Source: Polyangiales bacterium (GTDB lineage Bacteria > Myxococcota_A > Polyangia > Polyangiales > Ga0077539). From it: a stretch of 64,000 bases of DNA. This document shows, piece by piece, positions 1-64,000 of the stretch. Location of the stretch: positions 114,892-178,891 of the forward strand of contig JAXLYJ010000005.1 of assembly GCA_046351515.1 (NCBI GenBank). Direction: 5' to 3'. Both the position numbers and the translations under genes were made by a program. Each line of letters starts with the position of its first letter. Within the stretch, counting starts at the first letter, position 1. A model generated the notes under the pieces. The model made no database searches. It was not told where the DNA came from and saw only the letters and a list, made by a program, of their open reading frames with translations.

Positions 1-144
1 GCGGCGAAGCGCGTGGGAGCGATGCGCTCCATCGCGGCAGTGAGGTCGCGAATCGTGTGCATGATCGTGGCGAGTGTACGCCGCATCGACGAGCAACGGT
101 CTGCGCGCGTGGCGCTCGGTCGACGTCGCGGCGAAGGCGCTTCG

Positions 145-1608
145 TCAGCGCTGAAAGCTCCAGTGTTCGATCGCGCTCAAGTGCAGCGCTGCGACGGGAA
201 CCTCGATCCACATCCGCGGACCCGCGAGCACCGCGAGCATCTCCGACTGCGGGAGGTATCGTTGCGCGGCCAGCTTCACTTCGCGCGCGGTGACAGCGCG
301 GATCGCGCGATCGAGCCTCGAGTGATAGTCCAGCGGAAGATCGTAGAGATAAATCTCGCTCACGACCTGCGCGGCGGCGGGCGCAGAAGCAAACGACTCT
401 TGCAGCTCCGAGCGCTCGAGCGCACGCGCAGCGGCGAGCTCTTCGTCCGTCGCTTCGGTCTCGCGAAGCGCGCGCACTTCGTCGAGCAGCCGAGCGAGGC
501 CCACCCCAGCCTGCTGCGTCTCGACGGCGGCGCTGGCCATGATCAGGCCGCCGAAGCGCGAGAGCGTGAGCGCCGAGAAGGCTCCGTACGAGTAGCCCTC
601 GTCTTCGCGCAGGGCGAGGTTGAGGCGTGAAGAGAACATTCCTCCGAGCACGCGCTCGAGGACGATGAGCGTGGGCCAATCTTGGTTGTGCCGCGGCGGT
701 CCGGGCCACACGACGAACAGCTGCGTGTGCTCTCCGCCCCTGGTGTCGACGATGTGAACGCGCGCCGGCCGTCGCGGCGCCATGACGCCCGCGCTGCGCT
801 CAGGCGGCGGTGCGCCCTCGACGCTCCACGCGCCAAACGTCCGGTCCATCGCCGCGCGCACGGTCTCGAGCTCGCCGCCTGCGACGATCACCGCGCTCAA
901 CGCCGGGCGAAAGTACGTCCTGTGAAACTGCGCGAGCTGCTCCACGGTTCGACCGCGGATCTCGGGACCGAGGCCGGTCTCCGGGCGTCCGTACGGATGC
1001 GCGGGACCAAAGATGAATTCGTGTGCCATCAATCGAGGCATGCGCCGGGGCGAGAGCACGTCCGTCGCGCGCTCGTCCATTTGCGCGATTTGCAGCGCGG
1101 CGAAATCGCGCGGATCGAAGGCGGGCTCGCGCACGGCCTCGACCATCAACCCAGCGACGCGCTCGAAGTCCTCGGGCAGCGACGCGGCCGCGAGGCAGGT
1201 GCCGGCGCGAGTGGTCTGGATCGTCAGGCGCGTTCCGAGCGCGGCGAACGCGAGCGCGAGCGCCGCGCCAGGGTGCGAGCGCGTGCCCTCGGCGAGCATC
1301 GCGGCGGTGATCGACGGCAAGCCTGCCTGCACCGAGACGTCGTCCTCTGCCGCGCGGGCGTTGCAGTAGCGAAGGGCGATCCGCGAGCCTGCGACAGGCA
1401 CGTGCAAAAGGGGCACGGCGTTCGCGAGCGTCGTGCGAGTCGCCGTCGGGGCGGTCCAATCGAGCTCTGGTTGCAGCTCGGGCGGCGTTCGCGCGACGTC
1501 GTTGCGCGCGATCGACGACGGCGCGGGCAGCGGCGCGCGCGTTCGCGCGGAGGCGCAGCTCGCCACGGTGATCGCCGCGAGCAGCGCTGACGGGTGCGCG
1601 CGCTTCAT
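145..1608 (-). CDS. M16 family peptidase, second (non-catalytic-type) subunit; no HxxEH motif
   Basis: C-terminal 488 aa of the long ORF 145..3120, starting MKRAHPSALLAAITVASC. The sequence is insulinase/pitrilysin-like (typical M16 LxxEGT-like segment, AMLAEGT), consistent with a second M16 subunit. The ATG at 1606-1608 overlaps the stop of the upstream gene (ATGA coupling). Confidence 0.75.
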   Translation of the reverse strand: MKRAHPSALLAAITVASCASARTRAPLPAPSSIARNDVARTPPELQPELDWTAPTATRTTLANAVPLLHVPVAGSRIALRYCNARAAEDDVSVQAGLPSITAAMLAEGTRSHPGAALALAFAALGTRLTIQTTRAGTCLAAASLPEDFERVAGLMVEAVREPAFDPRDFAALQIAQMDERATDVLSPRRMPRLMAHEFIFGPAHPYGRPETGLGPEIRGRTVEQLAQFHRTYFRPALSAVIVAGGELETVRAAMDRTFGAWSVEGAPPPERSAGVMAPRRPARVHIVDTRGGEHTQLFVVWPGPPRHNQDWPTLIVLERVLGGMFSSRLNLALREDEGYSYGAFSALTLSRFGGLIMASAAVETQQAGVGLARLLDEVRALRETEATDEELAAARALERSELQESFASAPAAAQVVSEIYLYDLPLDYHSRLDRAIRAVTAREVKLAAQRYLPQSEMLAVLAGPRMWIEVPVAALHLSAIEHWSFQR

Positions 1609-3110
1609 CGTCGGCCTCCACACGAGACGAGCTCGCCGAGGTCCGAGGTGACCGCGCGCTGCGTCGCGCTGTCGATCGTCGACGCTCGCGCGATCTCGTG
1701 CTCTGCGCTGCTCGATCGATGGAGGGTCGCGACGAGGCGTCGATGGTTCGCGATGGCGCGCTGCGCGACGGACTGAATCTGCGCGGCGGTGACGGCGCGA
1801 TAGCGCTCGATGTCTCGTTCGGACAGGTCGGCATCGGGCTGCGATTGCTCGCTGTAGAGCGCGAGCTGCTCGGCTCGCGCCGCGGGATCGCTCGGGGCGC
1901 GCCGCAGAGCATCGATGAACGCCCGCTTGGCCGCGGCGAGCTCGGCCTCGCTCACGGGCGTGGTCCGAAGCCGCTCGAGCTCTTCGTCGACGATCCCGAG
2001 CGCCTGGTTGGCGTTGTGCTCTTCGGTGCAGCTCACGTTGATCGAGAACTCCGACGAGAGCGCCGAGCTTCGCTGCGAGACGCTCACGTCCTCCGCGTAG
2101 TCGAGCGCGCGGACGAGCCTGCGTTGCAGGCGCCCGACCGCGGCGTCGCCGAGGACGAACGCGATGAGGTCGAGCGCGGCGTCGTCGCCACGAAAATACG
2201 CGTCGGTGATCCACCGCACCGAGAGGCGGTCGCTGTACACCAACGCGTCGAGGTTGACCGCGCGCGCGCTGGTGATGGACGGCGGCGGCGAGACCGAGCG
2301 CTGCGGCGCGGGCAGGCCGACGATCGCGCCGAAGTACTGCTCGATCCACGCGCGCGTCGCCGCGGTGTCGAACGGTCCGACGACGACGAGCGTCGCGTTG
2401 GCGGGCGTGTAGTACCGCTCGTGAAACCAGCGGACGTTGTCGAGCGTGATGGCCTCGAGGTCGTCGGCGAACTCGGTGCGCTCGAAGTACGGGTGCCACT
2501 CGGGGTAGAGCTCGTGCCAGATCGACCGCAGAAAACGCAGAAACGCTGCGCCGCCTCGCTCGCGACCCTCGTTGCGCACGACGCGCTTCTGCGTGGCGAG
2601 CGCTTGAACGTTGAGCCGACGAAACGAGTAGCCCATGCGCTCGCTCTCGAGCCACAGGGCGCGCTGCAGGTGCTGAGCCGGGACGCTCTCGGAGTACATC
2701 GTCGCGTCGGGCGTGGTCTCGCCGTTGACGTGCGTGGCGCCCATGGCTTCGAGCAGCGCGATGTAGTGGCGCGCGCCAGCGTAGGGCGGCTCGAACATGA
2801 GGTGCTCGCACAGGTGCGCGAGGCCTGTGTATCCCTGGGGTTGATCGCGGGTTCCGACGTGGTAGCGGAGGTGGATCGCGACGTGCGTCGCTTCGGCGTG
2901 CGGCTCGAGCACGACCTCGAGCCCGTTGCGCAAGCGATAGCGCTCTGTGCGTTGCTGCGTTTGCGGCGCCGCGCTGACGGCGCTCGGCGCTCGCTCGGCG
3001 CTCTGCGCGAAGCTCGCGCGAGCCTCGAGCATCACCACGAGCGCCGCTGCGCACCACCCCACTCGATGTGTCCCGTTCATCGTGCGGGGGATCACAGCGC
3101 ACAACCCCAC
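1605..3110 (-). CDS. M16 family zinc peptidase (insulinase-like), catalytic subunit with inverted zinc motif HLCEH
   Basis: 501 aa ORF with an HxxEH motif (HLCEHLMFE) and an N-terminal signal-like segment. It is in a different frame from downstream gene 145..1608. Alternative start at MNGTHR (3080). Confidence 0.85.
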   Translation of the reverse strand: MGLCAVIPRTMNGTHRVGWCAAALVVMLEARASFAQSAERAPSAVSAAPQTQQRTERYRLRNGLEVVLEPHAEATHVAIHLRYHVGTRDQPQGYTGLAHLCEHLMFEPPYAGARHYIALLEAMGATHVNGETTPDATMYSESVPAQHLQRALWLESERMGYSFRRLNVQALATQKRVVRNEGRERGGAAFLRFLRSIWHELYPEWHPYFERTEFADDLEAITLDNVRWFHERYYTPANATLVVVGPFDTAATRAWIEQYFGAIVGLPAPQRSVSPPPSITSARAVNLDALVYSDRLSVRWITDAYFRGDDAALDLIAFVLGDAAVGRLQRRLVRALDYAEDVSVSQRSSALSSEFSINVSCTEEHNANQALGIVDEELERLRTTPVSEAELAAAKRAFIDALRRAPSDPAARAEQLALYSEQSQPDADLSERDIERYRAVTAAQIQSVAQRAIANHRRLVATLHRSSSAEHEIARASTIDSATQRAVTSDLGELVSCGGRR

Positions 3111-3378
3111 GGCGCTGCAATCACATTGTCCGATCGGTCAGCGCGCGGCGTCGCGATCGTTCGCTGGCGCGTTGAACGAGTACGTCCCCGGAATCCTCGA
3201 CGGATCCCGCACCACCGGCGGAACGCTGTTCACGTTGCGCACGCTCGCTGCGCTCGTTGTCGGCGGCTGCGCAGGGACGCCGATGGTCGCGCTGTCGCAG
3301 CGGCACCCCGCGAGCGAGGAGAGCGAGACGGTGAGCGCGCACGCGAGGGCGAAGGCAGCGCGCGCGCGAGCGATCGGC

Positions 3379-4227
3379 TCACGACGCGGCGGCGTCGGGC
3401 GGGAGCTCGTCAGCGTGGTGATCGTCGCGTTCATCGCCGGGTACATAGCGCGCGACTTGGATGTGTGGCGAGAGCTCGAGGATGCCGAGCGCGGCGAAGG
3501 CGCGGATGACGTACCAGGTGGGGTCGATCTCCCACGAACGGGCCGCGAAATTCGGGGCCATTCCGAACTTGTGGTGGTTGTTCTGAAAGAGCTCTCCGCC
3601 CGTGAGAAAGTCGAACGGAAGGGTGTTCACGCTGCGGTCGCGCGTCGCGAAGTTGCGGTAGCCGTACTTGTGTCCGCACCAGTTGACGATCGCGCCGTGC
3701 ACCGGGCCCATGAGGTAGTGGATCGGCAGCAGCGCGAACCACGCCCAGTGCGGCGCGAACTTGATGTACACGAGCGTGTAGAGCACGCCCCACGCGATGC
3801 GCGTGATCCACGCGTCGCCGATGGCGTCGAGAAGAGGCCACGAGGGAGTGTCTCCTTCGAAGCGCTTCTCGGTGCGGATCGAGCCCGAGAGCAGGCCCTG
3901 ATAGCGCTGCTTGGTCTTCCACATCATCGCGAAGAGGTTCGGGTACGTGTGGGGCGAGTGCGGGTCGCGATCGCCGTCGCTGAACGCGTGGTGCTCGCGG
4001 TGCAGAAGCGCGTACGCGCGAGGGTTCAGGTACGAGCTGCCCTGAAACACGAACGTGGCGAAGTGAAAGACGCGCTCCCAAAAGGGGCTCAGCTTGAACA
4101 TTCCGTGCGCCGCGTATCGGTGCAGATAGAACGTCTGAAAGAACACCGACAGCGCCCAGTGGGCGATGAAGAACGCAATGATCACGAACACGGCAACCTC
4201 GCTTCGAGCGCGCCGCTCGCTCGTCAC
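3379..4227 (-). CDS. membrane fatty-acid desaturase (acyl-CoA/acyl-lipid delta-9 desaturase family)
   Basis: His boxes HRYAAH, HREHH and HNNHH, with hydrophobic TM segments. Confidence 0.85.
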   Translation of the reverse strand: MTSERRARSEVAVFVIIAFFIAHWALSVFFQTFYLHRYAAHGMFKLSPFWERVFHFATFVFQGSSYLNPRAYALLHREHHAFSDGDRDPHSPHTYPNLFAMMWKTKQRYQGLLSGSIRTEKRFEGDTPSWPLLDAIGDAWITRIAWGVLYTLVYIKFAPHWAWFALLPIHYLMGPVHGAIVNWCGHKYGYRNFATRDRSVNTLPFDFLTGGELFQNNHHKFGMAPNFAARSWEIDPTWYVIRAFAALGILELSPHIQVARYVPGDERDDHHADELPPDAAAS

Positions 4228-4409
4228 CGACGAGCATCGACGCGCGCTACGACTGTTGGTGTCGCACCCTGGGGTGTGAGCGTCGTTCGCGCTCGGTCAC
4301 AACTCGGTCACGACCAACGCGATTTCGACTGCAAATTCACTGATGAAACGGCAGTGATCCGAGCGTGACACGACTGTGACCCGCCCGCGCGATCCCCGTG
4401 CGACCGGGG

Positions 4410-5552
4410 CTACGGGCGCGCGAGCACCGCGCGGTGATCGAGGTCGAAGAGCTGATAGTCCTCGGGTTCGCAGTCGAGCATGGCGCCGTCCAGGTGCACG
4501 AGGACCGCGGCCGAAGCGCTGTGCGAACCGTGATCGACGCGCGGAGCGTAGTGCCATCGCCCGTCGTCGACCGAGAGCGTGCGGAGGCGTCCGACGGTGG
4601 AGTGCGTGGGATCGAGCCCGAGGAGCTGCAGGGATTTCTTGTCGCGAATGTGCCCGATCGCTTGCGTCAGGGACGGGGCGAGGGCGCTGACGTGCGTGCG
4701 ACGACGGAGGCCATCGACGCGGGTCGACCATCGGTCGGGCGGCTGATTGGTGAAGCGATGGTAGAGGACGCCAGCGCCTTCGCCCTGAGCATTTCCAGGA
4801 GAATGAAGGATGTCGACGGAGAGCGAGTCGCCCCGCCAGCGGCGCAGCGCGCGCGCGAACCGCTCTTGCAACGCGAGCGAGACCGCATCGGGGTCGCGTC
4901 GAGCGCGCTCGTCGAGGGCGAGGGCGTCGAGCTCGTGGTTGGACACGCCCGCGTGGGTGAGCAGGACGCCGCCGAGCGAGCAGGACAGGCGCAGGCGACC
5001 GGCGCGGAGCAGCGCGGCGACCCAATCGCGCTGCGAGGCGCGAAACGCGCTCAAATCGCGGGAGGCGACCTCCCAGCTCGGCAGGTCGAACTCCGAGCAA
5101 AAGTGCGCTTCGGGCCGCAGCGGTTGTTGATCGCGATAGCCGCGGTCGGCCTCGTCGCGGGCGCGTTCGTACTGGTGGTCGTTGAAGTGGGCGAGCTCGC
5201 CGACGCGGGCCAGGTCGTGGTTTCCCGCGAGGAGGATCGCTTGATCCGCAGGGTGGCTGCTCAGCCAGGCGAGCAGCCGGAGGCCGTCGTAGGTGGCGCG
5301 GGCGCGGTCGCGGACGGGGCCCCAGTCGAAGTGGTCGCCGATGGAGACGAGGCGCACGTCGTCGAAGAGCGTTCCGTTGTCGGCGAGCAGGCCGTTGGCA
5401 GCGAGGATGTGCAGAAAGGTCTCGAGGGGCGCCTGCGGGTCGCCGACGGCGACGGTGCGGCGCCAGCGCTGGCGACCGGACGGCGGGGCGGAGTACGGGG
5501 CGCCTTCGGCGAGGACCGTGGCGAGGGCGAGGGCAGCGGGAACCTGTTCCAT
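4410..5552 (-). CDS. metallophosphoesterase (calcineurin-like phosphoesterase)
   Basis: GDHFD and GNHD motifs. Start at MEQVPAALALA (ATG 5552, in frame with ORF 4410..6116). The upstream part of that ORF looks non-coding. Confidence 0.7.
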   Translation of the reverse strand: MEQVPAALALATVLAEGAPYSAPPSGRQRWRRTVAVGDPQAPLETFLHILAANGLLADNGTLFDDVRLVSIGDHFDWGPVRDRARATYDGLRLLAWLSSHPADQAILLAGNHDLARVGELAHFNDHQYERARDEADRGYRDQQPLRPEAHFCSEFDLPSWEVASRDLSAFRASQRDWVAALLRAGRLRLSCSLGGVLLTHAGVSNHELDALALDERARRDPDAVSLALQERFARALRRWRGDSLSVDILHSPGNAQGEGAGVLYHRFTNQPPDRWSTRVDGLRRRTHVSALAPSLTQAIGHIRDKKSLQLLGLDPTHSTVGRLRTLSVDDGRWHYAPRVDHGSHSASAAVLVHLDGAMLDCEPEDYQLFDLDHRAVLARP

Positions 5553-5623
5553 GCTCAGCGTTTTCGAGAAAGACTGTGCGGGTCTACAACGGGTCTTCCG
5601 TCGCGACCGCGAGAGAACGTAGG

Positions 5624-6161
5624 ATGCCGACGCCTGATTCTGCACCGCAACGGGCGGACGGCATCGGACCAAAGGGACAGAGAGACGTGTACGAGCGGCT
5701 GTTGCGCCCCGACCGACCTCGGCTCGCCGAGGCCTTGAAGATCGTCGAGAACCTCTATGACGCGAAAGAAGCGTGGGAGACGCTCTCGACGCGTGGTCTC
5801 GTTCCGCGTGAGTGGTTGAGCCGCGACGATCGTTCGTATGTGCTCGACGCGCCCGACGGATCGCGCCGCGGATATTTTCCGCCGAGCATCCGGATGGCTG
5901 TCGCTCGCGTGCGACATGAGCAACATCCTCGCGGCCGAAGAGATCGCGCGGCGAAACGCGAAGGACATCCGCAATCCGCAGCGGGTCGTGTGGCGTTGCC
6001 TTCGCGCAGAGACCGTCAACGCGTACCGCGACTCGCTCACACGTTCGCTCAAAGACGGCAACGTGACGATGCCCGCGGACCTCATCGCGACGGGGTACGT
6101 GCAGGATCCGTATCACACCGAGTCGCTCATGCTGCTCGTGCCCGAAGCGCCGCAGTCCTGA
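5624..6161 (+). CDS. hypothetical protein, apparently split over two frames (frameshift near 5880-5915)
   Basis: Protein-like translation MPTPDSAPQRADG...SYVLDAPDGSRRGYFPPS in frame 2 continues as protein-like ...LACDMSNILAAEEIARRNAKDIRNPQRVVWRCLRAETVNAYRDSLTRSLKDGNVTMPADLIATGYVQDPYHTESLMLLVPEAPQS* in frame 0. The Arg-rich continuation of frame 2 looks artefactual. Confidence 0.35.
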
Positions 6162-6269
6162 ACGGCGCGCGGCTGATCGAGTGCGGCAGCCTCAGCCGCG
6201 CATGGTGCGTCGCGCTCTCGCTGCCGCGCCTCACCGTCGCTCGCTCACCGCGCGCCGCCCGTCGCTCGC

Positions 6270-6914
6270 TCAGCGCGCCGCCAGGCCCAGTCTCGCGCGG
6301 CAGCGATTGCAGAGCCGCCCGCTGCTCTGGTCGATCGTGCGCACCGTGCCTCGCGCGTCGGTCATCAGGCAGCGCGTGTCGGGACAGTGGTCGAGCCCGA
6401 GCGTGTGACCCACCTCGTGAACGCACGTCGTCACCATGCGAAAGCGCACCTGCGCTTCGTCGCGCGCGTTGCGACGACAGCGAAACATCGAGATCACGCA
6501 CGCAGGCCCCGGCAGATCGCCCAGCCCCAGGATGCCCCAGTCGTACACGCCATGCGCGCTCGTCGAGATGTCGACCTCGGTCACGCCCAAGATGCGATTG
6601 ACCGGAGCGCGCACGCGGCCTCGAAGAAAATCGAGCAGACGCTCGGCGCGATACCGTCGATTGCGCGCGTAGTACGCGGCGCGCGGCAGGTCCACGGAGC
6701 TCTCTCGCTGCACCGCCACGCCGAACTCGGCCGTCAGTCCGTTGGCGATCTGGTCGAACAGCGCCGAGTCGAACGAGCCGAGCGGCTGCACGGCGACCCG
6801 CGCGTCCTGCGGGCGAATCGCCATCGACTCGTACGATTGTGAGCGCGCGATCGACGGCGTCGCGACGAGCGCGAGCGACCCGAGCGCCGCGCGGCGAGAG
6901 AGCGTGATGGCCAT
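6270..6914 (-). CDS. archaemetzincin-like zinc metalloprotease
   Basis: HEVGHTLGLDHCPDTRCLM...CNRC matches the archaemetzincin HExxHxxGxxHC...C...CxxC signature. 214 aa, signal-like N-terminus MAITLSRRAALGSLALVATPSIA. Confidence 0.7.
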   Translation of the reverse strand: MAITLSRRAALGSLALVATPSIARSQSYESMAIRPQDARVAVQPLGSFDSALFDQIANGLTAEFGVAVQRESSVDLPRAAYYARNRRYRAERLLDFLRGRVRAPVNRILGVTEVDISTSAHGVYDWGILGLGDLPGPACVISMFRCRRNARDEAQVRFRMVTTCVHEVGHTLGLDHCPDTRCLMTDARGTVRTIDQSSGRLCNRCRARLGLAAR

Positions 6915-6981
6915 GGGCTGCCGCTGAGCGTACCGCGTTCGGAACGCGCATCCCCGAACCGCCGCCCCCCACGACGTCACG

Positions 6982-7539
6982 GTGGAGGCTCTCTGCATCA
7001 ACCTATGCCGCGCGCAGTGCTTCGGCGATGCAGCGCTCCGTGGGGCCGTCGTGCGCGAGCCTCGCGCTGGCGCTACCATCGGAAGCGCTGTGCCTGTGGA
7101 CAACGATGCGCGCGCTGAGGCGCGGACCCTGTTGCGAGCGCTGTGGACGCGCACTCGCATTCCGATGAACCGAGGCAACGCGCTCGCGTACGGCGAGCTC
7201 ATCCTCGGGCTCGCTCCCGATCGCCTTCGCCCCGCGATCGAAGAGCTCGTCGCAGACGGAACGGTGATCGCCGACGGCGCCGCGGACGACGCGCTGCTTC
7301 TGTGGCCCGGCGAGAACCGCCCGTCGCTCGGGCCCAAGACCGTGCAAGAAGCGCAGACCCTCGAGCGGCTGAACCAAGAGGCGTCCGTTCCGGTCCCGAC
7401 CAAGACGCCGCAGTGGATGCTCGCGAAGCGCGAGCCCGATCCCGTGGTGATCGACAAGAAGAGCGTCGTGGCCTCGGCGCGCTCTCGTTTCTCTTCGGCC
7501 CGCTCGGTTGGCTCTACGCCGCGCCGCTCAAAGACGTAG
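6982..7539 (+). CDS. hypothetical protein (soluble domain); likely continues by -1 frameshift into a 2-TM segment (to about 7723)
   Basis: Protein-like 185 aa ORF. Frame 0 from about 7443 encodes the hydrophobic segment GALSFLFGPLGWLYAAPLKDVAVGFFAFSAITTLAALLLPGSLATLVGALASFGSGVLGMSY with no start codon of its own. Confidence 0.35.
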   Translation: MEALCINLCRAQCFGDAALRGAVVREPRAGATIGSAVPVDNDARAEARTLLRALWTRTRIPMNRGNALAYGELILGLAPDRLRPAIEELVADGTVIADGAADDALLLWPGENRPSLGPKTVQEAQTLERLNQEASVPVPTKTPQWMLAKREPDPVVIDKKSVVASARSRFSSARSVGSTPRRSKT

Positions 7540-7787
7540 CCGTGGGCTTCTTCGCGTTCAGCGCGATCACCACCCTCGCGGCTCTTCTGCTGCCTGGATC
7601 GCTCGCGACCCTGGTGGGCGCGCTCGCCTCGTTCGGCTCGGGCGTGCTCGGGATGTCCTACGCGCACCAGTACAACAAGCGCGGAAAGCGCACGCGCTGC
7701 TCGACGCCAAGACCGGCGAGTGAGCGCGCACGGCGGCTGAGAGCGCTCGCCCACACAATCAAGCGGTCAGAGAAAATACCGTCGATT

Positions 7788-8941
7788 TCACCGTTCGCAT
7801 CGCTCGCGGATGACCGCTGCGATCCGGCGCCACAGCGCGTTGAAGTGGTCCGTGGCGAACCCCGAGTTCGACCGCATGAAGGTCATCCCCGCGCCGTCGT
7901 AATGGCCGATCACGTCGAGGTGGTCCGCCGAAATGAGCCCCGCCGCGCGGCCGTCGATCGTCTGCGACCACGCGGGGACGATCCCGTCGTTCGACCGCGC
8001 TTCGTCCGCGCGCAGGCCGTTGGGGCGGCCGAGGATCCACGGGCCGACCGGCCAGCGGGCGATCGAGGGGGCGTTCCGCGCGTGAGTCGTTGCGTGAGCA
8101 GAAAGAGCGCGCGACGCACGGGATCGCGCGCGATCGCGGTGAGGTCCGCGAGCGCGCGGCCCGGCTGCGGAGCGACGGTGACGAAGCAGTGCAAGTGCTT
8201 GTGATCGTGGCCGCTGATCGCTCGGTCGAGGTCGGTCATCGCCGCCACCGTCAGGTCGCCCACGAGCCGATGATCGCGAACGACCTCGTCGAGAAAGCGC
8301 CGAATATCCCTGGCCGTCTGCGTGTCGACGTCCGCGAGCCTCGCGATGAGCTCGGCCTCCGGCGTGGACTTGCGCACGATGATCTCTTCGATCGTCTCGA
8401 TGATGGCGCCGACGTGCCCGGCGACCGTGAGCGCGTCGCGCGAGGCGATGATGCTCCCGAGCCAAAGACCGGGGATCGCGACGGCCATCGTGGGAGACAG
8501 GTTCGACGCGAGCGGCGTCCCGCGGTGCGGCGCGGACACGGTGAGCACCGAGCGAACTCGGTCGATCACCGCGCGGCGCTGTGACGCCTCTGGAGCTCCG
8601 GGCCAGAGATAGCGCGGATTGGTGACGAGCCGCGCGTCCACGCCGCCGGTCGAGTGCCCCACGAGGTGCACGTCGGTGATGGGCTGTCCGTCGATCCCGT
8701 CGCGCAGGATCGCCTCGATCGCGCGATACAACGACGCAGCGCGAGCGCTGAGCGGGCCGGTCGGCGGCGGCTGGTGAACGATCACCGGCGTGCGCGCGCC
8801 GAGCTCTGTGCGAAGCACCGAACGCGCGAACTTCACGTACTCGATGATGGGCGCGCCCGTTGGACCAAACGATCCGAAGCCGAAGAAGCCAGGGACGAAG
8901 ACGATCGCGTGTGTGGGTGTCATTGCGTGGGCATCACTCAT
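7788..8941 (-). CDS. alpha/beta-hydrolase lipase/esterase (GHSTGG nucleophile elbow); apparent 1-nt frameshift near 8075-8095
   Basis: N-terminal part in the frame of ORF 7910..8941 (VFVPGFFGF...HLVGHSTGGVDARL). C-terminal part with catalytic Asp/His (NDGIVP, DHLDVIGH) in the frame of ORF 7788..8465. The junction lies at a G5/C5 run (8077-8081). Confidence 0.6.
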
Positions 8942-8997
8942 GGCGTGCGCAGGGATGGAGGGGCGCGCGAGAGGCTGAGCGAAACTGCGCGCGAGGT

Positions 8998-10074
8998 ATG
9001 TTACGAGAGGACCGAGGTGTCTCTGTGATCGGCGTGGTGATCAACCCGTTTTCTCGGCGCAATCGTGGACAGACCGGACTGAAGCGCAGGCTCGAAAAGC
9101 TGCTCGGCTCGCACGGACGAGTGGTCGAGACCTACAGCACGGACGCGATCATCCCCGCGCTCAAGCAATTCGCAGACGAGGGGCGAAAGTACTGGGTGGC
9201 CGACGGCGGTGACGGCGCGCTGCACTGGATGATCAACGGCGCTGCACGATACTTCGGGCCGCAGCAGGCGACGAAGATCGCGCGCTACGTTCCCACCGGA
9301 GGCGGCTCGGTGGACTTCGTCGCCAAAGGGCTCGGGATCGATCGCGATCCGAGCGCCGTGCTCGCGCGGCTGGTGGCCACGATCTCCAAGGGCGGCGAGC
9401 CCAAGTACGTCCCGCTGCGCACGATGGAGTGCGACGGGACGCAGCTGCTCTACGGTGATTCGCGCGAGCACTTTCGGCGGTACGCGTTCGCGACGGCCTT
9501 CGCGGGGTACGGCGCGAATTTCTTCGGCCCGTTGCACGAGGGCAGCGGAGAGAAATCGCCCACGCGCATCGCGGGGTTGATGGGCCTCGCGTTCGGCGCC
9601 GCCGCGGGGCGCGCGGTGTTTCAAGGGCCCGCCGCGCGGTTCAAGCCGAAGACGCTGGCCAAGGCCGAGTACGATTTCTTGCATCCCTTGCGGGCCGAAG
9701 TGCTGATCGACGGAGAGCCGCAGCGCGACCGCAACGGCGCCGTGCTCGAGTCGTTCACCGTGCTGCAGTGCGCGGCGCTGCCGCTGTCGATCGCGGGGAT
9801 TCTGCGGGTGTTTCCGCTGGCCAACAACGAGCAGATGCACGTGCACGCAGGGATGGTCTCGGGCGTCGAGGCCGCCCGCGTCTGGCCGTCGCTCATGACC
9901 GGAAAGCGCGTGCAACACATGCTCCCCGACGCGTACGACGGTCCCGCGAAGCAGATCGAGATTCGCTGCCTGCACGGCGACGAGATGAACCCCGTTCTCG
10001 ATGGCGAGGTGTTCTTTCGGCTCCAATCGCTGACGGCGCGGCTCGGGCCGGTGTTCGAAATGGCCGTTCCGTAG
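8998..10074 (+). CDS. diacylglycerol-kinase catalytic-domain lipid kinase (YegS/BmrU-like)
   Basis: GGDGALH motif and DAGK_cat-like N-terminus VIGVVINPFSRRNRG. Start at ATG 8998 or GTG 9020. The upstream Arg-rich extension is probably not translated. Confidence 0.7.
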   Translation: MLREDRGVSVIGVVINPFSRRNRGQTGLKRRLEKLLGSHGRVVETYSTDAIIPALKQFADEGRKYWVADGGDGALHWMINGAARYFGPQQATKIARYVPTGGGSVDFVAKGLGIDRDPSAVLARLVATISKGGEPKYVPLRTMECDGTQLLYGDSREHFRRYAFATAFAGYGANFFGPLHEGSGEKSPTRIAGLMGLAFGAAAGRAVFQGPAARFKPKTLAKAEYDFLHPLRAEVLIDGEPQRDRNGAVLESFTVLQCAALPLSIAGILRVFPLANNEQMHVHAGMVSGVEAARVWPSLMTGKRVQHMLPDAYDGPAKQIEIRCLHGDEMNPVLDGEVFFRLQSLTARLGPVFEMAVP

Positions 10075-10152
10075 GCGCTCGCGGACAGCCGCCTCGTTGC
10101 TCGCCTGTGTAATGCGCCAGCGACGATCGCCGGAGTACAGTCCGACGAACCG

Positions 10153-13289
<3,137 letters not shown>

Positions 13290-13293
<4 letters not shown>

Positions 13294-14720
13294 TCAAGTG
13301 CTGCGTTTCGTGTGCGCAACTCTTCAGTGACGGATCGAGCGCGTGTCCGCTGTGCGGCGCGGCGCTGTTGCCGTCGAGCGACGGGCCTCCGGTGGTGGAC
13401 GGTCGCTACCTGGTCGAGAAAGAGCTCGGCCGCGGTGGGGCGGGACGGGTGCTGCTCGCGAGGGACGTTCCGCTGCGGCGAAAAGTGGCGCTGAAGGTGA
13501 TGGCGAACTATCGGCCCGACCGCGAGTCGGTGCGCGGCTTCTATCGCGAGGCGAGCGCTCTCGCGAGCGTGCGCAGCGAGCACGTCGCGCAGGTGCACTC
13601 GTTTGGGTTGAGCGACGAGGGCTGCTTCTTCGCGATGGAGTTCATCGCGGGCAGCTCGCTCGCCTCGGTGATCGACGATCACCGAAGGGCAGCGGCGTTC
13701 ATCCCGAGGCACCGAGGCATCAGCGTGCTCAAGCAAGTGGCCAACGGGCTCGCGGCCGTGCACGCGCAAGGAGTGATTCACCGCGACGTGAAGCCCTCCA
13801 ACGTCGTGATCGAGCGCGACACCGGCCGCGCGGTGCTCGTGGACTTCGGCATCGCGATCCACAGCGCCGACGTCGATCAGCAAGACGAAGACGTCCTGCA
13901 CGGAACGCCCGCGTACATGGCCCCCGAGCAGATCATCACCGAGAACGGGATCACCTCGCTCGCCGACGTGTACGCGCTCGGGTGCACGGCGTTCGAAGTG
14001 CTCACGGGGCAGCTCCCGTTCAAAGCCGAGAGCATCCAGATGCTGCTCGCGAAGCAAGTCAGCGAGGCGCCGCCGCTGGTGTCCTCGGTGCGTCCCGAGC
14101 TGGGATTTCTCGACTCGATCATCGCTCGCGCGATGGCCAAAGAGCCGAGCGAGCGCTTCGAGAGCGCGCAGGCGTTCGCCTCGGCCCTCGACCACGCGCT
14201 GTTCACGATGACGCAAGACGACCTCGCCGAAGCGCGCTCTGCGGTCGCTGCCGCCGCGCGAAAGCCCGACGTGTTGGGCGGCGCGGCGGTGCGCGTGCTC
14301 GTGATCGACGACGACCCTGTGTTCGGCGTCTTCGCCTCGCGCGCGGTCAAGGCCGCGTTCGGAAACAAGCCCGAGAGCGTCGCCGTCACCGTCGTGCGCT
14401 CGGGGGCCGACGCGCTGGCGCTCGAAGGGGCGCTGCCCAACCTCGTCTTGCTCGACTATCACATGCCCGGGATGAGCGGCGTCGAGGTGCTCTCTGTGCT
14501 GCGCGAGCGGCCGGGCGGGCGCGAGATGCGCGTGATCGTCGCGAGCGGCAGCGCGGGGGCCGAGACGCTCGCGCGCTTCGCGCTGCTCGGCGTGACCGAG
14601 TTCGTGAAGAAGCCCGTCGACTTCGGCAGCTTCGTGCAGCGCCTGAAGGACATCGCGCGCGTCAACGGCTGGGTGCGCGCGCCGGACGAGACGATCATCG
14701 GACAGGCGAAGCCTGGCTGA
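13290..14720 (+). CDS. Ser/Thr protein kinase with N-terminal zinc-ribbon and C-terminal receiver (REC) domain
   Basis: GTG start at 13290 overlaps the HK stop (GTGA), with GGAGG 8 nt upstream. CxxC...CxxC, then kinase motifs GRGGAGRV, VALK, HRDVKPSN, DFG, TPAYMAPE. C-terminal REC with LLDYHMPGMSG. Confidence 0.85.
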
Positions 14721-14834
14721 GCCAGTATTCAAGTCACCGCTGTTTCGATGGGTGAATGCGCGTCCTCGCGCCGCGCCGTGCCCCGCGGGCCGTCGGGCGC
14801 TGCGCGGCGGGCGCGAGAGTTGGTATGAAGAGCC

Positions 14835-15494
14835 ATGACCACTGAGCACTACAAGCTGTACAGCTACTGGCGGTCGAGCGCGTCGTGGCGCGTTCGATGG
14901 GCGCTCGCGCACAAGGGGATCGCGTTCGACAAGGTGATCGTCAACCTGCTGAAGAGCGAGCAGCGCGCGGACGAGCATCGCGGGCGCAATCCGATCGGGC
15001 ACGTTCCTGCGCTCGAAGTGACGCCGGGGAGGTTTCTGGCCGAGAGCGTGGCGATCATCGAGTGGCTCGAAGAGACGCACCCCGAGCCGCGGCTGTACCC
15101 GACGGACCCGTGGGCGAAGGCGCGCGTGCGACAGGTGGTCGAGCTCGTCAACGCGGGCATTCAGCCGCTGCAGAACCTCGTGGTGCTCGACAAGGTCTCG
15201 AGCGACCCCGAGGCGAAGAAGGCCTGGGCACACGATTTCAACTTGCGTGGTATTTCAGCGCTCGAATCGCTGCTGAAGTCGATCGATCACGAGCTCGGCG
15301 AGGGGCGCTTCGCCGTGGGCGACGCGCTCAGCGCGGCGGACTTGTTCGTGGTGCCGCAGGTGTATTCGGCGCGCAGGTTCGGCGTGGACGTGGCGCCCTT
15401 CGCGCGGGTGCTGCGCGCAGAGGCGAGCGCCCTCGCGACGCCGCACGCCGAGGGCGCGAAGCCCGAGTCGCAGCCGGACGCTCCGAAGAGCTGA
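14835..15494 (+). CDS. maiA: maleylacetoacetate isomerase (glutathione S-transferase zeta class)
   Basis: N-terminal YSYWRSSASWRVRWALAHKGI is typical of GST-zeta/MAAI. 219 aa. Confidence 0.8.
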   Translation: MTTEHYKLYSYWRSSASWRVRWALAHKGIAFDKVIVNLLKSEQRADEHRGRNPIGHVPALEVTPGRFLAESVAIIEWLEETHPEPRLYPTDPWAKARVRQVVELVNAGIQPLQNLVVLDKVSSDPEAKKAWAHDFNLRGISALESLLKSIDHELGEGRFAVGDALSAADLFVVPQVYSARRFGVDVAPFARVLRAEASALATPHAEGAKPESQPDAPKS

Positions 15495-15524
15495 GCGGAT
15501 CGCGTGCGGCCGCGCGGGTGAGGG

Positions 15525-16032
15525 CCCATCGGCGCTGCCAATTCGCAGGCCCCACCCGCGCTGCCGCGCGCCGGTTCGCAGGCCCCCACCCGCGCTACCG
15601 CGCGCCCGTCTTCGCAGCCCCCACCCGCGCTACCGCGCGCCCCGCCCCGCAGAGCGAGGGCGGCGGCTCTGCATTGGGAAAACAGCGACGGAATCGAGTT
15701 CGTTGATCGCACGGAGACCTTGCGCTGCAAGGTCTCTTCGGTGCGCGAAGCGGCTCGCGACACGGCGCAACACGACGCAACGCGAACGCTCGGCGCAAAC
15801 CGTGATCAGCGGAGCCGCTTCGCTCCGTGAGTGGTCGCTATCGAGGCCATCGAAGCCCTTGCAGAGCAAGGGTTCCCTGCGATCAACGCCGTCAACTCCG
15901 TCACTGTTTTCCCAATGCAGAGCCGCCGCCCTCGCTATGCGGGGGCGGGGCGCGCGGCAGCGCGGGTGGGGGCTGCGAACCGGCAGCGCGGGTGGGGGCT
16001 GCGAACCGGCAGCGCGGGTGAAGGCTTCGTCG
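15525..16032. repeat. roughly 500 bp nested inverted-repeat element (about 160 bp arms containing about 33 bp tandem sub-repeats, about 215 bp internally palindromic core); MITE-like or structured-RNA-like
   Basis: Left arm 15528-15685 (3 copies of TTCGCAGGCCCCCACCCGCGCTACCGCGCGCC..., then CTGCATTGGGAAAACAG) is the reverse complement of right arm 15904-16030 (CTGTTTTCCCAATGCAG...GGCAGCGCGGGTGGGGGCTGCGAA x2). The core has further palindromes (CCTTGCGCTGCAAGG, CCCTTGCAGAGCAAGGG, GAAGCGGCTC/GAGCCGCTTC). Mirror-image ORFs appear on both strands. Confidence 0.8.
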
Positions 16033-16124
16033 CTTCGCTCGCTCGCACCAGCGCCGGTGGCGCGATTACTCACTGGGCAGCGCCGCTCGGGACCGCGCGT
16101 CCCCTCGTCCCCTCGTTGCGCTCG

Positions 16125-17695
16125 TCAGCGCTTCTTCGCTGCCTTGCGCACGATCAACGCGAGCGCTGCGAGCGCGCTCAAAGAGCCCAGCGCGAGCTTG
16201 CTCTTCGTCGCAGGAGTGACCTTGGGTTGAACTCTGCGCGGGCGCTGCACGGCGTTGCTCGCGGCGGGCGCGAGCGTCCCTGCGGGCCGACCGCGAATCC
16301 CGAGCTCGGCCACGGTCGTGCTCACCACGCGCGGAAGCTCGACGGCCGCGCCCGTGCGCGTCGCGAGGTCGAGCGCGGGGCGCGTGGGCTGCGCTTGAGT
16401 CCCGCTCGGAGGGCCGCCCCAAACGCCGCGTCGCGGGTTTTGGCAGGTGATGGGACCGGTCCAAGCGTGGCGGATCGCGTAGCGCGCTTGAAAGTTGTTT
16501 CCTCCGTACTGCGCGGGCTGAGCGCCGGTCTCGATCGCGTGCGTCTGCGGGTCGATCACGTGCTCGCGTCCGCCGACGACCGCGCCTGCCTCGCGAAACA
16601 CGAGGTCGGCGTTGAGCGACTGCGCGTTGTAGCGCGTGTGCATGCGCGTGACGGTCATGTTGTTCGCGAACTGCATGTTCGACCCGATCACGTCGGCGCC
16701 GAGCGTCGCGAGGTCCGCGGGCTGCAATGGAGGCGTGGGGCACGGGTCGCACGAGCTCGTGGCCCACGAGTACTCCGTGACCACGGCGCGGCCGTTCATG
16801 CGCTCGAGCGTGCGATCGAAGAGCGTGGTGTAAAACGACCCGAAGCCCTCGCGCACCGAGTCAGTGACGTCGAGGTTGGTGGGGATGAAGACGTTGGGAT
16901 AGTTGGCCACTTCGAAGCGCGAGGTCGGATGCAAGACGTACACGATGAGGTCTTGCTTCTCTGGCGCGTTGAGCAGCCCCAGGCGAACGGGGAGTCGAAA
17001 GTCCTGCGTGTCGTAGTGAAACCGCAGCGGAGAGAGCCTCGCGCCCCCGTCGGGCCTGCGCTGCACGCGGTGAATGTCCACGCGCGCGACGAAGAACTTC
17101 ATCCCCTCGCGAATGTACGGCGCGAGCGCGCCGCAGCGCCGTTCGGAACGTTGTAGCGGTTCTGTCTCAGCCACGTCTCGAGCCCAGACGACTGCGTCGC
17201 GGACAAGATCAGGATTTGATACTCGCCCACGGTGAATCGCGCTTCGATGCGAACGCCGAGGTCTTGCTCGCGCATGCGAACGCTCGCCCCAGTTGCGGTC
17301 GGCATCGCGCGGGACGTTGGGGCGTCGGCATATCCGTAGGTCGGTTGAAAACAGGGGTCCTGCTCCCAGTACTCGACGAGCCTCGGCGCGGTCAGCGACT
17401 CGATCCGCGAGAACACGTCGTGCGGCAGCGTTCGCACGTTGGCTTGCTGAAGCACGATGGGGACGGGGACCACCATCGCGAAGTCCTGCGGCGGCCCGTC
17501 GTAGTCGTTGCTCATCGTGAGCACCGTGCGCTGGCCGTGGCGCATGAGCGCGACGCGCGTCGCTTTGTTCGTGAGCTGCTCGCTCGATCCCGAGACGTAG
17601 AAGCCGCAGAACGCGTCGGCGCTTCGCGCGTGGCCGAGCGCGGCGCTCGCGAGCGCGAGGGAGAGTGCGAGCGCGGTCGTGGTCGAGCGAGTCAC
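16125..17695 (-). CDS. DUF2330-like secreted/membrane-anchored protein; apparent 1-nt frameshift near 17120-17150
   Basis: N-terminal part in the frame of ORF 17099..18109 (GTG 17695 preceded by GGAGGA; signal peptide TTTALALSLALASAALG; CGFYVSGSS...). C-terminal part in the frame of ORF 16125..17174, ending with a TM anchor plus KAAKKR. The frames differ by 1 nt inside GGCGCTGCGGCGCGCTCGCG. Confidence 0.55.
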
Positions 17696-17721
17696 GGTGA
17701 GTCCTCCGTCGATGAGTGGGT

Positions 17722-19629
17722 TTAGCGGGCGCGGAGCTTGCGCGCGTCGCCGATACGAATCGTGACCTTCTTCACGTCGAAGTACTCGGCGAGAGGAATG
17801 GTCCATTTGCGCGACGCGCCGGTGATCGTCTTGAAACCCTGCGCGTCGATCGATCCTTGGGCCTCGATCCAGGCCACGAGCTTCTTTTCGAGCTCGAGCA
17901 TGGACGCCGCGTCCGCGTAGAACTCGGGCGAAATCTTCACGATGTCCCCGCGCGCCACGAGGCGGTCGAGCGCCGGCGCGAGGGCCTTGGGCTCGACGCG
18001 CAGCGACTGCGCGACCTCGTCGACGCGCGGAGGCATCACGCCCGCGCTGCAAATCGCCTTGCGAACGGGCTCGAGGTGCGGGACGGCGTCGGGGTCCTTC
18101 GGCTTCCATCCGGCGCGGGCGTAGACGTCTTGGTCGCGGCTCACCTTGCGATCGGCGACGAGCTTGGCGAGCAGGGCGTCCATCAGCGCGTCGTCCCCGA
18201 GGGCTTTGAGCGCGCTGCGCGTGAGCCCGCGCGAGGCGGGGTTGGCAGAGTGCTCGGCGGAGAGCGACTGAAGAATCTTCTGCGTCACCGGCGCCGCTGC
18301 GCTCGCGCTCACCCAGCGCTCTCGCGTGATCTGCACGAGCCCCGCGGTGGCCATCGCCGCCTCGTCGAGCGTCGCTCCGACGCGCGCCGAGAGCTGCTGG
18401 GGAGAGAGCCCTTTGAGCCCCGCGGCGTCGGACTCGGCGCGCAGTCGAGCGTCGCGATCGTCTGCGTTTTCAGCGACGGATTTCGCTCGCGCGAGCGCGG
18501 TGTCGCGCTTCTTCACGCGCTCGGCGACCGGACGAATCACCACGCCGCCGCCGAGCGTCGAGCCGAAGCCCGCGAGCGAGGGCGGGCCGCGCAGGACGAA
18601 GCGCTCGTTGGGTCGAAGCGCGACGGCGCTCTCCGTGGTGATGCGCGCGATGGCCTTCGAGCCCGGCTCGAGCGACTCGCCTTCGAGCAGCGCGACCGCG
18701 CAGAGCGTGTGCGCGGCGCCGACGGCGAGCTCGAGCTTGCTGCGGCGTCCGAGCTCGTGACGCGTGCTCGCGAGCAGCGAGACCTCGGCGTCGAAGGCGT
18801 AGGTGAGCGCGACCTCTCCTTCGCGCATGAGCCACGCGCCGCGCGGGACCTCGCCGCTCTCGATGCCGGCGATGTTGACCGCGACGCGCGTCCCCGCCGA
18901 GGCCTGTGTCACAGAATCGCCGTGAATTTGCAGGGCGCGCACGCGCACCTCGCGCGCTTCGTCGTCGAGTCCCACCGGCGCGACCACGAGCGAGTCGCCC
19001 TCGCCAACGGCGCCGGAGACGAGCGTTCCGGTCACGACCGTGCCGAAGCCCTTGCGAACGAAGACGCGGTCGATCGGCAAGAGCGTCGGGCCGTCCGAGG
19101 CGCGCGGCGCGACCGCTGCGCGGGCGAGCGCTGCGCGAAGCTCGTCGAGTCCGCGGCCGGTGTGCGCGCTCACCGCGACGATCTCCGCGTTCTGCAAGAA
19201 CGTCCCCGCCACGGTCTCGCGCACCTCTTCGATCGCGAGCTCGAGCACGTCGTCCGCGGCGAGGTCGGACTTGCTGAGCGCGATCACTCCCGCGCGAACG
19301 CCGACCAGCTCTGCCACCGCGAGGTGCTCTCGGGTCTGCGGCATCACGCCTTCGTTCGCCGCGACGACGAGCATGCAGAGGTCGAGGCCTCCGGCGCCGG
19401 CGATCATCGCGCGGATAAACCTCTCGTGGCCGGGCATGTCGACGATCGCGGCGCGTCGACCGCCGGGCAGCTCGAGGTGCGCGAAACCGAGCTCGATGGT
19501 GATTCCGCGGGATTTTTCTTCGGGCAAACGATCGGTGTCGACGCCGGTGAGCGCCTTCACGAGAGCGGTCTTGCCGTGATCGATGTGTCCTGCGACGCCG
19601 ATCACGAGGTCCGAGGGACGAGCGGTCAT
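17722..19629 (-). CDS. selB: selenocysteine-specific translation elongation factor SelB
   Basis: GTP-binding motifs GHIDHGKT and DMPGHERF. Long C-terminal winged-helix SECIS-binding extension. 636 aa from [14 protein letters not shown]. Confidence 0.8.
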
Positions 19630-19650
19630 GTGCGTGTAGAGTATCTGCCC

Positions 19651-21384
19651 ATGGCACACCGATCGACGCAGTTCTGTCTCTGGATGGCTCCGTTGTTGGC
19701 GCTCGCGAGCGCCCGATGCTCACCGCCGCCGCCGTCGCCGGACGCTGAAGCGTCGGTGAGCGACGCGACCAGTGACATGAGCGCGCCGGACGGCGGCGAG
19801 CAGGACGGCTCGATGATCGCCGGTGACGCTGGCGCAGACGCTTCTCCCGCGTGGCTCGAGCCGTGGGCGCCCGGGCCGCGAGCGCGTCCTCGACAGGGAT
19901 TTCTCTGGGGAAGCGCGACGGCGGGCTATCAGATCGAGGGCCAGCTCGACAACACCGACTGGGCCATCTGGGAGTCGATGGGTCGCATCGTGAACAACGA
20001 TCGGGCCAACGACGGGCCGCGCTCGTACGAGCGATGGATGGACGACGTGAACGCGCTGCGCGAGAGCGGACAGACCGCGTATCGCTTCGGGATCGAGTGG
20101 GCGAGGCTGTTTCCGACGCGCGCGAGCTGGGAGGCGTGTCGCAACGCGACGGGCGACATGGCCGCGAAGGTCGCGACGTGCCGGATGCAAGCGAGCGCGA
20201 CGGGCAAGGCGTACTACCACCAGCTCATCGACGCGCTGCGCGCGAGCACGCCGAGGATCGTCCCGATGGTGACGCTCTATCACTGGACGATGCCGGACTA
20301 CATCGCTGATCCCCGCATGGATTTTCGCACGCAGGGATGGATGAACATGCGGATGCGATCGGACATGGCGCTGTACGCCGCGGTCGTCGCGGCCGAGTAC
20401 GGCGAGACGGTCGACTGGTACGTCACGCTCAACGAGCCGATGGTGCACGTGCTCGCGGGCTACCTCGACGGGCGGTTTCCGCCTGGAAGAACGCTGGAGA
20501 TCGACGGCGCGGTCACCGTGCTGACGAACATGGTCTACGCGCACGCGGCGATGTACGACGCGATCAAGCTGTTCGATCGCACGACCGCCGAGAGCACGGG
20601 GCCGATCAGCCCGACGCAGCCGTCGTACGTCTCGATCGCGCATCACATTCGACGGATGTACGGCGCGAACCCCGCGAGCACGATGGACGCGCGCGCGGCG
20701 ACGAAGGCCGACTGGCTCAATCACAAGCTCTTCTTCGAGGCGATCGTGCGCGGCAACCTCGATGCCAACGGCGACGGAACCGTGAGCGCCACCGAGCCCA
20801 CCAACGACCCCGCGCTGCGCGGCCGCGTCGACTACCTCGGGATCAACTACTACGGGATGACCACGATCCGCGCGAACGCAGGGATTCCGCTGGTCGGAGG
20901 GCTGCCTGTGAACGAGGAGCTCGAGCGCGGGCTGCCCAAGACCGACTTCGGCTGGGACATCTATCCACGCGGCTTCGAAGAGGTGCTCGTCAACTACAGC
21001 CGCGAGTACATGCTGCCGATCGCGGTGACCGAGAACGGGATCGCCGACGCGCGCGACGTGAATCGTCCGCGGTTCATGCTCGAGCACTTCGCGGCGATGT
21101 TCTCTGCGATGCAGCGAGGAGCGAACGTCGTCGGCTACTTCCACTGGTCGACGGTGGACAACTTCGAGTGGGTGGGAGGCTACTGCCCGCAGTTCGGCTT
21201 GTACTCGGTCGATCGAACGAACCCGATGCGACCGCGAACGGCGCGTCCGAGCGCGATGCTCTATCGCGACGTGATTCGCTCGGGCGAAGTGACGGACGCG
21301 CAGCTCACGATGGCCGCGGCGTACCAGCATCCTTCGCGCTTCTGCCCGAGCACTGTCATGGCCACCGCCGACGCAGGAATGTAG
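19651..21384 (+). CDS. glycoside hydrolase family 1 beta-glucosidase, probable lipoprotein/secreted
   Basis: GH1 motifs TLNEP (acid/base) and ITENG (nucleophile), with an N-terminal signal/lipobox-like segment. Confidence 0.85.
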   Translation: MAHRSTQFCLWMAPLLALASARCSPPPPSPDAEASVSDATSDMSAPDGGEQDGSMIAGDAGADASPAWLEPWAPGPRARPRQGFLWGSATAGYQIEGQLDNTDWAIWESMGRIVNNDRANDGPRSYERWMDDVNALRESGQTAYRFGIEWARLFPTRASWEACRNATGDMAAKVATCRMQASATGKAYYHQLIDALRASTPRIVPMVTLYHWTMPDYIADPRMDFRTQGWMNMRMRSDMALYAAVVAAEYGETVDWYVTLNEPMVHVLAGYLDGRFPPGRTLEIDGAVTVLTNMVYAHAAMYDAIKLFDRTTAESTGPISPTQPSYVSIAHHIRRMYGANPASTMDARAATKADWLNHKLFFEAIVRGNLDANGDGTVSATEPTNDPALRGRVDYLGINYYGMTTIRANAGIPLVGGLPVNEELERGLPKTDFGWDIYPRGFEEVLVNYSREYMLPIAVTENGIADARDVNRPRFMLEHFAAMFSAMQRGANVVGYFHWSTVDNFEWVGGYCPQFGLYSVDRTNPMRPRTARPSAMLYRDVIRSGEVTDAQLTMAAAYQHPSRFCPSTVMATADAGM

Positions 21385-21390
21385 CGCGCG

Positions 21391-22029
21391 ATGGACGAGC
21401 GCCGACCGTACGCGCCCGCTGAGCAGACGGCGGCACCAACATTCAACGCGACGGCGAGCGGGCTCGCGACGGTCGATTCGGCGCGGGCTGCGAGCGACGT
21501 TCCAAAGGGCTTCTCGGCGAGCGAGCGTCGCGATGCGGCGGGGTACTCGCTCGAGTCGCAGCGAACGACGCGCTCGTTTGCTCTCTCGATGCTGTGGCCG
21601 TCGATCTTGCTGCTCTGGGTCATCGGGGGCGCGGTGGCTTCGCTGCGCACCCTGCTCGACGGCGAATGGGGCGGCGCGCTGGCGCTGATGTTGGTGCTGG
21701 TGGCGCCCGTCGTTCCGTTTGTGCATCGGTTGGTGCGACGGTCGTTCGACGCAGCGCGCATCACGTTGAGCGCCGAAGGTGTGCGCGCGGATGGGGGTTT
21801 GTTGACCATCACCGACGTGGGCGTGACGAGCGTCGCGCTGGGAGACATCTTCGGCTTCGCTGTGCAAAACGAGGGCAGCTCGAAGACCCGCGTGATGGTG
21901 CTCACGCGCGACGGCGAGGCGAAGCTCTTGCGCTGCAACGTCCTCGACCGCGCGCACGCGATCTTCGTCGTGACTCGCTTGAACCGCGAGCTGTCCGCGA
22001 TGCGCGCGGCAGGCCACTACCGAGGGTGA
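21391..22029 (+). CDS. hypothetical membrane protein (2 TM plus C-terminal domain, possibly bacterial PH/YdbS-like)
   Basis: Protein-like ORF with hydrophobic stretch LSMLWPSILLLWVIGGAVASL...LALMLVLVAPVVPFV. Paralogous architecture to the next gene. Confidence 0.5.
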   Translation: MDERRPYAPAEQTAAPTFNATASGLATVDSARAASDVPKGFSASERRDAAGYSLESQRTTRSFALSMLWPSILLLWVIGGAVASLRTLLDGEWGGALALMLVLVAPVVPFVHRLVRRSFDAARITLSAEGVRADGGLLTITDVGVTSVALGDIFGFAVQNEGSSKTRVMVLTRDGEAKLLRCNVLDRAHAIFVVTRLNRELSAMRAAGHYRG

Positions 22030-22033
22030 TTCG

Positions 22034-22669
22034 ATGAGCGACGATCCGTTCGATCCTTCGGTGCTCACTGCTGCGCAGGACACCGCGTGGGCGGCGCCCG
22101 CAGCGGACGCGTCGATGGTCGTGCGCGACGTCGAGCAGACCATCGTGATGGAGGGCAGCAGCGAGCCTCCCTCGACGCTGAAGATGCAGGAGGCCACTCC
22201 GCTCGGAAAATTCCAGGCGATCATCGGTGCATCATCGCCCCGCGCGCGGTCGCTGTTCGCGGCGTTGGCCACGGTCGCGGCGCTCGGGCTCGCGCTGGCG
22301 ATCGCGATGGACGGGCCGCGCGGCGAGCCGGTGTGCGCGGTGATGTCGCTCGTCGCGATGGCGTTGTTTCCGCTGCGCGCCGCGTGGTTGTGGGCGCTCT
22401 CGAAGCACGAGCTCGAGCTCAGCGCGACGCGCTTCTCCGCGGTCTCGCGCGGCGTCTTGGGCCTGGTTCGCCACGAGTTCGACGCGCGCACGATCCACGG
22501 CTTCGGCTATCAGCGACACCCCACACGCCCGTGGCGCTATCAGCTCGTCGTGGTGCTGCGCTCGGGATGGACCGCGGCGATCGACATCGCGTGCTCGCGT
22601 CGAGATGAAGTGCGGTTCGTCGCGCGTCGGCTCAACGCCGAGCTCGCGCTGCTGCAAGCGAAGAAGTGA
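22034..22669 (+). CDS. hypothetical membrane protein, paralog of 21391..22029
   Basis: Same layout: disordered N-terminus, 2 TM (LFAALATVAALGLALAIAM...VMSLVAMALFPL), C-terminal domain ending RLNAELALLQAKK (compare RLNRELSAMRAAG). Confidence 0.5.
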   Translation: MSDDPFDPSVLTAAQDTAWAAPAADASMVVRDVEQTIVMEGSSEPPSTLKMQEATPLGKFQAIIGASSPRARSLFAALATVAALGLALAIAMDGPRGEPVCAVMSLVAMALFPLRAAWLWALSKHELELSATRFSAVSRGVLGLVRHEFDARTIHGFGYQRHPTRPWRYQLVVVLRSGWTAAIDIACSRRDEVRFVARRLNAELALLQAKK

Positions 22670-22708
22670 GCGACGGTGCGCGCTCCGTCACTTCGGCGCG
22701 CTTCGCCC

Positions 22709-23866
22709 CTACCGCTCGGCCTTCTTGACGAACGCGCACACGTCCGAGGCGAGCACCTGCGGCTCGCCGTCTTCGTCGCGCACGCTGGTGACCGCGCGCG
22801 CGCAGGCAACGCAGAAGCGCGCTTCGCCGGCGGTGGGAGAGGCGACGGGCTGCAGCTCGTTCCACAGCATCGGGCAGAGGGTGAGGCGCTTGCCGGCGAT
22901 GACGACGCTGCGCGTGCACGCCGCGGGATGCAGCGGAATCCACGTGGGCTCGAGCGGTCCGAGCAGCGCGTGCACCACTTTGTCGATCGCTCGATCGCGC
23001 ACCGATCGCTCGCGCAGCGCCGCGCGCGCCGGCTCGAGAAGCGCGAGCAACGCCAGCACGTTCGAGTCGATGGGCCAGCGCTGCAGCCAACGCAGCAACG
23101 GCCCGGTGAGCGCGTCGGCCTCGGCGCTCTGGCGAAACTCGTCGTCGTCGATCGCGCGCTGCGCGAGCTGCGCCGCGGCGAGCGGGTGCTCGTCGAGCTG
23201 CGTTGCCCGAGAAAATGCTGGCAAATCATCTCCACCAGCCGGCACTCCCGCGAGCGCGAGCGCCTCGTCGAGCGCGAGCACCGACCGAAACACCCCCGCT
23301 GCGGCGCGATCGAGCACCGCGTCGATCGCTGGATCGCGCGGGAGCGAGGCGCTCATCGTGCGCGCGAGCGAGGCGAACTCCGCTGCCGCGACCGACGGCT
23401 CTTGCGGAAGCGACCCGACCGCGGTCACGGGAAACGCGACGAACACCCTTCCGAGCGCGTCCACCTCGAGCGCGCTGTGAACGACCGCGTGTTCGACGGC
23501 GCGCGCCGCGAACCGCAGCGCCGAGAGCGCTTGTCGCTGATCGCGCCACACGCCCGAGGCGAGCGCGACCTCGATCGAGATCGACGCGACGAACTCGCTC
23601 ACGACCGCCGGACACGGCTTGTTCGCGCTCAAGCAGTACGCCGTGTGAATCCCGTGCAGCGGGACGGTGCCCTCGACCGCCGAGCGCGCACGCACGCGCT
23701 CGATCACGTCCGTGCAGTCCACGTCGTGCTCGAACCTGTGCACCCAAACCAGCCGCTGCGCGACCTCGTCTCGGGCGAGCCAGCGCGACGCTGAAGGGCC
23801 ACGCCACTGCGGGGCCACCATGGTGTACGCGCCCCAACGGTGCGGGTCGTCCTTGCGGTTGGGCAT
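22709..23866 (-). CDS. hypothetical protein (possibly degenerate kinase-like fold)
   Basis: 385 aa protein-like ORF with balanced composition. No clear catalytic motifs. Confidence 0.4.
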   Translation of the reverse strand: MPNRKDDPHRWGAYTMVAPQWRGPSASRWLARDEVAQRLVWVHRFEHDVDCTDVIERVRARSAVEGTVPLHGIHTAYCLSANKPCPAVVSEFVASISIEVALASGVWRDQRQALSALRFAARAVEHAVVHSALEVDALGRVFVAFPVTAVGSLPQEPSVAAAEFASLARTMSASLPRDPAIDAVLDRAAAGVFRSVLALDEALALAGVPAGGDDLPAFSRATQLDEHPLAAAQLAQRAIDDDEFRQSAEADALTGPLLRWLQRWPIDSNVLALLALLEPARAALRERSVRDRAIDKVVHALLGPLEPTWIPLHPAACTRSVVIAGKRLTLCPMLWNELQPVASPTAGEARFCVACARAVTSVRDEDGEPQVLASDVCAFVKKAER

Positions 23867-23950
23867 GATCTCGAACCCCCGGCAGCATACGCGCTTCTGT
23901 GCAAAGTATGAAAAACACGCAAGCTTCGTTGGCGCCGCGGGGGGCGAGCG

Positions 23951-24676
23951 GTGCTACACCCTCGGGTCTCGATGAGCGATTTCTACGAAGACGAGGTCGA
24001 GCTGCGTCGGTTCGACAGCGCGTTCGATGCTGAGTTGGCCTTGGAGTTCGTGCGCGAACACGGCGTGCGCGCGAGGCTCAAGGGCTCTGGAACGACGCAC
24101 ATCCTCGATCGGTTCACGACGGTGGTGGACCTGCGGCTCATGGTTCCTGCCGGTGAGCGCGAGGCGGGGATGGCCGCGCTCGAAGCGATGGAGCTCGATG
24201 AAGACTCCGCCGACGAAGCCGCGCAGAAGCGGCTCGACGACGAGGCTCGCGGCGGAGCAGCCTACCGTGAACGCCGTGCCAACACGCAGGACGACGCGCC
24301 TTCTCCCAAGGATTTTCGCTACCGAAGCGGCGCGGTGGTGGGCGTCGCGTGGTTCGGCGGAGCGCATTTGAACGCCCGGCAGTCCGTGCTCGGCTGGTTC
24401 TTGTTCGCCGTCATGTGGACCTTGCTGCTCGCCGCTGTGACCACCGGAAAGCCCTGGCTCATCGTGACCTTCACGATGCTCTGGATCTACGACATCGCGC
24501 ACGGAATTCTGGCGGTGGATCTGCACAACGCCGGCAAGCGCGTCGAGCCCAAGATCCAGCTGTTGCACGGCCTGGCGGTGCTGCTCGTCGCCTCGCTCGC
24601 GTCGATGGCGCTCGTCGCTGTGCGTCCTCCACGCAGGCCCGCAGAAGACGCGATGGCTCCGGCGCCGGTCGGGTGA
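23951..24676 (+). CDS. hypothetical membrane protein
   Basis: Acidic soluble N-terminal half followed by hydrophobic helices (VLGWFLFAVMWTLLLAAV, LIVTFTMLWIY, LLHGLAVLLVASLASMALVAV). Confidence 0.45.
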   Translation: MLHPRVSMSDFYEDEVELRRFDSAFDAELALEFVREHGVRARLKGSGTTHILDRFTTVVDLRLMVPAGEREAGMAALEAMELDEDSADEAAQKRLDDEARGGAAYRERRANTQDDAPSPKDFRYRSGAVVGVAWFGGAHLNARQSVLGWFLFAVMWTLLLAAVTTGKPWLIVTFTMLWIYDIAHGILAVDLHNAGKRVEPKIQLLHGLAVLLVASLASMALVAVRPPRRPAEDAMAPAPVG

Positions 24677-24720
24677 TCGCCGCCTGTCGCGGTAGCGCCC
24701 GCGCGTAGGGTCTGCGAAGC

Positions 24721-25833
24721 TTGCGCCCGATGGCAACAGCACGGCCCAAGCGATATGCGCTCGCGATCGAACTCACGAGCTACTGCAATCAGAAGTGCGG
24801 CTACTGCTACAACGACTTTCGCGAGGACGGGGGCAAGTCCGTCGGCGCGCTTCCGACGGAGCAATTGCTCGCGGTCGTGGACAAAGCGCTGACCGAGGTC
24901 GAGTTCGATCACGTCACGCTCACCGGCGGAGAGCCCTTCGCGCGCTCGGACATCTTCGAGGTCATGGACCTCGTGAAGAAGCACGGCGTGGGTCTGCAGA
25001 TCATTTCGAACGGCGGGATGATCACCGAGGCGATCGCCAAGCGCCTCGCGCCGTACAAGCCGAGCTTCGTGCAGGTCACGCTCGACGGAGCGAGCAAAGA
25101 GCAGCACGAAGCGCACGTGGGCGAGGGGCACTACGACAAGACCCTGCGCGGCATCGCGCTGCTGAAAATGCACGGCGTCACGGTGTGCGGCTGCATCGTG
25201 ATCTCTCGAAAGAACGCGAAGGACGTCGGCGAGATCCTCGATCAGTTTCGGCGGCTCGGGATCAAGAGCGTCGCGCTCTCGCGGTTTTCTCCGTCGGGGT
25301 ACGCCGCGGCCAACGTCGCTGAGCTGCTCCCGTCTCGCTCGGAGATGATCACCGCGCTCGAGCAGGCCGAGGCGCGCGGCCGAGACAACAAGATGGACCT
25401 GCAAGTGACGATGCCGATGCCGCCGTGCGTGATCGAGCACAAGGACTATCCGCACGTCCGCTTCGGCGGCTGCCCGATCGGGACCGAGATGCAGGAGTTT
25501 GCGCTCGGGCCGAAGGGCGAGCTTCGCAACTGCACGCTGCACACGGACGTGATCGGCGACGGACAGAGCGAGTCGTTCGCCGCGCTCGTCGAGAGCCCCG
25601 CGGTGATGCAGTACCGCGACGTGACGCCAGAGTTCTGCGAGCCGTGCCCGCACAAGCGATCGTGCGTCGGCGGCTGCGGCGCCTCTGGGGTCGCGGTGCT
25701 CGGAAAGCAGAACCCGCTCGATCCCTTCGTCGCGCAGCACGTGGACGACGCGTTTCGCGCGCAGCTCAAAGCGGCGCGGCGGGGCGAATCGCCGGTGATT
25801 CCGGCCAATCGTCTGCGGCGCGCCGCGGTCTGA
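24721..25833 (+). CDS. radical SAM enzyme with C-terminal SPASM/twitch domain (peptide/protein-modifying type)
   Basis: CNQKCGYC (CxxxCxxC) 4Fe-4S/SAM motif near the N-terminus. C-terminal CEPCPHKRSCVGGCGASG auxiliary-cluster motif. 370 aa. Confidence 0.85.
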   Translation: MRPMATARPKRYALAIELTSYCNQKCGYCYNDFREDGGKSVGALPTEQLLAVVDKALTEVEFDHVTLTGGEPFARSDIFEVMDLVKKHGVGLQIISNGGMITEAIAKRLAPYKPSFVQVTLDGASKEQHEAHVGEGHYDKTLRGIALLKMHGVTVCGCIVISRKNAKDVGEILDQFRRLGIKSVALSRFSPSGYAAANVAELLPSRSEMITALEQAEARGRDNKMDLQVTMPMPPCVIEHKDYPHVRFGGCPIGTEMQEFALGPKGELRNCTLHTDVIGDGQSESFAALVESPAVMQYRDVTPEFCEPCPHKRSCVGGCGASGVAVLGKQNPLDPFVAQHVDDAFRAQLKAARRGESPVIPANRLRRAAV

Positions 25834-25948
25834 GCGAGCGGATCGAGAGCGGACAACGCGAAGGGAGCAGCGGGCGATGAGCGAAGACGAGAGCAAACGC
25901 GAGCCGAGCGACGAGGGCGAGCGCGACGAGGACAGCGAGGATCGCTCG

Positions 25949-26401
25949 ATGATCTTCGCGCGACGCAAGATGCTCGTCTCCGCGGCGCTCGCGGGCGTCG
26001 CGATGAGCACGGCGGGGTGCGATCAGCTCAAGCGCGCGATCGGGATCGGGGCCGACCCGCAGCCGTGTCTCTCTCCACCGGAGCCGCCTCCGCAGGTGTG
26101 CCTCGCGTATCGGCCGACCGAGCCGCAGGCGTGTCTGAGCGTCCCCATTCAGCCGCAGGTGTGCCTGTCGCCGCGCGTCGAAGAGCCGCCTCCCGACGCG
26201 GGCGGCGCAGCGGTCGATCCGCTCTCGGGGATGCGCGACCCCAACGCGATGCCGTGCCTCGCCGCGATGGACCCGCGTCGCGACCCGCCGCGACCACGGG
26301 TGTGTTTGTCGCGCGTGCCCTCGCGCCCTCGCGCCTGTCTCGGAGCGACGCAGAGCGACAACATGTTCAAGGACACCAACGAGTCCGACGACGAGTCGTG
26401 A
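25949..26401 (+). CDS. Tat-signal lipoprotein with seven P-x-x-C-L-[SAG] repeats and acidic C-terminal tail; candidate substrate of the adjacent radical SAM enzymes
   Basis: ATG 25949 with GAGGA 8 nt upstream (the ORF also opens at 25877 with an acidic extension). RRKML twin-arginine motif, then lipobox STAGC. Repeats PQPCLSPP, PQVCLAY, PQACLSV, PQVCLSP, MPCLAA, PRVCLSR, PRACLGA. Tail DNMFKDTNESDDES. Confidence 0.55.
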   Translation: MIFARRKMLVSAALAGVAMSTAGCDQLKRAIGIGADPQPCLSPPEPPPQVCLAYRPTEPQACLSVPIQPQVCLSPRVEEPPPDAGGAAVDPLSGMRDPNAMPCLAAMDPRRDPPRPRVCLSRVPSRPRACLGATQSDNMFKDTNESDDES

Positions 26402-26460
26402 CCGCGCCGCGCGCTCGGCGCTCTGCCGCTCGCGCGCTCGATGCACTACGCTACCGGTCG

Positions 26461-28707
26461 ATGACCCGTCCCGTGCGTGTGCTGCTCTTGTGGCCAGGAA
26501 CCGACGGCGCCGCCGCCGGCAACTTCGGCGTCCCGCAGCTCGTGTTGCTCGCGACCTACGCGCGCTCGAAGACTGGCGCCAAGATCGACATTCGCGACAT
26601 CGAGACCGAGCGCGCGTTCGGCGCCGTCTCGCTGCCTGCGCTGCTCGCGGGCGATCACGGCAGCGGCTACGACGTCATCGCGCTCGGAGTGTATTCGAGC
26701 TTCGATTACTTGAAGTGCGTCGCGCTCGCCGAAGTGGCGCGGCAGCTCTACCCCGAAGCGGTGATTGTTGCGGGCGGCTATCACGCGAGCGCTCGACCGG
26801 GCGACATCGTGTACGACGGCTCTCCGTTCGACGTGTGCATCGTGGGCGAGGGCGAGAAGCCCTTGGTGACCGTGATCGAATCGGTCGCGGGCGGCGCGCC
26901 GTTGCGTGGAGAAATCCTCGGCCCCGAGCCGGTCGACGTGCTCGACGATCTTCCGCCGAGCGACTGGAGCTTTCTCGCTCGCTACCGGTCCATCGCGCGC
27001 AAGGTCAACTCGCAAGCGCAGGTGTACTTCTCGCGCGGCTGCCCCTTCGACTGCGCGTTCTGCATGGAGCGCGCGAAGCGCGAGGTCTCGTGGCGCGCGC
27101 TGTCCATCGAGCGCGCGGTGCAAGAGATCCGCTCGCTGCACGAGTTTCTCGATCTGCGAACGTGGACCGTCTACATCGCCGACGCGCTGTTCGGGATGAA
27201 GGTCTCGTGGCGCAGGCAGTTTCTCGAAGCGCTCGCGCGCGAGGCGATTCCGGTCGACAAGTTCTGGCTGCTCATCCGCGTCGACCTCATCGACGAGGTG
27301 GATCTCTCGCTGTTTCACCAGGCCAACTGCGGGCTCGGATTCGGGCTCGAGTCCGGCGACCCTGCGCACCTCGCGACCATTCGCAAAGCCGGCCGCCTCG
27401 ACGAGTACCTCGATCGCATGCGCAACGTGTCCGCGTGGGCGAGGGAGCACCAGGTCCCTTGGGGAGCGAACGTGATCGTCGGGCACCCGGGCGAGACGCC
27501 CTCGTCGATCGAGCGCAGCGCCGCGTATTTGAGCGAGCTGTTTCTCGACCCGAAGGGCGTGACGGGATTTCTCTCGGTCGATCCGTTTCGGCTGTATCCC
27601 GGCTCGCCGATCGACTCCGAGCGCGGACAGTGGGAGGCACGCTTCGGCTGCGTGTTTCATCGGCCGGACTGGTGGCACGACGGCGATCAAGAGTTTCTCG
27701 CCGAGTGGGTCGATCCCTCGCGCGAGCTGACGTACCTCGAGCGCGCGCGCCTGCAGCACCAACACTTCGGTCCCATCCTCTCGCGCATCGAGGACAACTT
27801 CGTCTACCGCGGAAAAGCCCGCGAGTACTTCGTTCGCGCCATCCGCGATCAGGTCCGCCAGGACCGCGCGGGCATGCGCATGCACTACCTCGATCGCTAC
27901 TACGCGTGGCACCGCTACCTCGGTCGAAGCAGCAAGGGGGACGCGCATCGCCGCGCGGATCGCCACCTCGCGCAGACCGCGCGCGAGCTGCGAGAGCGGC
28001 ACCGCGCCTCGCTCTTGGAGTACGCGTCTCGACCGGGCGCCGAGCCATCGCGCGCCGCCGTCGTCGTGAGCGCGGTGCTCGACGCGCGCCGCGAGCTCTT
28101 CGTTCCGCTCGATCGCGTGATCGAGAGCGTGAAGGACGAGCCCGTCGCGCTCGACGCGAGCGGCGAGAGCACGGTGAGCGCGATGCACGCGTACGCTAGG
28201 ACCTTCGCGCTCGCGGACATCACCGAGGGCGATCGTGTCTTGGATCTCGGCTCGGGCACCGGCTACGGCTGCGCTGTCCTCCGATCGCTCGTCGGCGAGG
28301 ACGGAGCCGTGTGGGGCGTCGAGGTGGACCCCGCGCTCGCCGCGAAAGCGCAGAAAAACTGCGGCGAATTCGCCAACGTCGCCGTGCGCGCGGGCGACGC
28401 GATCGACCCCGCGCACTGGGGCGTCGAGCCCTCGCAGCTCACCAAAGTGTGCGGCGGATTCGCGCTCGAAGACATCCCCGAGGCGTGGTCGGTCCTGCCC
28501 GAGGGCTGCGTGATCGTCGCGCCGATCGGCGGGTCGGACGAGCAGCGATTGGTGCGCGCGACCAAGCGTGGGCAGCGGTGGTTGCGCGAGCCGTTCGACG
28601 CCGTGGTGTACGTGCGTCGACGAACCTCGGACGAAGTGCAGCCCGCGGTCGCCGCGGCCACGCGCGTCGAGCAGAGCGCGCGCAAGCACCTGCCGATCGC
28701 GACGTGA
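26461..28707 (+). CDS. B12-binding-domain radical SAM protein fused to a C-terminal class I SAM methyltransferase (PCMT-like)
   Basis: N-terminal cobalamin-binding-like region (VLLLWPGTD...VIALGVYSS). CxxxCxxC (RGCPFDCAFC). C-terminal VLDLGSGTGYGCAVL motif I. 748 aa. Confidence 0.8.
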   Translation: MTRPVRVLLLWPGTDGAAAGNFGVPQLVLLATYARSKTGAKIDIRDIETERAFGAVSLPALLAGDHGSGYDVIALGVYSSFDYLKCVALAEVARQLYPEAVIVAGGYHASARPGDIVYDGSPFDVCIVGEGEKPLVTVIESVAGGAPLRGEILGPEPVDVLDDLPPSDWSFLARYRSIARKVNSQAQVYFSRGCPFDCAFCMERAKREVSWRALSIERAVQEIRSLHEFLDLRTWTVYIADALFGMKVSWRRQFLEALAREAIPVDKFWLLIRVDLIDEVDLSLFHQANCGLGFGLESGDPAHLATIRKAGRLDEYLDRMRNVSAWAREHQVPWGANVIVGHPGETPSSIERSAAYLSELFLDPKGVTGFLSVDPFRLYPGSPIDSERGQWEARFGCVFHRPDWWHDGDQEFLAEWVDPSRELTYLERARLQHQHFGPILSRIEDNFVYRGKAREYFVRAIRDQVRQDRAGMRMHYLDRYYAWHRYLGRSSKGDAHRRADRHLAQTARELRERHRASLLEYASRPGAEPSRAAVVVSAVLDARRELFVPLDRVIESVKDEPVALDASGESTVSAMHAYARTFALADITEGDRVLDLGSGTGYGCAVLRSLVGEDGAVWGVEVDPALAAKAQKNCGEFANVAVRAGDAIDPAHWGVEPSQLTKVCGGFALEDIPEAWSVLPEGCVIVAPIGGSDEQRLVRATKRGQRWLREPFDAVVYVRRRTSDEVQPAVAAATRVEQSARKHLPIAT

Positions 28708-28719
28708 AAGGGCGCTGGC

Positions 28720-30177
28720 GTGTCGCAGGACGAGTTCTCGCTGAGTGCGCTGCTCGATGACGAGACCGATGGCGCGCGCGACGGCCTCGTCTTCGAGGGC
28801 GAGCGGCTTCGATGGAGCGAGGTCGCGACGCGCGCCCTGCGGCTCGGAGCCAAGATCGAGCGCGCCAACGGCGGTCGCGCGCGGCGAGTGGCGCTACGCG
28901 CGAGCAATCGACTCGAGACCGCGCTCGCGCTGTACGCGATGTTCGACCGGGGGATCACCGTCGTTCCGCTGCACCCGCGGCTGACGGACGCCGAGGCCGC
29001 GGCGCTCGCCGACGACGCCGAGTGCGCGCTCCGGCTCGACGACGCCTCGCTCGACGCGCTCATTCGAAGCGACGAAGCGCCGCTCGACCCTCGATGGACA
29101 CACGAAATCAAGATCGACCCCGAGGCGCCGCTCGCCGTGCTGTACACCTCGGGCACCACCGGTCGGCCCAAGGGCGCGGTGCTCTCGCGCCGCGCGTTCG
29201 TCGCCAGCGCCCGCGCGAGCGAGGTGAACCTGCCGTGGAGCGCGCGGGACCGTTGGCTCTTGTGCCTCCCGCTCTGCCACGTCGGCGGCCTCTCGGTGCT
29301 CACGCGGTGCTTGTTCGCGAGGCAAGGCGTGGTGCTGCAGCGAAAGTTCGACGAGCGCGCGGTGCTCGACGCGATCGAGCGCGAGGGGGTGACGATCGCG
29401 AGCTTCGTTCCGACGATGATGCATCGGCTGCTCGAGGCGGACTCGCGCGGCGCGCTCGCGGCGTTGCGCGCGGCGCTCTTGGGCGGGGCCGCGACGTCGA
29501 CCGCGCTGCTGCGCGCGTGCGCCGAGCGCTCGATCCACGCGCGAACGACGTACGGGCTCACCGAAGCGTGCTCGCAAGTGAGCACGCAGGGCGAGCGCGA
29601 TTGGAGCACGGTCGAGCTCGGCAGCGGCGCACCGCTCGCGGCGACAGAGCTCTGCGCGCTGCGCGAAGACGGGACTCGGTGCGAGCACGACGAGGTCGGC
29701 GCGCTCGTCCTGCGCGGACCGACGCTCTTCTCGGGCTATCTGCACCACGAGCCTCGGGCGCGCGAGAGCTGGTTTTCGACCGGCGATTTCGGGTTCTTCG
29801 ACGAGCGAGGACGCCTGCACGTCGTGGCGCGCAGGACCGACCTGATCGTGACGGGCGGCGAAAACGTCTACCCCCTCGAGGTCGAGCGCGCGCTCGACGG
29901 GATCGAAGGCGTGCGCGCCTCACTCGTGTTCGGCGTCGATGATCCGCGCTGGGGGCAGGTCGTGGCGTGCGCCCTGGTGATCGATGAGCGATTCTGTCCC
30001 GACCGTTTCGCGGTGAAATGCGCGGAGATGCTCGCGCCCCACAAGCGACCGCGGCTGTTCGCGCCGTGCGAGGCGCTGCCGCTGACCGCGGCGAACAAGC
30101 CCGATCGGCGCGCGGCGCGAGAGCGGTTTTCCTCGCAGCTCGAGCCGGTCCGCTATCGCGCATCCCCGAACCGCTGA
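28720..30177 (+). CDS. AMP-dependent synthetase/ligase (MenE/acyl-CoA synthetase-like adenylating enzyme)
   Basis: AMP-binding motif LYTSGTTGRPKG, TGDFGF...GR, and GGENVYP. 485 aa, 12 bp downstream of the preceding gene. Confidence 0.8.
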   Translation: MSQDEFSLSALLDDETDGARDGLVFEGERLRWSEVATRALRLGAKIERANGGRARRVALRASNRLETALALYAMFDRGITVVPLHPRLTDAEAAALADDAECALRLDDASLDALIRSDEAPLDPRWTHEIKIDPEAPLAVLYTSGTTGRPKGAVLSRRAFVASARASEVNLPWSARDRWLLCLPLCHVGGLSVLTRCLFARQGVVLQRKFDERAVLDAIEREGVTIASFVPTMMHRLLEADSRGALAALRAALLGGAATSTALLRACAERSIHARTTYGLTEACSQVSTQGERDWSTVELGSGAPLAATELCALREDGTRCEHDEVGALVLRGPTLFSGYLHHEPRARESWFSTGDFGFFDERGRLHVVARRTDLIVTGGENVYPLEVERALDGIEGVRASLVFGVDDPRWGQVVACALVIDERFCPDRFAVKCAEMLAPHKRPRLFAPCEALPLTAANKPDRRAARERFSSQLEPVRYRASPNR

Positions 30178-30575
30178 CGCCCCGATGACGTGATGGTTGA
30201 TGCAGAGAGCATCAACTCGCGCCGCGCCAGTGGTTCGGCGCCGCGGCGTACAAGCGCTGTGCGCGCCGTGCGATCGAGCAGCGGAGTGAGCGGCTACCGA
30301 GCTGTGTTGGACAAAGGGGGAGGAACCAACAACGGGGAGGGAGGGACGATGGATGCTCTCGGTAGCCGCTCGCTTCGTCGCTCGATTTGCAGGGCGAATC
30401 GTCGGCGTTGCTTTCACTCTGGCACGCGCGGGCGAAGCGTCAAGTCGAGAGGGAAGCATTCTGCTCTCTCGATGGGTTACAACGGTGCGCGCGTTCGGTC
30501 GTCGTCCGCTGCGAGGGCAGCGATGATGGGCGAGCGCGGATCGCAGCGCCTCTCAGACTCTCAAGGAATCTCCTC

Positions 30576-31679
30576 GTGGATCGTCGTCGTATCGCCATCA
30601 CTCTCGCTCGCGTGCTCGCGCTCGTCGGGCTCGTGGTCTCCGCGGCGCTCATCATCGAGTACGCGATGCCCGAGCCCACGCTCTGCGGTCCCGGCGGCGG
30701 GTGCACCGCCGTCCGCGCGTGCTGGGAGCAGCGCGTGAAGTGGTTTTCTCTTCCGTGGTTCGGGCTCGTCTCGTTCGGCGCCGCGCTGAGCGCGCTGCTG
30801 CTCGTGCCCAAAGACAAGGCGAGCAAGCTCTTGCCTGCGCTGGGGGCGCTCTCTGCGCTCGGCGGCGCGACGCTGATCGCGCTGCAGCTCGGGATGTGCC
30901 ACTCGTGGTGCAAGTTCTGTATGGTGACGGATTCGAGCGCGATTTTGCTGGGCGCGGCGCTCTTGTTCGGCCGCGACGCGTACGAGCCCGCCTCGCCGAC
31001 GCAGCGGTGGCTCTTCGGCGGCGGCGCGGTGCTGACCGCGTGCGTGGCGATGTTGAGCGCGCCCCCTGCGAGCACGGGCGGCGGCGGGACGGGCGGCGAT
31101 TCGTCGCGCGGACCGCGCGCTCAGTACGTCGCGGTCTTGCCGGGGCCGGTCGCGCGCGAGCAGCGCGACGGCGTGGTGACCATCGTCGAGTTCGCTGACT
31201 TCGAGTGTCCGTTTTGTCGCAGGCAACACGCGGTGCTCTCGTCGGTGATCGAGCGCTATCACGGACGCGTGCGGCTCGTGCGCAAGCAGCTCCCGTTGAC
31301 GGGGATTCACCCGCACGCCGAAGACGCGGCGAAGGCCGCGCTGTGCGCAGAGGAGCTCGGTCGCGGCGAAGCGATGGCCGATCGACTCTTTCGCGCGGAG
31401 GCAGAGCAGCTCACGGCCGACGGGACGACGGCGATCGCGCGCGAGCTCGGCCTGGACGAACGCGCGTTTCGCGAGTGCGTCGCCAACGATCGAACGCGCA
31501 GTCACATCGCGAGCGACCGCAACGCCGCGCACGAGTGCGGCGTGCAGGGGCTGCCGACGATGTTCATCGGGCACGAGCGGTTCGACGGCCTCGTGGACGA
31601 AGAGGCGCTTCGCGAGAGCATCGAGCACGCGCTGCACCCCGATGCAGGCGCGGGCGTGAGCAGCGCGGACGGGGGCTGA
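30576..31679 (+). CDS. vitamin K epoxide reductase (VKOR) domain fused to DsbA-like thioredoxin domain
   Basis: GTG 30576 with AAGGAA upstream. TM helices with CGPGGGC and CKFC redox pairs, then a DsbA-like domain with FECPFC. Confidence 0.75.
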   Translation: MDRRRIAITLARVLALVGLVVSAALIIEYAMPEPTLCGPGGGCTAVRACWEQRVKWFSLPWFGLVSFGAALSALLLVPKDKASKLLPALGALSALGGATLIALQLGMCHSWCKFCMVTDSSAILLGAALLFGRDAYEPASPTQRWLFGGGAVLTACVAMLSAPPASTGGGGTGGDSSRGPRAQYVAVLPGPVAREQRDGVVTIVEFADFECPFCRRQHAVLSSVIERYHGRVRLVRKQLPLTGIHPHAEDAAKAALCAEELGRGEAMADRLFRAEAEQLTADGTTAIARELGLDERAFRECVANDRTRSHIASDRNAAHECGVQGLPTMFIGHERFDGLVDEEALRESIEHALHPDAGAGVSSADGG

Positions 31680-31724
31680 GCGGAGGCGCTCGGGCGCTGC
31701 GAGGGCGATCGCTCGCCGCGGGGA

Positions 31725-33218
31725 TCAGCGGTCGGTTGCAGCGAGGGTTCGATCGGATCGCGATCGGCGGCGCGCCACGAGCGCGGCGGCTGCGGCGAGG
31801 GTGAGGGCCGCGAGGGGAGCGCGGGAGCGACCGCGAGCGGGCGTGCTGCACGCGCAGCCGTCGCCGGTGATGAACTGCGATGTGGCTGCGTCGCGAGCGG
31901 CGTCGCGGGCGCTGTCGGGCGCGCTCGCGTCGCTCGCATCGACGACGCCCGAGTCCATCACGACCGGCCGCGCGACGCCCCGGCCGCGCGCGGTGACGTA
32001 CACCGTCGGGGTGTCGGGGTCCGACGTGACGAGCGGAACGCGGGTTTCGAACGCGCCCTCGCTGCTCGGCGCAAAGCGCATCTCGACCGCGCGCATCGCT
32101 CGAACGGGCACGGCGATGCGCGGCTCGACCCAGGCGAAGGGCGCGCTGTCGATGTCCGTCGATCGCAGCACGTCGAGCGTGGCGCCGCCGCGATTGTCGA
32201 TGGTGACCGAGCGCGTCGCGCTCTCGCCGACGAAGACGTCGCCGAACTCGATGACCGACGGGAGCGGCGCGATGTCGGGCAGCTCGAAGCGCACGCGCTG
32301 CGGGTCGAAGAGCCACGGCCGCGCAGGGGTGTTGATGGGCACGGGAACATCGACGATGGGGATGTCCCAGCGACGGCCGAGCAACGAGACGTAGAGCGAC
32401 GGCGTGACGGTGATCGTGACGCTCTGATCGACCAGGCCTTCGAGCCGCGGAGCGAGCTCGACGAACGGGCCGCCTTCGAAGGGGAGGGTGATGCGCTCGA
32501 CGCTCTCGGTGATGGCGTCGGGGGCGGGCGCGAAGGAGATGCGCGTCGAGCGGTAGCCGGTCTCGAGCGAGGCCGAGGCGGCGAAGCTGAGCCCGCCGGA
32601 GATTCCTGGGATGGGGATGAGCGAGTCGGTGAGCGAGACGTCGGCGATGCGCTGACGCATGGTGCTGCCGCGGACGCTCGTGCGCGCCCAGCCCCAAGGG
32701 TCGAAGTTGCCGCGCGCGGTCGAGCGAAAGTCCACCTGCGGAACGAAGGGGATGTTTCCTTCCCAATCGTAGGTCGTCGCGCCGATCACGAGGTGCAGTC
32801 GGACGCTCGAGCGAAAGACGATCCCGTAGTCCGACTCGATCGAGGCGCTCTGCGCCGGTCCTGGCGGCGCGGCGACGGACATCGCGCGAGGCCACGAAGC
32901 AGCGAGCGATCCTCCCGCGCGAATCTCCGTGTGCCCGACGAACGCCGCTCGAAGCCGCACTTGCACGGGCGATCCGGCGGGGATCCACGACGTGTCGTAG
33001 TCGAACTCGACCGGCAGCCCCTCGCGCTTGACGAACTGAATCGGCGCGACCTGACAGCCGAGCGCGCTCGCGACGCACGCTCTCGCAGGGATCGCCGCGT
33101 CTGCTCCCGCGTCGGCTCCCGCGTCCTGCGCAGCCGCGCTCTGCGCGACGCACAGAGTGCCCACCAGCGTGAGCGCGGTGATCGCGCCTCGCAGCGAAGA
33201 AAGCGACGCAACGTGCAT
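31725..33218 (-). CDS. secreted protein with MYXO-CTERM (GCACS...TM...RRRSR) sorting domain
   Basis: N-terminal signal peptide MHVASLSSLRGAITALTLVGTLCVAQSAAA. C-terminus GDGCACSTPARGRSRAPLAALTLAAAAALVARRRSR is typical of Myxococcales C-terminal sorting. Confidence 0.6.
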   Translation of the reverse strand: MHVASLSSLRGAITALTLVGTLCVAQSAAAQDAGADAGADAAIPARACVASALGCQVAPIQFVKREGLPVEFDYDTSWIPAGSPVQVRLRAAFVGHTEIRAGGSLAASWPRAMSVAAPPGPAQSASIESDYGIVFRSSVRLHLVIGATTYDWEGNIPFVPQVDFRSTARGNFDPWGWARTSVRGSTMRQRIADVSLTDSLIPIPGISGGLSFAASASLETGYRSTRISFAPAPDAITESVERITLPFEGGPFVELAPRLEGLVDQSVTITVTPSLYVSLLGRRWDIPIVDVPVPINTPARPWLFDPQRVRFELPDIAPLPSVIEFGDVFVGESATRSVTIDNRGGATLDVLRSTDIDSAPFAWVEPRIAVPVRAMRAVEMRFAPSSEGAFETRVPLVTSDPDTPTVYVTARGRGVARPVVMDSGVVDASDASAPDSARDAARDAATSQFITGDGCACSTPARGRSRAPLAALTLAAAAALVARRRSRSDRTLAATDR

Positions 33219-33256
33219 GGGCTCGACGCTACCAGAAGAGCCGCGCGCTTCGCCGA

Positions 33257-33667
33257 CTACAGCTCTGCCGCGCGCTCGTCGAACCACGCGAGCACCGCGG
33301 ACAGGTCGCGATGCTTGTCGAACACGGGCCCGAGGTGCGCGAGCTGTCGCGCCCGCTCGTCGCTCTTCTCAGCGGTGAAGAACGCGATTTTCACCGACGA
33401 AATCGCCGCTCGAAGCCGCTCGGCCACCGCGGGCCCGTCGACCGCTCCGCCCAGGTCGACGTCGAGCAGGACCGCGTGCAGGGGAGGATCCGCGCCCATT
33501 CGGCCAACAAACAAGTCGAGGTCGCTGAAGCACTCGACCAAGACCCCTCGCAACCCCGCTTGTTTGCGTACCTGACGAAGCGCGACGACGCTGTCATCGA
33601 GGTACGCCAATCCGCTGCGAATCTGCAGTTCGGAGGGCGTGATGGTCGAGTCGTCGGCAGCGGACAT
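33257..33667 (-). CDS. CheY-like receiver-domain protein (orphan REC-like)
   Basis: 136 aa from MSAADDS. VLLDVDLGG resembles the REC phospho-acceptor region. Weak call; the ORF could extend to 33781. Confidence 0.4.
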   Translation of the reverse strand: MSAADDSTITPSELQIRSGLAYLDDSVVALRQVRKQAGLRGVLVECFSDLDLFVGRMGADPPLHAVLLDVDLGGAVDGPAVAERLRAAISSVKIAFFTAEKSDERARQLAHLGPVFDKHRDLSAVLAWFDERAAEL

Positions 33668-33759
33668 CGGAGTCGGTGAGATTGTTGTCCGAATCGCCTC
33701 GTTGTCGACGCGAAAAAACAGCAGCCGCCTCGATCCCTCGTTTGTGTGATGGCTGACGT

Positions 33760-35301
33760 TTGCGGTATCGGCCATCGCCACGAACCGTGAGCGACAAGAG
33801 CATTGCAGAGCGCGCGAGGCGAGGCGTCGCGGTCATCACCTTCGCAAAAGCCTGGTTTTTGCTGACTGGATTCGCGCAGCCCGTCTTGCTCACGCGGGCG
33901 CTCGGCCGCGAGAACTACGGCGTATACGGAGCGGTTTTGTCCGCGGTCTCGATCCTCAACAACGTGGTGGTAGCGGGGTCGATCCAGGCGATGTCCAAGA
34001 GCGTGACGAGCTACGGGACGGCGTCGATCCGTCGCGGGCTCGCGCTGCACGCGCTGCTCGGGCTGGTGCTCGCGGGGGGATTCGCGGCGCTCGCCGGCCC
34101 GATCGGCGCCGATCTTCTGCGCGATCCAGGGCTGCCCCCGCTGCTGCGCATCGCCTCGATCGTGACGGGGATGTACTGCGTGTACGCCGCGCTCGTCGGC
34201 TCGCTGAACGGAACGCAGCGCTTCGTCGCCCAAGCCTCGCTCGACGTCTTGTTCGCCACGCTGCGCACGGGGCTCATCGTCGGCCTCGCGTTCGTGGGAA
34301 TGGGCGTCCGCGGGGCGCTCATGGGCTTCGCTGCCGCGAGCGTCGCGATCACCCTCGTGGCGAGCGCGGTCGTCCTTCGGTCACCCAAGAGCGAGAGCGA
34401 GCGCGACGCTCCGTTGGGGCTCGCGTTTGCCAGAGAATATGCAGGTTTTTTCGCGCCCGTCCTGGTCTATCAGCTCGCGCTCAACATGGTCCTTCAGGCG
34501 GACGTGCTCGTGATGCAAGCGGTGCTCGCGCGACAAGCGGGCGCGACGCTCGAGGCGGTCAAGGGCCTGGTGGGCGTGTACAAGAGCGTGCAGAACTTCG
34601 CGTTCTTGCCGTACCAGCTGTTGATCGCAGTGACGTTCGTGCTGTTTCCCGTCGTGTCCAAGGCCGCTGCGGAGGGCGACGTCGAGACCACTCGCTCGAT
34701 GCTGCGCGGGGCGCTGCGGTTCGCGTTCGTCGTGCTCGGCATGATGCTCTCGGTGATCGCCGGCGCGCCGCACGCGGTCTTGCGCATCGCCTATCGCCCC
34801 GAGTTCGCGGTCGGGGCGGGCGCGCTGCGGTGGCTCTCGCTCGGGCAGGGCTCGTTTACGTTGGCGGTGATCGGTCTCACCGTGGTGCTCGCGTCCAAGC
34901 GCGTCGCTGCGGCGACGATGCTCATGCTCGCGATGCTCGCCTTCGTCTTCGTCGGCGATGTGATCGCGCTCTCGGTCGTGGGCTTCGGCGAGCGAGCGCT
35001 CAGCGCGGCGGCGATCGGCACCGCGCTCGGCTCGACCGCGGGCATGCTCGGCGTCGCGATCTTTGTCCTGCGCATCTACGGCGCGATCGTCCCGTGGAAG
35101 ACCGCGATGCGCGCATCGATCGCCGCGTCCGTCGCGGGCCTCGTGGGCGCGCTAGCGCCGGTGCACTCGAAGGTGGCCGCGCTCGGAGTGTCCGTGGTGA
35201 TCGCGACGGTCTTCGCGCTCGTGTTGCTCGCCAGCGGCGAGGTCAGCGCTGAAGAGCGCGCGAAGCTGCTCGCGCGCGTGCGGCGCCCTCGCGCTCAGTG
35301 A
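33760..35301 (+). CDS. polysaccharide biosynthesis/oligosaccharide flippase (MOP superfamily, Wzx-like)
   Basis: About 12-14 predicted TM helices across 513 aa, typical of Wzx/MurJ-like exporters. Alternative GTG start 33787. Confidence 0.7.
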   Translation: MRYRPSPRTVSDKSIAERARRGVAVITFAKAWFLLTGFAQPVLLTRALGRENYGVYGAVLSAVSILNNVVVAGSIQAMSKSVTSYGTASIRRGLALHALLGLVLAGGFAALAGPIGADLLRDPGLPPLLRIASIVTGMYCVYAALVGSLNGTQRFVAQASLDVLFATLRTGLIVGLAFVGMGVRGALMGFAAASVAITLVASAVVLRSPKSESERDAPLGLAFAREYAGFFAPVLVYQLALNMVLQADVLVMQAVLARQAGATLEAVKGLVGVYKSVQNFAFLPYQLLIAVTFVLFPVVSKAAAEGDVETTRSMLRGALRFAFVVLGMMLSVIAGAPHAVLRIAYRPEFAVGAGALRWLSLGQGSFTLAVIGLTVVLASKRVAAATMLMLAMLAFVFVGDVIALSVVGFGERALSAAAIGTALGSTAGMLGVAIFVLRIYGAIVPWKTAMRASIAASVAGLVGALAPVHSKVAALGVSVVIATVFALVLLASGEVSAEERAKLLARVRRPRAQ

Positions 35302-38300
35302 TGGCAGCGGCCCACGTATCCGCAGCGAACGCGCTCGCACAACGACCGCGGGCGTCCTGGCCACTCGCCGCTCTCTCTCGCCGACGCGAAGTTCGCTGCG
35401 CTCTCGGCGAGCTGCGCCCTCGCGCGCTCGGGCTCGCTCGCATCGAGCCAGAGCACCGTCGATCGCTCGGGGTCCACGAGCCACACCGCGCCGCGCACGT
35501 CCGCGCCTTCGCCGAGGCGCGTGGCGAGCGCGAGCCGCGCGGACTCGAGCTCTTCGCGCCACCACGCGGCGTCGTTGGCGCTGCCGTCGAGCGCGACGCG
35601 GACGAGCGCGATCGCTCCTTCGGCGCCGCCGATCGCCTCGGCGCGCGCGACGATGTCCACCGAGCACTCGAGCGCGACGGTCTGCGTTTCTCCCTGCAGT
35701 TCGAGTGCTGAAGCGAGCCCTGTCGCGTTGAGCGCCGCCTCTTGAGAGAGCGCGCGGCCCACGCTCATGGCCAGCGCGGCGCGCGCGATCTTCGCCGCGT
35801 GCTCGCGAACGAGCGCGTCGTCTTCGCTCTCTGCTGCGAGCGCCGAGTGAACCGAGGCGCCCTCCTCGCCAGCGACGCACGGCAGCGTCGCTCGCAGCAG
35901 CGCGCGAACGAGGTCTTCGACCCGCTGCCTCGGCGGAGCTCCAGTGGTCCTCTGCTCGGGCACGCCGAACTCGTACCGCAGCGAACACCGCCGCGGGCAT
36001 CGCGCGAACTCCGTGAGCGCCTCGGCGTGCAATTGCAGCCGCGCCGCGCGCTTGCGAGCCGGCTGCGTCGGCGGCGCCTCGGTCGTCGATACGCTCGCCG
36101 TCGCGAGGGCTGGCGTCGGCGCGCTCGACGCGGCGCGAACGCCGATGCTCGGACCGTCGAGGCCTGGTTTGATCACGCGAACGCTCGCGGGCGCGAGGCG
36201 CATGAGCGCGGTCGAGAGCGTGCGCCACTCGCCGTCGCCTTCGTGGGCCGGCCCCGAGACCACGGCGAGGTCTCTCGCCCGCGTGAGCGCGACATAGAGC
36301 AAGCGGCGCTGGTCGTCTTCTTCTGAAGCGTGCGCGTCCCGACGCAGCTCTTGAAACGCGGGCGGCGCGTCGTAGTCCGCGGGCAGCGCGACCACGCGCT
36401 TTCGAGCGTCGATGAGCACGCGTTCGGCGTGGATCTTTCTGCGGCGGGAGGTCTGTGCCACGAAGACCACGGGCCACTCGAGGCCCTTGGCCGCGTGGAT
36501 CGAGAGCAGCTGCACCGCGCCCGAGCTCACGTCGGCGACGTCGACCTCGGTCTCGTGTTCGGACGCGGCGCGCATGCGATCGACGTAGCGAACGAAGCCC
36601 GCGACCGAGCCGTCTTCGCCGCCGCGCCGCGCGGCTTCTTGCGCGAGGCCGACGAGCTTGTCGACGTTGGCCGCGCGCTGCGCGCCGAACGGAAGCGCCG
36701 CGAGGACCGCGGCGTAGTTGCGCTCGGCGAGGGCGATGCGAAGGACCTCGTCGGGCGGCAGCGAGCCGCCTGCGCGCACGAGGCGCTTGAGCGACGGGCG
36801 CGCTTCATCGAGCCGCGCGCGGTCGTCTTCTTCGAGCGCCTCGCGCACGGATGCTGGGGGATCGAGCGCGTCGTCGAGCGTCGCGTGTCGACCGAGCACG
36901 TGCGCGAGGGCGGCGTCCGAGAGGGCCACCAGCGGACCGCGCAACACCGAGGCGAGCGCGAGGCGATCCGCGGGATCGGCGACGAGGCGCAAGAGCGCGA
37001 CGAGGTCGTCGACCTCGCGACGCTCCCAAAATCCCGGTCCTCCGAGCTGCGCGTAAGGAATCCCCTCTCGCTGCAGCGCCTTCTTCACCGGCTCGGTGTG
37101 CGACCACGTCGGGACCAGCACCGCGATCTCATCGAGCCGCGGCGCGCGCCAGCCCGCCGCGTGCCGCGCGAACGGATCGACGAGCTTCTTGATCCGTCGC
37201 GCGATCGCCTGCGCTTCGAGCTCGCGGATCTCGTCGGCGCTGTCTCCCGAGACGAGCACGAGCTCGACGCGCGCTTCTCCGTCGCCGCCGGCTTCAGCGA
37301 CGAGCGCGTCGCGCTTGGGGTCGTAGATGCGCTCTCCGTGCGCGGTCAGGCCCATCCCGAGCAGCGCCTCGGCGACGGGGTTGATCGCGTCGAGCACCGC
37401 GTCGACCGATCGATGACTCTCGACGAGCTCGCGCGAGACCCCGCCTGCGTGGACGATGTCGCGCTCGGTCTCGAGAAACACTCCGACGTCGGCGCTTCGA
37501 AAGGCATAGATCGACTGTTTGGCGTCGCCGACCAACAGCAGGCCCGAAGGCTCGAGCTCGCTCGCGTCTGGGACGCGCGGCTTGTGCTCAGCGTCCTTGC
37601 GCTCGCGCAGGAGATAGAGCAGGTCGCGCTGCAGTCGGTTGGTGTCCTGAAATTCGTCGACCAGGACCGCGTCGAAGCGGCGCTTCCACGCGCGGCGAAG
37701 GCGGGCGTCGTCGCGCATTCCGTCGCGCAGCCGGCGGAGAAGATCGGCGAAGTCGAGCACGTGTCGCCGGCGTTTTGCAGCGCGAAACCGCGCGCGCGCG
37801 TCGACGAGCACGCGGCGGGCGGCGCGGGCGAGCCACGCGGAGTGCACCGCGAGCGCGGCGTCGTGCAGCGACTCGACGGTGTCCCTCGCGGCGCGGGCCT
37901 CGGCTTCGATCGAGCGCGTGCGGTTCTTCGAGGGCAGCGGCGTGGCGCGCAGCAGCGCGACGCACGCGCGGGCGCGGCGAGGATCGTCGACGACGCCGAG
38001 CGACGAGAGCGCGCGAGAGAGCTTGAGCAATCGCGCGGGCCACAACTCGCTGGCGAGGGCTGCGCTCGTCTCGCACGCGCGCGCGAAGCGCTCGATCGCG
38101 TCCGCGGCGATGAAGGGCTGCGGAGGGGTCGCTTCGAGCACCGAGCCGTCGCTCACCTCGTCGTCGCTCACGCCCGCTTCGTCGAGCGAGTGGACCATCG
38201 AGACGAAGCGCACGACGACGCCGCGATCACCTTCGGGGTCCAAGCCGCCCGCGGCGGCCATGAGGTCCGCGACCGCGTCGAGCTCGCCGCGCGCCGCGTT

Positions 38301-38882
38301 CGAGAGCGCCTCGGTGATCGCTTCGCGCAAGAGGCGGTCCGCTTCTTCGGGCTCGGTCACGCGAAAGGTCGGGTCGATCCCGAGGTCGAGCGCGGCGGCG
38401 CGCAGGACGCCGGCGGCGAAGCCGTGAAACGTTCCGATCCGAGCGTTGCCGAGGGCGAAGCCGACGCGCTGCCACGTGGCGCGGTCGGGCAGCGCGCGAC
38501 CTTGCCGCGCCGCGCTCTCACCGAGCGCCATCAATCGCGCTTGCGCCGCGCGATCGAGCCCACGCGAGGCGGCCCACTGCTTCGCCGCGCGCTCACGGGC
38601 GCGAGCGTCGGCGCTGTCGATCCCCGCGGGAGGGTTCTCGTACGAGAGCACTCGAACGGCCTCCGAAATACGCTCGCGCATCTCGACCGCGGCCTTCTCG
38701 GTGAACGTCAGCGCGACGACACGGTCTCCGAGAACGCCTTGCTTCGACCACACCTCGGGGTCGCACAGCCCGCCCACCAGGTGCAGGTAGAGCGTCGCGA
38801 GGGCCTCTGTCTTCCCTGTGCCGGCGCCGGCGCGCAGGAGGGTGTTCTTCGAGAACGCAAAGAGCTCTGCGCGGTCAGTCAT
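35295..38882 (-). CDS. UvrD/Rep-family helicase-nuclease, AddA/RexA-like
   Basis: Walker A GAGTGKT near the N-terminus. UvrD-like helicase motifs. 1195 aa with C-terminal PD-(D/E)XK-like region. Confidence 0.8.
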   Translation of the reverse strand: MTDRAELFAFSKNTLLRAGAGTGKTEALATLYLHLVGGLCDPEVWSKQGVLGDRVVALTFTEKAAVEMRERISEAVRVLSYENPPAGIDSADARARERAAKQWAASRGLDRAAQARLMALGESAARQGRALPDRATWQRVGFALGNARIGTFHGFAAGVLRAAALDLGIDPTFRVTEPEEADRLLREAITEALSNAARGELDAVADLMAAAGGLDPEGDRGVVVRFVSMVHSLDEAGVSDDEVSDGSVLEATPPQPFIAADAIERFARACETSAALASELWPARLLKLSRALSSLGVVDDPRRARACVALLRATPLPSKNRTRSIEAEARAARDTVESLHDAALAVHSAWLARAARRVLVDARARFRAAKRRRHVLDFADLLRRLRDGMRDDARLRRAWKRRFDAVLVDEFQDTNRLQRDLLYLLRERKDAEHKPRVPDASELEPSGLLLVGDAKQSIYAFRSADVGVFLETERDIVHAGGVSRELVESHRSVDAVLDAINPVAEALLGMGLTAHGERIYDPKRDALVAEAGGDGEARVELVLVSGDSADEIRELEAQAIARRIKKLVDPFARHAAGWRAPRLDEIAVLVPTWSHTEPVKKALQREGIPYAQLGGPGFWERREVDDLVALLRLVADPADRLALASVLRGPLVALSDAALAHVLGRHATLDDALDPPASVREALEEDDRARLDEARPSLKRLVRAGGSLPPDEVLRIALAERNYAAVLAALPFGAQRAANVDKLVGLAQEAARRGGEDGSVAGFVRYVDRMRAASEHETEVDVADVSSGAVQLLSIHAAKGLEWPVVFVAQTSRRRKIHAERVLIDARKRVVALPADYDAPPAFQELRRDAHASEEDDQRRLLYVALTRARDLAVVSGPAHEGDGEWRTLSTALMRLAPASVRVIKPGLDGPSIGVRAASSAPTPALATASVSTTEAPPTQPARKRAARLQLHAEALTEFARCPRRCSLRYEFGVPEQRTTGAPPRQRVEDLVRALLRATLPCVAGEEGASVHSALAAESEDDALVREHAAKIARAALAMSVGRALSQEAALNATGLASALELQGETQTVALECSVDIVARAEAIGGAEGAIALVRVALDGSANDAAWWREELESARLALATRLGEGADVRGAVWLVDPERSTVLWLDASEPERARAQLAESAANFASARESGEWPGRPRSLCERVRCGYVGRCHH

Positions 38883-39027
38883 CGGCGGGCTTCACACTGT
38901 GAATCCTCCGCGCAAATCGCGCCACAAGGAAGTGACAGGAAATGTCACTGTGACGCGCTGCCCGCCCTCGCTCTTCGCGCTCATCGCGCACAAGCGCGCT
39001 CATCGCGCACGAGCGCGCGCTTGCCGC

Positions 39028-42000
39028 TCAACCGCGCTCGTCTCGGCCGCGCTCGATTCGGCAGAGCGACTGCGCGTTGCAGAACTCGCAGTCGCGCGGG
39101 CGCGGCGCGAACACGCCCTGTCGCACCGGCAACACCGCTTTGCGAACGGCCTCTCCGAGCGCGCCCTTTCCCTGAGAGCCTTCGCGCACGAGCGCGTCCA
39201 CGTCGACGATCGGCGCCTCTCCGCCGCCGCGTCGCGGCTTGGCGAGCGAGTCGCGCAGCCCGTGCTCGGTCTGGTCGCGAAAGCCGATGTACACGCCGTC
39301 CACGTCCACGCCCGTCGCGTCCACGCGGCCGTCCCGCACCGCGCGGTACAGCGCTGATGCGTAGACCACGAGTTGAAATTGTGTGTCGAGCGCGCCCTCG
39401 CGCAGCCGCTTGCGAAACCCGTCGCCGCGCCCGCTCTTGAACTCCACCGCGCGCACGCATTCGTCGAGCCGCTCGACGCCGTCGATCCTGCCGCGCAGCA
39501 CGATCGGAACGTCTCCGTCCACCTCCACCTCGAGCGCCGGCCACTCGCGCTCGGGTCCGAACGCGATCTCTGTCGCGACCACGGCCCATCGCGTATCCGC
39601 GTCCATGCGGCCTTCGAGAAAGCCCTCGATCGCGCGGCGAATCGCGACGGTGTCCGCGCGCAAGAGATCTGGGTCCGCGTGCGGAAGCTCGCTCGCGAAC
39701 TTCTCCGCTGCTTGATCGAGCGACTGCTCGACGCGCTCCCAGCGAACCGCGCGCGGTCGACCCTGCGTCCCGTGCAGCGCCTTCTGCCCCGCCTCGAGCA
39801 AGGCGTGCAGCAGGTGTCCGCGCTCTTTCGCGTCGAGCGCGAGCGAGGGCAGGTCCTCGGGCTCGAGCTTGAGCACCTGCTGCGCAAACGCCTTGAACGC
39901 GCAGCGCGCCGTGCGCTCGAGCGAGGTCACGTCGAGCGGCCAGCTCGTCGTGGCGTACCGCGCGAGCTCGAGCGCCTGCAGCGCGCGCGCGTCGTGATCG
40001 ATTCGCCCTGAAAATCTCCCGGGCTCTGCGCGCAGCCCCGCGAAGAACTCCGTTCGTTCGCGCTCGATCTCGGCGCGGCCGATCGCCGATCGAACGCGGT
40101 CGATCAGCGAGCGCGTCGCGCGGTCGTTGCGCGCCGCGGCCTCGGCGACGAGCGCCCGCGAAGGCCACCCCGCCCACGCGCGGGTGAGCCGCTCGGCGCC
40201 GCGCGCCGCGAGCTGCGCCGAGCGCGCGAGCGGGTCGTGCGTGAGCCACAGCGGCGCGCGATCGAGCACGCGACGCACGTCCACCATGAACGGCGAGGGC
40301 GCGAGCGCGCGACCGCTCGCGTCGTGCCGCGCTCCGACGAGGGCGAGGCGCTCGGTCGCGACCGAGCACGCCGCGAGAAACAGCTGCGTCTCGTCTTCTT
40401 TTGCGCCGCGTCGCGCGACGAGCACGCCCGCGCTCTTTTGCACGGCGCGCTTCTCGACGTCTCCGAGCAGCGCGTCGTCCTCGCCGTGCGCAGGAAACCG
40501 CCCGTCCTCGAGCCCCGCCACCACCACCGCTCGAAACGAGAGCCCGGCGACCAGCTCGGCGCACGCCAAGCGCACGCCGCTCGCGCCCGAGTCCGCTGCG
40601 CCTTCGAGCGCGTCGCGCGACGAGTCGATCGCGTCCTCGAGCAGCGCGCTGAACGACTCTGCCGACAACAGCCCCGCGAGCCCCGCCCTGCGCGCGCGCG
40701 GCGCGATCTGCTCGATCGCGCGCTCGATCGCGTCGATCGCTCGCTCTTCGCGGGCCGTCGCGCGCAGCATCGCGCGCTCGATCGAGGCGTCCTCGGCGGG
40801 CAACGTCGCGATCGATCGCGCCGCCTCTGCGTGCCGCACGCCCGCGCGCAGCTCTCGCAAGAACTTCGTCCATCGCCCCGTGTGCTGCTCCACCGTCCCG
40901 TCGTGCCCGAGCGGCGCGACGAGGTCGCGAAGCGCGCTCGCGGCCTGCGCGGTCGCCGGCGAGACGTGCCGGCCGAGGACCTCGAGCTTGGGGTCGAACA
41001 CGGTCTTGGCCCGCACCGCGCGCGCGGCGTGCGCGAGGATCGTCGGCGACTTTCCGAGGATCGCGTTGGGGCCCGCGAGCGCCGCGAGCGCGAAGGTCAC
41101 CCGCTCGACGTCGCCCCCCTCGGCGAGCGCGCGCGCGAGCGAGACGATCGCCGTCGCCGCGCCGCGCCGCTCGAAGCCCTGCGAGCACCGCGCGTCGAGC
41201 CTCGCGCGAACGCCCGCCTCTTCGAGCGCTCGCACGATCGGCTCGACCTCTTCAGCGTCGCCCGAGCGAACGATGATCGCGATCTCGTCAGGATCGACGC
41301 CGTCGTCGACCCATCGCTCGACCTGCGCGACCGCCCACCGCGCGCTCTCGTCGGGCCCGTGCGCCTCGGCGAAGTCCACCGGGGCGCCCTCGACGCGCCC
41401 GCCCGCGGCGATCGCCTGCACGAAATCTCGCAGTCCCGCCGCGGCCAACGCGTCATCGTCGCTGCGCATCGCCAGCTCGAGCTCGACCGCGGACTGCTCG
41501 TCGTCCTCGATCACCTTCAGCGCGCGGTCGAGCGTCGTGCTCCATCGCTCGCGCGACGGCTCGACCAGGACGCGCAGCTGCAGCGAGCCGCCTCGCTTGT
41601 GAAGCGCGCGAGAGAGCGCCGCGATCAGCCGCGCCCTGGACTGATCGAAGCTGAAGCCCGTCACCTCCACCCGCATCGCGCACGGGCCCGGCCCCATCGG
41701 CGCAGGAAGCGCGTCGCCGGCCTCCATTCCGTCGATCGCGCGCGCGAGCACCCACTCGATCGCCGCCCGCGCGACGAGCCCCTCGGCCTCGAGCCGCTCG
41801 TCGACCCACCGCGTCGCTTCGGCCAGCGCGTTGAGCCGCTTGCGCGCGCCCTCTTCGCTCGCGTTGACCTCCGCGAGCGCTCGCTCGAGCGCGTCCCCGT
41901 CGACCGCGTTGCGACGAAGCACGTCGAGCGCGCTCGCGAGCGCCGTCGCGCGCTGATAGCCCTCTCCGCCGCGGACCTTCTGCGCCGCCAGCGCCGCCGA

Positions 42001-42180
42001 GACCCGCTCGATCAACGGGTGCGCCAAGGACAAGTGCGGAAGCAACGCGCGATGCAGCGCGCGCACCATCGCGTCGAACGAGATCGTGGACGGCGCGATC
42101 GCCGCCCCGTCGCTGTGCGCCGCGCGCAACAGCCGCGCGCGACGATGCTCGTCCGTCGCAACGACGTGGACCGAGGTCAT
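39028..42180 (-). CDS. AddB/RexB-like helicase-nuclease subunit with C-terminal PD-(D/E)XK nuclease and Cys cluster
   Basis: About 1050 aa. C-terminal ...CEFCNAQSLC Fe-S-type cysteines, typical of AddB. Located immediately upstream of the AddA-like gene. Start at MTSVHVV (42180) or 42210. Confidence 0.65.
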   Translation of the reverse strand: MTSVHVVATDEHRRARLLRAAHSDGAAIAPSTISFDAMVRALHRALLPHLSLAHPLIERVSAALAAQKVRGGEGYQRATALASALDVLRRNAVDGDALERALAEVNASEEGARKRLNALAEATRWVDERLEAEGLVARAAIEWVLARAIDGMEAGDALPAPMGPGPCAMRVEVTGFSFDQSRARLIAALSRALHKRGGSLQLRVLVEPSRERWSTTLDRALKVIEDDEQSAVELELAMRSDDDALAAAGLRDFVQAIAAGGRVEGAPVDFAEAHGPDESARWAVAQVERWVDDGVDPDEIAIIVRSGDAEEVEPIVRALEEAGVRARLDARCSQGFERRGAATAIVSLARALAEGGDVERVTFALAALAGPNAILGKSPTILAHAARAVRAKTVFDPKLEVLGRHVSPATAQAASALRDLVAPLGHDGTVEQHTGRWTKFLRELRAGVRHAEAARSIATLPAEDASIERAMLRATAREERAIDAIERAIEQIAPRARRAGLAGLLSAESFSALLEDAIDSSRDALEGAADSGASGVRLACAELVAGLSFRAVVVAGLEDGRFPAHGEDDALLGDVEKRAVQKSAGVLVARRGAKEDETQLFLAACSVATERLALVGARHDASGRALAPSPFMVDVRRVLDRAPLWLTHDPLARSAQLAARGAERLTRAWAGWPSRALVAEAAARNDRATRSLIDRVRSAIGRAEIERERTEFFAGLRAEPGRFSGRIDHDARALQALELARYATTSWPLDVTSLERTARCAFKAFAQQVLKLEPEDLPSLALDAKERGHLLHALLEAGQKALHGTQGRPRAVRWERVEQSLDQAAEKFASELPHADPDLLRADTVAIRRAIEGFLEGRMDADTRWAVVATEIAFGPEREWPALEVEVDGDVPIVLRGRIDGVERLDECVRAVEFKSGRGDGFRKRLREGALDTQFQLVVYASALYRAVRDGRVDATGVDVDGVYIGFRDQTEHGLRDSLAKPRRGGGEAPIVDVDALVREGSQGKGALGEAVRKAVLPVRQGVFAPRPRDCEFCNAQSLCRIERGRDERG

Positions 42181-42288
42181 CGAGCGCGGGGCGAGGGGGC
42201 GCGGCGGCACGACTGCATCCTGCGCAGCAACACCCGACCAGGCAAGCTAGCGACGGACATTGACTGTCACTCAGCCAGGCGCAGCCGC

Positions 42289-43122
42289 TCAGCCAAGAAA
42301 CAGGTCCTGCAGCGGCTCGACGCTCGGGTCGTGCGAATACCCGCTGAAATCACGGACGCCCTCCTGCGCGAGCACCTCCTCGTCGATGAAGAAGTTGCCC
42401 GTGCACTCGCGCGAGGGCCGCGTGAGCACCGCGTGCGCCGCGTCCGCCATGATCGCCGGCGTGCGAGAGCGCTTGATCATCTCGTCGCCGCCCAAGAGGT
42501 TCTGCACCGCCGCCGTCGCGATGAGCGTGCGCGGCCAGAGCGCGTTGGCCGCGATCCCCTCCGAGCGAAACTCCTCGGCCCAGCCGAGCACGAGCAAGCT
42601 CATGTTCATCTTCGAAATCGTGTACGCCACGTGAGGGCCGTACCACTTCGGCTCGAGCGTGAGCGGAGGAGACAGCTCGAGCACGTGGGGATTGTCGCTC
42701 TTTCGCAGGTGCTCGACGCACGCCTGCATGCACACAAACGAGCCGCGCACGTTGATCCCGTGCATCAGGTCGTAGCGCTTCATCGACGTCCCCGTGGTGT
42801 TGGTGAGCGAGATCGCCGAGGCGTTGTTCACCAGAACGTCGATCGCGCCGAACACCCGCGCGGCCTCGTCCACCGCCGCCTTCACCTGCGCCTCGTCGCG
42901 CACGTCCACCACGAGCGGCAGCGCCCGTCCGCCAGCGTCCTCGATGTCCTTGGCCGCGGTGTAGATCGTTCCCGGTAGCTTCGCGTTGGGCTCGGCGGTC
43001 TTCGCCGCGATCACGATGTTCGCGCCGTCCTTCGCCGCGCGCATCGCGATCGCGTGGCCGATTCCTCGGCTCGCGCCGGTGATAAACAGCGTTCGTCCCT
43101 TGAGCGTCCTCGATGTCGTCAT
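42289..43122 (-). CDS. SDR family NAD(P)-dependent oxidoreductase
   Basis: TGASRGIG cofactor motif and a catalytic YxxxK region (YTISK). 277 aa. The upstream part of ORF 42289..43965 is a GC artefact. Confidence 0.85.
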   Translation of the reverse strand: MTTSRTLKGRTLFITGASRGIGHAIAMRAAKDGANIVIAAKTAEPNAKLPGTIYTAAKDIEDAGGRALPLVVDVRDEAQVKAAVDEAARVFGAIDVLVNNASAISLTNTTGTSMKRYDLMHGINVRGSFVCMQACVEHLRKSDNPHVLELSPPLTLEPKWYGPHVAYTISKMNMSLLVLGWAEEFRSEGIAANALWPRTLIATAAVQNLLGGDEMIKRSRTPAIMADAAHAVLTRPSRECTGNFFIDEEVLAQEGVRDFSGYSHDPSVEPLQDLFLG

Positions 43123-43175
43123 CGCGGCGAATCGTACCCTCGCCGCGCGCTCGCCGCTGCGGCCAACGCCCGCGC

Positions 43176-46100
43176 TCAGGGCTCGATTCGCGACCGCGTC
43201 CAATGCGCTCGCCCGCGGTCGAGCGCCGCCGCCAGCAGCCCGTTGCCCTCGGTGATCGCCGCGCGCAACGCGCGCTCTCGCCGGTCCAACGCGTCCGCAG
43301 CGCGTCCGAGCGCCTCGGCGATCGCTCCGTCGAGCGCCAACGCCATCGACTCGAAGCGCCTCGGACAGCGCTCGGCCCACACATGCATCCGCGCCGCCGT
43401 CGCGAGCACCGAGGCCATCGTCGACGCACGAGAGAGCCCGTGCTCTCCGCTCGCGCGCGCGTCGAGCATCGCTTGCAACCACCGTCGAACGATCGCGCTC
43501 ACCATGCTCTCGTTCGCCACGCCCTCGTCGCCCGTCACCGTCGCGCGCGCGTCGTGCTCTCGCCCTTGCTCGAACAACAACAGCGCGCGCGCCGTTCGAG
43601 GAAGCGCCGAGAGCGCCTCTTCTCCGCCGCCGTGCACGAGCGCCCGCATCGGAGCCGCCCAACGAGACGCGTCCGCCAACCCTCGCTGCACGAGCACCGG
43701 CCACAGCCTCGCGATCAACGCCCGCATGCTGTGCTCGTCGACGCCGCGAAGAAACGCGCTCTCGACCAGGGCGTCCGAGCACGCCACGATCCACGGCCGC
43801 TGATCGAGCATCGTCGCGCTCGTCAACGCTCGCTCGAGCAGCGCCTCGCACTCGCTCGCGCTCGCCGCGCTCGAGAGGCACCGCTGCGCCACGACGAAGA
43901 GCACCGAGGTTCGCTCTGCGGTCGGCGTCGTCGCGTCGAGCGCAGCGAGCGCCGCGCGCCCCCACTCGTCAGGGTGAACCACGCCCATGAAATCAACTTG
44001 CGCCAGCGCCGCGCCCAAGATCGCGTACAGCGCCGCGCGCGACCCGTCCGGCGCGTCGTTGGACCGAAGAAGCCCCGTCGCGGCGAGCCCCGCGGCCACG
44101 AGCGGCTCGCGGTGCAGCGCCCCTCGCGCCACCGCGATCAGCATTCGAAGCTCGTCCGCTCGCATCGCCCGCGGTAGCCCGAGCGGGCCGCGCCCGATCG
44201 AGACCTGCGCCGCCAGCGCCGCGACCGCTGCGTGCCCGAAGTCCATCGGAACGTCCGTCGTCCGCTGCGCGAGGGCGAGCGCGCCCCGAACGTCTCCGTC
44301 CTCGACGAGCGTCTCAGCGAGGATCGCCCGCGCTTCGCCGGCCGTGCTCTCTTCGCCGCTGTCCGCCGCTCGCTGCAGCGCGTGTCGCGCTTGCTCTCGA
44401 TCGCCCGCGCGCAGCAACGCCTTGGCCGCGAGCAGCCACTGCTCGGCCGCGCGCGCGTCCGCTCCGGCTCGAGCCCAGTGCATCGCGAGCTCTTGGTGCT
44501 CGTGGCGCCCCGCCGCCTCCAGCGCGAGCGCGATGCGCTCGTGAGCGAGCGCCTTCGCTTCGGCGGGCATCGTGCGGAGCAGCCCGTCGCGCACGCGCTC
44601 GTGAAACGGCTCGACCACGTCGTCGAGCGTCGGGCCCGAGGTGCGCGCGAGCAGCGCCTTGCAGAGCACGGTCATCGCGTCCGGCGCGATTTGCTGGCCG
44701 AACGCCGCGTCGAACGCGACGCGCACCCGCAGCGGCTGTCCCGCAACACAGATCACGTCGAGCAGCGTGCGCTCTTTCTCGGTGAGCGACTCGGCGCGGG
44801 CGCGGATCAACGCGTCCAAGCTCTGGCTCCGCGCGATCACGCCGAGCGATGCGTGCGACTCGACGAGCAGCTCGAGCAACCAGGGGCTGCCGGTGCTCCA
44901 GTCGACGATGCGCTCGATCCAGAGCTCGTCGTCGGCCGCCGAGCCCGCGCGCGCCACGAGCGCTTTGGCCAGCGCCCGCGCGTCGCTCGGGCTCATCGCG
45001 CCGACGTCGATCGTCGACTTCGAGAGCGCCGCGTGCACGTCTCGCTGTCGCGCGAGCTCGACGAGCGCCGCGCTCTCGGCCTCGAGGTCCGTGCGCGAGA
45101 CCACGATCACCATCGCGCGCGCCGAGGGCTCGTCCCACAGCGTCGAGAGCATGCGCATCCCGTCGGCGTCGCCCCACTGCGCGTCGTCCACGACGAGCAA
45201 GCACGGACGCGCCGCGCTCAAGCGAAGCAGCAACGCGCGAAACGCTTGTTCTGCCTCGCGGTTGCGCTCGTCGATCGCGACGGGCGAGGGGTTTGTGCGA
45301 GCGACGCGCGCGACGATCGCTGATCGAGCCAGCACAGGGAAGAGCGCGCTCAGAGCGCCGATCGTGCTCGGGATCATCGGCTCGAGCTCTTCGCCGCGCA
45401 GCGTGAGCAGGTGCTTCACGAGCGCGTCGATCACTCCGTCCACGGTCTTGTACGGAACGGTCTCGTGCTCGAAGCACCGCCCGCGCAGCACGATCGCGCG
45501 CGCGGCGTCGACGCGGGTTCGGATGAAGTGGTCGACGAGGGCGGTCTTTCCCTCGCCGGTCGCGCCGCGCACGACGCACAGGGCGCTGCGTCCTTCGCCC
45601 GTCGCGCGCCAGCACGCCGAGAGCTCTTCGATGAACGCCGCGCGACCGACGAACGGCTTTCTCGCGCGATCATCGGGGTCGACCGCCACCATCTCGACGC
45701 TCTTCGCCTTGCGAAGGCCGTCGATGATCGCCGCTGCCGGCGGACGAAGCGTCGGCTGAAGTTGCAGCAACGCCACGCACAGCGCGTCGAGGTCCGCTGG
45801 CATCGACGCGTTGATCAAGCGCGGCGCGAGCGGGACGGTGTTCACTTTGTTCGCGAGGATCTTCGAAGGAGCGCCCTCGTGGGGCAGTCGTCCGGTCGCG
45901 ACTTGATAGAGCATGACGCCGACCGCGTACCAGTCGCACGCCGCGGTGAGCGGCTCGCCGGTGACTTGCTCGGGGGCCATGTACGGGACCGTTCCCGTGA
46001 CGATCTCGTCCGAGAGGTTGGCGCGCGCGGCGTCGAAGCGAATCGCGTTGTCGAAGTGAGCGGGGTCGATCGGCGCGAGCTCGTCGGTGCGCTCGAGCTC

Positions 46101-46745
46101 GGCGACGAGCCCGAAGTCGAGCACGACGACGCTTCCATCGGGGCGCACGAGCACGTTGGAAGGCTTGAGGTCTCGGTGCAGTCGATTCGCGTCGTGCAGC
46201 GCGCGCACCGCGGACGCGAGCTGCGCGAAGGTCCTTCGCACTCTGCGCCAGTCCACCTGCGACCAGTCGAACATGTCCGTCACGGACGACGGCCGCGCGA
46301 CGGCGCCTTGCGCTCCCACGCGGTGATTCGCGGTCACGGCTTCCACCGCGGGATCGCTCTCGGTCTTCGCCTCGAGGTCCGCGTTGGTCATCACGACGTC
46401 GAGCGCGACGCCGCTCGCGACCTTCGAGGGCGGACGAAGATAGCGCGCGAGGTCCGTGCCCTCGACGAGCTGCATCGTGAAGAACCACTGATCGCCGGTC
46501 GAGACGAGCTCGTACAGCGGAACGAGGTTGGGATGAACGATGTCCGCGAGCGCGCGAAACTCACGCTTGAAGCGAAAGATCGCCGTCGGATCGGGCTGCG
46601 TGATGCTCTTGAGGGCGACCGTGGTTCCGCGCTCGCAGTCGAGCGCCTCGTACACGATCCCCATCCCCCCTTCGCCAATGCGTCGCACGATCTCGAAGCG
46701 ACCCGCGAGCAGCGAACCGTTTGGATAAACAGGCGGTGGAGACAC
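43176..46745 (-). CDS. Ser/Thr protein kinase fused to AAA/STAND ATPase and TPR-like regulatory region
   Basis: Kinase motifs GEGGMGIVYEA, VALK, HRDLKPSNVLV, DFG, APE. Walker A GATGEGKT about 370 aa in. Long helical C-terminus. 1189 aa. Confidence 0.85.
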   Translation of the reverse strand: MSPPPVYPNGSLLAGRFEIVRRIGEGGMGIVYEALDCERGTTVALKSITQPDPTAIFRFKREFRALADIVHPNLVPLYELVSTGDQWFFTMQLVEGTDLARYLRPPSKVASGVALDVVMTNADLEAKTESDPAVEAVTANHRVGAQGAVARPSSVTDMFDWSQVDWRRVRRTFAQLASAVRALHDANRLHRDLKPSNVLVRPDGSVVVLDFGLVAELERTDELAPIDPAHFDNAIRFDAARANLSDEIVTGTVPYMAPEQVTGEPLTAACDWYAVGVMLYQVATGRLPHEGAPSKILANKVNTVPLAPRLINASMPADLDALCVALLQLQPTLRPPAAAIIDGLRKAKSVEMVAVDPDDRARKPFVGRAAFIEELSACWRATGEGRSALCVVRGATGEGKTALVDHFIRTRVDAARAIVLRGRCFEHETVPYKTVDGVIDALVKHLLTLRGEELEPMIPSTIGALSALFPVLARSAIVARVARTNPSPVAIDERNREAEQAFRALLLRLSAARPCLLVVDDAQWGDADGMRMLSTLWDEPSARAMVIVVSRTDLEAESAALVELARQRDVHAALSKSTIDVGAMSPSDARALAKALVARAGSAADDELWIERIVDWSTGSPWLLELLVESHASLGVIARSQSLDALIRARAESLTEKERTLLDVICVAGQPLRVRVAFDAAFGQQIAPDAMTVLCKALLARTSGPTLDDVVEPFHERVRDGLLRTMPAEAKALAHERIALALEAAGRHEHQELAMHWARAGADARAAEQWLLAAKALLRAGDREQARHALQRAADSGEESTAGEARAILAETLVEDGDVRGALALAQRTTDVPMDFGHAAVAALAAQVSIGRGPLGLPRAMRADELRMLIAVARGALHREPLVAAGLAATGLLRSNDAPDGSRAALYAILGAALAQVDFMGVVHPDEWGRAALAALDATTPTAERTSVLFVVAQRCLSSAASASECEALLERALTSATMLDQRPWIVACSDALVESAFLRGVDEHSMRALIARLWPVLVQRGLADASRWAAPMRALVHGGGEEALSALPRTARALLLFEQGREHDARATVTGDEGVANESMVSAIVRRWLQAMLDARASGEHGLSRASTMASVLATAARMHVWAERCPRRFESMALALDGAIAEALGRAADALDRRERALRAAITEGNGLLAAALDRGRAHWTRSRIEP

Positions 46746-46817
46746 GTAAGAACTCGGTGGTTCTATACCGCCTCGCCGCGCTTCACGCTCGTCGCGATCG
46801 CGCGTTCGCCTGCAGAT

Positions 46818-48197
46818 TCACTCTGCAACGATGCGAAACTCGACGCGCCGATTCTGCGCGCGCGCGTCGCGGAGTGCGCGTCCGCGAATGCCGTCCACCG
46901 GTCGCAGCGGTCGCGTCTCGCCGAAGCCCTGCGCGCGAAGGCGCGAGGCCTCCACGCCGTGCGCGTGGATGTACTCCACGACGCTCCACGCGCGGCGCTG
47001 CGAGAGGTTCTGGTTGCGCTCGTCGTTGCCGACGTCGTCGGTGTGTCCCTCGACGCTCACGCGACGGATCTCGGGCGACGCGCGAATCGCGTCCACCACT
47101 GCGTCGAGGACTGGAAAGCTCCTGCGCAAAATCGTGTCGCGGTTGGTGGCGAAGTACACGGGCGCGAGGATCTGGATCATCCCGTTCTGCACGCGAACGA
47201 GCCCAGGGCAGCCGTTGCGATTGGGGTCGGGGCTCGGAGAGCCAGGCTGATCGGGGCAGTGATCGGTCGCGTCGGGGACCGAGTCGTTGTCGCGATCGGC
47301 GATCGGGCACCCAGGCCGCGCGGGGTCCGGGCGCTCTCCTTGCGGAACGTCCCTGCACTGGTCCTGCGCGTTGAGCACGGTGTCGCTGTCCGCGTCGCCG
47401 TCGGGGCATCCGCGACGCGCGGGATCGGGGTGCTCGCCCTGCGGCTCGTTCACGCACTGGTCGTCGGGATCGAGCACGCCGTCGCGATCGGCGTCGCCGA
47501 TGGGGCATCCGCGACGCGCGGGATCGGGCCGCGCGCCTTGCGGAACCGTCGGGCACTGATCATCGGGGTCCATCACCGTGTCGCCGTCGGTGTCCGTCGG
47601 CTGCGTCGGTTGCGGAACCACCGGCGCCGCTTCTGCCGCAGGAACTCTCAGCGAAAACGAGACGCCCGCGCTCCAGTACATCGCGTCCTGCGGGTGCAGG
47701 TTCTGCGGGTCCTGCGTGACGTGATGATAGCGAGCGAACGGGCCGATCCCGAGAAACCGCGCCGCTTGAAACTCGAAGCCGAGCCCCGCGTCCAGGCCGA
47801 ACCGGCGATCGTCGCCGGTGAGAAAGAAGCCGAAGTTGCCATCGACCCAGAGGCGACCGACGCGGCCGATCATGGGCTCGAGTCGCAGCCCTCCTTGCAG
47901 CGCGAGCGTGCGACCCATCTCGAGGTTCGCGCGCGAGCTGAAGAAGAATCCGTTGCTCAGCGAGAGCTGCACCGAGAGCAGGTCGATGATGTTGAACGCG
48001 AGCCGCGCGTTCGCTTGAACGTGCGCCGAGTCGTAGCCGAGCACCGTGCGCTGGTGCTCGGAGATCATCGTTCCTGCGCCGAGCTCGCCGCGCAGGGCGA
48101 AGCGTTGAAGCACTTGCGCGTGCGCGCTGTGCGCAGAGAAGACAGCAGCCAGGAGCACCGGCGCTGCGACAGAGGCCTTGCGAATGGAAGAAGACAT
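46818..48197 (-). CDS. OmpA-family outer membrane protein with thrombospondin type-3 (TSP3) Ca-binding repeats
   Basis: Signal peptide. Beta-barrel-like N-terminus. Repeated DxDxDGxxDxxDxCP motifs. C-terminal OmpA domain (FATNRDTI...NQNLSQRRA). Confidence 0.85.
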   Translation of the reverse strand: MSSSIRKASVAAPVLLAAVFSAHSAHAQVLQRFALRGELGAGTMISEHQRTVLGYDSAHVQANARLAFNIIDLLSVQLSLSNGFFFSSRANLEMGRTLALQGGLRLEPMIGRVGRLWVDGNFGFFLTGDDRRFGLDAGLGFEFQAARFLGIGPFARYHHVTQDPQNLHPQDAMYWSAGVSFSLRVPAAEAAPVVPQPTQPTDTDGDTVMDPDDQCPTVPQGARPDPARRGCPIGDADRDGVLDPDDQCVNEPQGEHPDPARRGCPDGDADSDTVLNAQDQCRDVPQGERPDPARPGCPIADRDNDSVPDATDHCPDQPGSPSPDPNRNGCPGLVRVQNGMIQILAPVYFATNRDTILRRSFPVLDAVVDAIRASPEIRRVSVEGHTDDVGNDERNQNLSQRRAWSVVEYIHAHGVEASRLRAQGFGETRPLRPVDGIRGRALRDARAQNRRVEFRIVAE

Positions 48198-48218
48198 CAG
48201 TGACTCACCGCGCTCGGA

Positions 48219-50630
48219 TCAGAAAGTGAACGTGCCGAGGTACGACGGCGACGATGTGGTGCACGTTTGATTTCCGGTGCTCGCGGTGTACGTCCGCGTG
48301 AACGTGCGGACCGTGCTGGCGCCGCGCACGACGTTGACCGTCACCGTGTTGCTCCCGGTGATCGAGTACGGAACCGCGCACACCAGATACGGACCCGACG
48401 CCGCTCCCGTGGACCAGAACACGTTCTCGGGGCCCGTTCCCGTCGTGTCGTCGCGGTCCAGCGTCCCGCCGCACGCCGTGCGATTCGAGTAGTAGATCTC
48501 CGTCCCGCACGGCGGAACAATGTGCAAATCGACGTCCCCCGCGGTCGTCCACGTCGCCGTGAACCGCAGCTGTCCCGTCCCGATGCACGCGCCCATCACG
48601 CACGTTTGATCCACGGCGCACGTGCGCCCGCACGCGCCGCAGTTGCGCACGTCGTTCTGCGAGTCCACGCACGTCGTGCCGCACAGGATCTGCCCCGCAG
48701 GGCACTGGCACACGCCCGTCACGCACGACTGTCCTGCCAGGCACGCGCGTCCGCACGCGCCGCAGTTGCGCACGTCCGTCGCCGTCGTCGTGCACACGCC
48801 CGCGCAGAGCGACTGCCCCGCGGGGCACTGGCACGTCCCGCCGACGCACGACTGTCCGCCAGAGCAAACGTTGCCGCACATCCCGCAGTTCGAGTTGTTG
48901 CTCGCGAGCGTCACTTCGCAGCCGTTAGCCACGTTGCGATCGCAGTCCGCGAAGCCCGCGTTGCACGCGCCGATCCCGCACATCCCCACGGAGCAGCCCG
49001 AGCTCGCGTTGGGCAACGACGCGCACACGCGCCCGCACGCGCCGCAGTTGCGCGGGTCGTTCGCGATGTTGGTCTCACACCCGTCCGCGGGGTTCATGTT
49101 GCAGTCCGCGAAGCCCGCGTTGCACGCGCCGATGCCGCAGGTGCCGCCCATGCATCCCGCGGTCGCGTTCGCCGGACGCGCGCACGGAGCGTTGCACGCG
49201 CCGCAGTGATTCACGTTGGTGTCCGTGTTGACCTCGCACCCGTCCGCGGAGTTCATGTTGCAGTCCGCCAGCGGCCTCGCGCACATGCCCACGCCGCACA
49301 CGCCCATGTTGCACGCCGCGCCTCCGCCCGGCGGAACAGGGCAAGAGTTTCCGCAGCGCCCGCAGTGATCGATGTCCGTGTTGATGTTGGTCTCGCACCC
49401 GTTCAGCGGGTTTCCGTCGCAGTCCGAGAAGCCCGGATTGCAGCGCACCAATCGACACGCGCCCGAAGTGCAGTCGCTCGTCGCGTTGGCCAGGTTGCAC
49501 AGCCGTCCGCACGCGCCGCAGTGATTGACGCTCGTGCGCGTGTCGACCTCGCAGCCGTCCGCCGCGTTCATGTTGCAGTCCGCGAAGCCCGCGTTGCACG
49601 CGCCGATGCCGCACGTCCCGTTGCTGCAACCCGGCGTGCTGTTCGCGAGGATGCCGCACACGCGCGAGCAGCCGCCGCAGTTGTTGACGTCGCTGCGCGT
49701 GTTGACCTCGCAGCCGTTCGCGTCGTTGTTGTCGCAGTTGGCGAAGCCCATGTTGCACGCGGCGACGTTGCACACGCCCATCGCGCAGCCCGCCGTTCCG
49801 TTGGCGACCATGCACACGTTGCCGCAGCGACCGCAGCTGCTCACGGTGTTGCGAACGTCGACCTCGCACCCGTCGTTCGCGTTCATGTTGCAGTCGGCGA
49901 ACCCGTCGTTGCAGCGAAAGCCGCAGGCGCCATCGGCGCACGTCGCCGTCGCGTTCGCGGGCGCCGAGCAGGGGTTTCCGCAGCGACCGCAGTGGTTCAC
50001 GGACGACTGGGTGTCCGTCTCGCAGCCGTTCATCGCGTTGCTGTCGCAGTCACCGAAGCTGCCCGAGCACCGCCCGACCGCGCATCGGCCCATCGTGCAC
50101 GTGGGCTCGGCGTTGGGGACGTTGCACGCCATTCCGCAGCCGCCGCAGTTGGCTGGATTGGTGTTCGTGTCGATGCACGCGTCGGTGCAGCACATCTGCC
50201 CCATCGGGCACGGCTGCGTCGGAGAGCAGCCCGTCACGCAGCGATTGCCTCGACACAGATTGCCCGCGGGACAGTGCATGTCCGTCACGCAGACCACGCA
50301 CGTGTGCGTCATCAAGTTGCAGCGCGGCGTGTCTCCCGAGCACGCTTCGTCCCGCGAACATCCCGGCGCGCACTGCCCCGTGCGCGTGTCGCAGAACTGA
50401 TCGGCGCGGCACTGCATGTCCGACGTGCAGCCGGGGCGCGCGTCGGGCGGCATCGTCACGTCCGCTGCGTCCATGGACATCGTCGAGTCCATGTTGGACC
50501 CGCCGTCGTCTTCGATCGGGCCCCCGAGGACCGAGCGACCGACGGTGCAGCCAGTGGCAGTCGAGAGCAAAGCAACCGCGCATGCAGCGAACGCCGCGCT
50601 GCGCATTCGAATCAAGGGTCGAGGCATCAT
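48219..50630 (-). CDS. lipoprotein composed of about 10 Myxococcus-type cysteine-rich repeats
   Basis: Lipobox LSTATGC. Repeated roughly 43 aa module N-x-C-G-x-C-G-x-x-C-...-C-x-x-G-x-C-...-C-N-x-G-F-A-D-C-N-x-N-x-x-D-G-C-E. 803 aa. Confidence 0.8.
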   Translation of the reverse strand: MMPRPLIRMRSAAFAACAVALLSTATGCTVGRSVLGGPIEDDGGSNMDSTMSMDAADVTMPPDARPGCTSDMQCRADQFCDTRTGQCAPGCSRDEACSGDTPRCNLMTHTCVVCVTDMHCPAGNLCRGNRCVTGCSPTQPCPMGQMCCTDACIDTNTNPANCGGCGMACNVPNAEPTCTMGRCAVGRCSGSFGDCDSNAMNGCETDTQSSVNHCGRCGNPCSAPANATATCADGACGFRCNDGFADCNMNANDGCEVDVRNTVSSCGRCGNVCMVANGTAGCAMGVCNVAACNMGFANCDNNDANGCEVNTRSDVNNCGGCSRVCGILANSTPGCSNGTCGIGACNAGFADCNMNAADGCEVDTRTSVNHCGACGRLCNLANATSDCTSGACRLVRCNPGFSDCDGNPLNGCETNINTDIDHCGRCGNSCPVPPGGGAACNMGVCGVGMCARPLADCNMNSADGCEVNTDTNVNHCGACNAPCARPANATAGCMGGTCGIGACNAGFADCNMNPADGCETNIANDPRNCGACGRVCASLPNASSGCSVGMCGIGACNAGFADCDRNVANGCEVTLASNNSNCGMCGNVCSGGQSCVGGTCQCPAGQSLCAGVCTTTATDVRNCGACGRACLAGQSCVTGVCQCPAGQILCGTTCVDSQNDVRNCGACGRTCAVDQTCVMGACIGTGQLRFTATWTTAGDVDLHIVPPCGTEIYYSNRTACGGTLDRDDTTGTGPENVFWSTGAASGPYLVCAVPYSITGSNTVTVNVVRGASTVRTFTRTYTASTGNQTCTTSSPSYLGTFTF

Positions 50631-50643
50631 CGCGTGACGATTG

Positions 50644-52581
50644 TCACACGCGAAGAATCAACTCGGCTAGCGCGCCCTGAAACGGCGGAACGTCACGACA
50701 CACGCCTCCGGTGCACAACCGCCCGCCCGCTGTCATCCCGCCGAACACCCGCAGCACGTTGCCCGGCGTGAACATCCAGCGCACTTCGCCGCCCGGAAAC
50801 ACGGTCGGCGGCGCCGTTCCGTCCGTCGGCTGCCCGTTCAAGAACTTGCCGGCGTTGGTCGTGTCGACGCGAAATAGACCGGAAATTTGCAGGCGATCTT
50901 GATACGAGTAGCTCGCCACCACGCCGCCACGAAAGAACGTGTAGTACCCCGCGCGCGTCCCCATGTCGTCGATGAGAAAGTCGTCCCATCGAGTCTCGAT
51001 GCGGCCGTCGACCTTCACGTCGAGCGCGTGGTTGGGCGCGAGCGGAAACGCCACGTCGATGTCCGCGTGCGCGATGTGCCAGTCCGGCGCGTACGCGTCG
51101 CGGCATCCATCCCGCACGTTTCCTGTGCGACAGCCGGGGCCGCGGCGGTTTCCGATGAACTCCATGCGATAGCCAGCGTTGGCGACGAGCAGCCACGACG
51201 AGCCCGCCGGGCGCGCCGCGCTCGCCCCAGCCGTGCCGACGGTGGTGGGCGTAGCGTAGTCCGCTCCGTCGACGTTGCGTCGAAGCGTGAGGTATCCGTG
51301 CGCGACGCCGAAGCCCGACGGATCCCAAGGATCCGGTCCGTTGCTCTCGGTGAAGCCCGAGCCGACGAGCGTGAGTCCGCCGACCCACGGGCTCGGTCGA
51401 AACGCGTACTCCAAACGCGCGAGCGCGCCGCGCGTGTTCGAGTTCGAGCGAAACTGCACGTCTTCGCGCTCGAGCGGCGGAGCGTTGTTGTAGATGCGCC
51501 TCAGCGCCGCGCCGCCGCCGTCGGGCGAGAGCAAGAAGTTCACGTAGTCTTTGAACTCGACCTGCGCCGAGAGGTTTCCCACGTTGATCTGCGCGCTGAG
51601 ATAAATCGCGCGACCGAACTGCAGCGGGCTGCGTCGCAGGTCTGCGCGCTGCACGTCGCCGTTGACCGTGCGCGTCGTGTATTCGTTGGTGGTGCGGCGA
51701 AGACCGACGACCTCACCGTAGAGCGAGAGCGCGCCGTCGAGCAGCGAGGGCACGGCCATGCGGTAGCCAAACGTGTCGACGAAGGCTTCGCCTGCCATGC
51801 TCTGCGGGTAGTGCACGCGCGCGGCGGCGAGTCCCGCTTCGACTTCGTTGTTCTCTCCGAGGCGCGCGAGGATGTCGAACGCGCCCATGCGATCGACGCC
51901 GCCGAGAAAATCGGGAGCGGTGCGCGCTGAGGCGTTTCCCAAGGCGATCGCGTCGCCGTAGTCGTGCACCGTGACGAGCGTGAGCGGATCGAGGTTCTGC
52001 GGGTTGAGGTAGCCCATCATTCCGCGGACGGTGAAGCGCTCGAGCTCGGCTTGCACGTTGGCGCCGCGCACGGTGGTGTCGGTCCCGAGCGGGTCGACCT
52101 TGCGCAGCGAGAGCACGAGCCCGCGGCCGATGGCTGCGTAGAAGTCGCCGATGTCGAAGCTGACGGTGTCGCCCGTGTACGACAGCGCGACGCGCTCGAG
52201 GCGCACGTCCCAGTGCAGCTGCCCCGTGCACGTGGGCATCGCCATCGCGCCCGTGTAGCAAAAGGTCGGCGCGAGCGTGGCGCCCATCGCGTTGCGCGGC
52301 GCGAGCAGCCCCGGAAGAAACGCGTCGAGCCGCACCTGCAAGCGCCACGGAGGCGCGGTGAACTGCGAGTCGAATCGCTCGGTAAACGACAGGAGATTGT
52401 CGTCCTCGGTGTTCGCGTCGAAGTTCGAGCGTCGCCAGGTGAGCAGGCTCGTGTTGGTGAACGTGAACGACGTCGGGCCGAGGCCCGGCAGTCGAAAGTT
52501 CACTTGTGCGTCCGCGGTGGACGCGACCCCCATGATGGACGCGGCGGACAGAGCAGCGAGCGCGATGCGGCGAAGAGTCAC
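50644..52581 (-). CDS. secreted hypothetical protein (possible outer-membrane beta-barrel)
   Basis: Signal peptide MTLRRIALAALSAASIMGVASTADAQ. 645 aa, beta-rich composition, C-terminal aromatic residues. Confidence 0.55.
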   Translation of the reverse strand: MTLRRIALAALSAASIMGVASTADAQVNFRLPGLGPTSFTFTNTSLLTWRRSNFDANTEDDNLLSFTERFDSQFTAPPWRLQVRLDAFLPGLLAPRNAMGATLAPTFCYTGAMAMPTCTGQLHWDVRLERVALSYTGDTVSFDIGDFYAAIGRGLVLSLRKVDPLGTDTTVRGANVQAELERFTVRGMMGYLNPQNLDPLTLVTVHDYGDAIALGNASARTAPDFLGGVDRMGAFDILARLGENNEVEAGLAAARVHYPQSMAGEAFVDTFGYRMAVPSLLDGALSLYGEVVGLRRTTNEYTTRTVNGDVQRADLRRSPLQFGRAIYLSAQINVGNLSAQVEFKDYVNFLLSPDGGGAALRRIYNNAPPLEREDVQFRSNSNTRGALARLEYAFRPSPWVGGLTLVGSGFTESNGPDPWDPSGFGVAHGYLTLRRNVDGADYATPTTVGTAGASAARPAGSSWLLVANAGYRMEFIGNRRGPGCRTGNVRDGCRDAYAPDWHIAHADIDVAFPLAPNHALDVKVDGRIETRWDDFLIDDMGTRAGYYTFFRGGVVASYSYQDRLQISGLFRVDTTNAGKFLNGQPTDGTAPPTVFPGGEVRWMFTPGNVLRVFGGMTAGGRLCTGGVCRDVPPFQGALAELILRV

Positions 52582-52621
52582 GGCAGGAGCGAACCTACCG
52601 CGTTCTTCGCGGCGACTGCAG

Positions 52622-53251
52622 CTACTGCAACAACCCGTCGATCTGGTCCTTGAGCGCCTGCAGACCCTGGCTCGTTCCGTACTCGCGGAACTGAATCACG
52701 CCGTTGCGGTCGACGATCATGTTCGCGGGGAAGGCCATGTTCGGGAAGTACCGCTGCGTGAGGCCCATCGGGTCGTAGACCATGTGGCTCTCGAGCGAGT
52801 AGCGGTTCTTCCACTGCATGCACTCCGCAGCGGTGGGCGCCACGCGGCTGACGTTCTGCCCGTAGACGGTCACGACGCGCACGCGGCCCTGGTAGCGCGC
52901 GATGATCTCGTCTTGCATCTGCGCCGCTTCCATCTGGCACGGGACGCACCAGCCAGCAGAGATCACCACGAGCGTGAGCTGGTTCGAGCAGTACGCCGTC
53001 TCGTAGAAGTTGAAGTTGCCCGAGCCGTCGCAGTACGGCAGCTGCAGCGACGCGAACTGGCAGCCCTGCATCGTGCACTCGTTGGTGAGCCGCGGCGGGG
53101 TGCACGCGGGCGTCGAGCTATCGGCGTTGCTCGAGGCGTCGGGGGTCATCGACGAGGCGTCGTCCTGCGGCTGAACCGCGGGCGGCGCGCAACCAACACC
53201 GACGGCAGCGCTGAGCGCGGCGCCGGCGAACATCAAACGGAGGGTCTTCAT
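52622..53251 (-). CDS. thioredoxin-fold lipoprotein (TlpA/peroxiredoxin-like, CxxC)
   Basis: Signal/lipobox MKTLRLMFAGAALSAAVGVGC. WCVPC active site. About 209 aa. Confidence 0.7.
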   Translation of the reverse strand: MKTLRLMFAGAALSAAVGVGCAPPAVQPQDDASSMTPDASSNADSSTPACTPPRLTNECTMQGCQFASLQLPYCDGSGNFNFYETAYCSNQLTLVVISAGWCVPCQMEAAQMQDEIIARYQGRVRVVTVYGQNVSRVAPTAAECMQWKNRYSLESHMVYDPMGLTQRYFPNMAFPANMIVDRNGVIQFREYGTSQGLQALKDQIDGLLQ

Positions 53252-53370
53252 GGGGGGGTGGCGTCCTTCGCAGAGAGGGAGGAGGAGAGTGTACCGCGAC
53301 AAGTGCGGGCGCGATCAATGCCCGCGGTCCATACGTCGGTGTGAAGCGGGTTGATACGGTGGGCGCGAAA

Positions 53371-54582
53371 TCAACCCATCGCGTCCATCGAGGCGTCGTC
53401 GCTCGACGCGTCGCTCGAGGCGTCGGGCGAGGCGTCCGATCCGGACTCCGCGGTCCCATCCGCCGGGGCGCCCGCTTCGGGCGTCGGCTCGGGTCCCGGC
53501 TCGACCGTCGGCTCGGGTCCGGGCTCCACCGTGGGCTCGGGGCGCGATCCGGGGCGGCACACACCCACGGTCACGCGCTGCGTGCCCTGCACGCGCACCT
53601 GCGCTTCGCAGTACATCCCGCTCGGGCAGGTGTTCATCGCGGTCGGCGCGGGGTCGCACGACGCGGGGACGCAGATGCCGTTCTGCCACGTGAAGGGGCG
53701 GCCGTTGCCGCGGTTGAACGTGCGGCGGCAGGTGTAGCCCTCGTTCATGCGGCAGTCCGCGTCGCTGCGGCACTCGTGGTAGCAAGTGCCCGGATCGCGC
53801 TCGGCGATACCGACGTCGCCGTCGGGGAAGCAAATCGATCCCATCGGGCAATTTCCACGGGGAAACGTGGTCTCGGGCCAGAGCGTCGAGTTGTTCCACC
53901 CCGAGGGGAGCGTGCACGCTGACGTGCAGTACCCGTTGTTCCACCCCGTGTAGACGCCGCGGGTGTTCTGCGCGGGCACGCAGTCGCCCGAACGACAGTT
54001 GTTCGTCATGCCGGTCTGCATGCACGACTCGCCCACGTCCTGGCCCGTCGGCGGAAACGTCGCGCTCTGCGGCTGGCACTTGCCCGTCCACGGATTGCAT
54101 CGCGTCCCAAACTCACACGACGTGTCCGTGCACGACGGGCGGCACACGCGCAGCGCCATCTCCCGCGTGTCCGTGGGGTCGTACTGAAGGCACGTGAAGC
54201 CCGCGCGGCCGCAGTCGTAGCCGTTGAGGCACTCTCGCAAGCAAATTTGCTCGCCGTCCTGCGATCCACAGAACCCCGCCGTGCCCGTCGCCGCGCCCGC
54301 TTCGCAGTCCGACGTCGTCGTGCACGTGCGCGTACAGAACCCGCCGGACCATCCCGCGGTGCCCTCGCTCTTGCAGGTCATTCCTTCCTGGCAGTCATCG
54401 TTGTTGCGGCAGCGGCCGAACAGCGCCGAGTTGTACGGCGGCTCGGGCGTGTCCACGACCACGTCCGCGGTAGAGCCATCTCCGCTCGCGTCGGGCATCG
54501 GAGGAGGCGGAGTCGTGCACGCGACGGCGAACACTGAAATCGAGGCTGCGATCAGCCCCAGCTGCAAAGAAAACCGATTCAT
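53371..54582 (-). CDS. cysteine-rich secreted lipoprotein (about 40 Cys) with PEPT-repeat tail
   Basis: Signal/lipobox MNRFSLQLGLIAASISVFAVAC. Many CxxxC pairs. C-terminal PEPTVEPGPEPTVEPGPEPTPE repeats. Confidence 0.6.
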   Translation of the reverse strand: MNRFSLQLGLIAASISVFAVACTTPPPPMPDASGDGSTADVVVDTPEPPYNSALFGRCRNNDDCQEGMTCKSEGTAGWSGGFCTRTCTTTSDCEAGAATGTAGFCGSQDGEQICLRECLNGYDCGRAGFTCLQYDPTDTREMALRVCRPSCTDTSCEFGTRCNPWTGKCQPQSATFPPTGQDVGESCMQTGMTNNCRSGDCVPAQNTRGVYTGWNNGYCTSACTLPSGWNNSTLWPETTFPRGNCPMGSICFPDGDVGIAERDPGTCYHECRSDADCRMNEGYTCRRTFNRGNGRPFTWQNGICVPASCDPAPTAMNTCPSGMYCEAQVRVQGTQRVTVGVCRPGSRPEPTVEPGPEPTVEPGPEPTPEAGAPADGTAESGSDASPDASSDASSDDASMDAMG

Positions 54583-54757
54583 CGAACACCAGGCCTTGCT
54601 CAATGGACGTTGTCCATCGAGCGATACCCCGAGACCTCGTGCCACTGCAACGATGCTCGCCTCGATCCCGCATCCTTGCTCAGCCGCGCTGCGCGACGCC
54701 GCAAATCACAGGGGCTTTGAATGCGCGAGGGGGTCTGCTACGTCAGCAGTGCCCGTG

Positions 54758-55288
54758 ATGAAGACGCTCGCTCGCTCGCTCATGTTCGCCGCCGCGATCT
54801 CTCTGTCGTTCTCCACGCCTTCCGCGCAGGCCGCGGTCGGCGCGCGCGCCCCGGCGTTCGCGCTGCGTCCGCCGACGGGAGTGCGCGGAAGCCTGTTTCG
54901 TCTGTCCGATCACGCCAATCGTCGCCCCGTGGTCATCCTGTTTTGGGAGACGACCTGCGCGCCGTGCCTCCAAGAGATGGCCTTCTACGAGCAGCTCTAC
55001 CGCCGCTACCAAGGCCGACTGCAGGTCGTCGCCATCGCGATGGACAACGGGCAGAACATCGCCAACGCGCCCAACCGTGTGCGGACGCTCAACCTCACGT
55101 TTCCGGTGGTGTGGGACGAGAACTCGTCGGTGAAGAACCAGTTTCAGGTGCCCGCCAGCCCGCCGTTCAGCGTCTGGGTCGACCGCACTGGCACCATCGT
55201 GCGCGAGCGCCAGGGCTATTCGGTGAGCGAGAATCAAGTGATCGAGCAGCAGATCGCGCGGCTCGTCGCGGGCCAGCGCGTGCAGTGA
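54758..55288 (+). CDS. TlpA-family thiol:disulfide oxidoreductase (redoxin)
   Basis: Signal peptide. WETTCAPC CxxC motif. 176 aa. Confidence 0.8.
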   Translation: MKTLARSLMFAAAISLSFSTPSAQAAVGARAPAFALRPPTGVRGSLFRLSDHANRRPVVILFWETTCAPCLQEMAFYEQLYRRYQGRLQVVAIAMDNGQNIANAPNRVRTLNLTFPVVWDENSSVKNQFQVPASPPFSVWVDRTGTIVRERQGYSVSENQVIEQQIARLVAGQRVQ

Positions 55289-55352
55289 CCGAGCCTCGCT
55301 TGTAAGAAATTCGCGGCGCGAACGCGCTCTCTGCTACCCGCGAGAGCAGCCC

Positions 55353-56024
55353 ATGTTTCGTCGCCTCGTCGCACTCGCGCTCGCCTCGAGCCTCACCCTC
55401 GCTGGATGCGAGCTGTTCACCGCGCCGCGCACCGGACACGGCGCGGTGTTCTCCGTGCGAGGCACGATGACGAACACGACGTGCGGGGTGGGCGCGCCGT
55501 CGACCGCGGCGATGCTCTCGTTCAACGTCGAGGTTCGACTCGACCAGGCGCGGCTGCGATGGAGCGTGCCGACCGCAGGAATCACCGCGCAATCCACGCT
55601 CGACTCGTCGCGGCGCTTCACGCTCGTCGACGATCGAGTCATGCCCATCCGCGCCGCAAACTATCGTCTCGGACTCGGCGCGTGTTCGCTGCGTCGCTTC
55701 GACGTGCTCGAAGGGCGCGTGGGCGGAGCGTTTCCGCTGCTCGATCCCGTCGACGCCGCCGACGCCCACGCAGACGCAGAAGACCCGCTCGACGCGGCGA
55801 TGTTCGACGCCGCTTCGATCACGGACGCCTCGCTCGCGGACGCCGCGCCGTCTGGCCCTCCCGCGCTCGATTCGCTGCGCGAAACCGTGGGCTGGGCCGT
55901 CGTGCCCGGCGCGGATTGCCGGGACATGATCGGCGTCGGTCCAGGGCAGTTCGTCACGCTTCCGTGCGAACAGCGCTGGACCTTCGACGCGCAGTACGAG
56001 CCCACCCTGCGCGTCACGCGCTGA
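55353..56024 (+). CDS. hypothetical lipoprotein
   Basis: Lipobox LTLAGC after MFRRLVALALASS. 223 aa, no recognised domain. Confidence 0.5.
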   Translation: MFRRLVALALASSLTLAGCELFTAPRTGHGAVFSVRGTMTNTTCGVGAPSTAAMLSFNVEVRLDQARLRWSVPTAGITAQSTLDSSRRFTLVDDRVMPIRAANYRLGLGACSLRRFDVLEGRVGGAFPLLDPVDAADAHADAEDPLDAAMFDAASITDASLADAAPSGPPALDSLRETVGWAVVPGADCRDMIGVGPGQFVTLPCEQRWTFDAQYEPTLRVTR

Positions 56025-56030
56025 GCGCGA

Positions 56031-57962
56031 TCACTCTTCGTCGGTGCGCTTTTGCGCGAGGATGATGAGCATCATCGAGGCCGCGCCGAAGAACGCGCCC
56101 GGTGTTTTTTGGTGGCCGGACACTTCGATCACGCGAAACCCGGCGTTGTGCAGGATCTTGCCGAGCTCGTGCAGCGAGTACATGCGCATCGAGAACTTCT
56201 GCTCGCGCTGACGGCCATCTTCGAGCAACAGCGTGCGCTTGCCCTCGAGCCGCGAGGTGAACCAATTGAAATTGGTCTCCTCCATGCACACGCAGCCGTC
56301 CGCTTCGTACCAGGTCATCGCTGGGTGCTGCTGCGCCGCGCAGTCGCGGTTGATCACCTCGAGCAGCAGCGTCCCGCCGGGCTTGAGCGCGCGATGCAAG
56401 CGCTGGATCACGTCCGCGTTCTTGTCGTCGTCGAAGAACCCGAACGTCGATCCCACGCAGTACGCCGCGTCGAACAGCTCGGTGAACTCCATCTCGAGCA
56501 TGTCGCTCTGCAAGAAGTTCAGCTTTGCGCCGCGGTTCTGCGCGTTGTCCGACGCGCGCGAGAGCATCGCCAACGAAAGATCCAACCCGAGCACTTCGTA
56601 CCCGCGCGTCGCGAGCTCGACCGCCTGGCGACCGATGCCGCAGCCGACGTCGAGCACCGAGGCGCCCTTCTCGACGCCGAGCGAGGCCTCGATGAAGTTT
56701 CCCTCGGACGTGACTTGCTCGGACGTGTAGCGCCGCTGCGTGCGCAGGTAGTCGTCGTTGAAGATCTCCTCCCACCAGTGTCGACGGCGCGGCTTGGACT
56801 CGGCCGTCACCACCGTGGGACGATCGTTGGGCTTGGGCGAGTCTGCCGCTTGCGCGGGCGTCGCGCGAGGCGGAGGCGGAGGACGGCTCGCGTCCGGCGC
56901 GCTCGTGCGAGGCGGAGGCGTCGGCGCCGCCGACGGACGCGCGGCGATCTCATCGGGAATCGAGATCTCTTCCGTTGGCTCTTCGACTTCGACTTCGCTG
57001 TCGGCGTCGGCGCTCGTCTCGACTTCAGCGTCAGCGACGGCCTCGACCGACGGAGCGTCGTCTTCGTCATCGTGCTCCGGCGCAGGTTCGGACTTCGCCT
57101 CGACGCTCTCGAGCGCTTCGGGCTCGGCTTCGCTCTTCGCGGGCGCCGCGGCGATCGGCGGCGGTGGCGGAAGCGAGCGCGGGCGCGCAACTTCGACGAC
57201 GACGGCGTTCGCATCGTCATCGTCCTCGGCCGAGTCGACTTCGACCTCTTCGGCCGACGCTTCGTGCACTTCGTCGATCGACGGCGGAGGCGTCGAGGGG
57301 ACGGGCAACGGAGCGAGCTTGGGCTTGGTCTCGAGCGGGATCGGCGGCTCGCTCGGCTTGTTCGCCGAGGACTTCTCGAGCGAGGCGACGATGGGGCTCG
57401 CCTCATCGACCTCGTCGACGACCGCGTCTTCGAGCTGGGACAGGTCCGGACCGTCGTCGGTGACGGCTTGGGGCATCGGCTCGTCGCTGCCGATCGAGCG
57501 AATCTTGCGGCGAACTTGCCGCACGACCGACGTGTTCTCGTCGCTGATCGCGATGAGCTTGTTCGCGCCGGACGGCCGTCGCTTCGGCTCGTCCGTGCTC
57601 GGCGCGGCAGGGGCCGCCTCGAGCGCGCCCGACTCGATCTCGTGATCGGCCACGGTGGGAGCGTGCTCGTTGTCCTTCACGGCCTCGACGTCCAGCGCCA
57701 CGACGGGCGCGATCGGCGCGGGCACGTCGCTGGCGGCGATGATCTGCGCGGCCTCGCTCGAAGCGCGCTCGACCTGCGTCACGCGATCGCCGAACTCGTC
57801 GATCTCGCGATCGTCCGCGATGGACACTCGCGCGACGTCGGGCGAGCTCGGGCGGGGCACCGGGTCGTTGGGCACACGAAGGCCGCGCGAGGCTTTTCGC
57901 TTTCGATTCACCGAAGCGAGGTCCGGCGAGCTGCGTCGGTCTGGGCCGCGTTCGTCGTCCAT
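56031..57962 (-). CDS. class I SAM-dependent methyltransferase with about 400 aa acidic/Pro-rich disordered N-terminal region
   Basis: C-terminal VLDVGCGIGRQAVELA motif I and post-I acidic residue. N-terminal low-complexity E/D/P/A-rich region. ATG 57962 overlaps the psd stop (TGATG). Confidence 0.65.
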   Translation of the reverse strand: MDDERGPDRRSSPDLASVNRKRKASRGLRVPNDPVPRPSSPDVARVSIADDREIDEFGDRVTQVERASSEAAQIIAASDVPAPIAPVVALDVEAVKDNEHAPTVADHEIESGALEAAPAAPSTDEPKRRPSGANKLIAISDENTSVVRQVRRKIRSIGSDEPMPQAVTDDGPDLSQLEDAVVDEVDEASPIVASLEKSSANKPSEPPIPLETKPKLAPLPVPSTPPPSIDEVHEASAEEVEVDSAEDDDDANAVVVEVARPRSLPPPPPIAAAPAKSEAEPEALESVEAKSEPAPEHDDEDDAPSVEAVADAEVETSADADSEVEVEEPTEEISIPDEIAARPSAAPTPPPRTSAPDASRPPPPPRATPAQAADSPKPNDRPTVVTAESKPRRRHWWEEIFNDDYLRTQRRYTSEQVTSEGNFIEASLGVEKGASVLDVGCGIGRQAVELATRGYEVLGLDLSLAMLSRASDNAQNRGAKLNFLQSDMLEMEFTELFDAAYCVGSTFGFFDDDKNADVIQRLHRALKPGGTLLLEVINRDCAAQQHPAMTWYEADGCVCMEETNFNWFTSRLEGKRTLLLEDGRQREQKFSMRMYSLHELGKILHNAGFRVIEVSGHQKTPGAFFGAASMMLIILAQKRTDEE

Positions 57963-58837
57963 CACGTGCTCCTGCGGCGAAGGATCGCTTCGCCCATTCG
58001 GACCGCTGTTCCCAAGCGTTCGGTCGACCACTCGTCGCGCTGAGCGTCCGGCGCGCGCTCGATGAGCATCACCACCGTCGAGCCGAGCGAAAACGAGCCG
58101 AGCTCGTCGCCTCGCGCGACGGACGGGTGCGCCACGTCGAACGCGCGCTCGGCGATCGGTCCTCCGATGGGAGGGCGATCCGGCGCGGGAATATACAGGT
58201 TGATTCTCCCCACGATCATCGCGCCCACGAACACGACGGCGACGCGGCCGAAGACCGGCGAGCGGCCGATCACCACGACGCGCTCGTTTCTCGCGAACAG
58301 TCCGGGCACGTGGCGCACGCCAAAATCATTGACCGGGTAGAGAACCCCCGGGACGTGGCGCACCAGGTCGATCTCGAGCGCTTCGGGCGCGTGCACGCGG
58401 TGATAGTCCCGCGGCGAGAGATAGACGATCGCGAACTGTCCGCCGCTGAAGGTCTGCGCGTCCGTCGCGCTCGCGAGCAACGACTCGGCCGAGTACTCGC
58501 GGCCCTTGATGAAGAACTTCGTGCGCTCGTCGATGGCGCCCGCGTCGTCGAGTCGGCCGTCGGCTGGCGAGACGAGCGCGCCCTCCGTCGTGTCGACGCT
58601 GCGCGCTCCGTCCCTCAATCGGCGCGTGAAGAACTCGTTGAACGATCGGTAGCCGCCGTCCGGCACCACAGCCTCGTCCATGTTGACCTTGTACGCTTTG
58701 GAGTAAGCGCCGAGGACCGGGTCGAGGATGGGCTTGGGGACGTGCGCTTCCGTTAGCTTTCCGATCGCGCGCGTGATGCGCTCTCGCGGAAGCAGGTGCA
58801 GCAGCCGGGCGGCGGTGCGTTCTGTGGGGCTCTGCAT
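57962..58837 (-). CDS. psd: phosphatidylserine decarboxylase proenzyme
   Basis: PSD family with LGSFSLGSTVV self-cleavage (GST) site near the C-terminus. 291 aa. Confidence 0.85.
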   Translation of the reverse strand: MQSPTERTAARLLHLLPRERITRAIGKLTEAHVPKPILDPVLGAYSKAYKVNMDEAVVPDGGYRSFNEFFTRRLRDGARSVDTTEGALVSPADGRLDDAGAIDERTKFFIKGREYSAESLLASATDAQTFSGGQFAIVYLSPRDYHRVHAPEALEIDLVRHVPGVLYPVNDFGVRHVPGLFARNERVVVIGRSPVFGRVAVVFVGAMIVGRINLYIPAPDRPPIGGPIAERAFDVAHPSVARGDELGSFSLGSTVVMLIERAPDAQRDEWSTERLGTAVRMGEAILRRRST

Positions 58838-59003
58838 GAGAATTGCGCGAAAAAACCGCGCCTTCGTGAGCGTAGATCGCGGCGAGAAACGGCGTCAACA
58901 CCGCATTCACGTCGCCGCGGCCCCGACGCGCGTTTCGTTCATTGTGCTTGCGTTCTTGCGGCGCGTTGCGCGGGCACAGTTGCCTACCAAGGACGACCCG
59001 CGC

Positions 59004-60113
59004 TCAGCGCGCGGCGGTGCGCACAAAGCCCGTCACGCGCTGGCCGGCGACGAGCCCGTCGCGCTCGTCGAGGGCCACGACCACCTCGAGCACTTTGGTG
59101 TCCACGCGCTCTGCGGGGTCGTCGGTGCGAACGTTGCGTCGCCCGAAGCGCCGAGCGACCTCGACGACGCGCCCGCGAAACCGCCGCTCGCCGAACGCTT
59201 CCGCGGACACGGCGGCCTCTGCACCCACGGTCACCGCCGCGAAATCTCGCTCGTCCACGTCGATGCGCGCCCGCATCGAGCGCGTGTCGCCCAAGACCAC
59301 CACCGGCTCACCGCTCGGCGTCGAGTACTCGCCGGCGCGGACCTTGAGCTGCAGCACCTCGCCGTCGCTCGGGGCTCGCACGATCAGCCGCTCGAGCTGC
59401 GCTGCCGCTTGCTCTTGCCGCGCTTGCGCCGCGCGCAGCCGCGCGAGGGCGAGGGCGATGTCCTCCGCGCGCGATCCGCGTACGGTCGCGTCCCGTCGCG
59501 CTTGGATCTGTCGCAACGAGGCCTCGTCGATCGAGGCTTGCGCGCGCGCGCGGTCGAGCTCGTCGCGCGTGGCGTTGCCTCCATCGCTGAGCGCGCGGGT
59601 CCGCTCGAGAAGCGCCGTCGAGAGCTCGGCGCGGCCGCGAGCGACCTCGACCTCCGCCTGGGCAGCCGCGCGATCTTCTCGGCGATTTCCGCGCTGGGTG
59701 CGGGTGAGCTCGGCGCGAGAGACGGCCACGTCCGCGCTCGCCGCGGACAGGGCCGCGTGCTCGACGGCGCTCTCGAGCTCGACGAGCACGTCGCCCGCAT
59801 GCACGAACTGCCCCTCGCGAACGGCGATGCGCGCGACGCGACCGGCGACGCCCACGGCGACGCGCACCTCGCGATCGGCGGGCTCGATGATGGCGTTGCC
59901 CGCGACCCACCCGGCGGCGACCGTGGCTGCGCGAACGTCTCGCTGGCCCGGTCGCGGGGCGAGCTCTTCGCGCGCGGCGCGGACGTCGGCGGCGCGAGGC
60001 CGGTTTCCGGCCGGCTGCTGCGCTGCGCGGACGACGGTGAAGGCGACGAGCGCGAACCCGGCGGCCGCGAGCGAAGATCGCCAGGGAAACTTGGGTTTCT
60101 CGATGTGAGTCAT
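59004..60113 (-). CDS. HlyD-family periplasmic adaptor (efflux membrane fusion protein)
   Basis: N-terminal TM anchor, coiled-coil region with Arg/Ala/Glu repeats, beta-barrel C-terminus. Start overlaps the upstream ATPase stop (ATGA). Confidence 0.8.
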   Translation of the reverse strand: MTHIEKPKFPWRSSLAAAGFALVAFTVVRAAQQPAGNRPRAADVRAAREELAPRPGQRDVRAATVAAGWVAGNAIIEPADREVRVAVGVAGRVARIAVREGQFVHAGDVLVELESAVEHAALSAASADVAVSRAELTRTQRGNRREDRAAAQAEVEVARGRAELSTALLERTRALSDGGNATRDELDRARAQASIDEASLRQIQARRDATVRGSRAEDIALALARLRAAQARQEQAAAQLERLIVRAPSDGEVLQLKVRAGEYSTPSGEPVVVLGDTRSMRARIDVDERDFAAVTVGAEAAVSAEAFGERRFRGRVVEVARRFGRRNVRTDDPAERVDTKVLEVVVALDERDGLVAGQRVTGFVRTAAR

Positions 60114-60823
60114 GGCTGTGTGCTCTGCGTTGAAGGAGCGTCGGTCGCCGCGCGAATGAGCCCGTCTTCGATGCGGACGATGCGATCGGCGAGGTGATAG
60201 ATGCGGTTGTCGTGGGTGACGACGACGACGGTGTGACCGCGCTCGGTCGCGAGTCGTCGAAGCAGCTCGGTCACGCTGAGCCCCGACTGCGCGTCGAGGC
60301 TCGCGGTGGGCTCGTCCGCGAGGATGAGCGGCGGACTGGCGGCGAGGGCCCTGGCGATCGCGACGCGCTGCCGCTGTCCGCCGGACAATTCGCTGGGCTT
60401 TCGATGGGCGCGGTCCGCGAGCCCCACCGCGTCGAGCAGCTCGAGCGCCTCGCGCTTCGCGTGGGTGTGCGCGCGGCCGCGAAGCTCGAGGAGCAGCTCG
60501 ACGTTCTCGAGCGCCGTGAGGCCAGCGACGAGGTTGTGGCCCTGAAAGATGAAGCCGATGTTCGAGAGTCGGAGCTCTGGGAGCTTGCGCCGCGACGTTC
60601 GCGTCACGTCCTGACCGAAGAGCGAGAGCGATCCGGCCGAGGGCTCGAGGACGCAGCCGATGATCGAGAGGAGCGTGGTTTTTCCGCTGCCGGAGGGGCC
60701 GACGAGCATGACGAACTCCCCGCGTTCGACGACGAAATCAACGCCTTTGAGCGCGGTGAACGCGAGCGTTCCGTCGCCGTAGGTCTTGCGGATCCCCCGC
60801 GCTTCAATCGCGAGCGTGGTCAT
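60110..60823 (-). CDS. ABC transporter ATP-binding protein (MacB/LolD-type)
   Basis: Walker A GPSGSGKT, signature LSGGQRQR, Walker B LILADEPT. 237 aa. Confidence 0.9.
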
Positions 60824-62004
60824 CGAAACACCATCCCTGGTTCGACCTTTCGAACGCGGTTGAGGGCCAGCGACGAGGCGAGCACGCAGAGCACCACCAT
60901 CGCCACGAACGTCGAGACAAAGAGCGTCGGCGACAGGACCAACGCGAGGTTGGCCGAGCGAATCGCCGCGGCGATCCGCGTCACCGCTCCGAGCCCGAGC
61001 ACCGAGCCGATGAGCGCGAACAAGAGCGACTGCACGAGCAGGATGAGCGCGAGGTCCGCGTCCGACGCGCCGATGGCCTTGAGCGTCCCGAACTCGCGGA
61101 GGTTGTCGATCACCGCCGAGAACATCGTGAGCGCGACGATCACGAAGCCGACGAGCAGGCCGAAGAAGGTGCTCGTCCCGAAGGACACGCCGATGGACGT
61201 TTGCGTGAGAATATAGCGGCGAATCTTCTGCTCGAACTGCGTCGAGGTGAGCACCTGCGCCTCGGGGATGCGCCGCGCGAGCTCGCGCCGGACGACCTCG
61301 GGATCGCGCCCCGGCTCGACGCCGACGAGCACGAAGCTGCAGTGGCTTCGGTCGAGCCCGACGAGCTCGGCCGCCGTGTCGTACTCGGCAAACGCGTACG
61401 CGGGCCCGAAGGGGATCAGTCCCCACGTGAACCCCACCGCGCGCACGCTGCGACCGTTGACCTCGCGAAGCGAGCGGAGGTTGAGCGCGCCGTACTTCTT
61501 TCGCTCGGCGTTCTCGAAGAAGAACGCGCCGGGCTCAGAGAGAGAGCGAGGGTCGCCGGCGACGACGTTCCACGGGCCGCCCGCGAGGCGAGGAAGGCGC
61601 GCGCCGACGATGGTGATCGCCTCGGTCCCTCCGCCGGGGACCTTCATCGATCCGCCTCCGTACGCGAGGGGCTCGGCCCACGAGACTCCCTCGGTGACCG
61701 AAGCGCGGTGCAGCGTCGAGATCGACATCGGCGCGCTCGCTTGCAGCGTCGGAAGCGACGCAGGGACGATCCAAATGTCCGCCCGCGTGTTGGTCACGAG
61801 CATCGTGTTCTTGTCGATCAGCCCCATGAACGTCCCCGCCTGTTGGTTGGCGAGGAGCGTCGCGAAGATCACTCCGAAGAGCGTCCCCAAGCTCTTGAGC
61901 CGATCGTGCAACATCATGCGCACGGCGACCGCCGCCATCACTCGCACGCGCGTGACGAACGAGGCCTTCGTCGCGATCGGCTCTGCCAGGGCGCGCGCGG
62001 TCAC
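60820..62004 (-). CDS. ABC transporter permease (FtsX-like, MacB-type)
   Basis: GTG 62004 preceded by GGGAGG and overlapping the TolC stop (GTGA). N-terminal TM, large periplasmic domain, 3 C-terminal TM helices. Confidence 0.75.
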   Translation of the reverse strand: MTARALAEPIATKASFVTRVRVMAAVAVRMMLHDRLKSLGTLFGVIFATLLANQQAGTFMGLIDKNTMLVTNTRADIWIVPASLPTLQASAPMSISTLHRASVTEGVSWAEPLAYGGGSMKVPGGGTEAITIVGARLPRLAGGPWNVVAGDPRSLSEPGAFFFENAERKKYGALNLRSLREVNGRSVRAVGFTWGLIPFGPAYAFAEYDTAAELVGLDRSHCSFVLVGVEPGRDPEVVRRELARRIPEAQVLTSTQFEQKIRRYILTQTSIGVSFGTSTFFGLLVGFVIVALTMFSAVIDNLREFGTLKAIGASDADLALILLVQSLLFALIGSVLGLGAVTRIAAAIRSANLALVLSPTLFVSTFVAMVVLCVLASSLALNRVRKVEPGMVFR

Positions 62005-63290
62005 GGCGCACCTCCCGGCGTCGCGCGGCCCGCGGCGATCCGCAGCGCGACGCGCGCGTACGCGAGCTCTGCGTCCGCTTGGATCACCGAGCTTCTCGCG
62101 TCGAACTCGTCGCGTTGCGCGGTGAGCACTTCGAACTCCGTCGCGCCGCCTTGCGCGAGCCGCGCGAGTGCGCTCTGCGTGGCGATCGCGCTCGCGTCGA
62201 GCCGCGCCCTGGCGGCCGTGGCCCTCGCGATCCCCGAGTGCACTTGCCACCAGGCCGAGTGGATCTCGTCGCGCGCGCGCGCGATCGCTCGCTCGACGCG
62301 AACTCCGGCGATCGCGGTGCTCGTCGCGCTCGCTCGCGCGTTGGCGATCGAGGTCGCATCGAGCCTCCACGAGAGCGAGAAGCCCGCGGCGAGGTTCGCG
62401 GGCTGGCCGAAGCCCGCGGCGTTGGTCACGCGCTCGGTCGCCGTGGCGTTGATCGTCGGGCTGAGCGCCCACCACGCTGCGTTGCTCTGCGCGCGCGCGG
62501 CGCGCTCTTCAGCGAACGCCTGCTGCACGGCTGGCGTCTGCGAAGCGAGCGTTAGCCACTGGGCGAGGGGAGCTTCTTCATCGAGCGTCGCTTGGCCGAG
62601 CGCTGGCTGCGAAGGGCGCAGGCCCGAGAGGGTCTCGAGCGATCGCGCGGCGGTCTCTGCGCTCAGCTGCGCGTCGATGAGCGACTGCTCCGCGCGGGCG
62701 ATCTCGGCGCGCGCGCGATGGACGTCCAGGGCAACAGCGGCGCCCTGCGCTTGTCGCGCTCGCGCGCGGTCGAGCGAGCGCTGGGCGACGGTGAGGGCGG
62801 CGCGCGCCGAGTCGACGAGGGCGAGGGCGCCGGCCCATTGAAAGTAGCTGCGCGCAGCGGAGCGTTGCGCGTCGGTTAGCGAGACCGCGATTCTCGCGCG
62901 CGCGGCGTCAGTGCTCGAGCGCGCGGCGCGCACCCGCGCCCATCCGGCGGGGTCGACCAGCGGAACGTCGAGCGTCACCGACGCCTCGACCTGATCGTGC
63001 GGCGTGATGGTGATGGTGTTCGACGAGCTCGCGCCGGTGGGGAGCGTGAGCGAGACCTCGTGTTGATTTCGTGTGTATGCAGCGCGGGCCGAGAGCGAGG
63101 GCAGAAGCCTTCCGAGCGCCTGCCACTCGTCTTCGCGTCGCGACTGCGCGGACAGCTCGCTCTCGCGGACGTCGACCGCCGAGCTCGCGGCGGCTTCGAC
63201 GAACCGCTCGACGGGCTGAGCCCGGACCGTTGAAGCTCCGGCCAACACGGCGGCGAAGCAGAGGACGGGTATTATTGATGAAGTGCTCAC
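62001..63290 (-). CDS. TolC-family outer membrane efflux protein
   Basis: Signal peptide MSTSSIIPVLCFAAVLAGASTVRAQ. Two internal repeats of OEP-like helical/beta segments. 429 aa. Confidence 0.8.
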   Translation of the reverse strand: MSTSSIIPVLCFAAVLAGASTVRAQPVERFVEAAASSAVDVRESELSAQSRREDEWQALGRLLPSLSARAAYTRNQHEVSLTLPTGASSSNTITITPHDQVEASVTLDVPLVDPAGWARVRAARSSTDAARARIAVSLTDAQRSAARSYFQWAGALALVDSARAALTVAQRSLDRARARQAQGAAVALDVHRARAEIARAEQSLIDAQLSAETAARSLETLSGLRPSQPALGQATLDEEAPLAQWLTLASQTPAVQQAFAEERAARAQSNAAWWALSPTINATATERVTNAAGFGQPANLAAGFSLSWRLDATSIANARASATSTAIAGVRVERAIARARDEIHSAWWQVHSGIARATAARARLDASAIATQSALARLAQGGATEFEVLTAQRDEFDARSSVIQADAELAYARVALRIAAGRATPGGAP

Positions 63291-63367
63291 TCAATTATTC
63301 TCCGTGCAGAATGTCAGTCCGAGCCGGGCGGCGCTCAACGATCGCCGGTCCCTGCGGTCGGGGGGGA

Positions 63368-63985
63368 TCAGTCCCGTTGTGCGCGGGCTCTGTGCGCGGG
63401 CTTGGGCGGCTCGAGTCCGCCGCGCAACAGCTGGATCAACCCGCGGACGAAGGTCGCTTCGGGAAGCGACATCGCGCGGGGGTCGGGCTGCATGTAGCGA
63501 TTGAACGCGTAGTTGTGGATCGCGCCGAGAAACGTGTACGCGAGCACCTCGGCGTCCGTCGGGGCGATACGGCCGAGCCGCGCTTCGGCCTCGAAATACG
63601 CGGCGAGCGCGCGCTCGGTCTGGCGCTTTCCGTCGATGCCTTCGCCGTGCGAGCGCTGCTCTTCGCTGCGGTTGGCGGCGAACATGAGCAGCGGCATCAG
63701 CTCGTGCATGAACTCGAGGATCTCGTGCGCGAGCGACGTGAGCTCGTCGAACACGTCGCCGCGGCCCACGCGCGCTTCGAGCCGCTCTCTCCAAACGGGG
63801 CGCAAGGTCAGCAGCGCCGCGCGAAACAGCTTCTGCTTGGTGCCGAAGCGGTGAAACAGCGTCCCTTCGCTCACGCCCGCGCGCTCGGCGATCTCTGCGG
63901 TCGTCGTGGACGCGCCGCGCTCGCGGATCACCGCGCGCGTCGCGTCGAGCAACGTCTCGTCAGCGATGGATTGCGGTCTTGCCAT
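63368..63985 (-). CDS. TetR-family transcriptional regulator
   Basis: N-terminal HTH TTAEIAERAGVSEGTLFHRFGTK typical of TetR. 205 aa. Divergent from the efflux operon. Confidence 0.8.
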   Translation of the reverse strand: MARPQSIADETLLDATRAVIRERGASTTTAEIAERAGVSEGTLFHRFGTKQKLFRAALLTLRPVWRERLEARVGRGDVFDELTSLAHEILEFMHELMPLLMFAANRSEEQRSHGEGIDGKRQTERALAAYFEAEARLGRIAPTDAEVLAYTFLGAIHNYAFNRYMQPDPRAMSLPEATFVRGLIQLLRGGLEPPKPAHRARAQRD

Positions 63986-64000
63986 GAGCGACCTCGAGCG

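Follow-up and report, generated by a model that had tools for sequence, protein, structure and literature searches.

REPINs and BIMEs, which are REP doublets and mosaic REP clusters, are spread by RAYT transposases (PMC3337134, PMC3116915). Loci of the REP type are moreover documented as hot spots for insertion sequences (PMC1525189). A further process that acts on imperfect palindromes is the correction of quasipalindromes by replication template switching (Ripley 1982, as cited in PMC5941160). Here we compare with these systems, and with MITE and foldback elements, the spacer that separates two convergent genes, maiA and DUF2330, in the MAG of an uncultured soil myxobacterium (Polyangiales). 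The spacer measures 630 nt from stop codon to stop codon and is strongly self-complementary. Throughout, the window is the whole 64-kb stretch of DNA that was analysed, and single coordinates and ranges refer to it.

In several respects the palindrome resembles a MITE or foldback element: it is shorter than 600 bp, has no credible ORF, and its long inverted ends fold as one hairpin. Moreover, it is present in one strain and absent from close ones, its flanking direct repeat, which may be a target-site duplication, is single-copy at the empty site, and it occupies an intergenic, 'safe' location. Unlike a MITE, the palindrome is known from one copy, and neither a parent IS nor a transposase was found for it. 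Its 19-nt flanking repeat is far longer than usual, its subterminal repeats resemble the target, and its arrays are of different period. With REPINs and BIMEs it shares an extragenic position between convergent genes, direct and inverted units that form a hairpin, and a strong polymorphism between strains. However, the units of the palindrome are barely palindromic and are seen at no other locus, the whole is about 5 times the size of an 89-bp REPIN and contains a unique core of 300 nt, and no RAYT was noticed nearby. As in inverted repeats made by template switching, there are inverted copies of adjacent native sequence, a patchy homogenisation of the arms (a 33-nt identical run), rapid changes at the palindrome edge and associated slippage. 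The events described for template switching span tens of nt, whereas the arms here are ~230 nt long, with ~130 nt per arm lacking a local template. Lastly, the site recalls the REP-type hot spots in that it is palindromic, extragenic and repeatedly hit by different insertions in related genomes, but its occupants are short non-coding palindromes that carry no transposase genes and for which no REP family is shown.

A long hairpin between maiA and DUF2330

The left-hand gene, maiA (14835-15494, plus strand; TGA stop at 15492-15494), encodes a maleylacetoacetate isomerase of the GST fold with Pfam matches to GST_N and GST_C. Two NCBI entries (MFO0558179.1 and MFO0562345.1; 'MAG: maleylacetoacetate isomerase [Polyangiales bacterium]') have the identical protein sequence, and a homologue of 97% identity is likewise annotated as maleylacetoacetate isomerase. 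Other homologues come from a 'Myxococcales' MAG (86% identity) and from Minicystis (63%). The DUF2330 gene on the right is split into two ORFs, a C-terminal part on the minus strand (16125-17174; stop at 16125-16127) and an N-terminal part (17099-18109), both with Pfam DUF2330 matches. From tblastn and an alignment with the intact 530-aa gene of a relative (L008), the split is due to a 1-nt deletion near 17128. The original prediction, made on the sequence of the window, had named these two flanking genes correctly, as judged by the GST fold, the 97% identical annotated homologue and the DUF2330 domain. The G+C content of the 64-kb window is 69%. We found no switch in GC skew near the palindrome, and a replication origin or terminus was rejected on this ground.

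Between the two genes, the stretch 15564-16017 aligns to its own reverse complement at 77.8% identity over 478 columns (E 2e-89, blastn against the window), with the centre of symmetry near 15790. The RNA fold of 15495-16065 is a single long hairpin of -436.9 kcal/mol, compared with -295 +/- 7.8 for shuffles (z -18). The palindrome of ~500 bp that had been predicted between maiA and DUF2330, with RNA folding proposed as a check, is real and lies where it was placed; it is confirmed as a single long imperfect hairpin, far beyond chance. Its longest ungapped arms are 96 nt each and 85% complementary (left inner arm 15640-15735, right inner arm 15854-15949). The arms share an identical run of 33 nt (15653-15685 and 15904-15936), within which sits the 17-mer CTGCATTGGGAAAACAG. 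This 17-mer, noted in the original prediction, has exactly two occurrences in the 64 kb, one per strand (15669-15685 and 15904-15920). In local DNA folds each arm also forms two hairpins of 7-10 bp (at ~15642-15663 and 15714-15736 on the left, and at ~15856-15872 and 15924-15949 on the right), and these are the 'nested' aspect of the palindrome. At the tip (15745-15823), the MFE structures contain a perfect 12-nt stem (15745-15756 / 15812-15823) and an unpaired apex of 55 nt (15757-15811). The smaller inverted pairs that had been described are present, as this stem and the local hairpins within the arms, whereas the separate core of ~215 bp dissolves: the palindrome passes through it and leaves only the apex of ~55 nt unpaired.

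Outwards, the inverted arms come within ~16 nt of the left boundary of the extra sequence delimited below and reach its right boundary. In these inverted ends, TTCGCAGGCCCCACCCGCGCTGCCG at 15542-15566 is complementary to 15981-16005. The palindrome may extend weakly beyond this, as 16076-16085 is a 10-nt perfect complement of 15530-15539 (p about 0.002, borderline). A continuation past the right direct repeat to 16095 was rejected, since its support is this one borderline 10-nt complement. There are no other long inverted repeats in the 64-kb window, nor in the flanks of the relatives.

The ORFs of the element are Arg-rich, out-of-frame artefacts with no Pfam match and no homologue. None of them is credible, and the earlier statement that no ORF explains the palindrome holds. 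An Rfam search had also been proposed; at permissive E-values, the window element and the palindromes of its relatives matched no family and gave only sub-threshold hairpins resembling miRNA precursors, as is expected for any hairpin. Consensus scans for sigma-70 promoters and intrinsic terminators found none on either strand of 15200-16400, and on reading the sequence no U-tract was seen next to the ~230-bp stem. The fold contains 7 G-U pairs on the plus strand and 12 on the minus strand, too few to indicate which strand is transcribed. One of the suggested identities, a large structured ncRNA, finds no support, given the lack of an Rfam match and of a G-U strand signal, the absence of the palindrome from relatives with 95-96% identical flanks and the presence of non-homologous sequences at the site in other lineages. 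The palindrome is not a conserved RNA gene.

Repeat arrays and the native 19-nt motif

Tandem arrays occur in both arms, as predicted, but the common unit of ~33 bp that had been proposed for them does not: the period is 35 nt on the left and 26 nt on the right. The left-arm array (15542-15642, minus; 35-nt period x 2.9 by Tandem Repeats Finder) carries a 19-nt motif three times in inverted orientation, and the motif scan places these copies at 15548-15566, 15582-15600 and 15617-15635. The right-arm array (15955-16032, plus) consists of identical copies at 15955-15980 and 15981-16006 and of a third copy (16007-16032, 77%) that holds the right direct repeat. Tandem Repeats Finder calls this array at 15955-16020, with a 26-nt period x 2.5 and both full copies identical. 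When the arms are aligned with each other, a 7-nt indel (ACCGCGC) appears in each unit. The 35-nt and 26-nt units are themselves weakly palindromic, with 5-bp stems (z -1.5 and -2.0).

The search for a flanking duplication, also proposed in the original prediction, found a direct repeat on either side. The left direct repeat CGGCCGCGCGGGTGAGGGC (15507-15525, plus) and the right direct repeat CGGCAGCGCGGGTGAAGGC (16007-16025, plus) are copies of a native motif, N, that match at 17/19 positions and lie exactly 500 nt apart. In a degenerate scan of the 64 kb for the 19-nt motif, 7/7 matches fell within the maiA/DUF2330 spacer, against 0.9 expected by chance. The internal copies are three of minus sense (15548, 15582 and 15617) and two of plus sense (15955 and 15981). 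Across 219 kb of related loci, no copy of the motif was found outside the orthologous position.

The internal units also resemble the 51-nt spacer of a relative that lacks the palindrome (L015, described below). The best of them matches that spacer at 22/26 positions (~85%), with a score of 32 against a null maximum of 30 from ~290 random 630-nt segments of the window. Moreover, CGCGCGGCAG is common to L015 and the internal units and is absent from the window's own left copy. At position 15 of the motif, both flanking copies have A (GTGA), whereas all internal units have G (GTGG). This shared A suggests that the flanking copies are sisters and that the internal units form a separate group, which fits the duplication of a native target and not a single crossover within one unit. 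A Campbell-type (attP x attB) integration through one unit, which would explain the likeness between unit and target, is disfavoured by the same A/G split.

The spacer in related lineages

As relatives we took the fetched contigs that encode the closest maiA homologues. The spacer is 56 nt long in L008 (JGI 3300044940; maiA 96.5% identical in nucleotides, dS 0.11) and 51 nt long in L015-L017 (three Logan samples; 95.9%, dS 0.155). It is reduced to 10 nt in L018/L019 and L020 (maiA 88% and 93% identical) and to 3 nt in L011 (about 81% over the aligned part). In L012-14 (83%), 18 nt separate maiA from selB, and DUF2330 is absent. None of the short spacers (3-56 nt), from close and distant relatives, has significant structure.

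These comparisons delimit the extra sequence. By blastn, homology with L015-L017 extends from maiA for another 32 nt beyond its stop, as far as 15526. The native left part of the spacer is 15495-15526 (plus), and within it 15498-15526 corresponds as an orthologue to the first part of the 51-nt spacer in L015-L017. The palindromic segment that has been inserted or expanded comprises the following 480 nt (15527-16006) and has no counterpart in L008 or L015-L017. In local alignments, positions 1-27 of the L015 spacer align to 15498-15526 and positions 8-46 to 16007-16051; a native stretch of ~19-20 nt (L015 positions 8-27) is found once in L015-L017 and twice in the window. In the right remainder of the spacer (16026-16124, plus), 16026-16051 resembles the rest of the L015 spacer and 16096-16124 the end of the L008 spacer, and 16052-16095 is without counterpart in either. 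As far as these alignments go, a deletion between the direct repeats would account equally well for the single motif in L015, as its scar, and the direction of change is not proven.

The Logan short-read contig L003 (SRR26348422), which belongs to another assembly but is 99.8% identical and evidently from the same genome, spans the left junction and includes 44 nt of the insert before it breaks off within the first repeat unit. This crossing argues against an assembly artefact. For the right junction, an exact look-up of the 349-aa DUF2330 ORF, aimed at a short-read contig, returned no record.

Divergence between the arms is 14.6% in the best block (Jukes-Cantor 0.16) and ~22% overall, and thereby equals or exceeds the synonymous divergence from the element-free relatives (0.11-0.155). 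A perfect local inverted duplication made after the split from these relatives would be expected to have more similar arms. Therefore, the palindrome was either imperfect on arrival or is older and was since lost from the relatives. Such a loss, by deletion between the flanking direct repeats, is plausible and would leave exactly the single motif of L015. For about 130 nt of each half-core, including the AT-richer 17-mer, neither the window nor the related loci contain a detectable source.

Long spacers are found in other members of the same 90% maiA cluster. In L021-L024 (the three JGI samples 3300055001, 3300056831 and 3300056625, and one Logan sample) the spacer is 317 nt long, with a fold z of -12.8. 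It contains a 28-nt unit, CGGGGACGGTGTTCAAAAGTTCAAGAAC, in two direct copies on the left (89 nt apart) and two inverted copies on the right (48 nt apart), with partial units at both ends. In L027 (GCA_013298625.1) a spacer of 286 nt has 57-nt arms with 79% complementarity and a fold z of -6.8. L028-L030 contain the palindrome of L027, 96% identical over 266 nt, a type that is also carried by JGI 3300042400, and spacer lengths in L027-L030 are 286 or 338 nt. The flanks of L027 and L028 are 98-98.7% identical, and their palindromes differ solely in the outer left arm, in the first 21 nt after the maiA stop versus the first 72 nt. This stretch extends the palindrome in L027 and is a ~37-nt tandem duplication in L028, so that an outer arm was remodelled fast between relatives of 98% identity. 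L021 and L027 are themselves ~96% identical in their flanks. Similarity among the three palindrome types is not significant, as no local alignment scores above the null. Homology of the three through a GCGGCAGCG-like motif was rejected, being not significant against random segments of the window. In all three long-spacer types the palindrome covers nearly the whole spacer, from stop to stop. Taken together, the assembled sequences indicate that the maiA/DUF2330 spacer is a hotspot for long palindromes that are unrelated to one another, change fast and have arms whose repeat arrays are unequal.

Blastn searches of the 64-kb window and of the 219 kb from related loci found no second copy of the palindrome. 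An exact scan of GTDB representative genomes and JGI metagenomes for the 19-mer CTCTGCATTGGGAAAACAG gave single chance matches of ~20 nt only (Mariprofundaceae, Bacteroidales MAGs and others), which cover the searched stretch alone and have no inverted partner. Viral contigs were scanned with the units and the 28-mer, plasmids were searched by blastn with each of the three palindromes, and phages with the window element; the outcome was nothing or GC-rich chance matches. Ends shared with an autonomous IS were found neither in the window and related loci nor in plasmids, phages and viral contigs. Spurious ORFs offered another route to further copies, but the three used as queries, two from the palindrome of the window and one from that of the L021 type, had no relevant match in protein collections. 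One match, P0121, was rejected, as it involves a low-complexity stretch outside the palindrome, where the spacer ends on the right, in antisense to the DUF2330 end. No RAYT gene was noticed near the element, and the only Y1_Tnp seen is a 107-aa fragment 5 kb upstream in L008, with no counterpart at that position of the window. Short-read assemblies break at palindrome repeats, as in L003 and in contigs L025 and L026, which break at the 28-nt unit. Such elements are therefore systematically under-represented in metagenome databases, and negative database searches for these palindromes carry little weight. The suggestion that the palindrome belongs to a REP-like genome-wide repeat was not borne out by the data searched, since the 7/7 motif matches lie in one spacer, none is found at a non-orthologous position in the 219 kb and the units are weakly palindromic.

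Origin of the palindrome

Our preferred reading, which we hold tentatively, is a MITE-like insertion of foreign palindromic DNA at the hotspot, followed by remodelling through slippage and template switching, with one copy known. Among known categories, the palindrome is best placed with MITE-like or foldback insertions, as an unclassified palindromic one in a convergent spacer that is hypervariable. A non-autonomous transposable element had been among the candidates of the original prediction, and it survives in part: presence and absence among relatives, the 19-nt flanking repeat, the inverted ends, a length of ~480 bp and the lack of a credible ORF agree with it, but the resemblance of the internal repeats to the native target is not what a simple MITE would predict. 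An insertion is suggested by presence/absence together with the split-target signature, and by the ~130 nt of each half-core that lack a local source. Moreover, the divergence of the arms fits an imperfect arrival better than a perfect local duplication after the split, the spacer is wholly replaced between L021 and L027, and there is no credible ORF or protein family, Rfam family, promoter or terminator motif. Against an insertion, the data searched contain no second copy and no partner transposase was seen, and the ~85% similarity of the internal units to the native motif is not predicted for a simple foreign MITE. A target duplication of 19 nt is far longer than those most bacterial transposons make. 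Ongoing local remodelling is indicated by the identical 26-nt units, the 7-nt indel per unit and the change in the outer arm between L027 and L028.

We envisage that DNA which was already palindromic, and whose core was of foreign origin, would have entered the short native spacer much as a MITE or foldback element does, with a transposase acting in trans; the long spacer would accordingly reflect a gain and not a loss in the relatives. Insertion would have duplicated the 19-nt native motif that now flanks both sides. Replication slippage in place may then have built the tandem arrays, with a different period in each arm, and template switching between arms and flanks may have copied the native motif into the arms. 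Read-through transcripts of both genes would carry a very stable 3' hairpin, which might act as a barrier or as an RNase target, and the palindromic DNA would be prone to cruciform formation and deletion. The cellular consequences are likely incidental.

The chief alternative is that the palindrome originated in situ, the native spacer having grown by inverted duplication (through interstrand template switching), slippage and arm-to-arm correction. Although we consider this somewhat unlikely, much of the repeat structure speaks for it: the arm units are homologous to the native motif, including bases outside the flanking repeat (CGCGCGGCAG), all seven motif copies of the 64 kb sit in the spacer with no other copy of the element known, and the arms expanded independently, two of their units being identical. 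The remodelling of the outer arm between L027 and L028 took place at a flank divergence of 1-2%, and the finding of three unrelated palindromes at a single site suggests that the locus itself tends to form them. That template switching creates and perfects inverted repeats is established (PMC5941160). In a variant of this explanation the palindrome may be an old allele that short-spacer relatives lost by deletion between the direct repeats, with the single motif of L015 as the exact product. It is difficult to reconcile growth in situ with the ~130 nt per half-core, the AT-richer 17-mer included, for which there is no local source, and the wholly different spacers of the L021 and L027 types between ~96% identical flanks are hard to obtain by local duplication and point mutation alone. 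Moreover, the arms diverge by 15-22%, which equals or exceeds the synonymous divergence, so that growth in situ needs either a palindrome that was imperfect when it formed or an old one that was lost at least twice. Insertion and growth in situ are not fully exclusive, and remodelling in place is seen under either. A broader proposal, which we regard as doubtful, is that the spacer is a dedicated site at which long palindromes form or land time and again. These would be either an as yet undescribed class of site-preferring, non-coding hairpin elements with target-mimicking subterminal repeats or de novo palindromes growing outwards by template switching. Three unrelated palindromes at the site and arm repeats derived from the native motif are compatible with both.

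The remaining explanations fare less well. That the 19-25-nt unit is the REP of this lineage, and the palindrome a mosaic REP/REPIN/BIME-like cluster spread by a RAYT-type tyrosine transposase, we judge improbable. Such a cluster would be at home between convergent genes, with units in both orientations that jointly form a hairpin and a locus that is hypervariable between strains, and REPINs are inverted REP doublets whose spacers differ yet form hairpins (PMC3337134). REP loci are in addition known as hot spots for other insertions (PMC1525189), and L008 has its Y1_Tnp fragment 5 kb upstream. Nevertheless, the rest of the 64-kb window contains no unit, and neither do the related loci outside the orthologous position, stems of 5 bp (z -1.5 to -2) make for weakly palindromic units, the element is ~5 times the size of a REPIN (89 bp in PMC3337134), and no RAYT was noticed near it, the 107-aa Y1_Tnp of L008 being a fragment without a window counterpart at that position. 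It is very improbable that the hairpin is kept by selection, as a bidirectional terminator or insulator or as a structured ncRNA, with different lineages having acquired different sequences for the same structural job. The recurrence of a hairpin at one site in three lineages, its near-complete filling of the spacer in each long-spacer type and the 33-nt run that stays identical in both arms next to diverged sequence would agree with such a function. The relatives with spacers of 3-56 nt have no significant structure there, however, and L028 lacks the outer pairing present in L027. There is also no U-tract terminator, promoter motif, Rfam family or clear G-U strand asymmetry. Finally, a fold-back or chimeric long-read error could have produced a false inverted duplication, as the source contig, at 490,825 nt, may be long-read based and the neighbouring DUF2330 gene bears a 1-nt indel. 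We find this scarcely credible: artefacts of this kind are near-perfect, whereas the arms here are 78-85% identical and have different repeat periods, the left junction is also present in L003, an independent short-read contig, and other lineages have analogous palindromes in their own JGI, NCBI and Logan assemblies.

The single element matters little, being non-coding and strain-specific and showing nothing that points to a conserved function. As an element it is of an ordinary kind, and its interest comes from the hotspot and from the arm repeats of native derivation; more is to be learned from the locus. Among lineages whose flanking genes are 86-99% identical, the spacer has no fewer than five forms: lengths of 3-10 nt and of 51-56 nt, and palindromes of three unrelated types that measure 286-630 nt. 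It thus offers a compact natural series on how long palindromes in bacteria arise, grow and get lost. If palindromes do arise de novo at this site and grow outwards, they could represent an early stage in the evolution of a MITE or REPIN.

Long palindromes of relatives in the maiA/DUF2330 spacer

Two other lineages carry long palindromes of their own between maiA and the DUF2330 gene, each unrelated to the window element. One is represented by contig L021 (spacer at 3649-3965) and the other by contigs L027 (3649-3934) and L028 (3649-3986). The L021-type palindrome is made from a 28-nt, AT-richer unit present in four copies. When L027 and L028 are compared, the sole difference between their palindromes lies in the outer left arm, with flanks that are 98-98.7% identical. 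Three Logan short-read contigs end exactly within the first repeat unit of such a palindrome, at 1667 in L003 (evidently from the same genome as the window), 1593 in L025 and 1591 in L026. Palindromes of this kind should therefore be systematically lost or cut short when metagenomes are assembled from short reads, and so also in protein sets based on those assemblies.

Other repeats and hairpins in the window

Apart from the element, the window contains a single notable hairpin (30273-30386; 29-nt arms, 86% complementary, 56-nt loop), which abuts the start of an ORF at 30387. At 47291-47567 and 48618-49913, large ORFs contain long tandem repeats (periods 99, 123 and 159 nt; 73-79% matches) that probably encode a repeat protein.

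Gene content around maiA

The DUF2330 gene adjoining the element (16125-18109, minus strand) is broken into two ORFs, 17099-18109 and 16125-17174. Comparison with the intact 530-aa gene of L008, the closest relative, shows that it is split by a 1-nt deletion near 17128, at a site outside any homopolymer. Either the gene is a true pseudogene or the indel arose in assembly.

L008 also carries a 107-aa fragment of Y1_Tnp (PF01797, IS200/IS605-type) at 570-893, immediately upstream of a hybrid histidine kinase; the window has no such fragment at the counterpart position and instead a DAGK_cat gene (8860-10074).

Among more distant relatives, L011 (GCA_016793325.1) has two DUF2330 paralogues in tandem after maiA (6655-10015), and in L012-L014 DUF2330 is entirely absent, with selB directly after maiA. 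Thus, gene content at the maiA junction is also variable.

Follow-up and report, generated by a model that had tools for sequence, protein, structure and literature searches.

The nearest precedent for the locus described here is provided by the DAG-RiPPs, lipidated oxazolins and bufferins (PMC13056109), whose precursors carry a lipoprotein signal with its lipobox Cys and in which the other Cys residues have been demonstrated to be modified in the cytoplasm, before export and lipoprotein processing (PMC13056109). One of them, NedA, contains a repeated short Cys motif, EGKCG (PMC13056109), paralleling the PxPCL repeat that we describe below. The modifying enzymes in those systems are MNIOs, and the study that defined them mined only MNIO neighbourhoods (PMC13056109), whereas the locus reported here encodes two radical SAM enzymes and a methyltransferase domain. 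We found no DUF692/MNIO family member among the Pfam assignments of genes called in ten related loci, nor any MNIO, with Pfam and NCBIfam, among the six ORFs of our locus between positions 23951 and 31679.

Three further groups of enzymes resemble parts of this locus. Class B (cobalamin-dependent) radical SAM enzymes, such as TokK, CysS, TsrM, PoyC, Mmp10 and MgmA, share an N-terminal B12-binding Rossmann-like domain, a CxxxCxxC barrel and a C-terminal helical domain, and give the best fold matches to its N-terminal part; proteins or peptides are the substrates of two of them, MgmA and PoyC. None known in this class has a fused PIMT domain. PIMT and the RiPP Asp O-methyltransferases (OlvSA, LihM/TceM, ThfM and the imiditide enzymes) share with our enzyme the complete PIMT fold, the SAM motif and a Ser/His motif, and its peptide-modification gene context also resembles that of the RiPP PAMTs (PMC11285071, PMC13001092). 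Unlike them, our enzyme is joined to a radical SAM enzyme and its putative substrate has no conserved Asp. Lastly, thioethers are installed by the rSAM/SPASM enzymes of ranthipeptide/sactipeptide and QhpD-type systems, for instance PapB on freyrasin, with its repeated Cys...Asp motifs. These systems also pair an rSAM/SPASM enzyme with a precursor containing one Cys per repeat and acidic residues nearby. They differ in that here no acceptor residue is conserved at any fixed offset, and in that our locus contains an additional B12-rSAM/PIMT enzyme and a candidate substrate that is predicted to be a signal-peptide-bearing lipoprotein, of 90–200 aa.

The window, a stretch of 64,000 nucleotides from a Polyangiales bacterium, contains the fusion gene together with the neighbours listed in Table 1. 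A sequence-only reading had proposed that one polypeptide combines a B12-binding region, a CxxxCxxC radical SAM core and a class I methyltransferase, and this held both in Pfam searches and in the structure model. It would have failed had the C-terminal domain lacked the SAM-binding residues or had an unnoticed stop split the gene; neither applies, because those residues are invariant across 60 homologues and the ORF (26017..28707, + strand) is open throughout, without internal stops.

Table 1. Features of the fusion locus, in window positions
Feature	Position	Strand	Basis or remark
Membrane protein, 241 aa	23951..24676	+	No family match; separated from the downstream SPASM gene by 44 bp
Partner radical SAM/SPASM enzyme, 370 aa, PqqE-like	24721..25833	+	Two Cys motifs, conserved position
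Candidate substrate, predicted lipoprotein of 174 aa (U0269_09230, hypothetical protein)	25877..26401	+	Between the SPASM and fusion genes
Fusion gene, 748 aa	26461..28707	+	B12-binding and radical SAM parts, then a helical extension C-terminal to the rSAM core and a PIMT/PCMT methyltransferase
B12-binding Rossmann-like domain, residues 27-138	26539..26874	+	Pfam PF02310, invariant columns, fold match
Radical SAM core, residues 189-355	27025..27525	+	Pfam PF04055, 50.6 bits
Mostly helical, highly conserved rSAM extension, residues 356-520	27526..28020	+	Invariant columns, pLDDT >90
PIMT/PCMT-fold methyltransferase domain, residues 534-718	28060..28614	+	Pfam PF01135, PDB profile match, Foldseek
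C-terminal tail (R/H)-L-P-(V/I/L)	28687..28704	+	Conserved, L744 invariant; preceded by a variable, low-confidence linker
AMP-binding acyl-CoA-ligase-like gene, MenE-like	28720..30177	+	Below equivalog cut-offs; 12 bp after the fusion gene

Two in-frame starts were considered for the fusion gene. A GTG at 26398, which overlaps the stop of the repeat gene, was rejected in favour of the ATG at 26461, because GC3 in this frame is only 0.60 for 26017-26460 vs 0.87 for 26461-28707, with codon-position GC becoming coding-like only from that ATG on, because the N-termini of homologues align at the same Met, and because the annotation of the source MAG contains a 748-aa protein (P0001) 100% identical to the fusion. 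A scan for promoters and terminators returned nothing informative.

The match of the N-terminal domain to PF02310 is marginal (34.2 bits vs a gathering cut-off of 32.1) and reaches 35–60 bits in homologues; the domain contains the family-invariant motifs GGYxxSA(R)P (residues 105-113) and GEGE (129-132), and Foldseek matched its fold to TokK, CysS, TsrM and OxsB. In the radical SAM core, the [4Fe-4S] motif CPFDCAFC occupies residues 194-201 (nt 27040-27063), with C194, C198 and C201 invariant in the 60 homologues. No Pfam model matched the extension that follows, with its conserved FLSVDPFRLYPGSPID, WWxDGD and EWVDPS segments, which is likely to form a substrate-binding lid. Sequence similarity to described class B enzymes is only remote, with NCBIfam scores of 35–63 bits vs cut-offs of 250–750 and PDB E values of ca. 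1e-10. Enzymes of the same fold include ThnL, OxsB and BchE, which do not methylate, and AprD4, which uses no cobalamin; binding and use of cobalamin by the fusion, as well as methyl transfer, are thus inferences that remain unproven.

PF01135 matched the methyltransferase domain with 79.8 bits (threshold 20.3; E 3e-22) over profile positions 20-203 of 210, a PDB profile search retrieved 4o29 (2e-24) with the whole fold covered, and Foldseek retrieved 2yxe (TM 0.85, rmsd 2.4 Å). SAM motif I, VLDLGSGTGYG, spans residues 593-603 (nt 28237-28269) and is followed by the acidic residue E621, and a Ser/His carboxylate-binding motif of the T-I-S-A-P-H type, T-V-S-A-M-H-A-Y, spans residues 571-578 (nt 28171-28194); D595, G597, G599, G601, G603, E621, S573, A574 and H576 are invariant in the 60 homologues. 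Against TIGR00080, the equivalog model for the PIMT repair enzyme, the fusion scores 84.5 bits, below the cut-off of 159, and it is no orthologue of that enzyme. Two longer RiPP-related models, which include an extra domain, matched only over the PIMT core and far below their cut-offs: TIGR04364 (FxLD; 56.8 vs 320 bits, positions 21-197 of 394) and TIGR04188 (ATP-grasp system; 45 vs 380 bits, positions 95-246 of 363). The structure model of the whole protein has a pLDDT of 90.9 and a pTM of 0.89, its N-terminal part matching TokK, CysS and TsrM and its C-terminal part PIMT.

More than 120 full-length homologues of the fusion (counted as clusters) were found, at around 60% identity, and all those with a name belong to Myxococcota, where they are distributed among Polyangiales, Nannocystaceae, Sandaracinaceae, Labilithrix and deeper MAG lineages. 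The full-length architecture is present in every close homologue and persists down to 33–41% identity. The one stand-alone PCMT half that we examined (P0213) was rejected as a fragment, because only 79 nt separate its start from the end of a contig and the usual partners follow it downstream. P0139, in contrast to this fragment, is a true stand-alone B12-rSAM relative, with ca. 40% identity. These data show that the fusion is a genuine single gene and not an artefact, and that it is common within Myxococcota. It had been considered unusual from sequence alone, which holds only relative to the literature: the full-text literature that we searched describes neither the fusion nor the repeat family, and we found no Pfam or NCBIfam model for either.

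Within the clade of the window, and down to ca. 41% identity, SAM motif I, E621 and the Ser/His substrate motif do not vary. A deeper clade (P0133, P0140, P0137, P0135 and P0141) retains the PCMT-like fold and has lost both the GxGxG and the T-x-S-A-x-H motifs, and in its loci L086 and L087 CL-repeat lipoproteins are still found alongside. The system as a whole can therefore do without O-methylation, and the PCMT domain may also, or originally, bind the substrate. This opens the possibility, which we consider rather unlikely, that the domain is mainly a peptide-docking module, holding an extended, Pro-rich substrate for the B12-rSAM site much as an RRE would, with the methyl ester being secondary or absent. 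PIMT folds bind extended peptides. The deeper clade favours this alternative, as does the fact that Pfam and NCBIfam scans detected no RRE or other peptide-binding domain in either the fusion or the SPASM enzyme; the high pTM, a model prediction, would also suggest that the domains are rigidly packed. Against it, such strict conservation of the catalytic motifs down to ca. 41% identity would be difficult to account for in a domain that does not catalyse. The same domain could both dock the peptide and catalyse.

Wherever a related locus includes the upstream flank, a gene for the SPASM enzyme precedes that of the fusion, either abutting or overlapping it, often by 4 bp, showing that this enzyme is an obligate partner of the fusion. 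It contains CNQKCGYC at residue 22 and a Cx2Cx5Cx3C auxiliary-cluster motif, CEPCPHKRSCVGGC, at residue 306. It is nearest to PqqE and other peptide-modifying rSAMs, with a full-length alignment to PqqE (6c8v) as its best structural relative; it also resembles the heme enzymes NirJ and AhbD, with low scores, and reached no NCBIfam equivalog cut-off.

The membership of other neighbours is less clear. That of the MenE-like ligase is uncertain because it follows the fusion only in the sublineage of the window (the window, L088 and L089, with a 4-bp overlap in L089) and is absent from other lineages, and that of the 241-aa membrane protein because its position is conserved only in that sublineage (L088 and L089). 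A VKOR-DsbA gene was rejected as part of the system, since it follows only in the window and L088 and is absent from other lineages. An MBL-fold hydrolase and a 288-aa protein with H-x-L-A-H and H-E motifs are conserved in many other loci but were rejected as parts of the system in the window, from which both are absent even at tblastn E<10; they are also lacking in its sublineage.

The ORF located between the two enzyme genes had been proposed as an Asp/Glu/Pro-rich, Cys-repeat substrate. The ORF is real, with a GC3 of 0.86 and orthologues at 46–79% identity, in which the sites are conserved and the spacers drift. Its product has an acidic N-terminus and a signal-like IFARRKMLVSAALAGVAMSTAG-C48, followed by seven P-x-[PVA]-C-L sites with their Cys at positions 64, 75, 86, 96, 127, 143 and 154. 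In 29 repeat proteins, every Cys other than that of the lipobox is followed by an invariant Leu in a site of the P-x-[PAV]-C-L type, totalling 124 sites, with P at -3 in 114 of them. Acidic residues are enriched at -6 and +5..+8 of the repeat Cys, and the repeat has no Asp or Glu position without variation, its conserved residues being Pro, Cys and Leu. Methylation of Asp/Glu by the PCMT domain, as had also been proposed, is thus only softly supported, by the acidic enrichment at those positions.

In 33 sequences of the family we recognized, by eye and not with SignalP, a basic n-region followed by a hydrophobic stretch and a lipobox formed by small residues and Cys; the truncated gene call in L085 has no lipobox. 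A weak match to LPAM_MltD was also obtained. Most members contain RR-x-R-F, a poor fit to the twin-arginine consensus Z-RR-x-hydrophobic-hydrophobic, and the RRKML of the window copy fits better. Lipidation of the family and any binding of metals by it are inferred, with no data available.

Genes for small predicted repeat lipoproteins, in one to five tandem copies, were found in 22 of the 28 fusion loci that could be evaluated, lying between the two enzyme genes, upstream of both or on the opposite strand. The remaining six (L009, L013, L014, L015, L023 and L088) have none within the available flank. Conversely, a search seeded on the N-terminus of the substrate found the enzymes alongside in 18 of 26 loci; the seed was a subset of five sequences, the first substrate alignment being too diverse for seeding. 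Orphan repeat genes, with no adjoining enzymes, also exist, and adjacency is therefore frequent but not obligate. Comparative genomics thus supports the link in both directions, and shows a two-way association of the enzymes with the repeat lipoproteins.

It could still be argued that the adjacency is incidental, the true target of the two enzymes being some unrelated housekeeping protein whose gene lies elsewhere. In favour of this are the conservation of the enzyme, unusual for a natural-product gene (ca. 60% identity across families), and the six loci without a local repeat gene. We consider it very unlikely, since the association spans enzyme identities from 100% to 33%, three gene arrangements and loci of ca. 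70% GC as well as one of only 47%, and is also recovered in the reverse search, with orphan repeat genes accounting for the loci that lack a local copy.

Alternatively, the rSAM pair might produce a small molecule or cofactor, the repeats being multi-core precursors from which a Cys-Leu unit is excised, as for PQQ and mycofactocin, or the substrate might not be a peptide at all, for instance a lipid or a tetrapyrrole; in either case the lipoprotein would not be the final product. Several observations are compatible with this: the relatedness of the SPASM enzyme to PqqE, and its similarity to NirJ and AhbD; the resemblance, with comparably low scores, of the B12-rSAM part to BchE, HpnR and ladderane-lipid enzymes; the MBL-fold hydrolase and the 288-aa protein, which could be processing enzymes in many loci; and the repeated cores with variable spacers, which are typical of multi-core precursors. 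However, the conserved signal peptide and lipobox suggest that the product is a protein that is exported and anchored in a membrane, both putative processing enzymes are missing from the window and its sublineage, and a non-peptide substrate would leave the two-way association with repeat genes unexplained. We thus consider this alternative unlikely.

The reading that we favour, with a probability of about 0.6, is that the fusion is a bifunctional SAM-dependent enzyme that, together with the PqqE-like SPASM enzyme, modifies lipoproteins with P-x-[PAV]-C-L repeats post-translationally. The domain architecture, the catalytic motifs and the conservation of the fusion are shown; the identity of the substrate, which in the window would be the 174-aa protein, the order of the steps and all of the chemistry are inferred. 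In this view, the system would be a cassette of three components in which a lipid-anchored repeat protein is matured. The SPASM enzyme would act first, in the cytoplasm, with radical chemistry at or beside the invariant Cys of each repeat, most likely cross-linking the Cys through a thioether or converting it oxidatively in some other way. The B12-rSAM half of the fusion would then attack the same motif in a second radical reaction, for which the likeliest product would be C-methylation of an unactivated carbon of the conserved Leu, Pro or Cys. The PIMT-like half would subsequently methyl-esterify a carboxylate of the substrate, probably an Asp or Glu at -6 or +5..+8, and an aspartimide or isoAsp may follow. 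Finally, the N-terminal signal and lipobox would direct the modified protein to export and lipidation. The sequence does not reveal which atoms are modified. Against the cassette model count the absence of experimental data, with no mass shift or product known, and the target of the PIMT half, which is unclear because no acidic residue is invariant in the repeat.

A bolder reading, which we put forward only tentatively, is that the lipid-anchored, ribosomally made products of these loci form a class of their own, for which a SPASM enzyme and a B12 radical enzyme with its fused carboxyl methyltransferase might together convert each PxPCL repeat into an unprecedented Cys-centred structure. By analogy with the action of CysS on a methoxy group, a methyl ester installed by the PIMT domain might, for example, be extended by iterative radical methylation; or a methylated thioether or heterocycle might give rise to a membrane-bound array of metal ligands.

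If our inference holds, this system would parallel the recently defined RiPP-lipoprotein hybrids, with radical SAM enzymes as its modifying agents, and would include a B12-rSAM covalently fused to a PIMT-type methyltransferase, a combination undescribed in the literature searched. The cassette suggests that proteins are modified here by a system not yet described, with unknown chemistry. It is compact, with two enzymes and one substrate, and has a sharp target motif, a natural variant clade in which the methyltransferase has decayed, and at least two carriers in culture, Paraliomyxa miuraensis SMH-27-4 and Nannocystaceae ST9, so that new enzyme chemistry on Cys, Leu or Pro would be directly testable. 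It also raises the question of what role a surface-anchored array of modified Cys sites might play for the bacteria that carry it.

The sequence-only reading had proposed that one polypeptide combines a B12-like N-terminus, a CxxxCxxC radical SAM core and a C-terminal methyltransferase, and this held exactly as stated, with all three domains matched by Pfam (see table). In this stretch, of ca. 69% G+C, an open + strand frame spans 26017 to 28707; its codon-position GC becomes coding-like at the ATG at 26461 and not before (GC3 of 0.87 downstream vs 0.60 in 26017-26460, same frame), homologues start at the same Met, and the source MAG annotation contains an identical 748-aa protein (P0001). We found no internal stop that would split the gene and make the fusion an annotation artefact.

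Aligned through a profile of 20 homologues, the C-terminal domain matches solved PIMTs across the whole fold (4o29, 2e-24), including motif I, the terminal strand and the carboxylate-binding T-x-S-A-x-H motif. The AlphaFold2 model, with 60 homologues as input, is confident (mean pLDDT 90.9, pTM 0.89); in Foldseek searches of the PDB, its first ca. 500 residues match TokK, CysS, TsrM, AprD4, MgmA and OxsB, and its last ca. 215 match the PIMT 2yxe (TM 0.85, rmsd 2.4 Å, 30% identity). Residues invariant among 60 homologues include the cluster cysteines, in the B12 domain GGY, S-A and P of GGYHASARP plus G-E-x-E of GEGE, and in the methyltransferase domain S573/A574/H576, D595/G597/G599/G601/G603 and E621; the SAM-binding residues of this last domain, whose absence would have refuted the proposal, are present. 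The fusion is, then, a bifunctional enzyme in which the catalytic motifs of both the radical SAM and the PIMT-type part are intact. It belongs to both the B12-rSAM and PIMT superfamilies and to no described family, because no NCBIfam cut-off was reached: it scores 84.5 vs 159 bits for the PIMT equivalog, 35-63 bits vs cut-offs of 250-750 for every B12-rSAM family and, for RiPP methyltransferases, 57 vs 320 (FxLD) and 45 vs 380 (ATP-grasp). Following a variable, low-confidence linker, residues 743-748 (window 28687-28704) form a short family-conserved tail, (R/H)-L-P-(V/I/L)-x-x, with L744 invariant; the tail may serve as a docking motif, either for the SPASM partner or for the active site of the enzyme itself.

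The full-length fusion is conserved. The best 120 database clusters are all of 725-773 aa, show 59-88% identity and contain the three Pfam domains, and are named in source records only as 'radical SAM protein' or 'protein-L-isoaspartate O-methyltransferase'. Reference genomes place homologues in Polyangiaceae, Nannocystaceae, Sandaracinaceae, Labilithrix and Paraliomyxa miuraensis. At E<=1e-30 an exhaustive search retrieved 168 representatives of clusters formed at 50% identity; the fusion persists in relatives of 33-44% identity, and the named ones among them are Myxococcota. As to whether the two halves occur split elsewhere, P0139 is a genuine stand-alone B12-rSAM relative (ca. 40% identity); P0213, a candidate stand-alone PCMT half, was rejected as a contig-end fragment. 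Down to ca. 41% identity, relatives keep both the SAM and the substrate motifs of the PCMT domain intact, and a deeper clade (P0133, P0140, P0137, P0135, P0141) retains the fold despite decayed GxGxG and T-x-S-A-x-H motifs. In at least one lineage the system can thus do without O-methylation, which keeps alive a rival explanation, that the PCMT-like domain is mainly a substrate clamp.

Immediately upstream of the fusion, every related locus having upstream flank carries an rSAM/SPASM gene of 350-400 aa, which frequently overlaps the fusion gene by 4 bp and is its obligate partner. The window copy (24721-25833, +), 49-66% identical to those of nearer loci, contains CNQKCGYC and the SPASM motif CEPCPHKRSCVGGC, and its top match among solved structures is PqqE (full length, 2e-16).

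When both genes are not contiguous, the gap carries one to five small + strand genes; repeat-type genes lie downstream on the opposite strand in Nannocystaceae-type loci, and just upstream of the SPASM gene in the deep clade, where one locus has a G+C content of only 47% and another carries five tandem paralogues. The products share a short and charged N-terminus and a stretch that is first basic, then hydrophobic (often ILARRARFVAAAL), together with a Cys at the lipobox position and a region rich in Pro, Asp, Ala and Gly in which P-x-[PAV]-C-L occurs 2-7 times; they match no Pfam or NCBIfam model. Over 124 sites from 29 proteins, every non-lipobox Cys is followed by Leu; position -3 is Pro in 114 of the sites and position -1 is P, A or V in 122. 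The window ORF is coding-like in codon statistics and annotated in the source MAG; its orthologues (46-79% identity) conserve signal, lipobox and CL sites and vary in spacers and repeat number. The five tandem lipoproteins (L087, 3278-5793) have an extra conserved C-terminal helix (ALDRVLARGTLPADVAARLR), missing from window-type proteins.

The association of these lipoproteins with the enzymes is two-way. The family is present in 22 of 28 evaluable enzyme loci, and absent within the flank in L009, L013, L014, L015, L023 and L088. Conversely, scanning metagenome contigs with the seed ILARRARFV alone yielded 26 confirmed loci, 18 of them with the SPASM and/or fusion gene immediately adjacent, mostly limited by contig ends only. 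Among the other eight, five are genuine repeat lipoproteins located elsewhere in the genome, two code for a 423-aa protein that shares this N-terminus and has only one PQVCLEPP site, and one is spurious. Orphan substrate genes therefore exist, which accounts for enzyme loci without a local repeat gene. We found no rSAM genes in the flank of the 423-aa protein (L112, L114), and the motif might also mark larger substrates.

Coordinates of the main features (domains and motifs in residues of the fusion; genes in nucleotides of the window or of the compared locus)
Feature	Location	Strand	Remarks
B12-binding	residues 27-138	+	Pfam, 34.2 bits, barely over the 32.1 cut-off
Radical_SAM	residues 189-355	+	Pfam, 50.6 bits
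PCMT	residues 534-718	+	Pfam, 79.8 bits
CPFDCAFC	residues 194-201	+	fusion protein sequence
VLDLGSGTGYG	residues 593-603	+	fusion protein sequence
Repeat gene	window 25877-26401	+	family member, seven sites, lipobox Cys48
423-aa protein	L112 4105-5376; L114 3165-4436		ILARRARFV signal and single PQVCLEPPPPPPPP site within a much larger protein
288-aa partner	L002 10227-11093; L003 10211-11146; L001 12246-13019	-	conserved, cassette-associated
288-aa partner	L087 9229-9654	+	conserved, cassette-associated

Many loci, spread over most lineages, add a 288-aa partner (257-311 aa; N-terminal H-x-L-A-H-V-P, internal A-H-E) without Pfam or NCBIfam match, conceivably a processing or scaffolding component, and Nannocystaceae-type loci a divergent MBL-fold protein; both are absent from the whole window. 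The window's sublineage (window, L088 and L089) conserves the order ca. 235-aa membrane protein, SPASM gene, repeat gene (missing in L088), fusion and AMP-binding ligase, the last overlapping the fusion by 4 bp in L089. The short gaps in the window (44, 43, 59 and 12 bp) and the lack of any terminator signal above chance in the gene run fit a possible single operon, 23951-30177.

The MenE-like ligase (28720-30177, +), contiguous with the fusion gene or overlapping it in three sublineage members, is under both MenE equivalog cut-offs (292 vs 330 and 316 vs 556 bits); it could be a lineage-specific accessory (e.g. an acylating enzyme) or merely the menaquinone enzyme. Two genes downstream of the fusion lies the gene of a VKOR-DsbA/thioredoxin fusion protein (30387-31679, +; start probably near 30576), whose targets might be exported proteins rich in Cys; its gene follows the ligase in L088, not in L089, and we found no conserved link to the cassette. 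Adjacent genes for small proteins of 212 and 211 aa (21391-22029 and 22034-22669, +) have tandem counterparts at the corresponding place in L088 (214 and 213 aa); Pfam hits are recorded for none of the equivalent genes. A pair of adjacent, very large ORFs (35295-38882 and 39028-42210, -), the former starting with a UvrD/AddA-like helicase ATP-binding motif (GAGTGKT), looks AddAB/RecBCD-like and is unrelated to the cassette.

We infer, with a probability of ca. 0.62, that the cassette modifies the repeat lipoproteins, leaving the specific chemistry open. These would be a shared substrate: by analogy with SPASM enzymes that modify peptides, the SPASM partner would act on Cys, through a thioether or some other oxidative conversion; a further radical step, for which C-methylation of Leu, Pro or Cys is the most plausible candidate, would fall to the B12-rSAM half; and the PIMT half would esterify a carboxylate, all in the cytoplasm ahead of export and lipidation. 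Pro, Cys and Leu are the only invariant residues of the repeat. Methylation of Asp/Glu side chains, as initially suggested, is less clear: acidic residues are in excess at -6 (in 50% of sites vs 16% expected) and within +5 to +8 (80% vs 53%), but none is invariant, and therefore the PIMT target is uncertain. With this caveat, the decayed-motif clade and the open chemistry, the initial interpretation is supported.

RiPP methyltransferases and aspartimide-forming PIMT homologues in reviews are associated with lanthipeptides, lasso peptides, graspetides and imiditides, or fused to glutamyl lyase domains, with no radical SAM fusion listed (PMC11285071, PMC13001092); a 2025 review of cobalamin-binding domains (PMC13331322) mentions no B12-rSAM/PIMT fusion, nor did we find one in the literature searched, in which the cassette is undescribed. 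RiPP-lipoprotein hybrids ('DAG-RiPPs'), including lipidated NedA with repeated EGKCG motifs, were established in 2026 for MNIO enzymes only, and their authors note that other enzyme families are still to be mined (PMC13056109). We favour the inference that the cassette is a radical-SAM-type maturation system for a repeat precursor bearing a lipoprotein signal.
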